A stretch of 64,000 nucleotides of DNA, from positions 2,438 through 66,437 of the forward strand of contig DEMS01000032.1 in the NCBI GenBank assembly GCA_002359315.1, in the 5' to 3' direction. The stretch comes from Bacteroidetes bacterium UBA2664. GTDB lineage: Bacteria; Bacteroidota; Rhodothermia; Balneolales; Balneolaceae. Both the position numbers and the translations under genes were made by a program. The stretch's first letter is position 1, and each line of letters starts with the position of its first letter. Below, in pieces: positions 1-64,000 of the stretch. Under the pieces are notes generated by a model that worked only from the letters and a program-made list of their open reading frames with translations, was not told the DNA's origin and did not search any database.

Positions 1-1
1 A

Positions 2-877
2 ACTTTTACCTATAATAATACATTCAGGCTCCTTGGGAATGAGCAAGATCATCGCTGGGAGCGATACACCGTTGAAGGAGATTATCCCGAAGTGTATGAT
101 CTGAATTTTATTGCCGGTCGTTCTTTTAGAGCAGATGTACCCGCTGATACAAACAATGTAATATTAAATGAACGTGCTGTTTTTGAACTTGGGTTTACAC
201 CGGAAGAAGCAATCAACCAGGTATTGGAAAACAGGTCGATGGGTACATCCGGTGAAATTGTAGGTGTTGTGGAAGATTTTCACTATCAATCATTGCATGA
301 AGATATCCAGCCATTTGTACTTATCAATCGCCCTGAGCAAGTTGATTTTATTTCAGTGAAAATAAACACCGGGCAAATTGCTTCAACAATTGAGTTTATG
401 GAACAAACCTGGAACGATGTGATTCCGGAGGCTTCATTTGGGTATTATTTCCTGGACAGTACCTTTGGTGCACTTTACGAACGGGAGGAAAAACTGGGTA
501 ATTCCATTACCGGATTTTCAATGGTAGCTATATTTCTGGCATGCCTTGGATTGTTCGGCCTGTCACTTTTTACGGCCGAACGGCGTACTAAAGAAATTGG
601 GGTCCGTAAAGTACTTGGAGCCTCTGTGTGGGATATTATCCAATTATTAGGGTTCGATTTTACCAAGTTGGTGATCATTGCACTTGTTGTTGCACTGCCC
701 GCATCTTATGTATTGATGAACCGCTGGTTGAATGACTTTGCATATCGAATTGATATTTCCATTGGCTTAATTATTGTAGGAGCAGTTACGGTCCTTATGG
801 CCTCATGGCTAACAATGAGCTGGCATTCTTTCCGTGCTGCAAATATGGATCCTGTAAAGAGTTTAAGAAGTAAATGA
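2..877 (+). CDS. MacB/FtsX-family ABC transporter permease, 5'-truncated by window edge
   Basis: Frame open from base 2 (TFTYNN...DYPEVYDL); GVVEDFHY.SL, RTKEIGVRKVLGA, WLNDFAYRI, ANMDPVKSLRS motifs. Confidence 0.93.
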   Translation, partial: TFTYNNTFRLLGNEQDHRWERYTVEGDYPEVYDLNFIAGRSFRADVPADTNNVILNERAVFELGFTPEEAINQVLENRSMGTSGEIVGVVEDFHYQSLHEDIQPFVLINRPEQVDFISVKINTGQIASTIEFMEQTWNDVIPEASFGYYFLDSTFGALYEREEKLGNSITGFSMVAIFLACLGLFGLSLFTAERRTKEIGVRKVLGASVWDIIQLLGFDFTKLVIIALVVALPASYVLMNRWLNDFAYRIDISIGLIIVGAVTVLMASWLTMSWHSFRAANMDPVKSLRSK

Positions 878-943
878 TAATAGCTGTCAGACTTCAGCTT
901 TTAGCCGTCAGGTTAGGCGGACTGAAAGCTGACGGCTGACAAC

Positions 944-1048
944 TGTTCAAAACCGTACACACGGTGTTTAAATACGCACAGATTTGGATGGATGAACAGC
1001 CTTTATAATGATTATCAGAGCTTTTCTTTAGTTTGGTATGATTATTGA
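944..1048 (+). promoter_or_regulatory. Putative sigma-54 promoter with two TGT-N10-ACA enhancer sites
   Basis: TGTTCAAAACCGTACA (944-959), TGTTTAAATACGCACA (965-980), and TGGTATGATTATTGA (1034-1048) as a -24/-12-like box upstream of the 1097 start. Confidence 0.6.
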
Positions 1049-1096
1049 AACCAGTTGTACAGTGGTCACTTCAATTTTCAATGATAGCTGAAAATC

Positions 1097-3529
1097 ATGC
1101 TAAAAAACTATTTTAAAATTGCATTTCGTAACCTGGGCCGGAACAAAGGTTTTACTGTCATCAATATCCTTGGATTATCTTTAGGAATATGCTTTTCGGT
1201 TCTTGTGTTATTGTTTATCCATGATGAATTAAATTTTGATCGGTTTCATGAAAATAGTGAAAATGTATATCGGCTTTACAGACAGTCTATCGTAGAGGGA
1301 ACTTCTTTTGATCCGGATATTTACATGCCTTTACCCACTGCAGAAGCCATGAAAAATGATTTCCCTGAAGTGGAAGAGACGGTCAGGCTTATTCCTTTCG
1401 GTACCAATATTATACGCATGGATGGCACTCTTTTTGAACAAGATAATTTTACTTTTGCGGACCCTTCTATTTTTGACATTTTTACACTTCCATTCAAATA
1501 CGGAAATGCTGCCTCAGCTTTAATAAATCCCGGTTCAGTTGTTATCACGGAGGAAACAGCAAACAAATATTTTTGGGATGGAAACCCAATTGGTAAAACT
1601 CTCTCCATTCGTCTTAATAGTATCTTCAGTGATTTTGTAGTCACTGGAGTACTCGAAAATCTTCCTGCAAACTCCACTATTCAATTTAGTGTTTTACTAT
1701 CAACAGAAGATTTACTAAACAGGTTTGATGTTTATTCAGGAGCAGAAAACAGATGGGATGCCACCCGAACAATTACCTACATATTGCTCCGAAAAGGATC
1801 CAATGTGGAATCACTGCGTGATAAGTTGCCCCAATTCATGAATACTCATATGGGTGACATTTTTAATGAAATGCGAGAAAATGGTAATCTGACTACAGCC
1901 GGCGCACCTATTGTCTATCAATTTCAGCCACTTTCTGATATTCACCTAAATCCTGAAATACCGGGAGGATTTTCAGAACCCAGTAATCCAACCTATTCTT
2001 ATATCCTTGGCGGAATTGCTTTAACTGTTTTACTTATAGCTTGTTTTAATTTCATGATACTTTCCATCAGTCAATCAACAAAAAGAGCAAAGGAGGTGGG
2101 CTTAAGGAAAGTTGCAGGAGCTGTTCGTAGTCAGCTTATGGCTCAATTTTGGGCCGAAGCTATTTTGGTGACATTTATCTCATTACTATTTGGACTATTC
2201 TTTGCTGAATTTTTCCTTCCTGTTTTTAATGAATTGTCTGGTAAAACCCTTTCCTTTTTTCCCGCGTTGAATAGTTTCAAAATGCTTTTTGTTACAGGAG
2301 GGTTATTAATTATTACCGGTTTGATTGCCGGCAGTTATCCTGCCTTGATTTTATCCAATTACAAACCCATAGATTCTTTAAAGAATAAGATCACTGTCGG
2401 TGGAGCTAATCCTCTTTCCAAATCACTGATAATGGTCCAATTTGCACTTTCAATATTTTTGGTGGCTGCGACTCTTGGAATGTCTAATCAGCTTAAATTT
2501 CTACAATCTAAAAGCCTTGGATTTTCAGGTGAACAGGTCGTTGTAATACCGGTTAACGGTGTAGACGGGCAACGAGCATTGAATCTTTACAGGGATGCTT
2601 TAGGTCGGGATACAGATATTGTTGATATGTCCGGAGCCAATGTCTCTTTTGCAACCGGTTTATGGCGAAGGGGATATCGATACGGCGGAGAACTTATTCA
2701 ATCTGCAGTGTTTCGAGTAGATCCGAACTACATCAATACATTGGAAATGAATATAGTGACAGGCCGGAATTTTAATCCCGAACTGGCATCTGATTCCACA
2801 CAAAGTATTATTGTGAACGAGACCTTCCTGGAACGGCACAGCCTTGATTATTCAGATGTAGGCCAAGTCTTTCCGATTGACTGGGGTTGGATGACCAATC
2901 CTGTAGTTATAGGAGTTGTTGAGGATTTCAATTACCAGTCGTTGCAAAATAATATCGAGCCCGCCATCATGTACATGAATCCAAGGGATCCGATTTTGAA
3001 TCTAATGGTGCGTATAAAACCGGATAACATACCTGAAACCATTGACAAACTTCAAGCAACCTGGGCTGCCATCACTAATGAAGTTCCATTTTCCTATAGT
3101 TTCCTGGATGAAGATATGGACAATTTGTACAGGGCTGAAGAACGCTGGAGTACCATCATCACCTACAGTTCTATCTTTGCTATTTTTGTTGCATGCCTTG
3201 GTTTGTTTGGGTTAACCGGAATCATTTCCATTCAACGCCAAAAAGAAATAGGCATCCGGAAAGTGCTTGGCGCAAGCATTCAAGGTATTATCCTTTTACT
3301 ATCCAAAGACTTTGCAAAGTTGATATTAATCTCCATTATAATTGCTTCACCACTTGCCTGGTTAGCACTGAATAAATGGCTTCAAAATTTTGCATACCGT
3401 ACAGATCCCGGAATTGGCATATTTCTGATAGCCGGGGGATTTGCCCTCGCAGTTGCATTGGCCACCGTAAGCTGGCAATCTTTAAAAGCTGCATTTATGA
3501 ACCCTGTAGAAAGTTTGAGAAGTGAATGA
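1097..3529 (+). CDS. MacB/FtsX-family ABC transporter permease (two-repeat, 810 aa)
   Basis: MLKNYFKIAFRNL start; KEVGLRK and KEIGIRKVLGA repeats; NPVESLRSE end. Confidence 0.95.
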   Translation: MLKNYFKIAFRNLGRNKGFTVINILGLSLGICFSVLVLLFIHDELNFDRFHENSENVYRLYRQSIVEGTSFDPDIYMPLPTAEAMKNDFPEVEETVRLIPFGTNIIRMDGTLFEQDNFTFADPSIFDIFTLPFKYGNAASALINPGSVVITEETANKYFWDGNPIGKTLSIRLNSIFSDFVVTGVLENLPANSTIQFSVLLSTEDLLNRFDVYSGAENRWDATRTITYILLRKGSNVESLRDKLPQFMNTHMGDIFNEMRENGNLTTAGAPIVYQFQPLSDIHLNPEIPGGFSEPSNPTYSYILGGIALTVLLIACFNFMILSISQSTKRAKEVGLRKVAGAVRSQLMAQFWAEAILVTFISLLFGLFFAEFFLPVFNELSGKTLSFFPALNSFKMLFVTGGLLIITGLIAGSYPALILSNYKPIDSLKNKITVGGANPLSKSLIMVQFALSIFLVAATLGMSNQLKFLQSKSLGFSGEQVVVIPVNGVDGQRALNLYRDALGRDTDIVDMSGANVSFATGLWRRGYRYGGELIQSAVFRVDPNYINTLEMNIVTGRNFNPELASDSTQSIIVNETFLERHSLDYSDVGQVFPIDWGWMTNPVVIGVVEDFNYQSLQNNIEPAIMYMNPRDPILNLMVRIKPDNIPETIDKLQATWAAITNEVPFSYSFLDEDMDNLYRAEERWSTIITYSSIFAIFVACLGLFGLTGIISIQRQKEIGIRKVLGASIQGIILLLSKDFAKLILISIIIASPLAWLALNKWLQNFAYRTDPGIGIFLIAGGFALAVALATVSWQSLKAAFMNPVESLRSE

Positions 3530-3611
3530 AAATAGCTGTCAGATCTCAGCTGTCAGTCGTCTGATTATGCGGACTGAAAGTTGACGACTGATCACTGAAA
3601 GCCTAGAAATC

Positions 3612-5963
3612 ATGATTAAAAACTATATAAAAATCGCATTCCGTCATTTGGCGAAAAATAAATCTTACACCATCATTAATACATTGGGTTTAGGAGTTGG
3701 TCTTGCTGCATGTATTATTATTGGCCTGTGGGTGATTTATGAACTGGGTTATGACGACTATCACAAAAATTCCGAACAGATCTATCGGGTTTTAAACGGT
3801 GATGTCGCAGCAATTCCTCCCACTTTGGCTCCCGCATTCAAGAGCGACTACCCCGACCTGGCCGAAGAAGTCATACGATTCTGGCCCATCAAGTCTCCTT
3901 CCGATATCGTATATGAAGACAAACAATTTGCTGAGCGGAATATCACATTTACCGATCCCGGAGTTTTTAACGTCTTCACACATCCGATGATTATGGGTGA
4001 TAAAGAAACAGCTCTTTCCTCCTCTCACCGTATTGTGATCAGTGAGTCGGTGGCTGAAAAATATTTTGGAGAGGAAACACCACTTGGTAAAACTCTAAAC
4101 ATGTGGGGTCAGGATCTGGAAGTGACCGGCGTTTTTGAAGATGTCCCTCTCAACTCACATCACCGATACGACTTTCTTGTTCCAATAGAGTTATTGCAAA
4201 CGTTCATGGGTAATATGATGGAAAACTGGACTTGGTCCGGTTTCTACACATACATGCTTTTGCCTGAAAACGTACATCCAACACAGGTTGAAACAGCTAT
4301 CGCCTCTACATTTGATAAATATACCGAAGAAGATTTTCCGGCTCCGCAGCTTCAGCCATTGAATGATATTTATTTTGGCTCCGCAGAAAAAGATATCGCA
4401 GTAACCGGTAATTTCAATTACGTTTTCATTTTAGCTAGTATTGCGATCATTGTTCTGGTAGTGGCTTGCGTGAATTTCATGAACTTATCTACGGCCTATT
4501 CAACGATGCGAAAAAAGGAAGTAGGGATGCGAAAAACATTGGGAGCGCAACGAAATCAGCTTATCGGACAGTTTTTGGGTGAGGCCATTCTGCTCAGCTT
4601 ACTGGGATTGTCTGTGGCACTTCTCCTGGTAGAGATTACTCTTCCATTCTTTAGTAATTTTACCGGAAACCCTTTAACTATGCCATATCAAAATAGCTGG
4701 GGTGCAATTTTAGGATTTATTGGACTGGCTCTTTTCGTAGGGATCTTGTCCGGAAGCTACCCGGCTTTTTTCTTGTCGCGGTTTCGTCCCATTCAAGCAT
4801 TAAAAGATACTTCGAAAATAAACTCATCAGGTGAGGGACTGCGAAAAGGCTTGGTGGTCTTCCAATTTGTGATCTCAACCTTCCTGATTGTTGCAGCATT
4901 AACCGTGTATTCTCAACTCAATTATATGCAGGAAAAGGATCTTGGTTTTAGTGATGAACAAGTACTGATTACCGGGGCTGAAAACTATCAAGCATTCAAA
5001 ACAGAACTCGAAAAAGCTCCCGGTGTTCAAAAAGTTTCGGCTGCACAAAGTGTTCCAGGAGTACGGTTCCCATATTATCCCATTCGTACTATAGACATGG
5101 CCCCGGACTCTCTGCCTACCATGCGAACATTGCGCATAAATCCCGGCTTCATTGAAACTTTGGGAATAGAGATGGTCATTGGCAGAAGCTTTGATGAACA
5201 GATCCCAACGGATGCTACCCAGGCATTTGTGATTAATCAGGCAGCTATGAATTATTTAGGCTGGGATGATCCCATAGGGAAAGAACTCTCCTGGTATGAT
5301 TTTAGTGAAGATGGATCCTCATTCGAGATCGCAAAGCAAGGTGAAGTGATTGGAGTAGTAGATGATTTCAATTATGCTTCACTGCACAATCCTGTTGAAC
5401 CGCTTGTCATCCATGTAAGCCATGATATAAATATGACGGTGATTAGATTACACACTGAAAATACCGGTGAAGCTATTGCTCAGATCAAAGAGACATGGAA
5501 TAGTGTGACACCCGGAAGTTATTTCTGGTATTATTTCCTTGATGATGAACTGGACAGACAATATGGAGCCGAACAGAAATTAGGGCAAGTGTTTGGTGGG
5601 CTGACCTTGCTTGCACTATTCATCGCTTGTCTGGGTCTTTTCGGACTTACCACATTTTCCACCCAGCAAAGAACCAAGGAGATTGGAATTAGAAAGGTGA
5701 TGGGAGCCGGTGTGCAACAGATTATTTTATTGCTAAATACCGAGGTTGTAAAAATGGTCGCTTTATCGTTGATCATTGCCATCCCCATCTCCTGGTACAC
5801 CATGAACCAGTGGCTGGCTGATTTTGCATTTAGAATTGAAATTGGCCCCGGGATTTTTGCCCTGTCAGGCGGTGTCGCTTTGGTGATAGCTTTGCTAACG
5901 GTAAGCTGGCAATCCATTAAAGCAGCAGTGGCGAATCCTGTGGATAGTTTAAGAAGTGAATAA
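3612..5963 (+). CDS. MacB/FtsX-family ABC transporter permease (783 aa)
   Basis: Same family motifs as upstream paralogs (ACVNFMNL, KEVGMRKTLGA, ANPVDSLRSE). Confidence 0.95.
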   Translation: MIKNYIKIAFRHLAKNKSYTIINTLGLGVGLAACIIIGLWVIYELGYDDYHKNSEQIYRVLNGDVAAIPPTLAPAFKSDYPDLAEEVIRFWPIKSPSDIVYEDKQFAERNITFTDPGVFNVFTHPMIMGDKETALSSSHRIVISESVAEKYFGEETPLGKTLNMWGQDLEVTGVFEDVPLNSHHRYDFLVPIELLQTFMGNMMENWTWSGFYTYMLLPENVHPTQVETAIASTFDKYTEEDFPAPQLQPLNDIYFGSAEKDIAVTGNFNYVFILASIAIIVLVVACVNFMNLSTAYSTMRKKEVGMRKTLGAQRNQLIGQFLGEAILLSLLGLSVALLLVEITLPFFSNFTGNPLTMPYQNSWGAILGFIGLALFVGILSGSYPAFFLSRFRPIQALKDTSKINSSGEGLRKGLVVFQFVISTFLIVAALTVYSQLNYMQEKDLGFSDEQVLITGAENYQAFKTELEKAPGVQKVSAAQSVPGVRFPYYPIRTIDMAPDSLPTMRTLRINPGFIETLGIEMVIGRSFDEQIPTDATQAFVINQAAMNYLGWDDPIGKELSWYDFSEDGSSFEIAKQGEVIGVVDDFNYASLHNPVEPLVIHVSHDINMTVIRLHTENTGEAIAQIKETWNSVTPGSYFWYYFLDDELDRQYGAEQKLGQVFGGLTLLALFIACLGLFGLTTFSTQQRTKEIGIRKVMGAGVQQIILLLNTEVVKMVALSLIIAIPISWYTMNQWLADFAFRIEIGPGIFALSGGVALVIALLTVSWQSIKAAVANPVDSLRSE

Positions 5964-6080
5964 ACAAACGTATAAACGTGTGAAAGTGCTAACGTGTTAA
6001 CGTTGGAATTTGCTTAATCACGTAAACATCTAAACACTTTCGCACGTAAGCACGTTTACACGTTTACACATAAACACATA
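5964..6080. repeat. Intergenic 8-nt-period degenerate repeats forming an inverted pair
   Basis: AAACGTAT/AAACGTGT/TAACGTGT run followed by ACGTAAAC/ACGTTTAC/ACATAAAC run. Confidence 0.6.
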
Positions 6081-6083
6081 TTT

Positions 6084-6758
6084 ATGATCCAACTAATAGA
6101 CATCGACAAATACATCGACAAACGGTTTCAGCGAACTTTTATCCTGAAAAGAATCAATCTTGAAGTGAAAGAGGGGGATTTTGTAACCATTATGGGGCCC
6201 AGCGGAGCGGGAAAATCCACGCTTCTGAACATAATCGGTTTCCTGGATGATGCTTCCGAAGGAGAGTATACTTTTCTGAGTAAACCGGCGCATAATCTGA
6301 CTGAAAAGCAAAAATCGGATTATCATAAATCACATATTGGATTTGTATTTCAGGCATATCATCTGATCGATGAACTTACCGTTTATGAAAACATTGAAAT
6401 GCCTTTGCTCTATCGCAAGGTGAAAAGTAAACAGCGTCAGGCTATGGTCGCTGAAATGCTCGACAAATTCAATATTGTAGCCAAGAAGGACCTTTTTCCG
6501 CAACAACTTTCGGGCGGACAGCAGCAGGTGGTGGGAGTAGCCCGTGCCATTATTGGCAGTCCAAAATTGCTGCTTGCCGATGAACCGACCGGCAACCTGC
6601 ACTCCGAACAAAGTGAACAGATCATGGAAATCTTTAAAAAACTGAATGAAGACGGTGTAACCATTATTCAGGTAACCCATTCAGAGAAAATGGTCTCGTA
6701 TGGCAACCGGATCATTAATTTAAAAGATGGCGTTTTGGTTGAGCAAGATCCGTATTAA
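6084..6758 (+). CDS. ABC transporter ATP-binding protein (LolD/MacB-like)
   Basis: GPSGAGKST, LSGGQQQ, LLADEPTGNL, VTH. Confidence 0.96.
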   Translation: MIQLIDIDKYIDKRFQRTFILKRINLEVKEGDFVTIMGPSGAGKSTLLNIIGFLDDASEGEYTFLSKPAHNLTEKQKSDYHKSHIGFVFQAYHLIDELTVYENIEMPLLYRKVKSKQRQAMVAEMLDKFNIVAKKDLFPQQLSGGQQQVVGVARAIIGSPKLLLADEPTGNLHSEQSEQIMEIFKKLNEDGVTIIQVTHSEKMVSYGNRIINLKDGVLVEQDPY

Positions 6759-6896
6759 TGGTCTTTGTGATTTTCGCTGGTATTGCTCTTTGGGATACGT
6801 ATGTGAATTAGTATCAATTAAATGTTTAGGCACTTCTTCAATTTTTGGTGTGTGGCTGGTTTTCAAAGTCGAGAGTGTATCAACCAGAGAGTTTGC

Positions 6897-7361
6897 TCAC
6901 CTGCTCGAAGCCAGCGCAACAAGGATTTTAGGAACCCTGGTGTGGATGAGCGCTCCTCCAATGATTGCAACCAAAATAGATGGCAATCCAACTGCGAAAT
7001 GAGTCGGTAAATTAGACGATATTGTTGCAAATTGGGCGATACCTGCCGCGACCAATCCAACATACGACCAGCTAATAAAATAGGCATGGAGATTAAGCCA
7101 TGATGAAATCGGGCGGCGCAGAAAGGCCGGAATGAATCCGCAAATAAGTGTGGCGAGACTAATTACCGCAAGAATATGGAATGGCCCGAAGCCGACTGAA
7201 TCTTCATAGACCGAAAGCGCACTGACATTCACTAAAAATAAGGATATGGTATAAAAATAGCCGAGTATTCGATGCCATCGGTCACCTTTTGGTCGAAACA
7301 CGACTGCCGCACCGGAAATCAAGGCTGCAAGTGCGAAGACGACATGGACTGTTCCGAACAT
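6897..7361 (-). CDS. Membrane protein, DUF2306-like
   Basis: KGDRWHRILG, FGPFHIL, H...SYVGL motifs; 4-5 TM segments. Confidence 0.75.
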   Translation of the reverse strand: MFGTVHVVFALAALISGAAVVFRPKGDRWHRILGYFYTISLFLVNVSALSVYEDSVGFGPFHILAVISLATLICGFIPAFLRRPISSWLNLHAYFISWSYVGLVAAGIAQFATISSNLPTHFAVGLPSILVAIIGGALIHTRVPKILVALASSR

Positions 7362-7658
7362 GGGATTGAAGTTGTTTTATTGATTCAACTGTTTATTGGT
7401 TTAGTGCAAATGCAACAAAAAATAATATAAGTTATTTTGTAGCAATTCTTTAGGGATAAAACATAGCAAAAACGACCAATTAAATGTTTTTGGACGTATT
7501 AAAACAATGTTTAATAGATTCTATACTGATTCGGATCAGTATAGAATCTAAAAGATATTAATTTACTTTTCTTTTCATTTGATAAATTGATTTTTTTCAA
7601 TAATATAAAGCATTGATTTTCATAGAAGTAAAACTTTAACAATCAAACCTATCGCACT

Positions 7659-8048
7659 ATGAAAAATCCGGTCAATTGGTTCGAAATCTACGTTCAGGAT
7701 ATGCAAAGAGCCAAATCATTCTACGAAGCTGTATTGAATGTGAAGCTCGAAAAACTTGATATACCTTCAGAAATGGAGGATGAAAACAGTTTTCAGATGG
7801 TCACATTTCCATTTGTCGAAAATGAGCCTAATGCAAGCGGTGCACTGGTAAAGGCTGAAGGAATGGAGCCCGGCGGAAACAGTGTTGTGATCTATTTTAC
7901 TTGTGATGATTGCAGTGTTGAAGAGAGTCGGGTTGAAAAGGCAGGCGGGAAAGTACTGAAAGAGAAGTTCTCGATCGGGGAGTTCGGATTTTGTTCGATC
8001 TGCCTGGATACGGAAGAAAATACATTTGGATTGCATTCAATGAGCTAA
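7659..8048 (+). CDS. VOC/glyoxalase family protein
   Basis: NPVNWFEI, RAKSFY, AGGKV, DTEENTFGLH. Confidence 0.9.
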   Translation: MKNPVNWFEIYVQDMQRAKSFYEAVLNVKLEKLDIPSEMEDENSFQMVTFPFVENEPNASGALVKAEGMEPGGNSVVIYFTCDDCSVEESRVEKAGGKVLKEKFSIGEFGFCSICLDTEENTFGLHSMS

Positions 8049-8067
8049 TCAAACAGAGGAACTGATT

Positions 8068-8544
8068 ATGAAAAAGTACAGAATTGAAATTAAATGGGCA
8101 CTCATTTTTGTGGGGATGATGCTTCTTTGGATGTTGATGGAAAGGCTATTAGGCTTTCATGATGCCCATATCGACAAACACGCCATCGTCACAAATCTGA
8201 TCGCCATACCGGCCATTGCGATTTATGTGTTTGCACTGCTCGATAAAAGAAAAAACTTTTATGACGGATTTATGAGTTACAAACAGGGATTCATCTCCGG
8301 GCTCATTATTACTCTGATCGTTACCCTGTTTACACCGCTTATTCAATACATCACATCTACCGTAATTACACCCGATTATTTCAGCAATATTATCGAATAC
8401 ACCGTAAACGAAGGCATGATGGAACGAGAAGATGCGGAAGCTTACTTCAATCTGAAAAGTTATATGATTCAGGCAACCATTGGTGCACCGATCATGGGAC
8501 TGCTCACTACGGCTGTTGTCGCATTTTTCACGAAGAAAAAATAA
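8068..8544 (+). CDS. DUF4199-like membrane protein
   Basis: EIKWAL, SYKQGFISG, ITPDYF, C-terminal TM then KKK. Confidence 0.75.
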   Translation: MKKYRIEIKWALIFVGMMLLWMLMERLLGFHDAHIDKHAIVTNLIAIPAIAIYVFALLDKRKNFYDGFMSYKQGFISGLIITLIVTLFTPLIQYITSTVITPDYFSNIIEYTVNEGMMEREDAEAYFNLKSYMIQATIGAPIMGLLTTAVVAFFTKKK

Positions 8545-8563
8545 TGAGCAGGGGTGTTCTGTT

Positions 8564-8980
8564 ATGAGTGATCTGAAAACGAAGCCAACCGATCAGGATG
8601 TTGAGAGTTTCTTGAATGCGATTGAAGATGAACAAAAAAGAGCCGACTGCTTTGAATTGCTGGAACTCATGACTGATATCACTGGCGAACCCCCTAAAAT
8701 GTGGGGAAAAAGTATGGTTGGATTTGGCAGCTATCATTATAAATATGATAGCGGAAGAGAAGGCGATTGGTTCTTGACCGGATTTTCACCGCGAAAACAG
8801 AACCTGTCGATTTATATCATGACTGGATTTGATAAGTATGAAGAGATAATGAGCCGGTTAGGTAAATATAAAACCGGCTCATCCTGTCTTTATGTAAAAA
8901 AATTGGCTGATATTGATACGGAACAATTGAAGCTGTTGGTCAAAAAATCTGAAGAGGTTATTAGGAAGAGGTATTCATAA
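8564..8980 (+). CDS. DUF1801 family protein
   Basis: Start re-placed at MSDLKTKPT; MWGKSMVGFGSYHY, GFSPRK, LGKYKTG.SCLY. Confidence 0.85.
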   Translation: MSDLKTKPTDQDVESFLNAIEDEQKRADCFELLELMTDITGEPPKMWGKSMVGFGSYHYKYDSGREGDWFLTGFSPRKQNLSIYIMTGFDKYEEIMSRLGKYKTGSSCLYVKKLADIDTEQLKLLVKKSEEVIRKRYS

Positions 8981-9113
8981 AAATTCGGGAGCAATCTACA
9001 CATTGAAACTATCAATGATGTTTATACAATAGATGGTCTATAATCCCAAGTAATCTAATTATGTTGTTATAGTCCTGTATTTAAACAGCTTAACAGTTTA
9101 CATGACAACTTTT

Positions 9114-10235
9114 TCAATTTGTTTCACTAAAACCCACGTTTCCATCAGACGAGTTTATAAGTTTATCGGTTGGCAACATATCGGCCATTCTCTCTAAAGC
9201 CCAGTCTCCATGTAAAATGATTTTATCCGGATTCATCAAATTACCATAGTTGTCAATAAGTAATACATTCAAAAAGGTAAATTGTATTTCTGACCTTAAT
9301 TGGTTTTGATAATATACGATCAAAGGGATCTCTCTTTTTGTTTCAACCAAAAAAACCAATTGCTCGGTTCTCAAGGTACCTCCATAAACAGCGGCTCGTC
9401 TTGTGTTCACATGTGTGATATCTCCATTTGCTATGTTAAAAACATCGGCCGCAGTTCCATCCACTAAACTTTTTAGAAAATGACTGAATGATCCGCTATA
9501 CGTAGTATTTCGGTTACGGTTCCAAATATCCTGTTGATTTGGATCGTCTGTCTCAAGTTCAACAAATCGAGTTCGGTGAAAATAAAAAATAAAATGATTG
9601 ATTGTATCAAATCTGAAAGTGTTTAATTCGGTAAACAGTTCATACCCCAACGACTGATTAACGATATGAAGTTCAGATGGAGCAGTTGCTATTAATTCAT
9701 TGGTGCTTCTATCGAAGGAAAATTCAAGAATTTCCGGATTCATAATTTCAGTTAACTTGGCATTCCTGGACTCTCCCAAAAAAGTTCGTTTGAAGAGGCT
9801 GTAATTATCCAGCCATTCCTGATCCCTCTTCGCTTCCACAATCACATCGTCCAGTACCAGGGGCTCAACACGCAAAAAGATATCACCGAAATTAATTGTT
9901 TCACCCGATTTTATTTCAAATTTCAAATTCTTTTGTTCGTAGCCAAGGTACCGAACTAAAAGTTCATAAATTCCCGGTGGAATGTTCCGAATCGTGAAAT
10001 CTCCCTTACTATTTGATGCAACTCCAATCGTGGTTCCGGACAGGTAAACAGCAGTTGATATGAGTGGGTCTTTGGTTGAATCGTCATAAACTGTTCCGGT
10101 GACAGTTCCCGGTATCTGCTGTGCCTGAAGTGATGTGTGTACAAATAGAATCAGCGTGAAGAGCAGTATCATCTGAAGACTCAATGGGTGGAGCCATTTC
10201 ATGTAATCAGAACAATATTTGAAATGTTTTACCAT
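9114..10235 (-). CDS. Secreted protein with N-terminal carboxypeptidase regulatory-like domain
   Basis: Signal peptide then GTVTGTVYD...GTTIG..SNSKGDF.I.NIPPG.Y.L..RYLGY. Confidence 0.8.
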   Translation of the reverse strand: MVKHFKYCSDYMKWLHPLSLQMILLFTLILFVHTSLQAQQIPGTVTGTVYDDSTKDPLISTAVYLSGTTIGVASNSKGDFTIRNIPPGIYELLVRYLGYEQKNLKFEIKSGETINFGDIFLRVEPLVLDDVIVEAKRDQEWLDNYSLFKRTFLGESRNAKLTEIMNPEILEFSFDRSTNELIATAPSELHIVNQSLGYELFTELNTFRFDTINHFIFYFHRTRFVELETDDPNQQDIWNRNRNTTYSGSFSHFLKSLVDGTAADVFNIANGDITHVNTRRAAVYGGTLRTEQLVFLVETKREIPLIVYYQNQLRSEIQFTFLNVLLIDNYGNLMNPDKIILHGDWALERMADMLPTDKLINSSDGNVGFSETN

Positions 10236-10383
10236 GTTGAAAGAGATAGTAAATTTGAACTACTACTTCCGGTTTAGCTAAATTAATTTAGAACATTGTG
10301 CAGGAGATTCTTGATGAATACAGGTTATTTTCTTCTTCTGAACACTGGGTAGCTTCATTAAGAATAGTTATTTATATGATATA

Positions 10384-10812
10384 ATGAAAAAAATTATTAA
10401 AAACTCACCCATTGATAAAACTGATACGAACACGATTCAAATAAACCGTTTTTCAACTCCATTGGGTCCCATGTTTATTTGTGCAACTGAAATTGGAGTT
10501 TGTCTGTTAGAATTTGCCGATAGAAAAATACTCGAAACGGAATTCAATGACTTACAAAGGCTATTTAAGGCAAATATAATAGCCGGTGTAAGCAACCACA
10601 TCAAGCAAACTGAGAAGGAGGGTATCATCAAGTCTGTTGTACCTGACAAGACTCAAAAAATTGTGGTGTACTGTGCAAATAGTGATTGCAATGCATCGCC
10701 CACTCTCGGTGGGAAATTAATGGACCTGAATTATAATAATGTGCGTGATTTTGATGCCGGTCTCGCAGGCTGGAAAAAAGCGAATTTCGAACTTACAGGT
10801 GCTCAGGTATAA
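10384..10812 (+). pseudogene. Chimeric ORF: Ada/Ogt methyltransferase fragment fused to rhodanese C-terminal part
   Basis: TPLGPMFICAT..GVCLLEF (Ogt/Ada N-terminal subdomain, no PCHR) then IVVYCANSDCNAS...NVRDFDAGLAGW (rhodanese). Confidence 0.6.
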
Positions 10813-10860
10813 CCGTTCGCACACTGTTCTATACTATAAATTGAGAGGGTAAATTATATA

Positions 10861-10891
10861 AAAGCAGAAGCTTTCCGGCTTCTGCTTTTTT
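10861..10891. terminator. Bidirectional intrinsic terminator
   Basis: AAAGCAGAAGC-tttccg-GCTTCTGCTTT with A/T tails between convergent genes. Confidence 0.8.
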
Positions 10892-10961
10892 ATTCCTGTA
10901 CAATTCAGCACTGGTTTTTAGCCAATTTAGCTATATCAATGGCAATATCTATGAAAGATTT

Positions 10962-11396
10962 TCAGGCTGTAAGAGTTGCATCCAGTTCTATATCTACACC
11001 GGCTAATGCTTTTGAAACCGGGCAGCCTTTTTTTGCAGCCTGTGCGATTTCCTGAAATTTATCGTTGCCGATCTTGGGTACATCTCCCTTCGTAATCAAT
11101 TTAATTGTAGTAATACCGCCTTTTTCTGCGTCGAGGGTCACTTCTGCATGAGTTTCCACGGAATTTGGGGTAAACCCGGCTTTATCCAATTCATTTGAAA
11201 AAGCCATTGAGTAACAGCCTGCATGTGCAGCACCGATCAACTCTTCCGGGTTTGTACCTGCTTTATCACCAAACCTTGTGGCAAAACTATATTCACCTTC
11301 ATATGAACCGCTCCCCAATTTCATGGTTCCTTTTCCCGATTTCAAATTTCCTTTCCAAATTGCTTCTGCTTTCTTTGTAGGCATAATTTCACTCAT
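10962..11396 (-). CDS. osmC: OsmC family peroxiredoxin
   Basis: TNPEELIGAAHAGC, AKKGCPVSKAL. Confidence 0.92.
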   Translation of the reverse strand: MSEIMPTKKAEAIWKGNLKSGKGTMKLGSGSYEGEYSFATRFGDKAGTNPEELIGAAHAGCYSMAFSNELDKAGFTPNSVETHAEVTLDAEKGGITTIKLITKGDVPKIGNDKFQEIAQAAKKGCPVSKALAGVDIELDATLTA

Positions 11397-11643
11397 TTAA
11401 ATTTTATGTTTTATACACTGTTAAAATAACAAAGCGGGTGTTAAATGCATTCCTTATTAAATAGATCAAAAAAATATATAAAAGGCGAATGATGTTTCGC
11501 ACAAGATGAAAAAAATAATTATTTGATTTTTCTAAATATTCTATTCAGTTTAGGAAAACGTATAACTAACTGTTTTTATTAGCAAACACATTGAACTTAA
11601 CCAAATTAACACCGGAAATAATGGTTAAGTAGATCGCCTCTAT

Positions 11644-12870
11644 ATGATGTATAAACATGTGATAATTACTTTATCAACGATTGGTATATTTGGTATATCA
11701 CTATATTTCTCTCCAATTTTATCCGCTCAAAATGCTGAGGATGAATCCTCCCTCCATATCGGTGGAGCTTTGCGATACAATGTGATCTTACAAAACTATG
11801 AAAGTGACATCGACGCAACCAGTTCTTCTTTCACAATGGACACATGGCGCATCAATGTTCTCTACGATAATCCGGGCGGGATCGGACTTAATTTTGAATA
11901 TCGATTTTATCCTACATTTGGAACTCATTTTATCAAACAGGGATGGCTTGATTATCATGCCAATGACCAAACCGAGTTGCAGTTAGGGGTCACTCAAGTT
12001 CCTTTTGGCAATATTCAGTACAACTCCAACAATTGGTGGTTCAGCCTGCCCTACTATGTTGGTCTGGAGGATGACCATGATATGGGCCTCAAACTGATAT
12101 ATCGAAGAGAGAACATCCGCTGGGATTTTGCCTATTTTTTTCAGCCCGAACCGGAAGGCCCGCCTGCAGCATTCGGAACGGGAGGCCCGGGGCGCTATTC
12201 ATATGATGTGATACCTGAAGGAAATGCCGCACTTACAGAAAGAAATCAATTTAATCTTCGTGCCGCATGGCTTACAGGTCCAAGTGAGTATGGACTTTCC
12301 CTGGAATATGGACAACTTTATAACACAGTCCTAAGCAGGTTTGACCATCGCTATGCGTTTGCTGCCCATGCCGACATTAACTCTGGTAACTTCAATATCA
12401 AACCTCAGATTCTCTATTACAAAATGAATGCTTTGGATGATGATGGCCAGAAACTTAGCACAGCTTTTATGGGCGCGTATGCGATACCCTATCAGGTTTC
12501 AACAGAAGCATGGATTGCTACATTGGGATTAGCTTACTCCCATGATGTAGAATGGGGGCCTGTAACCAATTTGCTTTTTTACAATGATTTCAGCTATATG
12601 AAGAATCGTGCAGGATCCGGAACAACTCGATTGGCGGATGGAAATACACTGACCCTTGATCAACATTTTCAGTATACCATTCAGAATATTACCGGCATTT
12701 TGGTCTCGGCCGGACCGGTTTATACCTACTTTGATATTGCACAAGGTGTAAACCATCCATGGCTAACGGATTCATTTGGAGTCGGTGTAGGGCCCGGCCA
12801 TGAGGATCTTGGGATTGGTAAATCCGAGTATAACATCCGATTTAATATAAATATCGGATTTTACTTTTGA
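11644..12870 (+). CDS. Outer-membrane beta-barrel (porin-like) protein
   Basis: Signal peptide, amphipathic strands, terminal INIGFYF; first gene of BCCT operon. Confidence 0.75.
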   Translation: MMYKHVIITLSTIGIFGISLYFSPILSAQNAEDESSLHIGGALRYNVILQNYESDIDATSSSFTMDTWRINVLYDNPGGIGLNFEYRFYPTFGTHFIKQGWLDYHANDQTELQLGVTQVPFGNIQYNSNNWWFSLPYYVGLEDDHDMGLKLIYRRENIRWDFAYFFQPEPEGPPAAFGTGGPGRYSYDVIPEGNAALTERNQFNLRAAWLTGPSEYGLSLEYGQLYNTVLSRFDHRYAFAAHADINSGNFNIKPQILYYKMNALDDDGQKLSTAFMGAYAIPYQVSTEAWIATLGLAYSHDVEWGPVTNLLFYNDFSYMKNRAGSGTTRLADGNTLTLDQHFQYTIQNITGILVSAGPVYTYFDIAQGVNHPWLTDSFGVGVGPGHEDLGIGKSEYNIRFNINIGFYF

Positions 12871-12926
12871 CTCATTTTAACTGTCTCAGTTACTATTAAA
12901 CATGTTAAATATTCAGTAAAGATAAT

Positions 12927-14546
12927 ATGAATCAAAAAAAAGAGAAGCAGCCACAAAACAGTTCCTCAAATTCAAAACCGGTTTTTGAAATTCATGGTCC
13001 TGTATTTTGGCCATCTGTTATTTTGATAACGTTGCTAATCGCCGGTACGATCATTATGGGGGATGCTGCCGAAGAATTATTTAATTCTGTAAGAATAGGG
13101 ATTACAGAATCAGCAACCTGGCTCTTTGTGATCGGCGTTAATATTTTTATTGGCTTCTCGCTCTTTTTTGCATTCAGTAAATTTGGATCGATACGCCTGG
13201 GCGGACAGGATTCAGAGCCTGAATTTAGTACCATGGCCTGGTTTGCTATGCTATTCAGTGCCGGTATGGGTATTGGTTTGATGTTTTTTGCCGTCGCTGA
13301 ACCGATGTGGCATCTGCTCTATCCACCGCATGCAGAAGTTGGATCCACAGGTGCTGTACGAGATGCAATGGGGATTACTTTTCTGCACTGGGGCCTTCAT
13401 GCCTGGGCGATTTATGCAGTTGTTGGACTTGCACTTGCGTTTTTTGCGTTCAACCGAAAATTACCACTCTCATTCCGATCCGTTTTTTATCCACTTCTTG
13501 GAGAACGAATCAACGGCTGGATGGGAGACGTGATCGACATCCTCGCTGTATTAGCTACTTTATTTGGGTTGGCTACATCTTTGGGTTTGGGTGCATCTCA
13601 GGCCGGCGCAGGCATTGAGTATGTGTTTGGGCTTGACAATAGTGTTAATCTGCAGGTAATCATTATTATTGTAGTAACCGCTATTGCCGTTGTGTCTGTT
13701 GTGTTAGGAATCGATAAAGGTGTAAAAGTTCTCAGCGAATTTAATATCCGGATTGCAGCACTCTTTTTGCTCTTCATACTTATTGTAGGCCCTACTCTAT
13801 ATATTCTCAGCAATTTTGTACAGAGCACCGGCCATTATATACAAAATTTTGCTTCCTACGCGACCTGGACTCAGACCTTCGAAGAAGGTGAATTCATGAC
13901 AACCTGGACCGTCTTCTATTGGGCCTGGTGGATCTCCTGGTCGCCTTACGTCGGTATGTTTATTGCAAGGATATCCAAGGGCAGAACTGTAAAGCAGTTT
14001 GTTCTCGGGGTATTGATTGTTCCTACATTGGTTACGTTTCTGTGGATGAGCGGATTTGGCGGCAGTGCACTTTATCTTGAAACCGGAGGAATTGCTGAAA
14101 TTGCAGCCGCTGTTGAAATGGATCAAACGACTTCATTATTTATACTGCTGGATCAATTTCCACTCTCTCTTGTGACATCAATTCTGGCTATTATTCTAAT
14201 TCTTAGTTTTTTTGTTACATCATCCGACTCAGGTTCATTGGTTATTGACGGACTCACCAGCGGTGGGAAAATGCACTCACCCGTTGGGGTTCGTATATTT
14301 TGGGCTTCAACAGAAGGTGTCGTCGCGGCAATTCTACTGCTTGGAGGTGGTTTGAGTGCGTTACAGGCCGGGGCTATCAGTACCGGCTTACCCTTTGTTC
14401 TGGTCCTGCTTTTTATGTGTTATAGCCTTCAAATTGGACTTGCAAGGGAATACAGAGAACATATGACCCAAACAAAAGAAAAAGAGCGGGAATCTTATCA
14501 GGAACTCGTTCAGCGTCTATTATCAAAAAGAAAAAAAGAAAATTAA
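12927..14546 (+). CDS. BCCT family (betaine/choline/carnitine) transporter
   Basis: WFAMLFSAGMGIG, HWGLHAW, WTVFYWAWWISWSP, TSSDSG. Confidence 0.95.
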   Translation: MNQKKEKQPQNSSSNSKPVFEIHGPVFWPSVILITLLIAGTIIMGDAAEELFNSVRIGITESATWLFVIGVNIFIGFSLFFAFSKFGSIRLGGQDSEPEFSTMAWFAMLFSAGMGIGLMFFAVAEPMWHLLYPPHAEVGSTGAVRDAMGITFLHWGLHAWAIYAVVGLALAFFAFNRKLPLSFRSVFYPLLGERINGWMGDVIDILAVLATLFGLATSLGLGASQAGAGIEYVFGLDNSVNLQVIIIIVVTAIAVVSVVLGIDKGVKVLSEFNIRIAALFLLFILIVGPTLYILSNFVQSTGHYIQNFASYATWTQTFEEGEFMTTWTVFYWAWWISWSPYVGMFIARISKGRTVKQFVLGVLIVPTLVTFLWMSGFGGSALYLETGGIAEIAAAVEMDQTTSLFILLDQFPLSLVTSILAIILILSFFVTSSDSGSLVIDGLTSGGKMHSPVGVRIFWASTEGVVAAILLLGGGLSALQAGAISTGLPFVLVLLFMCYSLQIGLAREYREHMTQTKEKERESYQELVQRLLSKRKKEN

Positions 14547-14556
14547 GGAGCTTGAT

Positions 14557-15468
14557 ATGATTAATTCTAAACATTGGATGGTATGCCTGGATCTGACTAA
14601 AATGGATTCCATTTTGATCGGATACGTTTCTTTTCTGGCAAAAATATCTCAACCCACTACGGTAACATTTTTACATGTTGTTGATTCCGGACCTCAGACA
14701 CTCGAAATCATTGAACAATTTCCGGAAATCGAATCAAAAGAGGAGTTCCTTGATCTTTTGAGAGCTGATATTCATGAAAAACTGGATGAGTCTTTCGATG
14801 AACCGGAAGCAGAATTACGTGTCATCATCAAAGAAGGCAAACCGACCAACACGATCATTGAAGTAAGTAAAAGCCTGGATTTCGATCTGTTGATTGTCGG
14901 TAAAAAAACAGGGTATGTCGGTGAAGGTATTTTGCCAAAACAGATTCTTAAGTATGTGGCAACCTCGATACTATTTGTACCTGAAAACAGTCGTTATCAG
15001 CTTGAAAATATCCTGGTCCCTATTGATTTTTCTGAACAGTCGGCAAGTGCAACGGCTGTTGCTTCAAAACTGGCAAAGATATCCGGTGGAGCCGTCACAG
15101 CTCAACATATCTATGAGTATAAAGCTCAATTTTTTCCCTATCTGATGTCGGAAGAGGAGATGAAAAGAGTGGATCAAAAAACAGAGGACAAAAAAAATGC
15201 ATTTTTGAATAGTTATCCTATTCCGGGAAATGTGAACATTTCACTATCTCGACACAATAAAGGGAAGCTGGCAGATACCGTTTATGATAAAGTGTTGAAC
15301 ACTCAGGCAGATATCATCATAGTAGCTTCAAAAGCGAAGCGATTTTCCGCCTTGATCAGTCATGATTTTACAGATAAAATGGTGAACTATGCATTTGGAG
15401 TACCCCTTTTGTTACTCAGAAATCAAAAAAAATATCAGGAATATCTGGATGATCTCTTTTCTGATTGA
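14557..15468 (+). CDS. Universal stress protein (two USP domains)
   Basis: ILVPIDFSEQS, DLLIVGKK, tandem USP layout. Confidence 0.85.
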   Translation: MINSKHWMVCLDLTKMDSILIGYVSFLAKISQPTTVTFLHVVDSGPQTLEIIEQFPEIESKEEFLDLLRADIHEKLDESFDEPEAELRVIIKEGKPTNTIIEVSKSLDFDLLIVGKKTGYVGEGILPKQILKYVATSILFVPENSRYQLENILVPIDFSEQSASATAVASKLAKISGGAVTAQHIYEYKAQFFPYLMSEEEMKRVDQKTEDKKNAFLNSYPIPGNVNISLSRHNKGKLADTVYDKVLNTQADIIIVASKAKRFSALISHDFTDKMVNYAFGVPLLLLRNQKKYQEYLDDLFSD

Positions 15469-15570
15469 AGAAAAGAAGAGGTAACATTTAGGAATGGAAT
15501 TGGCAATAATTCCTATTCGTTTCTGTTTTTGATTAAAAAATTTTAGACTGGTTCAGTTTTTCGGGGGCAA

Positions 15571-15601
15571 TAAAAAAAGCCGGGTTTGTTCACCCGGCTT
15601 A
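15571..15601 (-). terminator. Intrinsic terminator
   Basis: AAAAAAAGCCGGGT...ACCCGGCTT downstream of the minus-strand gene. Confidence 0.75.
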
Positions 15602-15627
15602 TGATTTTAATAATTGTTATTCTCTGA

Positions 15628-16212
15628 TCAAACGATCTCAGGCTCCGTGGTAAAGGCCTCAGGTTTCCAGGCAGCCTGTGTGTTTTCAAGTGCCATCTGA
15701 CCAATACTTTCCGCACGGTCCTCATCATCAATGATCTCAGTAGCTACTATGAGAGGCACAATCTTGCTGATCTCGGTGATTAATCCTGTGCAATTTGTCA
15801 TATGCTCAGAAGTAAGTTCTGTCAACATTGTATCCTCTGCCGCAAGTGCATAGGTGTGCAGCATTGTATAGCCGATTGTAATCATTGAAAGGGCGGTATA
15901 ATCATCTCTCATCATTTTTGAAACGGTATCATTACGCACGCTATCGATCAAGCCTGCTATTGAGCCGGTAAATGAGGCGATGGTTGTTTTGATATCGGAT
16001 TTTAACTCTCCGCCAAGCCTTTCAACTTGTTTTTCAAGTGAATGCACGTGTTCAGAGGTCATCTTGTCAAGTTCATGCAAGAGTTCCACAACGCGATGAT
16101 CTCTTACTTTATCAGATGCTTTCTGTTTTCTGATCGCATTCATAAAATGCTCTTCAAGTGCCAGCAGATCAGAGGTATATTTTTGAAGTCCTTTATTCTT
16201 ATCTGTACTCAT
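15628..16212 (-). CDS. Ferritin-like four-helix protein (DUF892-like)
   Basis: DLLALEEH, SKMMRDDYTAL, GYTMLH. Confidence 0.6.
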   Translation of the reverse strand: MSTDKNKGLQKYTSDLLALEEHFMNAIRKQKASDKVRDHRVVELLHELDKMTSEHVHSLEKQVERLGGELKSDIKTTIASFTGSIAGLIDSVRNDTVSKMMRDDYTALSMITIGYTMLHTYALAAEDTMLTELTSEHMTNCTGLITEISKIVPLIVATEIIDDEDRAESIGQMALENTQAAWKPEAFTTEPEIV

Positions 16213-16303
16213 GGGATTATGATATTTTTAATTATAAATTGTTCACTTTTTTAAACAAAATAATGCTCCAGTACGTTCAGGGATCGTTTTTTAGGTATAA
16301 AAA

Positions 16304-16703
16304 GTGGGTCCGGCGAGCTTGAACCGCGGAGCACTGCTCCGCAAGAACAACGGCTGGAGTAATTTTAAGGGATAATACTGAAGAAGAGATTCCAACTCTT
16401 TAGAAACACGAGTCTAAAATGTGGGCCCGGCAGGCTTGAACCCCGAAGCACTGCTTCGGAATAACAACGGCTTGAGTAAGTATATTGTTTATAAATGAAC
16501 GATAGGTCAGTTCTTAATAGAATATAGGTCTTGATTAAAGTGGGCCCGGCAGGCTTGAACCCCGAAGCACTGCTTCGGAATAACAACGGCTTGAGTAAGT
16601 ATATTGTTTATAAATAAACGATAGGTCAGTTCTTAATAGAATATAGGTCTTGATTAAAGTGGGCCCGGCAGGCTTGAACACCGAAGCACTACTTTGGAAT
16701 AAC
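16304..16703 (-). repeat. tRNA-linked tandem repeat, about 119-bp units starting with the tRNA-Ile 3' end
   Basis: Units start GTGGGCCCGGCAGGCTTGAAC at 16304 (diverged), 16421, 16540 and 16659 (partial); two central units near-identical. Confidence 0.9.
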
Positions 16704-16875
16704 TTCCGATTGTTTGGGGATGGACACCATATGCGATAATAAGTTAAAGCAATGCTTCAAAAAGGTAGTTATATTCGAATACTCTTTGAACTTACCGACG
16801 TTAAGCCTTTTTTGAAGATTCCATATTTCAAATATTAAGGGAATAATTACCAAAACCACCAATAAATAAAAGAAT

Positions 16876-17820
16876 ATGAAATTCCTGAAATTTTTAAAGT
16901 GGGTGTTTATTGTAATTCTTGGGTTAGTTGTCATTGTTATTACGGTTACCCTACTTACCCCCATTCCCAAGAATCCAACTCTTGACCTTGATACCATGAG
17001 GCAGGAGGTAAATCAGCCTTTTCATTTATTGGAAACCACAGATGAGGAGACACTTTTTATAAGAAGATGGGATCCGGTGGACAGCTTGGCAAAAGAAGAA
17101 ATTGCTGTCCTTATCCTCCATGGGATAACAGCTCATAGTAAGGCCTATGATTTTATGGCAGAGCCTTTATCAGAAGCCGGTTATACTACATTCGGATTGG
17201 ATTATAGAGGGCATGGACTCTCAGGGGGGAGTCGTGGTGATAGCCCAAGTAAAGAACGTTCCAAGTCGGATTATTTGGAGACTTTAAGATTTGTTAAGGA
17301 CCAGGGGTTCTCCAATGTTGTCGTTCTTGGACACAGCTTTGGAGTAGCTTCAGCAATATTTTTGGCAAAAGAGGCTCCGGATGAAACGGATGGACTTGTG
17401 TTACTTTCTGCGGCATATCAAGGAAAACTACCGCCGAGGGAGTTTGGTTGGTTCGAGATTTTGACCGCATACACAAACTCCATTATTCGTCCAAGTACTG
17501 CTGTCATTGAGTACAAAAGGGACGGAATGGAGAAAAGTAATGACCCCCTTTTCACTTATGCATATACCTTGCGTTTTGTAAGTATGTTGGATACTCAAAG
17601 TGAGTTGGAGTTTCAGGATGAACCACCCATGCCGATTTTGGTAGGGATAGGGGACCAAGATGAGCTTTTTTCAGTAGAGGCCGTGCGTGAATTATATGAT
17701 GGGATTCCAGGGGAAAATAAAGAGTTTTGGGTGATTGAGGATGCCTTGCACGCCACATTCCCATCTTCAAGTTGGGATGACTTAGTTGATTGGTTGGACA
17801 GACAAAATTTTGCATTGTAA
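16876..17820 (+). CDS. Alpha/beta hydrolase (lysophospholipase-like), N-terminal anchor
   Basis: LHG, DYRGHG, GHSFG nucleophile elbow, GDQD, H near C-terminus. Confidence 0.9.
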   Translation: MKFLKFLKWVFIVILGLVVIVITVTLLTPIPKNPTLDLDTMRQEVNQPFHLLETTDEETLFIRRWDPVDSLAKEEIAVLILHGITAHSKAYDFMAEPLSEAGYTTFGLDYRGHGLSGGSRGDSPSKERSKSDYLETLRFVKDQGFSNVVVLGHSFGVASAIFLAKEAPDETDGLVLLSAAYQGKLPPREFGWFEILTAYTNSIIRPSTAVIEYKRDGMEKSNDPLFTYAYTLRFVSMLDTQSELEFQDEPPMPILVGIGDQDELFSVEAVRELYDGIPGENKEFWVIEDALHATFPSSSWDDLVDWLDRQNFAL

Positions 17821-17931
17821 TTTTTCTCCAGTCATAAAAAAAAGCCACTGCTTTTTAGGCAGAGGCTTATGTTCTTAGCCTGATGAATCAAAGATTCAGG
17901 CATAAATATTTATCCGATCCGTGGTTTTCAA

Positions 17932-18933
17932 TTAATTAAAAACAGATGGATTGCCACGGTCCTTTGTGTCAACTCCACCGTCAACAATAGGCGATGCAAA
18001 ACCGCTTATACGATTACCTGTCAGTTTATTTCCTTCAGACCCAGGGTAGATGTAAATTCCTGCTCCTCCATCAGTGGCAGTTAAACGATTACCGGTTATA
18101 TCGTTATTTGCACCCAAAAGTAAGACTCCCCATGCAACAAAATCAAAAGAAGATTCGCTTACTACATCTGAACTGGTTTTGTTAGACTTGAATGAATTGT
18201 CATCACCAATGACAAAAGCACTAAATTCATTATCAGTAAAGGTGTTATTTGTTACAGAACTATTATCTGCTCCATTTAACATCACACCTGTAGAAGCCCA
18301 GTTGCTCTCTCCGTCCCACCAATGATCTGCAACATCATTGTTTGTGAAGTTAACTACAGCTCCCTGATCAACCTGAACACCATTTTCAGCCCAACCGGAT
18401 GTCTTGGCACCTGTTCCAATAATCTTGTTTCCACGGACTTTAACGTTAGTATCTCCCCCGCGAACAAGCAATCCTACCCGGTGTGCACCGGATAACTCAC
18501 TCTTGCTTAGGGTTCCGGATGCTCCATTAATGTAAGCTACTGAAATAAATTGATGTGGATAATCACCTACCACAGAAACTGATGTATTAGTAATTTTAAC
18601 ATCAGCTCCATCTATATAAATACCATATTGTACTGACTTGGCACCATCAACAGTTCCGTTAAGTGTCGCTCCTCTGATATTTCCATCCTCATTAAAGTAG
18701 ATACCTATATCACAGTTTACGTCGAATGACCCGTTTGGAGACTCGTTTATATAGTTTGCGGTCAGACCAACCCCGGTATCATGGCATTGACTTAGACTTA
18801 AGTTAGACGTTATCCCTTCACTGCTTTGTAAGGATTTATTCTCATCTGAGACGCTGTCAGTTAGGGAGTCACAGCCAACTACAAAAACCCCTGTTATTAC
18901 GATTACCCCAATTATTCTTTTGAATGTTCTCAT
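17932..18933 (-). CDS. Lipoprotein with right-handed parallel beta-helix repeats
   Basis: Lipobox VVGC; repeated N..I.GN/NN beta-helix turns. Confidence 0.75.
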   Translation of the reverse strand: MRTFKRIIGVIVITGVFVVGCDSLTDSVSDENKSLQSSEGITSNLSLSQCHDTGVGLTANYINESPNGSFDVNCDIGIYFNEDGNIRGATLNGTVDGAKSVQYGIYIDGADVKITNTSVSVVGDYPHQFISVAYINGASGTLSKSELSGAHRVGLLVRGGDTNVKVRGNKIIGTGAKTSGWAENGVQVDQGAVVNFTNNDVADHWWDGESNWASTGVMLNGADNSSVTNNTFTDNEFSAFVIGDDNSFKSNKTSSDVVSESSFDFVAWGVLLLGANNDITGNRLTATDGGAGIYIYPGSEGNKLTGNRISGFASPIVDGGVDTKDRGNPSVFN

Positions 18934-19107
18934 AATGTATATTTTTAGCTAAGATTTAATACGTATTTCTTTTGATCACCATCTAATCTGTCTCTTAATT
19001 ATTAGTTTTAAAATAGAAGAGATATGATAAAAATAAAGTACAAATTTAGGCTCAGTAGTCTAATTATAGATTTTAATCACGGTTGAAGAGGTTTTAGTAC
19101 ATATTTA

Positions 19108-19890
19108 TCATTGAAAAGAATATTGTTTAATCAAATCGATAAAGCCTGAAATCTTTTTGGTATCAGAATTTTCAAAAAGAAAAGGTCTTACATCATTTGC
19201 CATTTCTTCCATATTCATTTGGTCACATTTTTCAAGGATCTCTTTTTTTAAAGCATCTGCATTGGATATTGATATTTTCGCATCCAGGTAACTATAGTTG
19301 GGTTTAATATCATGGCTCATCAAAAATACCAAGTCAAAAAAATCTCTACCTTTATTTCGTTTTCGATTGATAATGGCATAAATCTTTTGAGCCATTAAAA
19401 GCGGTAACGGAGTTGTCAGAATGGTAGTAAACACATCAAACTTATTCAGAATGTGTCTGTCCGGATCGTAATCAAAATGCTGGGGTTCGGTATCCAGTTG
19501 GATGAGTATTTTCTCTTCGGTGTGGCCGGATAATCCTTCTTCAAACAGTATGCCCGGAAATTTAAAGTGGCAATGCCAGGCTCCCTTCATAACTGTCTTT
19601 AACTCAACTTCGTAGCCTTCTCTTACCAATTGTTTTTCAATATCATTTGCTATGCTCTGGAAATCATTTTCATTCAGATCAATGTTATCGAAGTCCAGGT
19701 CCTCTGAAAACCGATTGTTTCCATGGACAATTCGAAGGCAGGTGCCTCCCAGAAAACATAAATGAGTTGCATATCTGCTTTCAAAAATGATCTCCAAAAT
19801 TTTGTACTGCAGATATTCCCTGAGCAAGAATCTAGGGAATCGATGCAGGTTTTCCGGGTAAAACGGTTGTATCTCACGAAGTGTTAGCAT
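19108..19890 (-). CDS. abiEii: AbiEii-family nucleotidyltransferase toxin (type IV TA)
   Basis: FLGGTCLRI..G..RFSEDLDF, KIYA...R.KGRDFFD. Confidence 0.92.
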   Translation of the reverse strand: MLTLREIQPFYPENLHRFPRFLLREYLQYKILEIIFESRYATHLCFLGGTCLRIVHGNNRFSEDLDFDNIDLNENDFQSIANDIEKQLVREGYEVELKTVMKGAWHCHFKFPGILFEEGLSGHTEEKILIQLDTEPQHFDYDPDRHILNKFDVFTTILTTPLPLLMAQKIYAIINRKRNKGRDFFDLVFLMSHDIKPNYSYLDAKISISNADALKKEILEKCDQMNMEEMANDVRPFLFENSDTKKISGFIDLIKQYSFQ

Positions 19891-20497
19891 TCAAATACTC
19901 TTTAAATAATTTAATTCTTGTTCGTAATGCTTTTGAGTCGATATGCGATGCGTATTTATCGATTTTAACCATAGATAAACTGTTGTTCATCTCTGTTGAT
20001 TTCCAGCGCAACGATTCAAGATCATCCGGTTCACTAATTTTGTGATGTAGATAGAGGTAATCGATCACTGTTTTTTCCGGATCAGCGATTGCAAAATGGT
20101 AGTTGTTCCACTCCTCCAAGTGGTAGCCAAAAAAGAGTGCTGGTTTAATGTGCCGATAATTGAAGCCTCCCAAGGGAGTATCAAACGACTGTGTTTTTCG
20201 GGATGAACAAGAAGTAACCTGGAAAACGCCTTCGGGGATATAACCATACCAGGATAAAGCAGACTCTAATGAGATATAGGAGGGACTATATAGTTCATTT
20301 GCAGCAAAAAAAAGATAGCGTTCATTTACAGCATTACCCGAAAAGTAATAAAACCGATTTCTTAGTTTTTGAATATATCCTTTATCCTGCCATTCGACGA
20401 GTCGGCGGGAATCGAAGCCGGGAAAATGTTTTTCTATTTCCCTGATTGAAAAAACCGGGAAGGCATTCATTGCGTCATGGAATTGCCGATAATTCAT
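19874..20497 (-). CDS. abiEi: AbiEi-family antitoxin (type IV TA)
   Basis: PSYISLESALS.YG.IPE, ADPEKTVID; overlaps abiEii start. Confidence 0.88.
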   Translation of the reverse strand: MNYRQFHDAMNAFPVFSIREIEKHFPGFDSRRLVEWQDKGYIQKLRNRFYYFSGNAVNERYLFFAANELYSPSYISLESALSWYGYIPEGVFQVTSCSSRKTQSFDTPLGGFNYRHIKPALFFGYHLEEWNNYHFAIADPEKTVIDYLYLHHKISEPDDLESLRWKSTEMNNSLSMVKIDKYASHIDSKALRTRIKLFKEYLNANTS

Positions 20498-20827
20498 ATA
20501 TGTTTCTTTTTTTTGTTAAAAATAACAAAATTTAGAAATAAAATGAATTATTTAACCAAGTATTAATAAAGGCTTCCGATACTCCTCTCGACAACTTCAA
20601 TAGTAGCATTGAATATATTATCCGAATAAAGAGATACAACCTAATTTGTACGCCTTCGGAATAAGACTAAAGAGGGGGGCTGTATTGGAGGATATTTGGT
20701 GACTTTTATGAATGATTTACCTATACTTTTAAGATAAATTGTGTTGTTATTTCATTTACTCAATCAAATCATTTTTTTTAAAAAATATCTGTAAGCTTTG
20801 GTATAAGAGAATAAAAAATAATCAACT

Positions 20828-21406
20828 ATGACACATCTTACCCTGGTTCTTATGTTTTTGTTCACCCCCCAGTTAGGGGAATTGTCGGAGAGTACTATTG
20901 GTCTTGGCAAACCACAAATATCTATGGCTGAATCTTCTCAACTACAAAACAAAGCTGCCAAAGATTATACAGAATATTATTTCTTGCAGGGGATTCAGAT
21001 TAGTCAACGATTATGCAACATAAGTTCGGCTTGTGAACCCGGAGAGGTTATAGAAAGTGACACCCTAAACACGGCGTTTATTGTACGGTTGACCTTCAGC
21101 AGCGAAAAACCTGATTCAGTTTTATTTGATGGACTTGAGGGAGCCAATACGAAACCAAGAGAAATGATTTCAAGTGGGTTTAACGGGCTTGCCGCTGCGT
21201 ACCGGGAATGTAGCCCATCATCTGATTGTGGCCACGCCCGTAAAACCGGAAATAAACTGGAGTTTAACCTATCCTCACCAAGTGGAAGATATTTTGGAAA
21301 GGGAACTCTCGATAACGGCAGGCTGACATTGCAGACCCAGTACATTTACAGAGGTTCTGGTGCAGAATATATTTTAGAAGGCCAAAAAATCGTGGAGTAT
21401 GAATGA
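20828..21406 (+). CDS. Secreted hypothetical protein (paralog of next gene)
   Basis: Hydrophobic N-terminus; shares GLEGA and C-x5-C motifs with 21403..21927. Confidence 0.65.
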   Translation: MTHLTLVLMFLFTPQLGELSESTIGLGKPQISMAESSQLQNKAAKDYTEYYFLQGIQISQRLCNISSACEPGEVIESDTLNTAFIVRLTFSSEKPDSVLFDGLEGANTKPREMISSGFNGLAAAYRECSPSSDCGHARKTGNKLEFNLSSPSGRYFGKGTLDNGRLTLQTQYIYRGSGAEYILEGQKIVEYE

Positions 21407-21927
21407 AAGTGTTACACCAAAAGAGATGGGCCGGGGTTGTTCTATTATTGACATGTTTAGGCATGTTAGGTCTTTCCGGTTGTAAGGATCATTTTTCAGA
21501 CGTCGACATAGAAGATGACGAGATAATCGGTTTGTTTGCCTTGAGAGGCCAAGAAATTGTAACAAACTATTCTGATTGGCCGATTCCTGAAAATGATGTA
21601 CCCTCGGTGGACACCACGCGTATTAATTTTTTAATGCTGATTCGCTCTGTTGATGGAGAAAAAAACAGGGTGAGAATGTACGGCCTGGAGGGAGCTGATG
21701 TTGGCAAACGTGAACATTACCTTTACCCGGGTTGTAAAACCCCCGATGACTGCAAGATTATCGGCATGCTGGAAGGGGAAGATTTAGAGATCGATATCAA
21801 CAACAATGGCCGTTCTTATCTCGCTAATATTATGATTCGCAATAATTATGTAGAAATTACGGCTACCTATAATCATCAACAAACAACGATTCATTATGAA
21901 GTTGATGGTGGCGTAATGATAGAATAG
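21403..21927 (+). CDS. Hypothetical lipoprotein
   Basis: Lipobox LSGC; overlaps upstream stop (ATGA). Confidence 0.7.
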   Translation: MKVLHQKRWAGVVLLLTCLGMLGLSGCKDHFSDVDIEDDEIIGLFALRGQEIVTNYSDWPIPENDVPSVDTTRINFLMLIRSVDGEKNRVRMYGLEGADVGKREHYLYPGCKTPDDCKIIGMLEGEDLEIDINNNGRSYLANIMIRNNYVEITATYNHQQTTIHYEVDGGVMIE

Positions 21928-22025
21928 AACCCTGTTATTGGTTTACTTCATATGGACGCATATCTGAAATCAAAAACTCCAATCGAGATGTTTGCATCTG
22001 CTTGTTTGTGATCGAGTTTGAAGGA

Positions 22026-22145
22026 GTGGGCGCGACAGGCTTGAACCCCGAAGCACTGCTTCGGAAAAACAACGTCTGGAGTTAATAGAAAGGTAGAGAA
22101 TAATCGATAGGTCAGTTCTTTTTAGAATATAGGACTTAAAATAAG
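22026..22145 (-). repeat. Additional tRNA-linked repeat unit adjoining the att/tRNA copy
   Basis: GTGGGCGCGACAGGCTTGAACCCCGAAGCACTGCTTCGG...GATAGGTCAGTTC, 120 bp before the tRNA 3' end. Confidence 0.85.
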
Positions 22146-22146
22146 G

Positions 22147-22220
22147 TGGGCCCGGCAGGACTTGAACCTGCGACCAATCGATTATGAGTCGACTGCTCTA
22201 ACCAACTGAGCTACTGGTCC
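22147..22220 (-). tRNA. tRNA-Ile(CAT)-like copy at the left att junction, probably pseudo (acceptor mismatches)
   Basis: 74 nt, GGACCAGTAGCTCAG...CTCATAA...GGTTCAAGTCC...CGGGCCCA; 5' GGACCAG vs 3' CGGGCCC gives 2 mismatches. Confidence 0.75.
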
Positions 22221-22274
22221 AGTTACATTGTAAACTGCGATTTCCAACCTTATAAGCCAAAACTGAATCAAAAT

Positions 22275-22408
22275 TGTACATAGTATTGTACATAGCTCTA
22301 CTTTCTTTACCGATTGTACATAGTACATTGGCATTAGAATGAGGTTTTATGTTTTTAACTGTGTACAATTCTGTTCCTTTTCGTTCGCTTACATTGTGTA
22401 AGTAAATA
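22275..22408. promoter_or_regulatory. Left att arm: TGTACATAG repeats and CTTACA-N3-TGTAAG palindrome
   Basis: TGTACATAG at 22275, 22287, 22315; block 22361-22408 resembles 63829-63876. Confidence 0.7.
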
Positions 22409-22430
22409 TAGAAATAAAAAGCACCTTGGT

Positions 22431-22850
22431 TCAATCTAATTTTGAGTGTTTTTTGAGAAGCCGTAAAAGTGCCTCCGCAACTTTTATTTCAAGTTCCCTC
22501 GCTTCTGAAATTTCTTTCCGACTTTCACTAAAATCAAAATTCAGGAGAAGCGTTAAGGCGTTTTCCATTTTTTCTTTTTCAGAAATGGTCAAATCTGAAC
22601 TTGGCGATATGCTTCCATACATTTCTCCCTTTCCGGTAAGAAGCCAAGTCCCATCACATCCAGACCCAAGTACAATTTGCGCCAGTACTTCTGATCCCGG
22701 TTTTTTAATTCTTCCATATTTCAAATCAGTAATTAACGAATAATTGTTAATTCCACATTTCATAAGAAATTCTTTAGCCGAACCATATCTATTACTAATT
22801 AAAATAATTCTTTCGGCAATACTGTTTTTTTCGATTGTGCTTGATTGCAT
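22431..22850 (-). CDS. Phage-repressor-like XRE HTH protein
   Basis: IAERI...ITDLKYGRIKKPG.EVL.QI......WLLTGKGEM. Confidence 0.82.
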   Translation of the reverse strand: MQSSTIEKNSIAERIILISNRYGSAKEFLMKCGINNYSLITDLKYGRIKKPGSEVLAQIVLGSGCDGTWLLTGKGEMYGSISPSSDLTISEKEKMENALTLLLNFDFSESRKEISEARELEIKVAEALLRLLKKHSKLD

Positions 22851-22894
22851 TTAATCTGTAATTTCGTCTATTCGTTAATTAACTATAATTCATC

Positions 22895-22913
22895 TACTTA
22901 CATTGTGTAAGTA
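22895..22913. promoter_or_regulatory. Palindromic operator in the divergent repressor/early promoter
   Basis: TACTTACA-TTG-TGTAAGTA perfect 8-bp inverted repeat; core also at 22388 and 63856. Confidence 0.7.
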
Positions 22914-22926
22914 ACTAAATATAATT

Positions 22927-23205
22927 ATGTCTAACCAAATACCTAATACACATTCACAATTAAAATTTGCGTTGGGTATCAGTCAAAGAAGTTTAAAAGG
23001 TTTTGCTAACACTCTTACCAAGCCAGATGGTTCCATTGGAATTTCACATGCCGCTTTAATTCGGGTAGCGCAAGACACTGATAAAACCCCTTGGATACGT
23101 GAAGTAATTAATAGAACCATTAATCAAAGCAAAAGGAAGCACCCAAGCATTTGGGAAGAATTTTTGAAAGGAAATGACTCAGACAAAACAAAAACAAATA
23201 ATTAA
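22927..23205 (+). CDS. Small early protein, possible Cro-like DNA-binding protein
   Basis: First gene divergent from repressor; SLKGFA...GISHAALIRVA HTH-like pattern. Confidence 0.5.
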   Translation: MSNQIPNTHSQLKFALGISQRSLKGFANTLTKPDGSIGISHAALIRVAQDTDKTPWIREVINRTINQSKRKHPSIWEEFLKGNDSDKTKTNN

Positions 23206-23434
23206 TGCAATTGATGGCTTGTCTAATCAATTGGAGCTTATACGCTCACTGGTAAACGATACCCTCCTCCAAAACAAAGAATGGTTGAATTCAAAAGAAT
23301 TTGCGCTTTTAGCTAATGTCAAACCCAAATCAGTTTCAAATAATGTTGGAAAGGGTAAGTACAAAAAAACAATGAGAGATACCCACGGCAAGCATCTGAT
23401 ACATATTTCGGAGCTAAAGAGGCACCCATTATGA
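23174..23434 (+). CDS. Excisionase-like HTH protein
   Basis: EWLNSKEFALLANVKPKSVSN..GKG winged-HTH pattern. Confidence 0.6.
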   Translation: MTQTKQKQIINAIDGLSNQLELIRSLVNDTLLQNKEWLNSKEFALLANVKPKSVSNNVGKGKYKKTMRDTHGKHLIHISELKRHPL

Positions 23435-23619
23435 GTATGAAACCACTTACAAAAGATCTCAGAACTACCATTTGGGGACTTGCTGCATTCATAGAAAGCG
23501 AAGTAAATCTTAAAGACTTTTCCTTATTGATAAGGGATGCAAAGAACTCAGATATCAAACAAGTCGCAGTTATTCTGATTGAGGCTAAACAAAAACTTAA
23601 CCGAGTGATCTTGCAATAG
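23431..23619 (+). CDS. Hypothetical protein
   Basis: Translationally coupled within early operon. Confidence 0.5.
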   Translation: MSMKPLTKDLRTTIWGLAAFIESEVNLKDFSLLIRDAKNSDIKQVAVILIEAKQKLNRVILQ

Positions 23620-23630
23620 ATCAAACCTGA

Positions 23631-24395
23631 TTGACATTCTACGAAGCGATACCTCATGTGAGAGAAGCATCCAGAAATGATATTATCGAAATCATTTCTG
23701 AACGCATTCCTTTAAAAAAATCTGGGAGTTACTATAAAGCATGTTGTCCATTTCACTCTGAAAAGACAGCTTCATTTTATGTACATGAAGTAAAAGGAAC
23801 CTATAAATGCTACGGCTGTGAAGCATGGGGTGATGCGATTAGTTTTGTTGAGTTTTATGATGGGCTAACCTTCAATGAAGTCATTTATTTATTGGCCGAC
23901 CGGTATCACCTAACCATTTCAAAAAAAAGTAGGAAGAAATCCCAACAGGCTATAAAAAAAGAAGACGATATACTTCCAGGGTACTCCTCGGTAAAGTCTG
24001 AAATCCTCAAAACGAAGAAAGTTTATGTAGCATTTAAACAAGGCGACGCGCCATTCACACCTATTGTTTTCATAGATGGCAAGCTAAGCCTTGATGCAGC
24101 AAAACTTTTAAAAAAAAGAGCACAGAAAATCGTTTTTGTCGCTCAGGACACTTCTTGGGAGATACTTAAGCCTTCCTTTGAAGCCGCTTTAAAAGCGGAA
24201 CTGGAGGTATTCGCTATTCCAGATTATTCCAACGAATTCCAGGAAATAGACTGGGTGGACTATTGCTCCGCTCAGACTACCCAAAAAATTACAACCAAAG
24301 ATGTGATACAGCTTATTGCAGGAATTCCTGACAACATCACCCGGTCTGTGTACATCACTTATGCAACAGATAATTTCAAAGAACCCATCACATAA
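23631..24395 (+). CDS. CHC2 zinc-finger primase-like protein with degenerate TOPRIM
   Basis: CPFHSEKTASF...YKCYGC DnaG zinc-binding domain; short remainder lacking EG and DxD motifs. Confidence 0.8.
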   Translation: MTFYEAIPHVREASRNDIIEIISERIPLKKSGSYYKACCPFHSEKTASFYVHEVKGTYKCYGCEAWGDAISFVEFYDGLTFNEVIYLLADRYHLTISKKSRKKSQQAIKKEDDILPGYSSVKSEILKTKKVYVAFKQGDAPFTPIVFIDGKLSLDAAKLLKKRAQKIVFVAQDTSWEILKPSFEAALKAELEVFAIPDYSNEFQEIDWVDYCSAQTTQKITTKDVIQLIAGIPDNITRSVYITYATDNFKEPIT

Positions 24396-26710
24396 TGACA
24401 AACCCAATGTTCAACGCCGATTTTTGGCGTTGGTATCTGCGTAAAGAGTTTAAAGAATTTGCCCATTTAGCTGATACAACTATCCTTATTGAAAGAATTC
24501 GGAATGTTTTTTCCGAAAACAACCCCGATTCCTTACTCACCTTAAACCTCGACACAGAAATTTGCACTGATTCCGAGGGCAATGAATTCAATATGGTTGA
24601 ATTTATTGCAATAAAAGAGGACACCGAACGGCAGTACGCTGAAATGAACCTGGCCGTTGACTATGAGCGCTGGTTGGCCCAAAAATTTCAAGAAAACGCG
24701 GCCAAAGAATACGAACGGGACTTCGACAACTACCAATGGATACGTAAACGGGGTGGCGAAAAAGTGCCCGTAACCGATTTCGACCTGATCCTTGAATCCA
24801 TCATCGAAAAATGGAATCCGGAAAAGAAAGAATGGGAACGCACCTATGTTGGCCAGCTTCGCTACCTCCGTGGTGGCATTCCCATGTACAAGCCCTTCAA
24901 TTTTGAACCTGGCCAAACCCATAGCGTAGAAGAATTTTCCAAAAGCGTATGGAATAAAGACGTGCTCCAGGTAAAAAACATGAAAAATGAAGACATGCGA
25001 AGCTTTTGGCTGCATGTGAACATCGAATTTAAACCCCGTATAGTCCGGGAATTTGACCACTTTGGGATCATTTCTTTTGAAAAAACCCGGTATTTACTGG
25101 CTGGTAACGTGCTGGTAAGTTTCCCAAAGAAAGCATCTGGTCACATTAAACTGATCGCCCAACGTGACGGGGCTTTTCCTATTGGCGACAACAAGTTTTT
25201 AAAGCCCCCGGAGGACGCTATTCATCTTCCGCACTACGAATTAGGGCTTGCTAATTCGGACGGCTATTTCAAAAATGCGGAGGAAAGTCTGTACAACGAC
25301 CAGGAATTTTATAAAAAACTGGTGCATGTTGAACACCATTTCTGCGGTATGGTCGGTGGCAACTCGGAATTCAGGAACTGGGGAAAGATTATCATCGCCT
25401 ACGTGTTCTCTTTTGTGTTTTTCGACGAAATCTACGCCCTCCACAAACACATCATCTTCCTCTACTTGTATGGAGAGGGAAACGTGGGTAAAGGAGAAAT
25501 GGCCAAGCTTATTCAGGATTTTTTTGGAATAAATCACCTCGATAGTTTGAACACACCACCGGCCCGATCGGTGGACGAGGCGCTGGAGCAAAAATCCCAT
25601 ATCCCCCAATGGATAGATGAGCACGTTCCTCAAGTTCCTGGGAAAAAGGCCAAGATTGAAGACCAGATCTGGAACTCCTGGTTTGAACTCAAGCCACGTC
25701 CTACCAACATCAAAAAAGGCAACAAATGGGGCAAGGAGCATAAAGTAGTGCGAACCATGCCGCTTTTTTGTAGCAACTTTTTGCCGGCCACCGATCACCT
25801 GCTTAGCCGCTCACTAATCATTCATTACAGCAAAAAGACGCGCGGCCCAGAAGATCATGTAAAAGAGCTGCTCAACGAGAGGGTTACCCTTCAGCGGCTT
25901 ATGCTTTCTTTTCTAAAAAACTACCACCTGATTAATCGAAAGGACTTTATCAAGGACATGGAACGCATCCGGCTTAAGCTCAAAGATGCTGTCAAAACCG
26001 AACTGGGTGATAAAATGAAAGATGTGGTGCTTCAAGACCGGCAAATTAACCAGTTTGCCTCGTTGGTTACGGTTTCTTACTGGCTCAATCCTGATTACCG
26101 AAACCTGATATCGGGTTCACTGGACGAGCTGGAAGAGATCAAAGACAAAGCCATGTACGATGATTATTACCGCAATTTCACCAAGGAGCGTAATGAGGAA
26201 CGGCTTCTCTCGGTTACCGGGGAAGATCTTTTCCTATTTGCTCGCGATGAAGTCGTTAAAACAGCCATCCGGTACTCTTCCCAAGATCCACTTACCGAAT
26301 TTATTGAAACCATCGGTACACTTATCCAATCGTTGAAGGTTACCGTACATCATTTTAACTGGACCAAGGACGGTACACTCAAAATTTGGGCTAAGGCGAT
26401 CTGGGACATCTATGAATACGAAAAAAGAGGCACCGATGGCATGGTACGCCGTGATATCGTGGACGAGAAGCTTCGGGATTTAAGCGATTTGACTCCGGAA
26501 GGCGAACTTAAGGTGGTTAACTGGACGATTGTTGATAGTTACAGCAACCTAAAGACCGATACCATTCGTCAGCGGGGCTATTACATCCCAAATGCGGTAG
26601 AAAACGAGCTGTTTCGCAACGCCTTTAACTGGGACAAATTTAAGCCCACCGGAAGCCAGCCCTGGACAGAAAACACCGAACTGTTTAATGAAGAAATAGC
26701 TTCGGCGTGA
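24395..26710 (+). CDS. P-loop replicative helicase-like protein (771 aa)
   Basis: LYLYGEGNVGKG Walker A, WIDE Walker B, FCSN, SRS; coupled to the primase-like gene. Confidence 0.7.
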   Translation: MTNPMFNADFWRWYLRKEFKEFAHLADTTILIERIRNVFSENNPDSLLTLNLDTEICTDSEGNEFNMVEFIAIKEDTERQYAEMNLAVDYERWLAQKFQENAAKEYERDFDNYQWIRKRGGEKVPVTDFDLILESIIEKWNPEKKEWERTYVGQLRYLRGGIPMYKPFNFEPGQTHSVEEFSKSVWNKDVLQVKNMKNEDMRSFWLHVNIEFKPRIVREFDHFGIISFEKTRYLLAGNVLVSFPKKASGHIKLIAQRDGAFPIGDNKFLKPPEDAIHLPHYELGLANSDGYFKNAEESLYNDQEFYKKLVHVEHHFCGMVGGNSEFRNWGKIIIAYVFSFVFFDEIYALHKHIIFLYLYGEGNVGKGEMAKLIQDFFGINHLDSLNTPPARSVDEALEQKSHIPQWIDEHVPQVPGKKAKIEDQIWNSWFELKPRPTNIKKGNKWGKEHKVVRTMPLFCSNFLPATDHLLSRSLIIHYSKKTRGPEDHVKELLNERVTLQRLMLSFLKNYHLINRKDFIKDMERIRLKLKDAVKTELGDKMKDVVLQDRQINQFASLVTVSYWLNPDYRNLISGSLDELEEIKDKAMYDDYYRNFTKERNEERLLSVTGEDLFLFARDEVVKTAIRYSSQDPLTEFIETIGTLIQSLKVTVHHFNWTKDGTLKIWAKAIWDIYEYEKRGTDGMVRRDIVDEKLRDLSDLTPEGELKVVNWTIVDSYSNLKTDTIRQRGYYIPNAVENELFRNAFNWDKFKPTGSQPWTENTELFNEEIASA

Positions 26711-26760
26711 GCTATTTTTTTATCTAAAGAATAGAAAAGCCCGAAAAAGAAGAAAATCTA

Positions 26761-27043
26761 TGTTTCAATGTTTCAAAATACTAAAAACACACTTAATGAT
26801 ACTTTTAATACACTTTTTTATGAAACTTCTGCTGAAACATTTATGAAACACTATGAAACATTGGCTCTTTTTTCTGAAACAGGAATGTTTCATCTGTGTT
26901 TCACGGGCAATTCTTCTAAATCATTGAAATTATTTATCCAAAAAATGAACGCAATCCATCGTGAAACAGACATGTTTCAAGAAATGTTTCATAAAATTCG
27001 GCCTTTATATATACGTGAGGGCTATTTTCAGAGTTTTGAAACA
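26761..27043. repeat. Iteron cluster, putative replication origin
   Basis: 13 copies of TGAAAC(A)/TGTTTCA in both orientations just after the helicase. Confidence 0.75.
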
Positions 27044-27109
27044 TTTTTTTGGAATAAAATGAGTTTTACCGGAAAATCTGTAACCAACCATCACTATTGA
27101 GGAGACCTA

Positions 27110-27349
27110 ATGTTTTCAAAAAAAACCATGCAAGAAGTTATCGACCAGCAAGTAATGACCATCAAAGAAGCCCAGGTATATGTAGAGGAAAAAACGGGGA
27201 TGAAAAGCAGTCTTTTTTATGATTGCGTACGACCGGAACTGACGCCACGACCAATGGCCATGAACAAACGCACTAATAAACCGGCCCATTTTGTTGTAAC
27301 AAAAGAGCAAGTTGACCGGATTATCTACCAAATGAAGAAGAATTACTAA
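27110..27349 (+). CDS. Small HTH-like protein
   Basis: GAGGAG upstream; MTIKEA.......GM.SS.FY pattern. Confidence 0.5.
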   Translation: MFSKKTMQEVIDQQVMTIKEAQVYVEEKTGMKSSLFYDCVRPELTPRPMAMNKRTNKPAHFVVTKEQVDRIIYQMKKNY

Positions 27350-27478
27350 AAAAAGTGAATTCCATTTAACTCAATTAATTCCGGCAAATTTTACGATTTA
27401 TTTAAAAATATTTAGGTATTTCGGGTTACTCATACCGCTCTAACGGTCGTTTAAAGCGGTTTTTTTATTTCCTAAACT

Positions 27479-28213
27479 GTGTTCGAACCAAACAGAACAC
27501 AGATGGCAGAATCAATAGATCCAGTTACCGAGTCTTCTACTGAGCCCGATAAAGGTGGAGCTACCAAAGCTACACGTGGGCGTCCACCTGCTGAATTTTA
27601 TTTGCAGGAATATGGGCAAAGTTACCGACCACAAGTTGATGACAACTATTATCAGCATCGTTGTCTAATGCTCGAAAGAGAACTGAGTGATGTGCAAAAT
27701 AAGAACCATCAGTTAAGTGATGAGCTTTTTAAAACAAGGAAAGAGCTATCCGAGGATAGAACTGAATTGTTGATTAAACATCAGAATGAAGTAGCTCAAC
27801 TCAAAGAAGATTTCAGAGAGAGATTAGATTCCCACAAAGAAGTTCAGCACAAAAGAGAGCGGGATCTTGTAAAAGAGATTGACAGCTTAGAGAAGGAACT
27901 CTATAAAAAAGAGATAGAGTATAAAAATGGAGAGTTATCGTTAAAAGGAGTAGTTAAAGATTTTGCTGATGCTTTAGTTCCCATGATCGTTGGGAATAAT
28001 AGACCAGACCTCTCTGGGCTTATTCAAAAACAAATACCAGAGACGGCCCCACAAAATCCAAATGCCTCACAAATAACTCAGGAAAAAACAGTTCAGAGTA
28101 ATACTACTTTTGAACATCATCCTGAATCCACACTTAGAAAAGAGCCTGATGAGGAACTAAGCACTTTACTCGAAAAGGAATTAAACAAACAGTCAGTTGA
28201 GGAGGAAGTGTGA
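27479..28213 (+). CDS. Coiled-coil hypothetical protein
   Basis: Long charged heptad region; start uncertain (may be 27503). Confidence 0.6.
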   Translation: MFEPNRTQMAESIDPVTESSTEPDKGGATKATRGRPPAEFYLQEYGQSYRPQVDDNYYQHRCLMLERELSDVQNKNHQLSDELFKTRKELSEDRTELLIKHQNEVAQLKEDFRERLDSHKEVQHKRERDLVKEIDSLEKELYKKEIEYKNGELSLKGVVKDFADALVPMIVGNNRPDLSGLIQKQIPETAPQNPNASQITQEKTVQSNTTFEHHPESTLRKEPDEELSTLLEKELNKQSVEEEV

Positions 28214-28623
28214 GCACATCTCCCAGAGAAGAGCTGTTAAAATTTGCCCTCGGCTACATGGTGAGCAAAAACCATAGCGTGGAGCGGTACATCAAATACG
28301 CAAAACTTATACGGTCGCAAGTTGAACTGATTCAGAAAATTGAAAACCGGCCTATTGCGGTTAGCGACTGGATACAAATGGCTATTGAATTAGGTCGGCA
28401 GGCCTTGGTGAGAGAAATCGGAGCGAAACGAATTGCAGAAAGCATATATCCCCTTGTGGATGGATCAGGGCAATTGAAACCATACGTCTCATTTCCGGCT
28501 GGGCCTGCCACTAATTTACTGCTGGGATTCACCGGTACCTACAACTCCCTGACCAATCGGGAGAGACGATTTTTAGTGCAGATCATCAGTGAGCTGCAAA
28601 ACCTTCACCGCAAAAACCACTGA
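28210..28623 (+). CDS. Hypothetical protein
   Basis: Overlapping start/stop within operon. Confidence 0.6.
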   Translation: MSTSPREELLKFALGYMVSKNHSVERYIKYAKLIRSQVELIQKIENRPIAVSDWIQMAIELGRQALVREIGAKRIAESIYPLVDGSGQLKPYVSFPAGPATNLLLGFTGTYNSLTNRERRFLVQIISELQNLHRKNH

Positions 28624-28626
28624 CTC

Positions 28627-28848
28627 ATGCCCAAGGTAGAAACTAAGTCTATATCCCAAGTTCGTAAAGATAATTACTCCCAAGCCGTTGGTGAAGGCAT
28701 TACGGCAATTACCCTGAACGGGGAATTTGTAGGTGTTTTAATCACCTGTGGAAATTCATCACAGGAATTGGCATCCCTTCGCCACAAAAGACTGTTAGAC
28801 AATCCGGTTCACACCATTACCGAACTCACCAAGCAGGTGCTTCAGTAA
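28627..28848 (+). CDS. Small protein, weak Phd/YefM-like pattern
   Basis: SISQVRKD...AITLNGEFVGVLI. Confidence 0.4.
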   Translation: MPKVETKSISQVRKDNYSQAVGEGITAITLNGEFVGVLITCGNSSQELASLRHKRLLDNPVHTITELTKQVLQ

Positions 28849-29861
28849 TGCAGAGCGGTTACGTAAACATATTACCAGATACCCAGCAGCAATACACCAG
28901 AGCACGGGCTGTGGATGCTTCTTTGGGAGCATCCACAGTACCTCTTTCTACTCGACGCCAGGCGTACCCCGGTGTGGAAGGCGTGCTTTCGGCAGCCAGT
29001 AGGCTGGTTACCAAATATACTGGCGACGAGCGCATTCGCTCACTTGCCCTCAAAATTACAAGCACGATTCGGCGACACCGGCTTACAGGACAACCCGACC
29101 TGCGAAACATTGACGCTATTGCCTCTGCCATATACAAGTGGATGGTGCGCAACGTGAATTATGTGCGCGATCCGTGGGATGTCGAGCGTATTCAGTCGCC
29201 CTTTGTCACCATAACCCAACGGGCTGGTGACTGCGACGATCATGCTATTTTAGGTGCAGCCTTATTACAAAGTCTCGGTATTCAAACGGGCTTTCGCATT
29301 GTCTCGCGAACCGGACGCCACTTTGACCATATTTACGCGGTGTACCAATCACCTACCGGTTGGAAATCATTCGATACCACCGTACTGAAATATCCCGGTT
29401 ACGTATTTGACGAGCGGCTCATTAAAAAATCCAGGCACGTCACCAACCAGATGCCTGAAGGCTTGGGGCTTGATCCCATTACGCTACTCACCACGGCTAC
29501 CACAATGGCCAGTACCGGGATGACGCTTAAAAATACCTTGTCCAATATATTTGGAGCCAAAGATAAAGATGAGCGTCAAATGCGCGGAGCCCTGCGAGAC
29601 TATCTCATGCAGCGGGGCGTGCAATCCGAAGTGATCAGTCTTTCCCAAAAAGACAATGCCACCCTTCAGCGCTACGCACAGATTATAGATGAACTTGGAG
29701 CCCCGGCGGTTCAGCAACTGAATCGCTACGGGCAACTTTCCCCGGTTTGGGTTACTCAACAACAAGTAGCAAATAAAAACAAAAAAATGGGGCTCTATGC
29801 CGGTCTTGCCATTGGAACACTGGTTCTGATTGGTGGCGGGTATATGCTTCTAAACAAATAG
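28848..29861 (+). CDS. Transglutaminase-like (papain-fold) protein with C-terminal TM anchor, putative maturation protease
   Basis: YVRDP, GDCDD, HIY, WKSFD give a Cys-His-Asp triad; internal EGLG; C-terminal TM. Confidence 0.8.
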   Translation: MQSGYVNILPDTQQQYTRARAVDASLGASTVPLSTRRQAYPGVEGVLSAASRLVTKYTGDERIRSLALKITSTIRRHRLTGQPDLRNIDAIASAIYKWMVRNVNYVRDPWDVERIQSPFVTITQRAGDCDDHAILGAALLQSLGIQTGFRIVSRTGRHFDHIYAVYQSPTGWKSFDTTVLKYPGYVFDERLIKKSRHVTNQMPEGLGLDPITLLTTATTMASTGMTLKNTLSNIFGAKDKDERQMRGALRDYLMQRGVQSEVISLSQKDNATLQRYAQIIDELGAPAVQQLNRYGQLSPVWVTQQQVANKNKKMGLYAGLAIGTLVLIGGGYMLLNK

Positions 29862-29864
29862 ACC

Positions 29865-30287
29865 ATGAGTAAAAGTGGATTTATCATTCCCTTAGAGGAT
29901 ACTGTCATTGGAGAGGAAGACGCGGTGATTGCCGTAGCCATCAGTCCGGGACTCGGCAACTGGGAAGAAACCGACCCGTGCCGGTATGCCAATCAAAGTT
30001 GTAAAGGCAAAATGTTTGGCAAGCTGAAAAGCTGCCGACGTCAACGCGAGAAAAGTCAGGCGCTATGCAAAGCGCACGAAGCTTCCCTTCAAAAGAAAGC
30101 CCAGTGGGAAGGCCAGCGCGAGGAAATGATGCAGGCGCTCCAGACCAATCTTACCACCACCGCCTCCCAACAGAAAACAGCCAATTCGACCATGAAGTCG
30201 GGTATCGCTGTGGGGGGAGTCGCCCTTACCGGTGCCATTGCTTTGGCGGTTTTAATGCTGAAACGAAAAAAGAAATCTTCTAAATAA
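29865..30287 (+). CDS. Tail-anchored, Cys-containing putative virion membrane protein
   Basis: SGF...PGLG N-terminus; C-terminal TM plus KRKKK. Confidence 0.65.
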   Translation: MSKSGFIIPLEDTVIGEEDAVIAVAISPGLGNWEETDPCRYANQSCKGKMFGKLKSCRRQREKSQALCKAHEASLQKKAQWEGQREEMMQALQTNLTTTASQQKTANSTMKSGIAVGGVALTGAIALAVLMLKRKKKSSK

Positions 30288-30300
30288 GCAGGCCTGTCCC

Positions 30301-30624
30301 ATGACCAAACAACCCAGCGGTTACACCAGTTTTGATCTTCTCAACCAACGAGCAGCTACTGTTACCCAGCCTACCCAAACCAAATTTGGCTCGGCTTTAA
30401 CCTCTATTAGTGACCTCCTAAAGACCGCGACCGATACCGTGGTGACCATAGATGGGGTCGTCAACAAAGGCGGTAACAAGTCTGGAGGCGGGCAACCGGC
30501 GATGCTTTACCCAGGCCAAGGAGCACCTGCTCCCAGCGGCTCGGGAGAGTTGATCAAGTATGCGGGCATAGCCGGAATCGCCATTGGCGGTGGAATCATT
30601 CTACTCAAAGTGCTGAAGAAGTAA
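30301..30624 (+). CDS. Tail-anchored putative virion membrane protein
   Basis: PSGY N-terminus; Gly-rich C-terminal TM plus KK. Confidence 0.65.
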   Translation: MTKQPSGYTSFDLLNQRAATVTQPTQTKFGSALTSISDLLKTATDTVVTIDGVVNKGGNKSGGGQPAMLYPGQGAPAPSGSGELIKYAGIAGIAIGGGIILLKVLKK

Positions 30625-30626
30625 GT

Positions 30627-30896
30627 ATGCAAGCAGGACGAATTTCAACATTTCTGGATGGAGGCGTTCCAGGTGGCCATGCTCCTATGGTATTGCCAGA
30701 GGTAGAAGACACTTCCTACGAACAGCCTGATATGCAGGTCATCGAAATGGGCGAAGGCGAAGAGCCTACGGCCAAAAAACTATGCCAGCGACTTCAGGAG
30801 CAGCCGATTTCACTTTCGCAGTGGATTCGGGATAACCAGAACACCTTAATGATTGCGGGCGGCCTTTATGTGGGCTATCGCTTGCTAAGGAGGTAA
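30627..30896 (+). CDS. Tail-anchored putative virion membrane protein
   Basis: C-terminal LMIAGGLYVGY-RLLRR. Confidence 0.6.
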   Translation: MQAGRISTFLDGGVPGGHAPMVLPEVEDTSYEQPDMQVIEMGEGEEPTAKKLCQRLQEQPISLSQWIRDNQNTLMIAGGLYVGYRLLRR

Positions 30897-30897
30897 A

Positions 30898-31581
30898 ATG
30901 AACGCGCAATCAGGATATATCGACACCGGACTCGGGCAGCTCAACCTGTCCAGCAATATCATAAGCTCGGAGGCGGTAGAACTTCGCATCATCGGACGAA
31001 ACCCCGCCTCGGGGAACCCGCCCAGTGGGGTTCCGTTTTCCCTCGATCTTGAAATTGAAACTTTCCGAAACTGGGCTAAAGTGATTTTTGTGCCGTTTAT
31101 GGCCAGATGGGGGCAATGCCCCGACGCCCTGGTGGTGGTTCGCTCGGAGCAGACTGGATCGGTGTTAGGCTTCCAGCGTTTCCAAACCTCGATGATGGAC
31201 GGATGCCGCGCACAGGGACGAGTTCTCTTTGACCGCTCGTTTGTTCCCACCTCAGCCCATAAAGTAATTTTTGAAGTGTATCCCGTTGATGTGGAAATGA
31301 GCAGTATTTCCGCTTCCGATCTCATTGCAAAATCCACGCCTATTTCTCTCGACCTTGACCAGAAAACCGGCGAGCAGTCGGGGGTGTATTCTCCCCCCAC
31401 AGAGTCGTGGTACAAAATGCCCGAACTTGGGCCAGGTAATGCCCTTGGGGAAGTTAACACGCTACTCAAACGGGTAATCATTATATCATTTGCTGGCGCG
31501 GGGCTTTATTTCTTAGCCCCCATGCTCCCCGGACTTCGGGCAGGCATCAAAGCTTTAGCCCCAAAAGTAGGTTCCGAATGA
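30898..31581 (+). CDS. Beta-rich protein with C-terminal TM
   Basis: QSGYIDTGLG N-terminus; VIIISFAGAGLYFL TM. Confidence 0.65.
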   Translation: MNAQSGYIDTGLGQLNLSSNIISSEAVELRIIGRNPASGNPPSGVPFSLDLEIETFRNWAKVIFVPFMARWGQCPDALVVVRSEQTGSVLGFQRFQTSMMDGCRAQGRVLFDRSFVPTSAHKVIFEVYPVDVEMSSISASDLIAKSTPISLDLDQKTGEQSGVYSPPTESWYKMPELGPGNALGEVNTLLKRVIIISFAGAGLYFLAPMLPGLRAGIKALAPKVGSE

Positions 31582-31973
31582 GATCTGGGTATGTACCACA
31601 TACCGGCTCCGGCCTACACGGCATGGACGATTACCTGCAGCGCACCTCTCAGAACGCTTTCAAACTGTTTGCGGGCAAACTTCAGAGCGCCACAAGCGGT
31701 CGCCGTGGCCAGCTTGCAACGATGGGACTCAACCTGGCCAACCTAACCACCAGTAAAGCAGGCATCAACAAGGTATATGAGCAAAACGCCGGAGTCATTG
31801 ACGACTACTTCGAGTATGTGGATCTGGTGGCACTATCAGAAAAACTGGGCGTGGAAGAGGCGGTCTCGACGGGCGTGTCTCGCTCGCTGCTCAAAACCGG
31901 ATCAATGATTCTAATTGGCATGGCCATCGGGATGGCAGGACAACGAATATTTACAGGAAAAAGGAACCAATGA
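31578..31973 (+). CDS. Tail-anchored putative virion membrane protein
   Basis: MRSGYV...SGLHG; C-terminal TM. Confidence 0.6.
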   Translation: MRSGYVPHTGSGLHGMDDYLQRTSQNAFKLFAGKLQSATSGRRGQLATMGLNLANLTTSKAGINKVYEQNAGVIDDYFEYVDLVALSEKLGVEEAVSTGVSRSLLKTGSMILIGMAIGMAGQRIFTGKRNQ

Positions 31974-32281
31974 CATTAAAGAAAGGCGACTCAGGACAAC
32001 AGGTACTCCGGCTGCAAGCAGGACTGCAAAAAGCGGGCTTCGCGCTCCCTCAATACGGTATTGACGGCAAGTTTGGCCCCGAAACCCAGTCGGCGGTCAT
32101 GCAGGCCCAGCGCCGATTTTCCCTTCCGGTAACCGGAGTAGCTGGCCCGGACTTGCTGGCTAAATTAGGCGCTACCGGTCTTCCTTCCACCCAAAATTCA
32201 GCGGTTTTGAAAAAGACCGTGCTTGCTGGCATTGCTATCGGAGTGCTGTTTGTAATCGCCAAGAAAATGAGGAAACATTGA
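31970..32281 (+). CDS. Peptidoglycan-binding domain protein with C-terminal TM
   Basis: LKKGDSG.QV.RLQ..L...G...DGKFGPET..AV...Q.....VTGVAG. Confidence 0.88.
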   Translation: MTLKKGDSGQQVLRLQAGLQKAGFALPQYGIDGKFGPETQSAVMQAQRRFSLPVTGVAGPDLLAKLGATGLPSTQNSAVLKKTVLAGIAIGVLFVIAKKMRKH

Positions 32282-32282
32282 G

Positions 32283-33536
32283 ATGGATAGCCAGAACACC
32301 ATGAGCGCCAAAGAGCTGGCAACCCTCAACATCAAAGGCATTAAAATAGCAAGCCCATACGGGGCACTTCTTGGAGAGCCAGAGAAAAATGCGGTCATTT
32401 TTATTTGGGGCGAAAAAGGAGCCGGAAAATCCACCTTCAGTTTGGGTCTGGCCAACGCGTTAGCCCAACACGGAAGAGTGGAATACATCCCCGCCGAAGA
32501 GCATTTCGGAAAAACCTTGGTGGATCGGGTAAAACGCTTAAACGCTACCCACTCGAACCTCAATTTCACCAAATGGAAATCCCTTACCAGCCTCAAAGAA
32601 ATTCTACTTAAAAATGGATCGGCATTCTGCGTGCTTGACTCCATCACTGTGATCGAAGCCAACGATAAAATGACGGTCGAACTGGCCCAGTGGTGCCGGG
32701 AGCAAGGTATTGGGTTCATCATGGTGGCTCACGCAACTAAGGACGGCAAGTACAAAGGCAATACCAGTATTGCCCACGAGTGCGACATCGAAATCAAGGT
32801 CACCAAAGAGGGCCTCGCCGAAACCGAAAAGAACCGCTATCAGGTGCTCAGCTCCATCGAGGTTCCCTTTACCTCCACCCGAAACAATGAATATGAAAAA
32901 GTAAAAACGGCTCCCGTGAAACGAGAAAACCCTGTTGACCTGCCCTTTAGCATTTCACTCAAAGAAATCGACAAACTCCACAAACTTCGCTCATGGAAAC
33001 GGGTGAATTCCCTGCTCGGCTCAAAGATGCCGTGTTACTCCAAACAGCATTCCGGGGAGTCCGAGCGGGCAACGCTGAGCATTCGCTACGTGCCGGACTA
33101 CTACAACAAACGCTATATCGTAGAGCTGCTCATTGACGGGGAGCTCAAAACCCAGATTTGCACCGAAGGAGCTAAAGGCGGGTTTGCCGCTTCCTGGGCC
33201 CAGCTGGTGAAAAAGCACGGCAACCTGGAAGTGCAGATTCTCGCCCAGGATCACGCGAAGAAAGTGTTGGGGGCACGAGAATACCGAAGGCAGGAAAAGC
33301 TTCAGAGTAAGAATTCAGATTGTCCGCCAGCAAGAAAATCAAACACAAAGAAGAAGCCAAAGCGAAAGCCTACTCCACCCACCAAGAAAACGGCCAAGAA
33401 AAAACCGGCGGTAAAGAAAACCAAACCGGTACCTAAGCCTAAAGAGCTGGCAACTCCAAAGCAGTCCGTGGATCTGGAAGCCGCTCGAAAAAGCCAAGCC
33501 AAACTCGACGCCTTTTTAGAAAAAGTACTTAGCTAA
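32283..33536 (+). CDS. RadA/Sms-like RecA-fold ATPase with Lys/Pro-rich C-terminal tail
   Basis: GEKGAGKST, AEE, VLDSI, HATKDG, HECD, KNRY; KKPKRKPTPPTKK tail. Confidence 0.75.
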   Translation: MDSQNTMSAKELATLNIKGIKIASPYGALLGEPEKNAVIFIWGEKGAGKSTFSLGLANALAQHGRVEYIPAEEHFGKTLVDRVKRLNATHSNLNFTKWKSLTSLKEILLKNGSAFCVLDSITVIEANDKMTVELAQWCREQGIGFIMVAHATKDGKYKGNTSIAHECDIEIKVTKEGLAETEKNRYQVLSSIEVPFTSTRNNEYEKVKTAPVKRENPVDLPFSISLKEIDKLHKLRSWKRVNSLLGSKMPCYSKQHSGESERATLSIRYVPDYYNKRYIVELLIDGELKTQICTEGAKGGFAASWAQLVKKHGNLEVQILAQDHAKKVLGAREYRRQEKLQSKNSDCPPARKSNTKKKPKRKPTPPTKKTAKKKPAVKKTKPVPKPKELATPKQSVDLEAARKSQAKLDAFLEKVLS

Positions 33537-33539
33537 GCG

Positions 33540-36500
33540 ATGCCAGTAGTTAAAACAAATATCGACCAGATTACGCACCTGTCCACCGGCGACTTTGATC
33601 ACTGGCTGGGCGACTGGGACTCCGATGGAATCGTCAATATTGATGATCCCAACCCGCTTACTCCGGGCGATACTGCCCCTGTGTCTGAGGCCGAACTGGC
33701 CCCGCAGATCAAGGCGGTGATTGAGACGAAGAACAACTACATCCCAGCCCTGAAGAAAGTCATGAAAGGCCTAATCGGGATGAATTTGGCGCTGGTCGTC
33801 AAGGGTCGCATTAAAGAAGTGTATTCCACTTTAGGGAAACTTATTCGCAAGCGGTTTCCGTTTACGGAAAAGATTGCCACCAAGTCTGGAGAAAAATACA
33901 CAACCGGCCTGACCGATGTGGCAGGCTGTATGGCGATTGCCGAAACGCAGGCGCAGGTGGATCAGATTGTGGAGCGTATCCAGTCGGGCGAGCTGGGTGA
34001 GGTGTGGGAACACGAAGACAAATATAAACATCCTGCAAACGGCTACCGCGCCCATCATTTTATCCTCGTAGTGGACAAGCTGTACCCGGTCGAAATCCAG
34101 GTAAAAACCAAACGGATGTCCATGATCTCGGCGGCCTCACACCAGCCCTATAAAGTGGGCCAGCTTAACGGAGCGCTGCTGGAAGAATTGACCCAGCTCG
34201 CGTGGAAAGCTGACAAGGGCGACACCGAATCGACAGAAAAATTGGAGCCGTACTTAGCAGATCTGGACGCTCTTGAAACTCAGCTTACTCTTCGATCTAA
34301 TCCAAGTGGAGAACTTCAGCAACTTCAGGCAGATTTTGAGCAGACCATAGGCAAACTGGCACTGGCGTTTCAGCTGGATAAGTTTCCAGCTGAGTACAAG
34401 CAGGAAGCCCTGGAGCTTTTCAGGGCACACGGGCGCATCATCGGCGTCGATTTTGATGGGGTATTTAAACAAGCCTCTACCAAAGAATCTAAGCCGATCA
34501 AGGAGCCCAAAAAGAAATCAGGCCAATCAATTTTTAGGTTTAGTGACACCGAATTGTCGGAATTTGCGCCCATCAAACTAACGGCCTCCGAGCGTCGCAA
34601 GGCCAACGAAGCGGCTATCGCCGTACTTCAAAAGGAAGACCGCGCGATTACCAAATCCGATATTGAAGTACTTCGTACGTACACCGGGGCGGGTGGTTTA
34701 GGATACACCGAATCCACCGAACATTCCAAGCGGGGTTTGTTGAATGAGCACTACACGTCCTACCCCGTGGTCAAACTCATCTGGGACAAACTTCAACAGA
34801 TGGGTGTTACGGGCGGCAATATTTTAGAGCCAGGTTCCGGCGTGGGTAACTTTGCCGGATTCCTTCCCGACCGCGAGAAATTCCGCATGGTCATGATCGA
34901 ACGCTCGGCCATTAGCTCCCGCATAGCACGTCTTTTGTACCCGATGCAGACCGTGCGCCACGAGAACTTTGCGGGCACCGATCTATCCCTGTATAACCTG
35001 ACCGGCGTGGTTGGAAACGTGCCCTTTGGGGACCTGAAAATTCATACCTCCCGCGACCCGCTGGCCCCGCTTAGCCCACGCATTCACGACTATTTTATTC
35101 TGAAATCACTGGACGCATTGAAGCCCGGTGGTTTCTTGGCCGTAATTACCTCAACCGGCACGATGGACAAAAAAGACCCGTCCATTCGGCAGGCTATGAT
35201 ACAACGTGCCCGCTTTGTCGGGGCCTACCGGTTGCCTTCAACGGCGTTTAAAGACAACGCCGATACCACGGTAACCACCGATATTCTGTTTTTCCAGAAG
35301 TATGGGGAGCACCAGGGAGCAATCCATCCGGATGTGGACTCCAAGCTCAACCGACTTTTTGCACAGGAAGATCTGATTGAAAGTCAGGTATCCTATAATG
35401 GTGAAACCTATACCGCTTTTTACAATCCCTTCTTCAAAGAGCATCCCGAGCATGTGTTAGGCGAACATATTCAGGGGCACCATGTACAGTTTTATTCCCG
35501 CATGGGCGTTAAAGGCGAGCTTTCCGAAGGCCTCATTCAAAGGGTGCTTTCTGACGGACTAACTTTTCCTTACGCGCTTCCGGGCAAGATGCCATTGTAC
35601 AACATACCCGATGACGGGATTATGCTCGACCTTCCAAGATCATACCATCCGGGGAATATCGTTTTCCACGAGAACCATTTTTACGAGAAACAGCGACGGT
35701 TTTTCAAGCGGCTTACGCTCAAAGGCGGCTCGGGGCTGGAGACCCGCATCGGCTCGGCTTGCCAGCTACTCGATAAATACGACGACTATATTACCGCACT
35801 GGCACAGGAAACCAGCGAAAAGGACGCCCTCCGCGCTGAGTTCAAGCAGTTGCTTGCGGGTCACATAAAGCAGTATGGTATTCCCGATGAAGACGAGGAC
35901 ATCCGCAAGGTGTTCAAGTTCGACAACCGGCTCTACAAGCTCACAACGCTCGTGAAGCGAGATCCGCTTAACGAGGAACTCGTGTATGCGGACATCATCG
36001 ACGCCGATTCCATGTTCAACCGAAACTACGTGCCTGCGGTCAAAGACTCCGATGATCTGGCTGAGCTGGCCATGTTCGGGCGCAGTATTGGTGAGACCTT
36101 AGATATTGACTTCTACCAGTCGGTGTACAAAGGGGGAACGGCGAGCAAAGAGGATCTGGAAAAAGCATTGGAAGATCACCCTGACTTTTACTGGAATCCG
36201 GCCACCGGAAACCACGAATTTCGCTACCAGTACCTGTCTGGTAACGTGCGCGAGAAACTGCAACTGGCCCAGGAGCACGAGCTGGAAAAGAATATTAAGG
36301 CACTCGGGGAAGTCGTGCCCGAATGGATCGACGTGTATAACATCACCGTGGACCCGCAGCACGTGTTCACCTATTTGCCCGCCAAAGCCATTGAAGAGTG
36401 GATTAAAGATGAAATGAATTACGATAAGGTGGAAATCGGCCTGGTCAAAGACAAAGCCGATCTGGGTAACCGGTTCTACATGAAGCTTCGAAAATGGGGC

Positions 36501-39500
36501 CGGTACATTTCTACGGGCGATGAGACCCCCGACGACGACAACCTCGGCTGGGGCGAGACGCCGTTTACGAAAATCATTACCTCTTACATTCAGGACAGCA
36601 CGTTTCCACTGAAGTTCTATGATGAGGACGATACCCTGATGCCGTCGATGACGCTCAAAGAGGCGCAATCCATGAAGGGCGAACGGGGCCAAATGCTCAT
36701 CGAGCGAGCGCGAAAAATACAGCGCCAAAACAACAACCGGATGCTCACGCACGTGCCCAAAAAGTTCAACAACTGGGTGCGCACCAAAGCTTCGTCCGAA
36801 GTCCGGAGCCTGATCGAATCCGCCTACAACCAGACCTATAACGCCGTAATCAACCCGCCCTTTGACGGGCGCACCCTTCGCGTTCGCGGCATGAGCGATA
36901 CCTTCTACGGGGTGAAAGACTTTACCGTGTACAAGCACAATCGCGCTATTGCCGAAAAGTTGGTCTGGAACGGTAAGGGTGCCAACTGCCACGATGTGGG
37001 GGCAGGGAAAACACTCGCTTCCATTATCACCTCCCAAGTGCTGCTCCAGCAGGGAGCCGCCCGAAAACCCATGTTTGTCGTGCCTGGAAAAGTGCAGGAA
37101 AAATGGGTGGAAGAATACCTGATGCTCTTTCCTGACGCCAAAGTCCTCAACATGAAAATGGCCTCTGGCGACAAGCACAAAGAACTTACGATGGCCCAGC
37201 TCTACAACTGGGACGCTATCTTTATCGCTGACCACGCTTTTAAATCGCTTCCGCTATCCCCAGCCGAACAGGCTCGTATTTTTCAAGAGCGCATCGACTA
37301 CTTCAACCAGATGTTGGAGAATTTCGAGGATCTGCTTGAGGAAGACGAGGCGATCTCGAAAGCGGTCAAGACCTCCATGATGAAACGCATGGAAAAGCAG
37401 ATGGAAGAATGGGAAACCAAACTCCGCAATGTGGCCCATGCCAAACGACTCGAAACCGATATTTTCTTTGACGAGCTGGGCGTGGACTGCCTGTTCTTTG
37501 ACGAGGCGCATTTCTACAAAAACGCCCTTGGTTCAGCCAAAGCCGCCAAGCTGGGAATCTCGGCAAACAAGCCTTCCCAGCGCGCCGAAGACGCCCTGCA
37601 AAAAACACGGTGGCTGTTCAGCAAAGTGGGCCATAAAAACGTGTTTGTCCTTACAGCGACTCCGGTAGTCAACTCTCCGGTGGAGGTATGGCACATGCTC
37701 AACCTGTGCGCCCCGGATTTGCTGACCAAATACGAAATTGAAAACCTCGACAACTTCATCAACCTGTTTGTCCGGGAAGAAGAAAAGATCGTCAAAAAGA
37801 CCAACGGGGAATACCGCTCCGAGCGCGTCGTGGCCGGGTACTACAACCTGCCGGAAATGCGTAAGATCATTGACGAGGTGATGGACATCAAGAGCTACGA
37901 TCAGCTCATCGGGTTTTACAAAGAGTTTCCCGATTACATTCAGGATGAATCCGGAAATACGATTAAAGGAAAAGACGGAAAGCCCAAGGTGCTCGAACCC
38001 AAATTCAAGCGCCCCAAGGCCAGCACCCGCAACGTGATTATTGAACCCAGCGAGCTGCATAAGCTTCTTTTTGATGACATTATCCTCCGAGCCAACGAGG
38101 TCATTGCCTGTATGAAAGACCGGCAGTGTGAGACCCGCGACAACTTCCTGGTAATTACCGGCGATGGTAGTAAGATTGCCACCGATCTGCGGGTGTACGA
38201 CAAAGATTTTGAAGGTATTGATCGCTCATACCTCAAGCTTGGAGCGATGGTGGAAAACGTGGCAGCTTCCTATGGTGCCCGTTCCAATCCGGCTCCCGAA
38301 ATGGTGCCCGAAGACCTATACGGCGACTACTTTCACCGGCCTGGCAGAGGACAATTGGCCGTCACTCCTCCGCACTTGCGAGAGAATCCTTCTCATATTG
38401 AAGTCATCACCAGCAAGGGCGTGGTAAAAGAAAAAAGTGGCTACTGGGTGGTGTGGGATGAAAAGAAAGAGGTTTATGAGCCCTTGCATATACTGGAGCC
38501 CAAAAAGGCCGAACACACGTGGAGCGAAGGCATCTTTGGCAACGAAAAAGAAGCTACCGAGCGCGCTAAAAAGCTAAACGCGGAGTGGGAGCAGATCAAA
38601 GCCAGTCGATCCAATCCAACCAGCCCAGCCATTCGCAACCAGATTATTTTCTGCGACTGGATCAGTCTTCATCAGTCACAGGGAGGTAGCTTCCATCAAC
38701 TCATCAAATCCGAGCTGGTCAAAGCTGGAATCCCCAAAGAACAGATTGCGATCATCAACGGGTCCATCATTGGCACGAGCAAAAACGGGGATGATTATTC
38801 CGTCAGTAGCAAAGACGATAAGGAAGCATTAAAGAAAGAAGTGCAGGATGATTTTAACCAGGGCAAGTACCGCGTGGTGATTGGTAACCAGTCGATTGCC
38901 GAGGGGATGAACCTTCAGAAGTGGACCACCGACATGCACCATATGGATGTGCCCTACACACCTTCGCAAATCCAGCAGCGCAATGGGCGCGGGCTTCGTC
39001 AAGGCAATCAGTACTCAGAAGTACAAATCCATTACTACCTGATGCAGGACTCTTTTGATCAGTACCGGCTGGAACTCGTCTCCAAGAAACAGAGCTGGAT
39101 TGATGACCTCTTCTTTGGCACCGGGCGTGAAGTCTCCACCGGTGGCGACTCGGAGTCGCTGGAATACGAGCAAATGGTTGCTGCTACCAACTCCGATCCA
39201 CGTGTAAAACAATTCTTTGAGGCTTTAGCGCAAAAGAATGTGCTCGACGACCGGATTGATAACCTTGAATCCGAGGTTCAGCGACTCCAGGCCAGCCAAG
39301 TGCAGGCAACTACTGATATCCAGGGAAAACAGGATCGCATGAAAAGCGTGGTAGAGCGCGAAACCGCCCTGCAAAACTCGAAGCTTCCCGATAACGCTGA
39401 AATCGCACTAAAGGAGAACCTGTTTGAGGCGCAGTACGGGTGGAACGGCGAGCCGTACCAACTCGATATCCAGTTGAGCTCCGACGCAAAACGCATCTCC

Positions 39501-40769
39501 GGCTACCGCATGAAAACCGTGCTCGATGTGCCCGATAACAACGCCAACGGGCGGGTGTGGTTTCACCTGATCCCAGACAGCAATATCCCTGACCGCTCGT
39601 TCTACAACAAACAGACGTGGGGTTCCATCAAACGCATGGCCTCCAAAGAGCTGGCCACCACCTTTGGGTGGACGCTGGAAGAAAAGACGGGGCAAGGAAA
39701 ATCCATCTCCGGCAACCTGGGCAACATCATTGCCACTGAGGAAGATTTTTACAATGAATACGGCATCGACATTGAAGTCGAGAAAGCTAAAAAAGACGAG
39801 GCCGGAAACGAGCAAAGCTTCAAGGCCATCAAAGAGTCCGCCGGGATGTTTACCATCAAAAAGTGGCAGCCGATTATCACCCGAAAACTGGCGGAGCTGT
39901 TTCTGGAACTCGAAAAAGCATGGATCAGAACTTCGGAATCACGAATGGAAATTCTAAGCAGTGAGCTGAAGCAAACTGAGAAAACACTGGCCGAACTTCA
40001 AAAGGTGCTGGCGTCCACAAAGGGCGAACTGGAAGCGGCCAAAACCGCTCGGGAGAACAACCAGAAGACCGTGATCGAACTCAACGATGTGGTCAACCAG
40101 CTGGTGGCGGTGAGCTACGACGACCGGAACGAACTGTATGAAGAGATCAACCGGATCGCCCCGAAATACAAGATCCGCAAGACCATTACCGTCCGTGATG
40201 TTGGGGCGCTGAAAGGCAATACCCCCAAAGGCGCGCCCCAGCTTCGTGAGAACAAAGCCCACAATATGCCTGGAAAAACATCCAAACGGCATGGCGTACT
40301 AAAAACCCTCTACGAAGAACCGCTGGTGTATTCCGGCATCGTCAAGGAACTGGAGTACATCGACGCCAAAGGCTACATGCAGCGCATGGAAGCTGAAAAG
40401 GATGATCTGGCAATGATCATTAACGCCAAGGGCACCACTATTTATGTGTTTCCAACAAACTTAATGAGGCTCTCAAAGGGAGCCTACAATGACCCGAAAG
40501 CCGCCGAAATGTTTGAGGAGTTTCATCATTTCCCGGCAGACGACTACGACTATGAGCTGTTTCCGCCTGCGGGCGAGAAACTGATCAGTGCCGGTTACGC
40601 CGACCGCATTATGTACGTGAGCGATAAGATTATCTACGCCGATGACGAAAAAGGCAAGGACAATCACTATTTCCACTACTTCGATGCGGGCAAGCGACCG
40701 GTGTTTAAATACGGTGATGTGTACATCATCGCTAACGTCAACATAGACGGCAGGGGCATTCTTAATTGA
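33540..40769 (+). CDS. 2409-aa multidomain protein: RelA/SpoT-like synthetase, N6-adenine methyltransferase and SNF2 helicase (DarB-like)
   Basis: GRIK, DVAG, GYRAHH, EIQVKT; LEPGSGVG, GNVPF; HDVGAGKT, DEAH.YKN, TATP, EGMNLQ, QRNGRG.RQG. Confidence 0.88.
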   Translation: MPVVKTNIDQITHLSTGDFDHWLGDWDSDGIVNIDDPNPLTPGDTAPVSEAELAPQIKAVIETKNNYIPALKKVMKGLIGMNLALVVKGRIKEVYSTLGKLIRKRFPFTEKIATKSGEKYTTGLTDVAGCMAIAETQAQVDQIVERIQSGELGEVWEHEDKYKHPANGYRAHHFILVVDKLYPVEIQVKTKRMSMISAASHQPYKVGQLNGALLEELTQLAWKADKGDTESTEKLEPYLADLDALETQLTLRSNPSGELQQLQADFEQTIGKLALAFQLDKFPAEYKQEALELFRAHGRIIGVDFDGVFKQASTKESKPIKEPKKKSGQSIFRFSDTELSEFAPIKLTASERRKANEAAIAVLQKEDRAITKSDIEVLRTYTGAGGLGYTESTEHSKRGLLNEHYTSYPVVKLIWDKLQQMGVTGGNILEPGSGVGNFAGFLPDREKFRMVMIERSAISSRIARLLYPMQTVRHENFAGTDLSLYNLTGVVGNVPFGDLKIHTSRDPLAPLSPRIHDYFILKSLDALKPGGFLAVITSTGTMDKKDPSIRQAMIQRARFVGAYRLPSTAFKDNADTTVTTDILFFQKYGEHQGAIHPDVDSKLNRLFAQEDLIESQVSYNGETYTAFYNPFFKEHPEHVLGEHIQGHHVQFYSRMGVKGELSEGLIQRVLSDGLTFPYALPGKMPLYNIPDDGIMLDLPRSYHPGNIVFHENHFYEKQRRFFKRLTLKGGSGLETRIGSACQLLDKYDDYITALAQETSEKDALRAEFKQLLAGHIKQYGIPDEDEDIRKVFKFDNRLYKLTTLVKRDPLNEELVYADIIDADSMFNRNYVPAVKDSDDLAELAMFGRSIGETLDIDFYQSVYKGGTASKEDLEKALEDHPDFYWNPATGNHEFRYQYLSGNVREKLQLAQEHELEKNIKALGEVVPEWIDVYNITVDPQHVFTYLPAKAIEEWIKDEMNYDKVEIGLVKDKADLGNRFYMKLRKWGRYISTGDETPDDDNLGWGETPFTKIITSYIQDSTFPLKFYDEDDTLMPSMTLKEAQSMKGERGQMLIERARKIQRQNNNRMLTHVPKKFNNWVRTKASSEVRSLIESAYNQTYNAVINPPFDGRTLRVRGMSDTFYGVKDFTVYKHNRAIAEKLVWNGKGANCHDVGAGKTLASIITSQVLLQQGAARKPMFVVPGKVQEKWVEEYLMLFPDAKVLNMKMASGDKHKELTMAQLYNWDAIFIADHAFKSLPLSPAEQARIFQERIDYFNQMLENFEDLLEEDEAISKAVKTSMMKRMEKQMEEWETKLRNVAHAKRLETDIFFDELGVDCLFFDEAHFYKNALGSAKAAKLGISANKPSQRAEDALQKTRWLFSKVGHKNVFVLTATPVVNSPVEVWHMLNLCAPDLLTKYEIENLDNFINLFVREEEKIVKKTNGEYRSERVVAGYYNLPEMRKIIDEVMDIKSYDQLIGFYKEFPDYIQDESGNTIKGKDGKPKVLEPKFKRPKASTRNVIIEPSELHKLLFDDIILRANEVIACMKDRQCETRDNFLVITGDGSKIATDLRVYDKDFEGIDRSYLKLGAMVENVAASYGARSNPAPEMVPEDLYGDYFHRPGRGQLAVTPPHLRENPSHIEVITSKGVVKEKSGYWVVWDEKKEVYEPLHILEPKKAEHTWSEGIFGNEKEATERAKKLNAEWEQIKASRSNPTSPAIRNQIIFCDWISLHQSQGGSFHQLIKSELVKAGIPKEQIAIINGSIIGTSKNGDDYSVSSKDDKEALKKEVQDDFNQGKYRVVIGNQSIAEGMNLQKWTTDMHHMDVPYTPSQIQQRNGRGLRQGNQYSEVQIHYYLMQDSFDQYRLELVSKKQSWIDDLFFGTGREVSTGGDSESLEYEQMVAATNSDPRVKQFFEALAQKNVLDDRIDNLESEVQRLQASQVQATTDIQGKQDRMKSVVERETALQNSKLPDNAEIALKENLFEAQYGWNGEPYQLDIQLSSDAKRISGYRMKTVLDVPDNNANGRVWFHLIPDSNIPDRSFYNKQTWGSIKRMASKELATTFGWTLEEKTGQGKSISGNLGNIIATEEDFYNEYGIDIEVEKAKKDEAGNEQSFKAIKESAGMFTIKKWQPIITRKLAELFLELEKAWIRTSESRMEILSSELKQTEKTLAELQKVLASTKGELEAAKTARENNQKTVIELNDVVNQLVAVSYDDRNELYEEINRIAPKYKIRKTITVRDVGALKGNTPKGAPQLRENKAHNMPGKTSKRHGVLKTLYEEPLVYSGIVKELEYIDAKGYMQRMEAEKDDLAMIINAKGTTIYVFPTNLMRLSKGAYNDPKAAEMFEEFHHFPADDYDYELFPPAGEKLISAGYADRIMYVSDKIIYADDEKGKDNHYFHYFDAGKRPVFKYGDVYIIANVNIDGRGILN

Positions 40770-40797
40770 ACCACCCGCCAGAACAACGAAGGCACCT

Positions 40798-41301
40798 ATG
40801 AAAGAACGCGTGTTCGCCAAGAACCCTTCCGAGCTACAAATCATCGAAAACCCAAACAAACGACGCAGTAACATGGCAAAACAAAGCAAAATCACTACCG
40901 AGAAGGCGGTCTCTGAATTCAAGCAGCAGGCTATCACCGCCGGATACATTCTTGGTGGGCAGGCTGTAGCAGCGCAGGTTAATGCCCTGGCCGTCCCCAT
41001 GCTGACAGGCAACGCATCTGCTACCATTCAACAAGCAACACGAGCGGGTATTCCACTTACCGCCGGTGTGCTCCTAACCCTTGTGACCAAGAACAAACAT
41101 CTTCGCGGTCTGGCAATGGGTATGGGCGTGCAAGGCGTAATGGAAGCCATCAAATTTATCATGCCCGACTGGACGCCCCAGCAAGGCCTGATGGATGGTT
41201 CCGGGTACGTGTATGACGGGGTCCCTCAGATTCCGGAAACCACCCATCATGTAGATGATGTGGAAACTTCAATGGAAGTGAGTAACACCATCGAAGTATA
41301 A
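40798..41301 (+). CDS. Membrane protein preceding the putative capsid genes
   Basis: Basic N-terminus with KNP/ENP, Gly/Ala-rich hydrophobic helices, GLMDGSGY. Confidence 0.65.
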   Translation: MKERVFAKNPSELQIIENPNKRRSNMAKQSKITTEKAVSEFKQQAITAGYILGGQAVAAQVNALAVPMLTGNASATIQQATRAGIPLTAGVLLTLVTKNKHLRGLAMGMGVQGVMEAIKFIMPDWTPQQGLMDGSGYVYDGVPQIPETTHHVDDVETSMEVSNTIEV

Positions 41302-41391
41302 AAATATCGACTCATAGCTCTGATTGCAGAGGGGGTACTGGTAATACCGAAACGGCTAACAGCCAACTTCTAAACCCTTAAAAACACAGTT

Positions 41392-42003
41392 ATGAGCAAC
41401 AAAATTAGCAAAAAGGCTTTAGTGCCTGCAACCGCACGCATCAAGACCTACTACGACACCAAGCAGGTCGTACAGAACGACAATGTTATCAACTTTTTCC
41501 CGGCCAATGCCACCCGTAAAGTCACCCGTGACAACTACGTGAACAACCCGTTTCCGGGTTCCATGAAGCGCCGAATTTTAGGCTTGTCCTTTGAACTCAC
41601 CAAGCAGTTCATCGAAGACGACGCGGCCAACGGCATCGACGCGCGAGCCATTGTGAACGGCCTCAAAGATGCGGCCATCTTACTTCAGGCCGACAACGAC
41701 AACAAGGAATTCCTCCGCGCCCCAATGAGTGAATTCTCCAATTTTGCTGGCACCGGTATCCAGCTTGCTTCGGCAACGGACAATACCGTGGACGCCGTGG
41801 CTTCTTTCAAGAGAGTAGCCACCATCAAGAGCGCGGGTGAATACCGCTTGGCCGATCCGTTTGATCTGGCTGTAAACCAGACGGTTTCCCTTGCCGTGCA
41901 CTTTGACGACGCTTCGGTTTTCCCTTCGATTGAAAACTGGACGCAATCAGGTCAAGGACAACTTTGGCTCCGGGCTTCTCTGGTAGTCGCAGAAGTTGAG
42001 TAA
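41392..42003 (+). CDS. Putative single jelly-roll major capsid protein
   Basis: Beta-strand pattern YYDT..NFF..N..P..ILGLSF...PFDLAVNQTVSLAVHF...LRASLV; followed by terminator; fold inferred only. Confidence 0.5.
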   Translation: MSNKISKKALVPATARIKTYYDTKQVVQNDNVINFFPANATRKVTRDNYVNNPFPGSMKRRILGLSFELTKQFIEDDAANGIDARAIVNGLKDAAILLQADNDNKEFLRAPMSEFSNFAGTGIQLASATDNTVDAVASFKRVATIKSAGEYRLADPFDLAVNQTVSLAVHFDDASVFPSIENWTQSGQGQLWLRASLVVAEVE

Positions 42004-42012
42004 TCCATCCCG

Positions 42013-42055
42013 TCCCGCCGGTTTCGGTTCGCCGGTTCCGGCGGGATTCTTTTTT
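42013..42055 (+). terminator. Intrinsic terminator after the putative capsid gene
   Basis: TCCCGCCGG...CCGGCGGGA followed by TTCTTTTTT. Confidence 0.75.
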
Positions 42056-42087
42056 CCAATCAACCCTGACTACCTCAAAGCAACGCC

Positions 42088-42864
42088 ATGAAGATTATCT
42101 CCAATTTTTTACCTCCTAAAGAAAGTTCGGCCTACAATCCGGCCAAGTCGGTTGAGGTGCAACCGGGAGCAACGGCTCACCTTACCATGAACGGCATGGG
42201 TGGAGAGCGCTACGGCATCCGAAAGATCCTCCCGTTCAGCGCCAACATGAATGCCATTTTGATCTCGGCCCGCCTGAATGAAGACCTCTACCTGTTTCGC
42301 GATGTGCAGCTATCGGTGGTGCACAACCTGTTCAAATCCATTGACGGGCTTTTTGCGCCCTTCATCATTCAGAAGAACAACCACATCGTTTTTGAACTCA
42401 CCAATACCGGTGCCGCTAAACAGACCGTCAACATTCAGCTTGTCGGTTATGACCAGTTTGCCCTATCTAAACTCAGCGCGGCCTACCAGCAAATTGGAGC
42501 TTCGGTTCCCGTACCCCGGTTTCTGTATGGACATAGCACGGTTCCGGCAAGCGGGCTCAACATTGATCTGGGCGTGAAAAGCAAAAGCGTGGACGTGCAG
42601 GTTCGGCGCATGGCCATGAGCAGCAACCAGCCCGGAACAATTACCGCCTCGATGAAAGTGTACAACACCACGGTTCGCGATGAAGTATTCCTGGAGCAGG
42701 TGAACGATGAGTTCAACGACAAGTACATCAATGTGCCTTTTGTGGTGGGATCGAACGTTCCCTTTGATGTGTACGCTTCCAACTACGGTGCCCAGCCTGC
42801 AGAGGTAAGTTTCCTCTGCGAAAGCTACGTGCAGGCAAAAACCGGATTCATCCCAGCGGAGTAA
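42088..42864 (+). CDS. Putative double jelly-roll-like capsid protein (internal duplication)
   Basis: Two halves end PFIIQKNNHIVFELTN..TVNIQLVGY and PFVVGSNVPFDVYASN..EVSFLCESY. Confidence 0.5.
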   Translation: MKIISNFLPPKESSAYNPAKSVEVQPGATAHLTMNGMGGERYGIRKILPFSANMNAILISARLNEDLYLFRDVQLSVVHNLFKSIDGLFAPFIIQKNNHIVFELTNTGAAKQTVNIQLVGYDQFALSKLSAAYQQIGASVPVPRFLYGHSTVPASGLNIDLGVKSKSVDVQVRRMAMSSNQPGTITASMKVYNTTVRDEVFLEQVNDEFNDKYINVPFVVGSNVPFDVYASNYGAQPAEVSFLCESYVQAKTGFIPAE

Positions 42865-42866
42865 TC

Positions 42867-43280
42867 ATGCTAAACGATCTGATTAAAGTACTCTGCGAGC
42901 TGGCGGCCAACGTGGAAGCATTGGTTAAAAACCTGCAAAAAACTGAAGGCAGCCAGCCCAGTCAGGCCCGGATTGCCTCCTCCATATCCCCGGTGATGAA
43001 ACATGGCGAGCAGCCTGTTCGCCTGGTCAACGAAAACCCGCATCGTTTGGGAGTTATTATTCAAAACAACAGCGAAGGCGAGCTTATGATTGCCCTGGAC
43101 AGCCAGCGGATCTCCGACAAGTACTACACCTTCAAACTGCGAGCGGGTGAAACCCTGCACTTTGACCTACGCCGGTTTGGTGAGCTCTACAAAGGCGGTT
43201 TTATGGGTCTGTGGGATGAGGCGACCAATCCCGGAGCCGAGTCCAAAGCCCTGGTAACCGAAATCTTTTGGACAAGCTAA
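42867..43280 (+). CDS. Putative vertex/penton-like beta protein
   Basis: N-terminal helix then LVNENPHRLGVIIQNNS..LMI...L.AGETL. Confidence 0.45.
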   Translation: MLNDLIKVLCELAANVEALVKNLQKTEGSQPSQARIASSISPVMKHGEQPVRLVNENPHRLGVIIQNNSEGELMIALDSQRISDKYYTFKLRAGETLHFDLRRFGELYKGGFMGLWDEATNPGAESKALVTEIFWTS

Positions 43281-43281
43281 G

Positions 43282-43860
43282 ATGAGCAAGATTAGCGGGC
43301 AGGAATTTGGTCTAAACGAGGTCTTCAAGATGCGGGTGGTCAGCGGAATGCTTGTGGACGGCTCCATTCTGATTTCATGGGCCACCGGGGAACCGGCATC
43401 GAGCCAAATTGACTGGGGCTGGGACGATTCGGTTCCGTTTCAAACTCCGGAAGTACACATCGAGCCGGAGGAGATGGTACGATACCACCAACTCTACCTG
43501 CCTCAAACTCTGGTCGATCAGCGGCATTATTTCCGCGTGCGCTCGCGAACCGAGCACGGAAAATCGGGAATCTCGGACATCTACATGGTGGTCGTTCCTC
43601 CGGATCTGGCCATTAAAAACCGTGGGCGAATGGCCACTGAGATTGAATTGGAACTTGTGCTGGTCAAAACCACCCGCATCGACTGCACGAACTTTCCGGC
43701 TACTTTTTTGTCGGGCTACCGCACCGAACCCATTTCCTCCGATCAGCCTGCCTTGATTGAACATGAAAACACAGAGCCTGCTGCCTTGGATAAAGTCGCC
43801 ACAGTGAATCCGGATACGAACAGCTCGCTGTCCACCAGAATCACCTATACCATTACATAA
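43282..43860 (+). CDS. Fibronectin type III-like domain protein
   Basis: ISWATGEPASSQIDWG...H.L.L..........YFRVRS...G. Confidence 0.65.
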   Translation: MSKISGQEFGLNEVFKMRVVSGMLVDGSILISWATGEPASSQIDWGWDDSVPFQTPEVHIEPEEMVRYHQLYLPQTLVDQRHYFRVRSRTEHGKSGISDIYMVVVPPDLAIKNRGRMATEIELELVLVKTTRIDCTNFPATFLSGYRTEPISSDQPALIEHENTEPAALDKVATVNPDTNSSLSTRITYTIT

Positions 43861-43886
43861 ACCCATATTTGAATAATTAATACTCC

Positions 43887-45290
43887 ATGAAAACCATCAC
43901 AACGGATTTAAACGTCGGAAGAACAGCAAGCGGTCTCGATATGTACTGCGACCTGTCCCTGGAACAGCGGCACCTGTATCGCATGAAATGCGAGAGCTTT
44001 GTTGGAAATCTGCTCAAATGGATGCGCATCCAAATGGGCAAAACCAATCAGGATGAGTACTGGGATGGCTATAACACCCGAAAAAATATCACCAATATTA
44101 TTAGCATCGTCGAGTCCGGTGATGATCTCATCGTTGAAGTGGCAGACTACCACGAATACAACACCGTAGAGCACGACCTGATTACCATTCAGGGCGTCAT
44201 TGGTCTGGAGGGATTAAACGGGGTGTATTACCACGACAACACCAAAGGACAATTTCCGCTTGACCGCCATAGCCGCTACAAGTATTACATTCGCGGTATT
44301 GTGCCACATCTGACCGGGGTGTGGGATGGAAATTCAGGGGTTTCGATTGCGGCCAAATACCGAAACCAGTGGGCGTCCAATGACTATCACTTGCCCCTGA
44401 ACTGGAACCCCATTATCGGGATGAGTGATCAGGTCGTAAAGGCCTCAGATTTGTGCCTGCCGGGGTATTTCAAGCGGGGGTGCACGCAAGGGGCTGTGTC
44501 CATTACCTCTCTTATCACCGACCAGGAAAGCTCCAAGTTTACCCTTTCCCGACCCTTTACGAATATGTCGGGCGCTATCCGGGATATCAAGGAAATTGGG
44601 ATCATGTCTGGGGATTACCGCAGCGCCTATATGCTCATGGCACGAGACGTGCTGGGGGCACCTATTAGCCTTGGAGACACGTCCACCTTGTCGCTGGATT
44701 ACGAAATCATTTCCATGATCGAAAACTTCAATCAGGACACCGATGCTGGCGGCACTAACGGCGGGTGGACAGAGAACTTTATGTACATCCTGCACCGGAT
44801 TGCCAACCCAAGCGCCCAGTACAACTGGGAAAACGAGTTCCACTTTACCGCCGGATTAGGTGGCGGAGGCACCGGCGTAAACTTCAGCTATGACCGCAAT
44901 TTGAACGGCTGGCAATTTGGCGTTCGTATAGGCGAATCCAACAAGTTTGTTTCCATGACTGACCAATCACTGACTCCGGAAAATGCAGAAGTGAACGGTG
45001 TTCCACATGGCTATGGAGACGGTGAACTCGTACATCACGGCACGCATATCGGCGAGCTTGTCGTTGATGACGTAGCCAATGAAGTCTATTTCCCAGTTGA
45101 ACGCATCTTTGAAAATCGGGGTACTACTCCTCTCACAATTCGCGAAATAGGTCTGTTTGGTAACAAAAATAATTCAAATCAGATCTCACCACATCTTCTC
45201 GCACGAAAAGCCTTGGCCCCAGTCGATCAGTTTACTATTGGAGCGGGTGAAACAGCCAAGGTAACTTTCAACTGCAAGGCGATTGTATAA
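43887..45290 (+). CDS. Putative spike/receptor-binding protein with duplicated domain
   Basis: SRPFTN.SG..DIKEIGI..LMARDVL and ERIFEN.G..TIREIGL..LLARKAL repeats. Confidence 0.5.
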   Translation: MKTITTDLNVGRTASGLDMYCDLSLEQRHLYRMKCESFVGNLLKWMRIQMGKTNQDEYWDGYNTRKNITNIISIVESGDDLIVEVADYHEYNTVEHDLITIQGVIGLEGLNGVYYHDNTKGQFPLDRHSRYKYYIRGIVPHLTGVWDGNSGVSIAAKYRNQWASNDYHLPLNWNPIIGMSDQVVKASDLCLPGYFKRGCTQGAVSITSLITDQESSKFTLSRPFTNMSGAIRDIKEIGIMSGDYRSAYMLMARDVLGAPISLGDTSTLSLDYEIISMIENFNQDTDAGGTNGGWTENFMYILHRIANPSAQYNWENEFHFTAGLGGGGTGVNFSYDRNLNGWQFGVRIGESNKFVSMTDQSLTPENAEVNGVPHGYGDGELVHHGTHIGELVVDDVANEVYFPVERIFENRGTTPLTIREIGLFGNKNNSNQISPHLLARKALAPVDQFTIGAGETAKVTFNCKAIV

Positions 45291-45845
45291 GTGAGTAGCG
45301 CCCTGTCCATATCCTCCCAGCTCAGCTACCTTCGGGTGAAGGGCATTATGGGGCACTTCTATGAGGCTTCTCGGGCAAATAATGTGCCGGTTTCCCTGCT
45401 TTTGGCCATCGCCTCCAGGGAAAGTCATATGGGATTGGCGTTGGACAGCAACTGGACGGGCGACAACGGAAACGGCATCGGCATCATGCAAATTGACCGC
45501 CGGTATCACTCGGACTTTACGAGCTCCCATGCCAACAGCGACCACCGCGCCAATATCCACTATGGCAGCAAGTTTCTGGCAGACCTGATCAGAAAGTTTG
45601 GAGGTAAGTTTACCCCAGCTGTGGCCGCATACAATGCCGGATACACTAAAGTTAGGAATACCATCAGTGCTGGCATTGATCCCAATCTGGTTACCACCGG
45701 GCAAAATTACGCCACCGATGTGCTCCGCCGAAAAGAAATCGTGGAATCGGTTATGGGTATTTCCAAAGCGTCCACGGCCAGCATGGTAATTCTGCCACTA
45801 ATCATCACAGGATTTATTTCCTACCAAATCTTTAACACTCAATAA
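45291..45845 (+). CDS. Lytic transglycosylase (SLT/goose-lysozyme-like) with C-terminal TM
   Basis: AIASRES, GIMQID, AAYNAG, NYA.DV. Confidence 0.88.
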   Translation: MSSALSISSQLSYLRVKGIMGHFYEASRANNVPVSLLLAIASRESHMGLALDSNWTGDNGNGIGIMQIDRRYHSDFTSSHANSDHRANIHYGSKFLADLIRKFGGKFTPAVAAYNAGYTKVRNTISAGIDPNLVTTGQNYATDVLRRKEIVESVMGISKASTASMVILPLIITGFISYQIFNTQ

Positions 45846-45851
45846 ACAAAT

Positions 45852-46238
45852 ATGAAATCATCTTCCGGATATATCTACAGCGAGGAAAGCTCCCCCGGTT
45901 TGGGGCGCATGATGCTCGACCCGACGCTACCCACCGAGTTGAATACGGCTATCCAACCGGTCTCTTCAATCGGTACAATTCGACCAACCATACCCATTTC
46001 TCGGGGGCTTTCTCCCAGAATCAGGAAACCGGTTCTGCCAAGGTTGCCCAAGATCAAACCACCCAAAGTGACTCCGGTGGTACGAGATTTGGCCAAAAAA
46101 CCAACAGCAGCTGTCCAACCCGCAACAACTAAAAGCGAGCCGGTGGCCACCCAGAAAAAACCGATGAACAAGAAGATGATCGCACTTGCCGGGGCCGGTA
46201 TTGTTGGAGCCGGAATCCTCTTTAAAATCTTACGCTAA
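45852..46238 (+). CDS. Pro/Lys-rich tail-anchored protein
   Basis: SSGYIY...PGLG; C-terminal TM. Confidence 0.65.
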   Translation: MKSSSGYIYSEESSPGLGRMMLDPTLPTELNTAIQPVSSIGTIRPTIPISRGLSPRIRKPVLPRLPKIKPPKVTPVVRDLAKKPTAAVQPATTKSEPVATQKKPMNKKMIALAGAGIVGAGILFKILR

Positions 46239-46254
46239 CCTAACCTGAAAACCC

Positions 46255-46488
46255 ATGAGTAAATCAAGCTATACCTCTGATAACGGCCTTGGATGTGGCT
46301 GCGGATGCAACGGAGCCGGAATCGGTTCTTCCCCCGTCGTGGACGTTAAAAACGCCGAAGCCGAAAACACCAAAATGGACTTGGTGGATACGGCCAAAAA
46401 GTACATCAATGGCGACGTGCCGATGAAGTACAAAGCCGCTGCCATTGCCCTCGGTGCTGGCTTTTTGTGGCTAAAGTTCAAGAAATAG
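46255..46488 (+). CDS. Small tail-anchored protein with CGCGC
   Basis: SSY..NGLGCGCGC; C-terminal TM plus KFKK. Confidence 0.65.
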   Translation: MSKSSYTSDNGLGCGCGCNGAGIGSSPVVDVKNAEAENTKMDLVDTAKKYINGDVPMKYKAAAIALGAGFLWLKFKK

Positions 46489-46492
46489 TCCT

Positions 46493-47068
46493 ATGAAACG
46501 AGCCGACTACATTGCCCTTATAGAAAGCTATGGGGGCAATTTTTCCTTGTCTGACTTTGAAATCCAGGGGAACATCTCCCAAATGGATATGGATTTTTTG
46601 CGGTCATTTTTAGCTTGGAGAGATTGGACGGGAACCAAAACCCTGATCACGTCTGCTTGGCGAGAAGGTGACGCGAAATCCCACGGCAAAGGTCTGGCCA
46701 TTGACTGTCTTTTGTTTACCGAATGGCTTGCCAAACAGGCAAGTCCGCTTCAGCACTGGCTGTTTGCAACCACCTGGCCTTTTCAAGGAGTGGGGCTGTA
46801 TTTCGACTGGAATTTTACTCATAAGATAAGTGGGGAAAAGTTGCCCGCTATTGGTCTTCATGTGGACGGGTGGAGTGGCAAGCAGATCAACGAGCGGCCA
46901 CTGCGCTGGCTCCGGATTGATGGCCATTACTACTACCAATCGACGAAAACCGGACGGTTTTACTGCCGGGAAAACAAACAAACCATAACGCTTCCAGAAG
47001 CCATTCAGGACTACGAGCAACGCTATGAGCAAATCACCAAAGCCCGAGCATTACCTCAGCAAGTATAA
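46493..47068 (+). CDS. Peptidase M15-like endolysin
   Basis: ITSAWR, H-x6-D (HGKGLAID), GLHVD zinc motifs. Confidence 0.72.
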   Translation: MKRADYIALIESYGGNFSLSDFEIQGNISQMDMDFLRSFLAWRDWTGTKTLITSAWREGDAKSHGKGLAIDCLLFTEWLAKQASPLQHWLFATTWPFQGVGLYFDWNFTHKISGEKLPAIGLHVDGWSGKQINERPLRWLRIDGHYYYQSTKTGRFYCRENKQTITLPEAIQDYEQRYEQITKARALPQQV

Positions 47069-47312
47069 AGAGCTGATCATTACGACCATTATTTGCCTGT
47101 TTTTGACTGGCATTTACGACTCGATAAACAACCAGACCGCTGAAATCAAACGGTGGTATGAGCTGATGATCAACATCCGGGCCGAGCAGAAGATTCAGGG
47201 CGTTGACCTGGAATCATTGAAGCAGTCCATCGAGACCTACCAAAGTAAAACCGACCAGGAACTAACCAATCACGAACAACGCATTCAGTCCCTTGAACGA
47301 GGGAGTGAATAA
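47025..47312 (+). CDS. Single-TM coiled-coil protein (holin-like)
   Basis: N-terminal TM, HEQRIQSLE end; adjacent to endolysin. Confidence 0.5.
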   Translation: MSKSPKPEHYLSKYKELIITTIICLFLTGIYDSINNQTAEIKRWYELMINIRAEQKIQGVDLESLKQSIETYQSKTDQELTNHEQRIQSLERGSE

Positions 47313-47343
47313 GCTTTATTAACCTAATTTAGCCTAATTACCC

Positions 47344-47643
47344 ATGAAAAAACTACTTAGAAACGTCATCAAATCCGTACCAACACTTATCACATTATTC
47401 AGAAAAGAAACTCCGCAGGAAGGAAAAGACATTGCCAAAAGTGGGCTTACAAGTTTGGGAATATCCGGTTTGATTACAACCGGACGAATTAATGCCGGGG
47501 AATTGGATGAGACAGTACTGATTATCCTGGCAATCGTTGAAGCAATTGGATATGTGTATGGAGTGATTGCACTGTTAGTAGGTAGATCTCAAGTTAATTC
47601 AGAAGTAAGTTTTGAAAAACATTTCACTGGGAAGGCAGAATAA
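47344..47643 (+). CDS. Small membrane protein (holin-like)
   Basis: One to two TM segments; last gene of the late operon. Confidence 0.45.
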   Translation: MKKLLRNVIKSVPTLITLFRKETPQEGKDIAKSGLTSLGISGLITTGRINAGELDETVLIILAIVEAIGYVYGVIALLVGRSQVNSEVSFEKHFTGKAE

Positions 47644-47674
47644 CTGTTTTCATTTATGAATCTTGCTACACTGT

Positions 47675-47732
47675 TCATTTAAACATTTGCTTAAATGATG
47701 TATTCACTCTACATTTAAGTAATCACTTAAAT
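47675..47732. promoter_or_regulatory. Twin ArsR-type operators upstream of mer operon
   Basis: TCATTTAA-N8-TTAAATGA (47675-47698) and ATTTAAGT-N4-ACTTAAAT (47713-47732). Confidence 0.65.
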
Positions 47733-47742
47733 AAAAATTCCT

Positions 47743-48123
47743 ATGAGCAAACAATCCTGTATTCGTGATGTAGCCGATCTGAACCAGATCAACCGCTGTA
47801 TTGATTCTATCCATGCGGTAGAATCATCCATCTTAAAACTCTCGGACATACTGAAACTGGCCGGGAATGATGTGCGCCTGAAAATTCTGTTCTTGTTGAG
47901 CACGGAGAAAGATTTATGCCCGTGCGATTTGAGCGATATTTTAGATATGACCGTACCGGCGGTATCACAACACCTGCGAAAATTGAAAGACGCCGGACTT
48001 TTAGATTCAAGAAGAGAGGGAAAGCTCATTTTCTATTCCCTGCAAAAACCTTATGACGATCTTTTGAAACCACTTTTCAACCAAATTGAAAACAATACCA
48101 TTATGGAGGTATTAGCCGCATGA
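47743..48123 (+). CDS. ArsR/SmtB family metal-responsive repressor
   Basis: RLKIL, LCPCDL, AVSQHLRKLK. Confidence 0.92.
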   Translation: MSKQSCIRDVADLNQINRCIDSIHAVESSILKLSDILKLAGNDVRLKILFLLSTEKDLCPCDLSDILDMTVPAVSQHLRKLKDAGLLDSRREGKLIFYSLQKPYDDLLKPLFNQIENNTIMEVLAA

Positions 48124-48746
48124 ACAAGCAACAGAAAAATAATTCTGATACCAAATGGCTGGGTGCGGGACTCGGAGTTGCATTTATCGCCTCCCTTTGC
48201 TGCATCACTCCGGTGCTGGCTATTCTGGCAGGCACAAGTGGTATCGCCTCTACGTTTTCATTCATGGACCCATTTCGACCTTATTTAATTGGGTTGACTG
48301 TTCTTTTACTTGGGTTTGCATGGTACCAAAAACTGAAGCCCTCAAAAGAGATCGACTGTGAATGTGATCCTGAAGAAGCCCGTTTCACCCAGTCTAAATC
48401 GTTTCTTGGCATCGTAACCGTAGTGGCGGCACTTTTGTTGGCTTTTCCAAACTACTCTCATTGGTTTTTCTCTGACGCTCAACCCACTCAAGTACAATAT
48501 GTTTCCGAGGCAGATGTAGAACATGTAACCTTTAATGTGGAGGGCATGACCTGCGCTGGGTGTGAAGCCAGTGTAAAAAATGAGTTGGGTAAACTGGATG
48601 GAATTGTTGAGTCCGAGGTATCCTACGACAGCGGAACGGCTACTATTTCGTATTTGAAAACGAAGCTCACGGAAAAAGAACTTCAGGATGCGATCAATAA
48701 GACCGGATTTACAGCCAACCTTCAACAAGAGCAAGAAAACGAATAA
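48120..48746 (+). CDS. merTP: MerT-MerP(HMA) fusion mercury transporter
   Basis: SLCCITP in TM1, CEC loop, GMTCAGC HMA domain. Confidence 0.85.
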   Translation: MNKQQKNNSDTKWLGAGLGVAFIASLCCITPVLAILAGTSGIASTFSFMDPFRPYLIGLTVLLLGFAWYQKLKPSKEIDCECDPEEARFTQSKSFLGIVTVVAALLLAFPNYSHWFFSDAQPTQVQYVSEADVEHVTFNVEGMTCAGCEASVKNELGKLDGIVESEVSYDSGTATISYLKTKLTEKELQDAINKTGFTANLQQEQENE

Positions 48747-48750
48747 TAGG

Positions 48751-50388
48751 ATGAAAGAACTGGAACTGGACATAGCGGGCATGACGTGTGATCATTGCGC
48801 CGTGTCTATTGAAAATAATCTATCCAAACTAAACGGAATACAGAAGGCGGATGTAAGCTACCCCAACGGAACGGCTACGGTATCATTTGATGAATCCACC
48901 CTTGATAAAGCTTCAGTGATTGAAGCCGTAAATGAGACGGGTAAGTATCAGGTAGTTGGCGAAACCGGAAAAGAGCAGTCTGGTGAACACCGTTACTCGT
49001 TGATTATTATCGGGGGCGGTTCGGCTGCTTTTGCTGCGGCTATCCGAACCAGTGAATTGGGAGGAACCGCACTGATTATCAATAAAGGTCTGCCAACCGG
49101 TGGAACCTGTGTAAATGTGGGGTGCGTGCCTTCCAAAACACTGATCCGAACAGCAGAAGCCTTTCACAATGCTTCCCATCCGAGATTTGAAGGGATTGAA
49201 ACCACGGCAACCATTAGTGATTTCAAAAAAGTGATTGAGCAAAAACGGGAGATGGTTCGTGATCTTCGCCAGGAAAAATATGTGAATGTGATAAAGGATG
49301 ATCCAAGCATCACCCTTATTGAGGGGTACGGAAAGTTAATTCAAACAAATCAGGTTCAGGTAAATAATTCAACCTATACCGCCGAAAACATTTTGATTGC
49401 CACAGGAGCTTCCCCGTTTATTCCTGAAATACCAGGACTGAAAGGAGCGGGATATCTGACCAATGAGTCGGCCTATGAACTTGAGGAACTTCCGGAAGAG
49501 CTCGTCATACTTGGCGGCGGATATATTGCTCTTGAAAATGCTCAACTCTTTAGTCGGCTTGGAAGCAAGGTGACTGTATTACAGCGATCAGAACATGTAT
49601 TAAGTGATCAACCCAAAGAGCTTGCAACAGCCTTAACGGGATATTTGGAAGAGGAAGGATTAACCATTTTGACGAATACAGACATTCTGGAAGTAACGAA
49701 AACAGATAAAAATAGAAGCATCCGTTTTACGGTAAATGGAGAGGAAAAAAAACTTGAAGCTGATCAGATATTGGTCGCTACCGGCAGGCAGGGAAATACA
49801 GGGAACCTGAATCTTGAATCCGCAGGGATTGACACCGAAGGTCGCGGCTATATTCCAGTGGATGAAACCATGCGAACCAATACATCCAACATCTTTGCCG
49901 CCGGCGATGTACTTGGCGAACGGCAGTTTGTATATACGGCTGCTTATGAAGGAAAAATCGCTGCTGAAAATGCGATGAGAGATAGTCATGGAAAAGCCGA
50001 TTTTTCAGTCTTACCATGGGTTATTTTCACTGATCCACAGGTGGCCGGAGTGGGTATGGACGAACAGCAAGCGGAAGAAGCGGGACTTAACTATCAAGCA
50101 ACTAAACTTACGCTGGATAATGTACCCCGATCCATTGCTGCGAGAGATACACGTGGTTTTATCAAGTTAATCCGAAACAAAGATAATGACCACTTGATTG
50201 GAGCTCGCATTTTGGCACCGGAGGGCTCGGAACTATTGATGGAACTGGCTCTGGCTATGAGGCATGGGGTAACCATTCAGTCGCTCAAGTCAGAATTTCA
50301 TCCCTATCTGACCCTTTCTGAAGGAATTAAACTTGCGGCTCTCACTTTCGACAAAGACGTGAAGAAATTGAGCTGCTGTGCGGTTTAA
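48751..50388 (+). CDS. merA: Mercuric reductase
   Basis: GMTCDHC N-terminal HMA, GGTCVNVGCVPSK, C-terminal CCAV; start placed at MKELEL. Confidence 0.95.
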   Translation: MKELELDIAGMTCDHCAVSIENNLSKLNGIQKADVSYPNGTATVSFDESTLDKASVIEAVNETGKYQVVGETGKEQSGEHRYSLIIIGGGSAAFAAAIRTSELGGTALIINKGLPTGGTCVNVGCVPSKTLIRTAEAFHNASHPRFEGIETTATISDFKKVIEQKREMVRDLRQEKYVNVIKDDPSITLIEGYGKLIQTNQVQVNNSTYTAENILIATGASPFIPEIPGLKGAGYLTNESAYELEELPEELVILGGGYIALENAQLFSRLGSKVTVLQRSEHVLSDQPKELATALTGYLEEEGLTILTNTDILEVTKTDKNRSIRFTVNGEEKKLEADQILVATGRQGNTGNLNLESAGIDTEGRGYIPVDETMRTNTSNIFAAGDVLGERQFVYTAAYEGKIAAENAMRDSHGKADFSVLPWVIFTDPQVAGVGMDEQQAEEAGLNYQATKLTLDNVPRSIAARDTRGFIKLIRNKDNDHLIGARILAPEGSELLMELALAMRHGVTIQSLKSEFHPYLTLSEGIKLAALTFDKDVKKLSCCAV

Positions 50389-50407
50389 AAGAGTATCAAT
50401 AACCGTT

Positions 50408-51286
50408 TCACTCAATCAAAGATGAAGTTCCCTCATCCAGCTCCACTTCAATCGTGCTGTGGCTGAAGTTGTAAGGTTTAAGAATATCACGAATTTTCTT
50501 TTTGGCTTCCAGAATGTCTGAATAGCTTTCTACATTTTTAAGAATGAGGTGAGCAGTAAACACATGCTTTTCTCCATCCAGCGACCATAAGTGCAGGTGA
50601 TTGGTATCGGCCACTATATCTTGCTCGAGGAATTTTTCTCGCAGTTCATCAATGCTTATATCATCCGGAGTTCCCTGTAAGAAAATGTGTAGGGTTTCCT
50701 TCAATCGTTTTACCACATTCCAAAGTACATAGGCAGTAATAAAGAGAGACAGTGCAGGATCTAAATAATGAATGTCTTTGAAAAGTAATACAATAGACAC
50801 TACAAGAACGGCGGCCCAACCCAATACATCTTCCAACAGGTGCCAGGAAATAACTCGTTCATTAAGGGTTTTGCCATGACTCACCTTCCATGCAGCGTAC
50901 CCATTCACTGCCACCCCCACGATGGCAAAAAGAAGCATTCCCTGAGCATCGGTATGTTCCGGCGATAAAATTCTGGCAACCGCTTCATTGATCACAAAGA
51001 CAGATCCAGCGATCAGTACCAAGCTGTTAATCAAAGCACCAAGCAGCGAGAACCGGGTATAACCAAAGGTGAAGGATGAATTTGCTCCTTCTTTAGATTT
51101 ATGATCCAAAAACCAGGAGAGTCCTAAGGATAGACTATCTCCCAAATCGTGCAGGGCATCGGAGATAATGGCCACACTGTTTACATACATACCTCCAAAA
51201 AATTCAAGAATGGTGAATCCAAAATTGAGAAAAAAGGCGAGTTTGATGTTTCCATGCTCGTGTTCGTGTGAATGATCGTGTGACAT
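50408..51286 (-). CDS. Cation diffusion facilitator (CzcD-like)
   Basis: His-rich N-terminus, SDALHD, HLLED, HSTIE. Confidence 0.92.
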   Translation of the reverse strand: MSHDHSHEHEHGNIKLAFFLNFGFTILEFFGGMYVNSVAIISDALHDLGDSLSLGLSWFLDHKSKEGANSSFTFGYTRFSLLGALINSLVLIAGSVFVINEAVARILSPEHTDAQGMLLFAIVGVAVNGYAAWKVSHGKTLNERVISWHLLEDVLGWAAVLVVSIVLLFKDIHYLDPALSLFITAYVLWNVVKRLKETLHIFLQGTPDDISIDELREKFLEQDIVADTNHLHLWSLDGEKHVFTAHLILKNVESYSDILEAKKKIRDILKPYNFSHSTIEVELDEGTSSLIE

Positions 51287-51322
51287 GTTGGTTGGGGTTT
51301 ATTTTTTGTCAATAAGAATTTT

Positions 51323-52302
51323 TCATGATTTTGTGATTTCCGAAACTCTGCTATCTCTGATTTTCAGTAATAATTGAGATATCAAAGCCAGCACCGGTAA
51401 TTCTATCAAAGGCCCAACGATTAAAGCCAGAGCTACCAGCGGACTGTTGGGGAAAGCCGTAAGAGCTATCGCTAATGCAATGGGTGAATTTCTTGCAAGT
51501 GTGGTAAGGTTCAAGCTGACTGAATCTTCATAATCAAAATGGAGCAGATAACTTGTAAAGCGACTCACCAGGAAATTTATGGCGAAAAATATCATTAGGG
51601 GGATCAGCAGAATAAGAACAGTTTCGATGTTTTGAAGAAGGTAATCACCCTGAGATGCAAACATAGCCATGATCGCTAACCCAAGAAATAGTACCTGAGA
51701 TAGCTAAAAAAAAGGCAGCAGCTTGGTTTCAAGAAATACGGATTGCTTGAACCTGTGGAGCAGATATTTTGTGACTTGCGCTGCAACAAAGGGTACGATC
51801 AACACAAGGCCGATACTTTCAAACAGAAATGCCGGGTTCACCGAACCGGATGCACCAAAAAAGAGTAGTAAAAACACGGGTAATAAAATCACCTGTAAAA
51901 TCAGGTTCAGAGGAAGCACAGAGGCACTAAGCGTCGTATTTCCTTTTGCAATACCGGTAAAAATCAGGTACCAATCCGTACAGGGGGGGTTATCATCAAC
52001 ATGACAAAACCTATCCAAAGGCTTAGGTGATCCTGAAGAAACAGGTAGCCCAGTACCCAGGCAAAAAAGGGTGTCCAGAGAAAATTGATGGCCAGGTTTG
52101 CTGAAAAGAATTTTAAATTGGAAAAGCTCTTCAGCAGATCGTTGATCGGGATGTTAAGAAATAGCCCAAATAGCATGAGCATTAAAAAAGGGACGATCAC
52201 ATATCCGGCAACCGATGCCACTGTTTCCACCTGCCCAGCCAGCAAACCTGCAATGACTGCCAGCGCTATAATAAGTGACTGATATCTGTTAATCGAATTC
52301 AT
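51323..52302 (-). pseudogene. acr3: Disrupted Acr3-like arsenite/bile-acid-family transporter
   Basis: Three pieces (PCTDWY, ARNSP, GPLIELP); frameshift at G7 run 51983-51989 and in-frame TAG at 51704-51706. Confidence 0.8.
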
Positions 52303-52416
52303 ACTAATATACTCCGCTCATTTCCAGAAGTCCTGTCGTGAGAACGCCGAAATTGATCGAAAAGATAAAAGATGGTTTTTCATCGTCTTTTGTCGTTAAT
52401 TTAGTCTCATAATCTT

Positions 52417-53211
52417 TTATTTCGAGAGTTTCAAAATTCTTACTGCTCCTCTCATGACAAAACTAAACACAATAGCTCCGATGAGCAGATCCGGCCACCT
52501 GCTATCCAGTGCATAAACAAGAATTCCGGCCAAAATTACACCACCATTTACAATAATATCATTGGAGGTAAAAATTGTGCTTGCCTGCATGTGTGCTTCT
52601 TTGCTTTTCGCTTTATTGATAAGCCATAAGCAAAAAACATTTGCAACAAGAGCCGTTGAAGCAATAATGATCATCCAATGAAAGTCGGGCATTTCACCCA
52701 CTCCAAGAAACCTCCGCAGTACTTCAAGAAATCCCAGTGATGCCAGACCCATCTGAAGATAGCCGCTAATTTTTGCTACTTTCTTTTTTCTTGCTACCGC
52801 TGCTCCAACAGCAAAAAGGCTGAGCGCATATACGGATGAATCTGCCAGCATATCTAGTGAGTCTGCAATCAGCCCCATAGAATTGATAATCCATCCGGCT
52901 GTCATTTCAATGATAAAGAAGAGAAAGTTGATCCCTAAAACCCACCATAGAATGTTCTTTTGTTGCTGCTCATCAGAAGCGAAAGGCGACATTTGAGCCT
53001 CTTTTGTTGAATTCAATTTAGAACCCAAACTCAGGGAGTCAAGGGCTTTCTCAATCTCATTAAGCCTATTTTCGTGATACACTTCTAATGTACGATTCGG
53101 GATATCAAAGTTTAGAGATTTAATATCTTCAAACTCTTCCAACCTCATTCGAATCATTTGCTCTTCGGCTGAGCAGTCCATTTGTGGAATATTAAATGTG
53201 GATTTTTTCAT
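52417..53211 (-). CDS. CDF-family cation transporter with N-terminal HMA-like domain
   Basis: MDCSAEE, ADSLDMLAD, ND..VN, PDL. Confidence 0.85.
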   Translation of the reverse strand: MKKSTFNIPQMDCSAEEQMIRMRLEEFEDIKSLNFDIPNRTLEVYHENRLNEIEKALDSLSLGSKLNSTKEAQMSPFASDEQQQKNILWWVLGINFLFFIIEMTAGWIINSMGLIADSLDMLADSSVYALSLFAVGAAVARKKKVAKISGYLQMGLASLGFLEVLRRFLGVGEMPDFHWMIIIASTALVANVFCLWLINKAKSKEAHMQASTIFTSNDIIVNGGVILAGILVYALDSRWPDLLIGAIVFSFVMRGAVRILKLSK

Positions 53212-53272
53212 GGTTGAATATATGGGATTATTTTCATCTTCAACTTAACTGTGACAAAGAATCACCTGTTCC

Positions 53273-53602
53273 TTACCCCTCAAAAGGCTCACAGGTTTTA
53301 ATCCTAAACGCTTTTTGAATATCTGTAACGTAAATGATGCCGTCACCGCGTTCCGGTGTTTTGGCATTGGCGCAGATAAGTTGAACAACGTTATCGGATT
53401 CTTTGCATTGACATACCAGCTCTAATTTTACGACTGGACTGTCCGTAAAGTGAAAATCCAATGATGGAGAAGCATCTTTTTGTTTGTATGCACCGGTACC
53501 TTCACCTTTGGAAAGCGTAACACTTTCATGGCCTGCTTCTTGGAGTGCTGCAACTACTTTTTCTACTCTGCCTGGTTTTATAAAGGCTTTTATTTCTTTC
53601 AT
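53273..53602 (-). CDS. P-II-like protein associated with metal efflux
   Basis: MKEIKAFIKP, KLELV, GDGIIYV. Confidence 0.85.
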   Translation of the reverse strand: MKEIKAFIKPGRVEKVVAALQEAGHESVTLSKGEGTGAYKQKDASPSLDFHFTDSPVVKLELVCQCKESDNVVQLICANAKTPERGDGIIYVTDIQKAFRIKTCEPFEG

Positions 53603-53674
53603 AATACTGTGGTTTATGTATTAATCCTGCAAAGAGAAGAATATGTAAATATGGCTTTGCAGGAATAGTTTTTG

Positions 53675-54874
53675 TTAATCATCGTCCGAAGTCTGGCTTT
53701 TCTTCATTTCAGAAATCAGGTAATAGGCATTGTTCCAAGCTACTTGTGCTCCATCCGGCAATGGTTCTAACAACTTCACTTCAACCCAACCATCTTCCTC
53801 AATGCCGGTCATAATTTCTACCGGAGTGAAAGACCATTCGGTATTTCCGTTTTCCTCTTGTTGTTCTGCGGTGAATAGGTAGGTTTTACCCTCGTCCTCA
53901 ACAATGGCATTCTCAGGCAAAGCAAAGGCTTTAGTCTCTGAAGTGTGAATCGTGCCGTTGATATACATCCCGGGAATCAGGAAACTTGCCTTCTGATCAA
54001 TTTCGGCGTGCACATGCACTGCCCTTGGATTTTGTTCGAATTGTTTGCCTACAGAGTAAATGGTAGCTGTAAGTATTTGATCCGGTACTGACTGTACAGT
54101 AAAAGAGATGGATTGGCCCCTTTTAACTTTGTGCACATCTTTTTCAAAGACCATCAAATCGGCATGAACATGTTCGTTATCCACAATTTCAAACATGATT
54201 GTTTGGGGATCAACGTACTGACCGATTTGAATCTGAACCTTTTCGATGTACCCATCAATAGGGCTTACTACCGGCACCGACGAATAAATATCGCCGTCTT
54301 GTATTTGTTCAACGTCCAGGTTAAGCTGATTCAGCTGAGCCTCATAACCTTTGACCTCCGCCTTAACTGATTCGTATTCGGCTTTAGTTTGTTGGTAAGT
54401 TTGGCCGGAGCCTACCTTTTCATCATATAACCTTGCTTGTCGCTTAAATTCATGATCTAAATACAACATGCGCTGATACAACCGTACGTATTCAGTTTGG
54501 ACTTTGGTTAAATTAGGATGGGAAAGGAAGGCAATAGTCTGATTTTTTGACACCTGATCTCCCTCAATAACTTCTATGGAACCAATATTACCTCCCAAAA
54601 CCGCAGTTACGCTTGCCTCATGCTGCGGGGGAACTTCCAGCTGACCATTTGCTTCTACGCTCTCTGAGAGAAAGCGCAGGGACAAAGTATCCAGTTTCAT
54701 TCCAAGGCTGTTGAACTTCAGTTCCGACAGATGAACCATGTTTTCTTCTGCCTCAGCCACACCGGCAAGTTCTGTTGCTTCTTGTTCTTTTTCATCGCTA
54801 TTGATCTCGCCGCAGGCTGTAAAAACAGATGCAAGGACAGCCAATAAAATTATATATAAATTAGATTTATTCAT
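53675..54874 (-). CDS. czcB: RND periplasmic adaptor (CzcB/CusB-like) lipoprotein
   Basis: Lipobox FTAC; SPIDG, VFEKD, PGMY. Confidence 0.88.
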   Translation of the reverse strand: MNKSNLYIILLAVLASVFTACGEINSDEKEQEATELAGVAEAEENMVHLSELKFNSLGMKLDTLSLRFLSESVEANGQLEVPPQHEASVTAVLGGNIGSIEVIEGDQVSKNQTIAFLSHPNLTKVQTEYVRLYQRMLYLDHEFKRQARLYDEKVGSGQTYQQTKAEYESVKAEVKGYEAQLNQLNLDVEQIQDGDIYSSVPVVSPIDGYIEKVQIQIGQYVDPQTIMFEIVDNEHVHADLMVFEKDVHKVKRGQSISFTVQSVPDQILTATIYSVGKQFEQNPRAVHVHAEIDQKASFLIPGMYINGTIHTSETKAFALPENAIVEDEGKTYLFTAEQQEENGNTEWSFTPVEIMTGIEEDGWVEVKLLEPLPDGAQVAWNNAYYLISEMKKSQTSDDD

Positions 54875-54896
54875 TTTTTTGTTGATTTAAAATCTG

Positions 54897-57800
54897 TTAT
54901 TGAGTTTTGTTGAGGTAGTATTCTAATTGGAAATGGCTATTCAGATAATTGCCAAATGCATTCCATGAGTCGATTTCAATGCGAATGGCATCTCTGATGC
55001 TTTGAAAGAAAGCCACATAGTCTATGGCTCCTTCTTCATAAGAGGTGATGGCACCTTGCTGTTGTTCTTTGGCAAGAGGGAGTGCTTCCTGTCGATAATA
55101 TTCCCACGAGCGCAACCATTTCTGATAATTTTCCCGGATACTGTTATAGGTACTGTTGAATTCTCTCTGAGCCTGGTCTAGGTTTTGACGGGCAATATTT
55201 CGTTCAATCCGGGCGGATTGAGTTTTCCCGGCCTTAGACCAGAAGAATACCGGAAGTCTGATCCCGATCTCATAGGAATTAAAGCCACCTTGCCCAGCTA
55301 TTTCCTGCCAGCCATAACTGGCTTGAAAACTTGGTAAAAACTGACTTCTTTGTTCTTTAATCGATGCTTCCGCCACGTCAATTTTTTGTTGATATAAAGC
55401 AATCAGCGGGTGGCCGAATGTAGAATCTGCCTGTAAAGGCTGTACAAGCTGTTCGGCTGAAACACTTTGAACCGTGTATAACGAGTCCCCCTCAAACCAT
55501 TTGTTAAAAGCTCGAACAGCAGCCCCATAATCGCGGAAGGCTTGTTCTGTTTGTATGGTAATTTGGTTGGCCTGATTCATGATATTAAGATATCCCAGCC
55601 GGGAAATTTCCTCCGTTTCAAATTTTATTTCCGCAGCCCTAGCAATATCCCTGAATTGCTGGTTCAGGCGATTATAGATCTCATATTGTTGTTTAGCGAT
55701 GAAAACCGTTGACCAGTCCTGCTTTACCCGGAGCCTGAGCTCTAACTCAGACAATTCATAGTTCAGCCTGGCAAGTTCTGTTTGTTCATTCCGATGATTT
55801 AGCCTTGGCAAAACACCGAACAGATCAAACTGCTGCTGAATGCCAAATTTTGTAGTAACACCGTCCGAACCGTTGCCGAACTCTTCACCTCCGGTAAAGA
55901 GGTTCGTATCGCCAAAGTCCCAGGCTGTTTTTTGAAGAGCCTTCCTGTTGTCAATTCCAAGCCTGGCTGCCTCAAGAGAAGGATAATTTGCTATCGCTTT
56001 TTGAACGGCCTGATCCAGCGCAATTTGCGGGAGGGTATCATTCAGCACCTGTTCCTGAGCCTGTACAGAATCGGGAGAAAGCAGCAGGCTTCCACCAATA
56101 ATCAGCAACACAACGGAGGCCATAGAAGTACTACCCGGCTTGTGTTTTCTCATTTTACGCTTTTCTATGTACGCATAAAGGATGGGCAGCACGACCAACG
56201 TAAGCAGCGTGGCGCTAATCAACCCGCCGATTACAACAGTGGCCAGCGGCCGCTGTACTTCAGCACCGGCTGTTGTTGAAAACGCCATCGGAAGAAAACC
56301 CATAATAGCCGCCGTAGCGGTCAATAAAATGGGGCGAAGTCGCTCTTTGGTACCTGTCAAAATTCGTTCTTGTAAATCCATAACACCTTCGATTTTTAAT
56401 GAATTAAACCGGCTGACGAGCACAAGGCCGTTTAGCACAGCCACTCCGAACAATACAATGAAACCAACTCCGGCAGAAATACTGAAGTCCATTCCACGTA
56501 AAGCCAGGAAGAAGACACCTCCAATAGAAGCCAGGGGAATAGCCAGATAGATCATTACCGACTGTGAGAACGATTTTAGTGCGAAGTACAGCAGCACAAA
56601 GATAAGAAACAGGGCTATAGGCACTACAATAGCCAATCGGTTCTTGGCCCGTTGCAGATTCTCAAATTCACCCCCATAAGTAATGTAATAACCCGGCGGC
56701 AGATTCAATTCGGCCTCCAGTTTTTCTTGAATATCCAAAACCACCGATTCCACATCCCGCCCGCGTGTATTCACACCAACATAGCTCCTGCGAAAGGTGT
56801 TATCTCGCGAGATCTGCATAGGCCCCGGCTGATAACTGATATCCGCCACTTCTTTAACCGGCACCTGTGCACCGTTTTCCAGATCTACATACAGATTGCG
56901 AATATCCTCAATGCCAGTACGATGAGCTTCATCAAAGCGGATCACAAGATCAAATCGTCTTTCGCCTTCGAATACAACTCCAGCAACACCTCCGGCAAAA
57001 GCTGAACTTACGTATTGATTGAGCTTCGTGATATCCAGTCCATATTGAGCCACTTTTTGCCGGTCATACCTAACGGTCATTTGAGGTAGTCCAGCCGTAC
57101 GTTCGGGACTCACATCACCCACCCCTGGAATAGTTTGAATAATTTGAGCCATTTCCTGAACTTTCTCCGCCAATACATCTATGTCGTCTCCGTATAGCTT
57201 TACGGCGATATCTTCTCGTACACCTTCCAAAAGTTCGTTAAACCTAAGCTCTACCGGCTGGGTAAAAACGAAATTCACACCTATCATGGTCTGATCGAGT
57301 TTACTCTTTATTTTTTCTATCAGCTCCTCTTTAGATTCGGCAGAGATCCAGTTTTCTTTATTCTTGTCCAGAATGATGTACATGTCGGCAATGTCCATGG
57401 GCATAGGATCAGTGGGAATATCAGCTACCCCAATTCGAGCTGTTACTGTTTCTATCTCTGGAAATTCTTCCAGCAGTGTCGTCTCAATTTTCTTGGATTG
57501 ATCGATCGCCTCTGATAATCCACTGCCCGGACGGAATAGGGCTTGCATGGCAATATCTCCCTCATCCAGTTGTGGAATAAATTCACCTCCCATTCTCGAA
57601 AAGGTGAACATCGCACCGCCAAAAAGCAGTATGGCAGCTACAATCACAACAGGTTTTCGCTTTAACGACCATTGGATAACCGGATCGTAGCCCTTCTGAA
57701 TAAAGGATATAAGTTTGTTGCTGACCCGATCGAGGCCTCGCTCGAACCGGGCAAACCATCCCTTTCTATTTTGTGAGGGTTTCATAAACAGTGCCGAGAC

Positions 57801-59297
57801 CATTGGTACATAGGTAAGACATAAAATAATAGCACCTAATACAGCAAACCCAAAGGTGAATGCCATAGGACGGAACATCTTACCTTCTACTCCTTCCAGA
57901 AACAGGATAGGGGCAAATACAATAAGGATGATCAACTGTCCAAAGAAGGCAGCATTCATCATGGTGCTGCTTGCCTTGTAGGCAATTTCATTCATCTGTG
58001 TTTTACTAAAAGCACGTTTTCCGGATTTCACCCTTTTTTCAATTTCATGAACCGTGCCTTCCACTATAATTACGGCTCCATCAACAATAATACCGAAGTC
58101 GATGGCTCCAAGGCTCATTAGATTGGCCCACACCCCGGTGGCCTTCATCATTATAAAAGCAAAAAGAAGGGAAAGCGGAATAAGTGAGGCGGTTATTAAC
58201 CCTCCGCGTAAACTTCCTAAGAGTATTACCAAAACGAAAACTACAATCAATGCACCTTCCACCAGGTTTGTGGTAACTGTACTGGTGGTTCGTTCAATAA
58301 GAGCACTTCGATCAAGGAAAGGCTCAATCTTTAAACCTTCAGGCAGTGACTTTTGAATTTCAGCAATTCTATCCTGAACGTTTTGAATGGTTGCATTCGG
58401 GTTTGAGCCTTTCAGCATCATAATAATGCCACCTACTGCTTCCTCACCATCCTGAGTAAAAGCTCCATAACGAATTTGAGTTCCAAAGGTAACCTCTTCT
58501 GCTACATCTCTGATTAGGATGGGTAGTCCGTTTTCGTTCTTGACTACAATGTTTTCTATATCTTCAAGGCTGCGTATCAATCCTTCGCCACGAATAAAAT
58601 TAGCCATCTTGTTTTTCTCGATATAGGCCCCGCCGGTATTTACATTATTCCTGGACATTGCCTCATATACTTCTGAAATACTAACTCCCATTGCATTTAG
58701 TTTATCAGGACTTATGGCTACTTCATATTGTTTGATGCCTCCACCGAAGGAGTTGACCTCTATAACCCCCTCCAGGAGCACCATTTGGCGCTTAATAATC
58801 CAATCTTGTATTGTGCGCAATTCATCAGGCGTATATTCATCTTCATATGCAGGGTCCACCTGAATGGAGTACTCGTAAATTTGGCCTAATCCACTTGAAA
58901 TGGGACCCATGGATGGACTTCCAAAATTCTCGGGGATCGTTTCGCCCAGTTCACTGAGTTTTTCCTGTACCAGTTGCCGGGGTAAATAGGTACCCATATC
59001 ATCTTCGAAAACGATGGTAACCACGGATAACCCGAATCGGGATACCGAACGGATTTCAGTTACTCCTGGCAGGTTACCCATGGCAAGCTCCACGGGATAC
59101 GTTACAAATTGTTCAATGTCTTCGGTAGATAGATTTTCCGATACCGTAATCACCTGTACCTGATTATTTGTAATATCAGGAACCGAACCTAGATTAATGG
59201 TCATCATAGAATATAATCCTACTCCTATTAGAGACAGGATAAACAAGCCGATGATAAACTTGTTCTTAATCGAAAAGGCAATAATTTTGTTGATCAT
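54897..59297 (-). CDS. czcA: CzcA/CusA heavy-metal RND pump fused to a TolC-like domain
   Basis: PDITNNQVQ, GAIDFGIIVD, RLRPILLT, then ~400-aa outer-membrane-factor extension; start placed at MINKII. Confidence 0.93.
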   Translation of the reverse strand: MINKIIAFSIKNKFIIGLFILSLIGVGLYSMMTINLGSVPDITNNQVQVITVSENLSTEDIEQFVTYPVELAMGNLPGVTEIRSVSRFGLSVVTIVFEDDMGTYLPRQLVQEKLSELGETIPENFGSPSMGPISSGLGQIYEYSIQVDPAYEDEYTPDELRTIQDWIIKRQMVLLEGVIEVNSFGGGIKQYEVAISPDKLNAMGVSISEVYEAMSRNNVNTGGAYIEKNKMANFIRGEGLIRSLEDIENIVVKNENGLPILIRDVAEEVTFGTQIRYGAFTQDGEEAVGGIIMMLKGSNPNATIQNVQDRIAEIQKSLPEGLKIEPFLDRSALIERTTSTVTTNLVEGALIVVFVLVILLGSLRGGLITASLIPLSLLFAFIMMKATGVWANLMSLGAIDFGIIVDGAVIIVEGTVHEIEKRVKSGKRAFSKTQMNEIAYKASSTMMNAAFFGQLIILIVFAPILFLEGVEGKMFRPMAFTFGFAVLGAIILCLTYVPMVSALFMKPSQNRKGWFARFERGLDRVSNKLISFIQKGYDPVIQWSLKRKPVVIVAAILLFGGAMFTFSRMGGEFIPQLDEGDIAMQALFRPGSGLSEAIDQSKKIETTLLEEFPEIETVTARIGVADIPTDPMPMDIADMYIILDKNKENWISAESKEELIEKIKSKLDQTMIGVNFVFTQPVELRFNELLEGVREDIAVKLYGDDIDVLAEKVQEMAQIIQTIPGVGDVSPERTAGLPQMTVRYDRQKVAQYGLDITKLNQYVSSAFAGGVAGVVFEGERRFDLVIRFDEAHRTGIEDIRNLYVDLENGAQVPVKEVADISYQPGPMQISRDNTFRRSYVGVNTRGRDVESVVLDIQEKLEAELNLPPGYYITYGGEFENLQRAKNRLAIVVPIALFLIFVLLYFALKSFSQSVMIYLAIPLASIGGVFFLALRGMDFSISAGVGFIVLFGVAVLNGLVLVSRFNSLKIEGVMDLQERILTGTKERLRPILLTATAAIMGFLPMAFSTTAGAEVQRPLATVVIGGLISATLLTLVVLPILYAYIEKRKMRKHKPGSTSMASVVLLIIGGSLLLSPDSVQAQEQVLNDTLPQIALDQAVQKAIANYPSLEAARLGIDNRKALQKTAWDFGDTNLFTGGEEFGNGSDGVTTKFGIQQQFDLFGVLPRLNHRNEQTELARLNYELSELELRLRVKQDWSTVFIAKQQYEIYNRLNQQFRDIARAAEIKFETEEISRLGYLNIMNQANQITIQTEQAFRDYGAAVRAFNKWFEGDSLYTVQSVSAEQLVQPLQADSTFGHPLIALYQQKIDVAEASIKEQRSQFLPSFQASYGWQEIAGQGGFNSYEIGIRLPVFFWSKAGKTQSARIERNIARQNLDQAQREFNSTYNSIRENYQKWLRSWEYYRQEALPLAKEQQQGAITSYEEGAIDYVAFFQSIRDAIRIEIDSWNAFGNYLNSHFQLEYYLNKTQ

Positions 59298-59447
59298 GTT
59301 GACAGCTGTGTGAATATAGATTAGTCTTTGATGCCGATCTTTTTCAAATACTTTGGCTGAAACCACAGAATGACCAGAGGTTAAACAGCTCGTTGAAAAA
59401 AATGGATGGGGCAGAATTTGTTTCTGCTAAATAGAGAAAGGCAGGTA

Positions 59448-59879
59448 TTAAATCAGAAGTTGCGTGACTTTAATAACCTTAAGAGTTATTGGAGGGGATA
59501 AATTGTCTTTTAGATATACAGGTAACGTAATTTGAACAACAGGGTCACCATAGTTCCCAAACAAATAAGGAATGATTGGAAACATAAACTTACAGTCCGG
59601 GCACTCATTTCTTAACAGTGCATCATCATAGCAGCACTGATTTTGAAATTGATGGTGCTTTTTTTCAACTGTTTTGTACTCAGAATTAGTCTCTTCTGAA
59701 TGTTGTAATACAATTTCAAAACAGCCTTTATCTAAGTTATAGGTAGAGGAAACATCATGAGTACTTGCTAATACAGAAACACTTAAGGGTAGAAAAAAGA
59801 AAAACCCTGCCCATGAAAAAAGAAAAGATGCGATTGTCGCAACATTCAGATTACGTAAGTATGCTCTGAAAAAATACAA
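59448..59879 (-). CDS. Hypothetical His/Cys-containing protein upstream of czcA (paralog of 61952..62392)
   Basis: Shared LP.S/K...GCFE.V..H, CC.DD, PP...T.LLI pattern. Confidence 0.55.
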   Translation of the reverse strand: MYFFRAYLRNLNVATIASFLFSWAGFFFFLPLSVSVLASTHDVSSTYNLDKGCFEIVLQHSEETNSEYKTVEKKHHQFQNQCCYDDALLRNECPDCKFMFPIIPYLFGNYGDPVVQITLPVYLKDNLSPPITLKVIKVTQLLI

Positions 59880-59956
59880 TTCTTTAAGGGGAAATATTGT
59901 GATTAAGTAGAATGCTGATGATAAGGATTATTTGTAATGCAACTCAATTGCAAAGA

Positions 59957-60370
59957 TCAGGAAGAACAGGAAGGACAACTCCCGGTTATCACAAAATTGC
60001 CGTTGGATGGAGTAAAATTTTCGGGCAGATCGTAGTTAGGAATGCCAAGATGTGGAAAACAAAATGTTTGTTCACAGGAGAAACAATAAAAATGAACGTG
60101 CACATCATCCGGGTACGAACAGGTACAGTTTTCAGAACAAAGGGCATATTTAGTTATCCCACTTGCATCGTTTATTTGATGCACCAAACCATGTTCTAAG
60201 AATGTTTTTAAGGTACGATAAAGCGTTGTCCGATCTGCATGGGTAAACTTTTCTTCAAGATCTGATAGGCTTATTACCGACTTAGTTTCAGCCATGAAAA
60301 GAAGAATCCGCATGCGCATAGCGGTCGGTTGTATATCTCTGCTCTGCAATCTTTTTTCATGAATAGTCAT
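59957..60370 (-). CDS. Fur-family regulator
   Basis: TLYRTLK.F, HVHFYC..C, CPSC. Confidence 0.9.
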   Translation of the reverse strand: MTIHEKRLQSRDIQPTAMRMRILLFMAETKSVISLSDLEEKFTHADRTTLYRTLKTFLEHGLVHQINDASGITKYALCSENCTCSYPDDVHVHFYCFSCEQTFCFPHLGIPNYDLPENFTPSNGNFVITGSCPSCSS

Positions 60371-60574
60371 CTTTATTGAAATAATATTCGTTGATTAATG
60401 TGTACAAGTAATATTTATACAAAGGGCGAATCGCCGGTATAAATCATATCAATTCTATGATAAACTACCACTAAAATCTTTGAAACTCATATTTGGTAAT
60501 TTTGACATAAATATATGGGTTCGGGGCAGTTATCTTTCGTTTCCAAAATTCTAAATAAGTGAAAGATTGGCAAG

Positions 60575-61500
60575 CTATAACACATTGACCATTTCCTGAT
60601 TTACTGATTCGGATTGCTTTTTAATACTCCGAAATCCCAACAAAAAAAGAAGAGGCAAAATTGCAGAGGGGATCTGTTGAGGAATAAATGACCAGCTTAG
60701 GAGAAAGAGCAGAAAAATAGCTGCATATAGTACCAAAAACACTTTATAATTTTCTGAAAGTCGTTTTCTGCCCATAAAAGAAAATATAAAGGCCGACAAA
60801 GCCGGGGCAGACCACACTATATTCCAATTCCATTTGGTTGAGGGATACGAAGAAAAAAACCACAAAAAAATGATCAACACTCCAATCAACCCAATTATCC
60901 CGAATAACAGACGGTCGAACCAAAACCAGAATGTGTGATTAGTTCTATAGAAAAACCCGGCAAGCAGGCTTGTAATCAGCAAAAACCAAAAGCTTAAAGT
61001 GGGGCTTACTCTCGCAGGACTAATGACAGACCGTTTCTGAGGAGCATAAAATCTCTGCTCTGAAACCAAGGCAAGACTTGTATCAGCTTGCTGTATCCGA
61101 GCGTGTGAAAATCCCTCTTTTAACAGGTCGGGTAAGAACAGCGTTTCCGACTCGGGTGGGTTGCGGTCGGCGGGAGTACCCAACAGCAAGTTAATCCCAA
61201 ATTTTACCCAGGAAACGGATTTCACGTAGGGATTAATAAACTGCCGAAAACTATTCTTTGCCGAATTTTGCGGCTCTTGAAAATGGATTGAATCCCCAGC
61301 TACTGCCTTGACAGCCTCATAGATCCGGGTGGTACAGTTATCATAGAAGAACTCATAGGAATAATATCGATTTTCGGGCCGGGCGTTATTCTCCAAAAAA
61401 TCATACAAGCGTTTGGTTTGATTCTCTGTTAGATTTAATCGCTGTTCAGTAATAATGCGGCCGTCATTCAAATATGCTTTTTTTGCATTCTCAAACTTGT
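60575..61500 (-). pseudogene. C-terminal fragment of Lnb/DUF4105-like membrane protein
   Basis: EQRLNL, Y.YEFFYDNCTTR, FLPD; N-terminus missing, frame runs into the czcA fragment. Confidence 0.7.
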
Positions 61501-61830
61501 TCCCAGCTGCCGGGGCAGGTAGGTTCCCATGTTTTCCTCAAAAACAATGGTTACAATGGAAAGCCCAAGTTTGGACACCGATCGCATCTCCACCACACCG
61601 GGGAGGTTGGCCATAGCCAGTTCCACCGGAAATGTGATGAATTGTTCGACTTCCTGCGTAGCCAAATTTGGTGAAGTGGTGATGACACGAACCTGATTGT
61701 TGGTAATATCCGGCACGGCATCAATCGAAACTTGTGTAAGTGAATAGGTACCCCACGCAGCTAAAGCGATCGTCAATAGACCAATGATCAGCTTATTACG
61801 CACAGAGTAGCGAATGATTTTATTAATCAT
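61468..61830 (-). pseudogene. Truncated second czcA (first ~110 aa only)
   Basis: DAVPDITNNQV...TYLPRQL then unrelated sequence. Confidence 0.85.
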
Positions 61831-61951
61831 ATCTGAGTGATATAGAAATTGTGAGTTTGATAGATGAAATAAATTAAATCAGGCGTAGGTTTCCCTGAGA
61901 TCAATTTTTTATATAAGAGAGGGACAGATAAAGCTCTGCCAAAAAGGGTAT

Positions 61952-62392
61952 TTAAATGAGGAGGCGGGTAATTTGGAGCGATTGATGCATTACCGGAGGT
62001 GGTAAAGGATGCTCCTGAAGAGTAACAGTACTCTGTTTTTGTTTAGAAAGGAGATTGAATTCGAATCCTTCATTTTCGTAGCTCAGCGGAAGATCAAAAT
62101 CGGTATCCTGCTTTTTATAAGTCAGCGCCAGATCATCAAAACAGCATGAATTGTGAAAAGAATGGGCATCGTTCTCCTCATCCATCAGGTGAAATCCATC
62201 GGCATCTTCATGGTGATCAACCACCAATTCAAAGCACCCTTCATCTGCATTGAACACGGAGTAGATGGAATGGGAATCTGCAAAACCCAGAATTTTAACC
62301 GGAAGCACAATTGCCATCAGCAGCCATGAAAGGATAAACCCTCCTGTGGAGAATACGTAAAATACAGAGATGTATTTGCGGATAAAATTCAT
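61952..62392 (-). CDS. Hypothetical His-rich protein upstream of truncated czcA
   Basis: Paralog of 59448..59879. Confidence 0.55.
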   Translation of the reverse strand: MNFIRKYISVFYVFSTGGFILSWLLMAIVLPVKILGFADSHSIYSVFNADEGCFELVVDHHEDADGFHLMDEENDAHSFHNSCCFDDLALTYKKQDTDFDLPLSYENEGFEFNLLSKQKQSTVTLQEHPLPPPVMHQSLQITRLLI

Positions 62393-62530
62393 TGAGAGAA
62401 ATAATATCTATTATTTATCATTCAATCAATGATATATATAAAATGTGAAAATAAAATCAATCTAAAAATTTCCAACTTTTTTACAATAAGCGAATTGGAA
62501 TTATTTGAATCTAACCCCCGTACTTAAGAA

Positions 62531-63706
62531 TCACCGTAAGTTTGTCATCTTCATTTTTAATTTTCTTACAGTAAGATGAGTATATTTTTCCGTCACTTTT
62601 TGGCTTGAATGTCCAGCCATATAGCTTGCTTCAGCTGTATGAAATCCTTTCTCAATCCAAGTAGTAACTGCTTGGTGTCTCATTCCATGTAAAGTACGAG
62701 AGGTAGGAATACCTGCTTCTTTGCAGTAACGCTTAAATTCCCGATACACTCTCATACCACGAACCGGTTGGCCTTTTGTATTTCCACCGGTATAAATAAA
62801 CACATAATCACTGGGGATTATCTTACCACGAATCTTTAAGTACCCATTCAGTTCATTTTTTAATTCATTAATGATGGGGATCAGCCGTTCTTTTCGGCCT
62901 TTGGTGGGTGGTAGGGAAATGTAGCTTAATTCTCCATCTTCATAGATCAGGTTTTCACCTTTCAGTCCGGAGTAGGAAAGTTCAGGATCATAAGCCGCTT
63001 CATGTTTTCGGAGTCCACCATAGAAGTACAATGCCACAATAGGTTTGAACCAATGCTGAACCAATTTAGGGTCAAATTCGGGCAAATCTTTCTTTCTGGA
63101 TAGCTCTTCATCGAATTTCTTAAAAAGAATTCCAAGTTCTTCCTCAGAAATCATTTTAGGCCGGGTATTTTCTCTAATTCGGGGTAGATCCTGTTTCAGC
63201 GCAGGAAAGTAGTCCTTCTCCACAATGTTCTTTTTCAGCAAAAACTTCCACCAAGACCGGAAATGTCGGAAGTAGTAATGCCTTGTAGCTGAAGTAATGC
63301 CCTTTTTGAAGATCACATTCTCAAAATGGTAGCTTAAAACATTGGTTGGGTGTACATCCGATAACTCATTTAATTCCACAAAATGATCTAAAGCTCGCTG
63401 GTAGGCTCCAATGGTTGCCGGAGAGAGGTGGTTTTTTGATTTGTAGAAAAGCTCGATAGATTCGCTCACCGTGTTGCTGTCAGTGGTGTCATCACTGGTG
63501 TTCCTTTGCAAAACCTTCTTAGGATTGAATCCTTTTGAAAAGGGATTGATCTTGCCTAACGAATCCAGTTTTTCGAGTTCGGTTACCATTTTCTGAGCAA
63601 CATCCTTGTGTCGGGTGCCCAATGATTTTCGAACATTCTTTTTACCCAGTTCTTCAGAGTAAAAATTTACATAGTAGTATTTACCGCGCTTGATAAGAAA
63701 TGCCAT
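62531..63706 (-). CDS. int: Tyrosine recombinase (integrase)
   Basis: GLRK.E, TKG, HGMRH, GHSS, KYTH catalytic set; N-terminal arm-binding-like SLGT. Confidence 0.95.
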   Translation of the reverse strand: MAFLIKRGKYYYVNFYSEELGKKNVRKSLGTRHKDVAQKMVTELEKLDSLGKINPFSKGFNPKKVLQRNTSDDTTDSNTVSESIELFYKSKNHLSPATIGAYQRALDHFVELNELSDVHPTNVLSYHFENVIFKKGITSATRHYYFRHFRSWWKFLLKKNIVEKDYFPALKQDLPRIRENTRPKMISEEELGILFKKFDEELSRKKDLPEFDPKLVQHWFKPIVALYFYGGLRKHEAAYDPELSYSGLKGENLIYEDGELSYISLPPTKGRKERLIPIINELKNELNGYLKIRGKIIPSDYVFIYTGGNTKGQPVRGMRVYREFKRYCKEAGIPTSRTLHGMRHQAVTTWIEKGFHTAEASYMAGHSSQKVTEKYTHLTVRKLKMKMTNLR

Positions 63707-63782
63707 AGTAGGTGCCTTCTGAATTAAAGTTCGGTAAGCGAATTCTTAATTCAGTAGCCTTTGCGAGCGCCCATCCCAAAAT

Positions 63783-63876
63783 TGTACATAGTAGTGTACA
63801 TAGTAGTTGGGAAAGTAGGGGAATGAAAGTGTACACTTTCGTTCCTTTGCGTTCGCTTACTTAGTGTAAGTAAATA
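63783..63876. promoter_or_regulatory. Right att arm: TGTACATAG repeats and operator-like palindrome
   Basis: TGTACATAG at 63783 and 63795; CTTACTTAGTGTAAG at 63856-63870. Confidence 0.7.
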
Positions 63877-63900
63877 GGCTTTTTTTTGGCTTAGAAGGGA

Positions 63901-63928
63901 ATTGAGAGGGTTTTTACACCCTCTCAAT
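63901..63928 (-). terminator. Hairpin immediately 3' of the restored tRNA
   Basis: ATTGAGAGGGT-N6-ACCCTCTCAAT perfect 11-bp stem; weak U-tract. Confidence 0.5.
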
Positions 63929-63933
63929 AATTG

Positions 63934-64000
63934 TGGGCCCGGCAGGACTTGAACCTGCGACCAATCGATTATGAGTCGACTGCTCTAACCAACTGAGCTA
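63934..64000 (-). tRNA. tRNA-Ile(CAT, lysidine type), 5' end beyond window; integration site
   Basis: TAGCTCAGTTGGTTAGAGCAGTCGACTCATAATCGATTGGTCGCAGGTTCAAGTCCTGCCGGGCCCA; Ile2 rather than Met inferred from likeness to ileX-type sequences. Confidence 0.85.

Follow-up and report, generated by a model that had tools for sequence, protein, structure and literature searches.

In 2025 the ICTV split the single jelly-roll Singelaviria from the double jelly-roll Varidnaviria because the two capsid types were judged separate in origin (PMC12714852, PMC8812541). Sulfolobus polyhedral virus 1 (SPV1) has one single jelly-roll major capsid protein, which forms hexamers (PMC8459092). Reviews place the phage SSIP-1 among single-barrel viruses having two major capsid proteins (PMC4958249, PMC6356626), which fits its gp45/gp46 pair, and gp44-48 are annotated as structural in the SSIP-1 record. 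We describe here a provirus related to SSIP-1 in which a gene for a predicted single jelly roll adjoins one for a predicted double jelly roll; with both predicted folds in adjacent genes, this virus group fits neither realm cleanly. No description of such a single- plus double-barrel pair was found in the literature searched, the primary SSIP-1 paper being outside its coverage.

The window, that is, the whole stretch of 64,000 nucleotides of Balneolaceae DNA that was analysed, carries a provirus of 41.7 kb that is flanked by two copies of a tRNA. The left attachment repeat (22146..22214, minus strand) is the 3' 69 bp of tRNA(CAT), with an acceptor stem that is imperfect in this copy, and its 69 bases are identical to the tRNA(CAT) copy beginning at 63933, which holds the right repeat (63933..64000, minus strand) and extends 7 bases beyond the window end. 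A tyrosine integrase (62531..63706, minus strand) and a heavy-metal cargo of ArsR, MerTP, MerA, CDF transporters and a CusA/CzcA system (47743..62392) lie inside the repeats. The early/replication block (22431..26710), conserved in related elements, encodes a divergent 139-aa putative repressor, a DnaG-type zinc-ribbon protein (23631-24395) and a 771-aa protein that is likely a primase/helicase. The genes that follow are on the plus strand. A transglutaminase-fold protein with a C-terminal hydrophobic segment (28848..29861; PF01841 above cut-off) is homologous to SSIP-1 gp34 (E 2e-27, 40% identity). It precedes six small proteins (29865..32281), two of which match SSIP-1 ORF35 and ORF36 and the last of which has a peptidoglycan-binding domain; four of the six have a hydrophobic segment near the C-terminus, and hydrophobic-tailed proteins are numerous in the provirus. 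The P-loop ATPase (32283..33536) is homologous to gp40 (E 2e-31), a homologue of which was earlier predicted to be a packaging ATPase (PMC4124505). Its best match is of RadA/Sms type (TIGR00416, E 4e-13), not clearly FtsK/A32-type, and Pox_A32 falls below cut-off (E 5.5e-4). A 2409-aa DarB-like polyvalent protein (33540..40769), with a RelA/SpoT-type domain, methyltransferase and SNF2 helicase, has its C-terminal domain in common with SSIP-1 gp43.

The capsid block of the provirus is the four-gene cassette that comes next, and its open reading frames of 167, 203, 258 and 137 aa were all found where the earlier note had placed them (40798..41301, 41392..42003, 42088..42864 and 42867..43280, plus strand). 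The late genes (43282..47643, plus strand) encode two unknown proteins of 192 and 467 aa, small hydrophobic proteins and candidate lysis genes, and include a lytic transglycosylase homologous to SSIP-1 ORF54 (45291-45845). No tailed-phage head or packaging families were found among the late genes scanned. The provirus is read as an integrated, tail-less phage, kin of the unclassified SSIP-1.

The genes of the cassette are homologous to the SSIP-1 structural genes gp44, gp45/46, gp47 and gp48 in identical order. Among 50,697 phage records, only the two SSIP-1 records match the 203-aa or the 258-aa protein. The 167-aa protein matches gp44 at E 1e-9, the 203-aa protein matches gp45 at 27.6% identity (E 1e-13), and the 258-aa protein matches gp47 at E 1e-3, or E 3e-19 by profile. 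Taking gp45 and gp46 as one position, nine SSIP-1 genes were matched by BLAST in collinear order; gp48 was matched by a profile of the 137-aa family built without gp48 (E 1.3e-14). One of the rows of alignment A3 is SSIP-1 gp46; the SSIP-1 matches from alignment A1 are independent of that. The earlier reading had missed this kinship to a known virus.

Neither Pfam nor PHROGs gave an informative family for any of the four cassette proteins, and PDB sequence searches returned nothing at E<0.1. The 203-aa protein, guessed in the earlier note to be a single jelly roll, is indeed modelled as one (pLDDT 90). Foldseek ranks the SPV1 capsid protein first (E 2.8e-3); the structural alignment with it has Z 8.2 over 128 residues and 10% identity, and HHIV-2 chain b gives Z 7.7. 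Such matches (Z 7.6-8.2) are modest, in a range that the tool rates common and with unrelated jelly rolls nearly tied, and no sequence link to Helvetiavirae capsid proteins was found. The 203-aa protein is likely the major capsid protein.

The double jelly roll that the earlier note proposed for the 258-aa protein is likewise borne out by prediction: the model (pLDDT 94, pTM 0.91) is a double jelly roll with its barrels side by side, and it aligns over its full length with the STIV major capsid protein (Z 10.4 over 228 residues), PM2 (8.3 over 207) and PRD1 (8.0 over 229) at rmsd 4.6-5.1 Å. It superposes on a 256-residue BFVD model (TM 0.87, rmsd 1.7) that, from its length and identity, is probably gp47. 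A stacked arrangement like that of VP17 was rejected, as only one half aligns with that protein (Z 6.2 over 106 residues). By sequence, none of 64 double-barrel members matches a known double jelly-roll capsid family in Pfam, none of 26 has a capsid-annotated PHROG, a PDB sequence search with the 258-aa protein gave no match, and an Atlas lead to P2_N/P2_C reached only 0.78.

The earlier note called the two halves of the 258-aa protein similar. HHalign recognises them as copies of each other at 96% probability (E 3.3e-9 over 98 columns, against 0.5% for a reversed control), although pairwise BLAST sees no similarity (E 0.61). Shifted by 124-129 residues, their secondary-structure elements coincide, the short C' strand having been placed by hand. 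The half profiles match the opposite half in 8/8 and 7/8 of the homologues tested, and the internal duplication is present in SSIP-1 gp47 too. A fusion of two genes of the 203-aa type was rejected: the half profiles match 0/4 and 1/4 (E 0.01) of the single-barrel proteins, and against the 203-aa protein only 21-23 columns align (probability 4-7%), with only a short motif in common. This motif, P-F-x-hydrophobic-x-x-N, was claimed to end all three modules; it does occur in the 203-aa protein (residue 156) and in the 258-aa protein (residues 91 and 217), but in the G-H strands rather than at module ends. A fourth match lies at residue 49, and the expectation of about 0.02 matches per 461 residues applies to a pattern picked after the fact. 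Since the halves resemble each other and not the 203-aa protein, a fusion-intermediate status is unsupported.

Between the two capsid genes stands a terminator-like hairpin with T-tract (42012..42056, plus strand). The strong terminator read there before holds up, as the hairpin (42012-42047) folds at -26.6 kcal/mol (z -2.6), matched by 4 of 200 shuffles, although a generic terminator scan alone does no better than chance (10 sites versus 9.8 expected). Its position is conserved: with a filter of -15 kcal/mol or better plus a T-tract, 35 of 40 one-copy cassettes have a hairpin 3' of the single-barrel gene, against 0/44 cassettes with one 3' of the double-barrel gene. Many of the loci counted are close kin, and the control is imperfect because coding DNA follows the double-barrel gene. 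By the same filter, a strong terminator is absent in the other five one-copy cassettes and in loci L052 and L053; in L055 it stands 3' of the second single-barrel copy, and in SSIP-1 a strong hairpin lies 3' of gp46. RNA-labelled runs yielded only scattered contigs of relatives, which do not rank the cassette genes by expression.

Because the predicted single-barrel gene adjoins the predicted double-barrel gene, the shell likely combines both building blocks. We think it somewhat probable that the cassette is an SSIP-1-like capsid block in which hexamers of the 203-aa protein are the major component and trimers of the 258-aa protein occupy minority positions of the lattice. The single jelly roll would assemble into hexamers that make the bulk of the shell, and the double jelly roll into trimeric, six-barrel capsomers at minor lattice positions, probably beside the vertices. 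Because of the terminator, the 167-aa and 203-aa proteins would be made in large amounts and the two encoded beyond it, of 258 and 137 aa, in small ones. The candidate for the penton is the 137-aa protein, which the earlier note called a vertex protein; R60, N67 and E132 are invariant in its alignment, and it has no profile similarity to the barrel proteins. The 167-aa protein had been called a membrane protein; it is moderately hydrophobic, but its best 19-residue hydropathy of 1.39 is below the cut-off of 1.6. From its sequence it is likely a membrane-associated virion protein, which may couple the shell to an internal membrane.

A first alternative makes the double jelly roll the true major capsid protein, forming trimers like those of PM2 and STIV, with the single jelly roll as a cement, decoration or turret accessory. 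The size and fold of the 258-aa protein are like those of small double jelly-roll capsid proteins. In each of the 44 cassettes its gene is present as a single copy, whereas the single-barrel gene is found as one copy (40/44) or as tandem paralogues (4/44). Left out of these counts are L009 and L011, which lie at contig ends, L054, whose proteins are those of L053, repeat records of the same places, and the very divergent L057 and L070; in L057 a lone single-barrel gene precedes a weak double-barrel homologue. The two proteins are also equally conserved (mean identity 36.0% for the single and 35.6% for the double barrel, with the single-barrel identity higher in 50 of 105 pairs), so that conservation too is compatible with a main capsid role for the double barrel. 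However, the double-barrel gene lies downstream of the conserved terminator, no member matches a known capsid family, and the two single-barrel major capsid proteins that reviews give SSIP-1 fit gp45/gp46. We regard this alternative as unlikely.

The two barrels might instead share mixed capsomers in the manner of P23-77 and SH1, with the large protein side-by-side. Their genes are adjacent, the G-H strand motif is common to them, and their divergence is correlated (r 0.90 over the 105 pairs). Yet shared ancestry alone predicts correlated divergence, the barrels are unlike in size and insertions (203 aa versus ~115 aa), and the terminator suggests unequal amounts; we give such capsomers little credence. 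A third possibility puts the 258-aa protein outside the lattice, as a vertex, turret or receptor-binding protein on a plain, SPV1-like single jelly-roll shell. Two-jelly-roll vertex proteins are known (PMC13552765), the 258-aa gene would be the first of a weakly expressed block that takes in the 137-aa gene and variable genes further on, and the model matches double jelly rolls of cellular enzymes, those acting on carbohydrates included, about as well as capsid proteins (Z 9.4-9.9). Known two-barrel pentons are stacked, however, whereas the 258-aa model aligns as side-by-side, and its conservation equals that of the capsid protein, unlike that of the variable downstream genes, making such a role improbable as well. 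That the cassette is a non-viral, cellular or cargo carbohydrate-binding module is extremely improbable, even though cellular enzymes are the top Foldseek rows of the 258-aa model, given that an isolated phage, SSIP-1, has homologues annotated as virion proteins, whose detection in purified particles is already on record according to that annotation, and that the cassette keeps its place within the conserved provirus gene order of related elements.

Of 282 genomes of the order, 37 have double-barrel homologues, and the 12 genomes matched in a sample of 401 from across the phylum all belong to the window's own order. No relatives were confirmed among viral contigs in three pattern scans, which are weak because they need exact short motifs; the divergent alignment A3 offered no stretch fit for such a scan. 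The two-gene state of SSIP-1 is attributable to repeated tandem duplication: that all second copies of the single-barrel gene go back to one origin was rejected (p-AU 0.0056), a rejection weakened by the long branches of gp46, L056 and L057. We put at somewhat less than an even chance the joint proposal that the shells of SSIP-1 and of a large undescribed Balneolaceae/Rhodothermia provirus family are hybrids in which single jelly-roll hexamers stand beside double jelly-roll trimers, that duplication of a small barrel produced their double jelly roll as a second viral origin of this capsomer, independent of the first, and that their single-barrel gene has undergone three or more duplications, a replay of the step from one gene to two that has been proposed for the origin of Helvetiavirae. 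On the main reading, too, the 258-aa protein would have arisen by duplication of a small (~115-aa) barrel, independently of the 203-aa protein. The orphan SSIP-1 thereby gains a family. With one- and two-copy versions of the single-barrel gene among close relatives, the proposed transition from homohexamer to heterohexamer becomes testable, and a double jelly roll with recognisable duplicate halves gives a direct view of how the fold may have arisen by duplication.

How does this locus compare with the known groups? The capsid protein of SPV1 (Portogloboviridae) is the best structural match of the 203-aa model, but that family has an archaeal host and a ~20-kb genome, against a bacterial host and a 41.7-kb element here, and the ICTV profile of SPV1 describes neither a double jelly-roll partner nor an ATPase. 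With the Helvetiavirae of Singelaviria (P23-77, SH1, HHIV-2, HCIV-1) the provirus shares a vertical single jelly roll, as predicted for the 203-aa protein (Z 5.9-7.7), and the tandem single-barrel paralogues of four of the 44 cassettes add to the resemblance. Helvetiavirae, however, have a pair of major capsid proteins of the single jelly-roll kind, of which the larger is stacked (as in VP17), and an FtsK-HerA packaging ATPase, whereas here there is usually one single-barrel gene, the larger partner is predicted to be side-by-side and the ATPase matches RadA/Sms best. With Varidnaviria (STIV, PM2, PRD1, FLiP, phiCjT23) the predicted 258-aa fold shares two side-by-side eight-stranded barrels, each with an FG helix. 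It differs in that its halves are still recognisable copies, that no profile link to Varidnaviria families was found, and that it is likely not the main capsid protein but partner to a single-barrel one. The earlier note placed the cassette between the two architectures; this stands as a description of gene content, but not of an evolutionary intermediate, as the halves are unlike the single-barrel protein and no double-barrel member matches a Pfam family of known double jelly-roll capsids (0/64). The cellular double jelly rolls DUF2961/GH172, PHM and PNGase F also have the fold in common with the 258-aa protein (Z 9.4-9.9 for DUF2961-type and PHM), which is shorter, provirus-encoded and without a Pfam match.

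SSIP-1 is the nearest of all. The provirus has in common with it, collinearly, gp34, ORF35, ORF36, gp40, gp43 (C-terminus only), gp44, gp45/46, gp47, gp48 and ORF54, and so carries the homologous block gp34-gp48; the element is also of similar size (41.7 kb versus 43.8 kb). Protein identities are 21-40%, the early genes differ, and the tRNA integration with heavy-metal cargo and the DarB-like polyvalent protein set the provirus apart. SSIP-1-like phages have an icosahedral, tail-less virion with an internal membrane and T=49. Finally, SSIP-1 has the paralogous pair gp45 and gp46 where the window has a single copy, as do most of the cassettes, and the locus is therefore a variant of SSIP-1's own arrangement.

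The four cassette genes lie at 40798-41301, 41392-42003, 42088-42864 and 42867-43280, and re-checking confirmed these coordinates and the product lengths of 167, 203, 258 and 137 aa. An earlier note had proposed a single jelly roll for the 203-aa protein and a double one for the 258-aa protein, and both folds are well predicted. The 203-aa model (pLDDT 90, from 125 sequences) is a single jelly roll with an additional hairpin and helices. The capsid protein of SPV1 matches it best (Foldseek E 2.8e-3; Z 8.2 and rmsd 3.5 over 128 residues), followed by an HHIV-2 chain (Z 7.7), but unrelated jelly rolls score almost as high; the matches of this predicted model show its fold and no specific kinship. 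The 258-aa model (pLDDT 94, from 64 sequences) consists of a pair of barrels, both containing an FG helix, and a connecting helix between them. As expected from the earlier note, its halves match up, with corresponding elements spaced 124-129 residues apart. Over 207-229 residues and at rmsd 4.6-6.3 A, the model aligns with STIV (Z 10.4), PM2 (8.3) and PRD1 (8.0), as well as with cellular DUF2961-type enzymes (9.7-9.9) and PHM (9.4-9.7), while its alignment with VP17 is limited to one barrel. An unnamed viral model of 256 residues superposes on it at TM 0.87, and judging by length and 20% identity we take this to be gp47 of the isolated phage SSIP-1. No known capsid family was matched in a sequence search of the 258-aa family members.

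The similarity of the two halves is also borne out by profile-profile comparison (96%, E 3.3e-9), although the duplication is undetectable by BLAST, and it is visible in distant homologues including gp47. The P-F..N motif said to end all three modules is real, conserved and common to both proteins, but in profile comparison it is the sole similarity that links the halves with the 203-aa protein.

A strong terminator does follow the 203-aa gene: the hairpin reaches -26.6 kcal/mol and its position is conserved among relatives. It stands 3' of the single-barrel gene in 35 of 40 one-copy cassettes and directly 3' of the 258-aa gene in none of 44, counts that are non-independent given the kinship among cassettes. 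On the simplest reading, a transcript through the 167-aa and 203-aa genes would mostly terminate at this hairpin, and read-through would supply the 258-aa and 137-aa proteins. The bulk of the shell would then consist of single-barrel hexamers like those of SPV1 VP4 (PMC8459092), with alternating heterohexamers wherever the single-barrel gene is duplicated. The double-barrel protein may occupy a minority of lattice positions, most plausibly round the five-fold vertices, because in PM2, PRD1 and STIV such a side-by-side shape is what yields a six-barrel trimer. We regard such a hybrid lattice, which builds on predicted models, as reasonably likely.

Within the class, the single-barrel profile matches 35 of 400 genomes (28 of 157 in the family), and within the order the double-barrel profile matches 37 of 282; a phylum-wide genome sample yielded nothing further outside the order, and metagenomes contributed 92 cluster representatives. 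Gene order is kept at identities as low as about 25%, and the two barrel proteins are equally conserved. Several such elements occur per genome in five genomes (G281, G292, G304, G241 and G221), with four single-barrel matches in G281. The single-barrel gene is present once in 40 of 44 cassettes and twice in four. In a tree of 25 proteins, paired copies cluster by lineage (SSIP-1 87/56, G221 98/95, G241 94/92); the hypothesis that the second copies share one origin was rejected (p-AU 0.0056), with long branches calling for caution. In L055, which is closely related to the window's element, a recent tandem duplication (6372-7710) has left copies 62% identical, and the terminator stands 3' of the second.

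The cassette lies in a run of ~30 co-oriented genes (22.9-47.6 kb). GC content is 50-52% in the late part of this run and about 40% in the flanking DNA. Positions 22146 and 63933 carry a perfect 69-bp repeat corresponding to the 3' portion of a tRNA(CAT) gene, the right copy adjoined by a tyrosine integrase; the element therefore measures ~41.7 kb, including 15 kb of heavy-metal genes. These mercury and heavy-metal resistance genes (47743-62392) lie within the attachment repeats, between late genes and integrase, and the cargo at this place differs in other relatives. Past the right tRNA copy (window-equivalent 64224 onward on the same contig), a second related element starts with a repressor, two small genes and a zinc-ribbon gene before the contig ends, suggesting tandem proviruses sharing one tRNA. 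Directly left of the element (19108-20497) is a two-gene pair that resembles an AbiEii/AbiEi-type toxin-antitoxin system.

The sole ATPase found in the element (32283-33536) belongs to the RadA/Sms type and has a conserved KNR motif. SSIP-1 gp40 is proposed as a packaging ATPase in passages of PMC4124505; a packaging role for this RadA/Sms-type enzyme is doubtful. In several related loci (L014, L058-L063) ATPase and polyvalent protein form a single fusion protein; the polyvalent protein varies in its middle (total ~770 to 1,670 aa) and keeps its C-terminal domain. In the window the polyvalent protein (33540-40769) is a DarB-like protein of 2409 aa, joining a RelA/SpoT-type domain, a methyltransferase and an SNF2 helicase, and it sits in a tail-less virion block. 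Proteins of this type are known from tailed phages. A short motif, R-[SE]-N-P, is found between 32283 and 41301, once in the ATPase and four times in the polyvalent protein, and the 167-aa protein has N-P twice at its N-terminus. The motif recurs in SSIP-1 gp41 (twice), gp43 and all nine gp44-family homologues examined; it may serve as a cleavage site of the transglutaminase-fold protein (28848-29861) or as a virion-sorting tag. That the 167-aa protein is a membrane protein, as the earlier note had it, holds only in part, its hydrophobicity being moderate.

Kinship with SSIP-1 is near certain. A search of 50,697 phage records matched the 203-aa and 258-aa proteins to the two SSIP-1 records only. 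Collinear homologues in the element cover gp34, ORF35, ORF36, gp40, the gp43 C-terminus, gp44, gp45/46, gp47 and ORF54, gp48 was found by the family profile of the 137-aa protein (E 1.3e-14), and gp44-gp48 are annotated as structural proteins in the SSIP-1 record. Homologues with a named source belong to Gracilimonas, Balneola, Rhodohalobacter and Fodinibius, which points to a Balneolaceae bacterium as the probable host. Review passages present SSIP-1 as unclassified: a membrane-containing T=49 phage that has two single-barrel-type major capsid proteins, one given with a question mark and the genes unnamed in those passages (PMC6260650, PMC6356626, PMC4958249, PMC5332951). Full-text literature searches turned up no paper that assigns gp47 a double jelly-roll fold or describes these proviruses, though subscription papers and supplements may bear on this.

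The cassette unites predicted single- and double-barrel folds in one structural operon. In passages of PMC8812541, the two capsid types are argued to be separate in origin and the known viral double barrels monophyletic, an argument on which the ICTV realm split rested according to part of PMC12714852. The separate-origin view stands despite the cassette, because the double barrel is not derived from the cassette's single barrel as far as profiles tell. The cassette fails the two-gene criterion of Helvetiavirae and, on present evidence, is unassignable to Varidnaviria. As modelled, the element behaves as a membrane-containing virus of the vertical jelly-roll type and belongs with SSIP-1, and the cassette is a real feature, a variant of the known but orphan kind that SSIP-1 represents.
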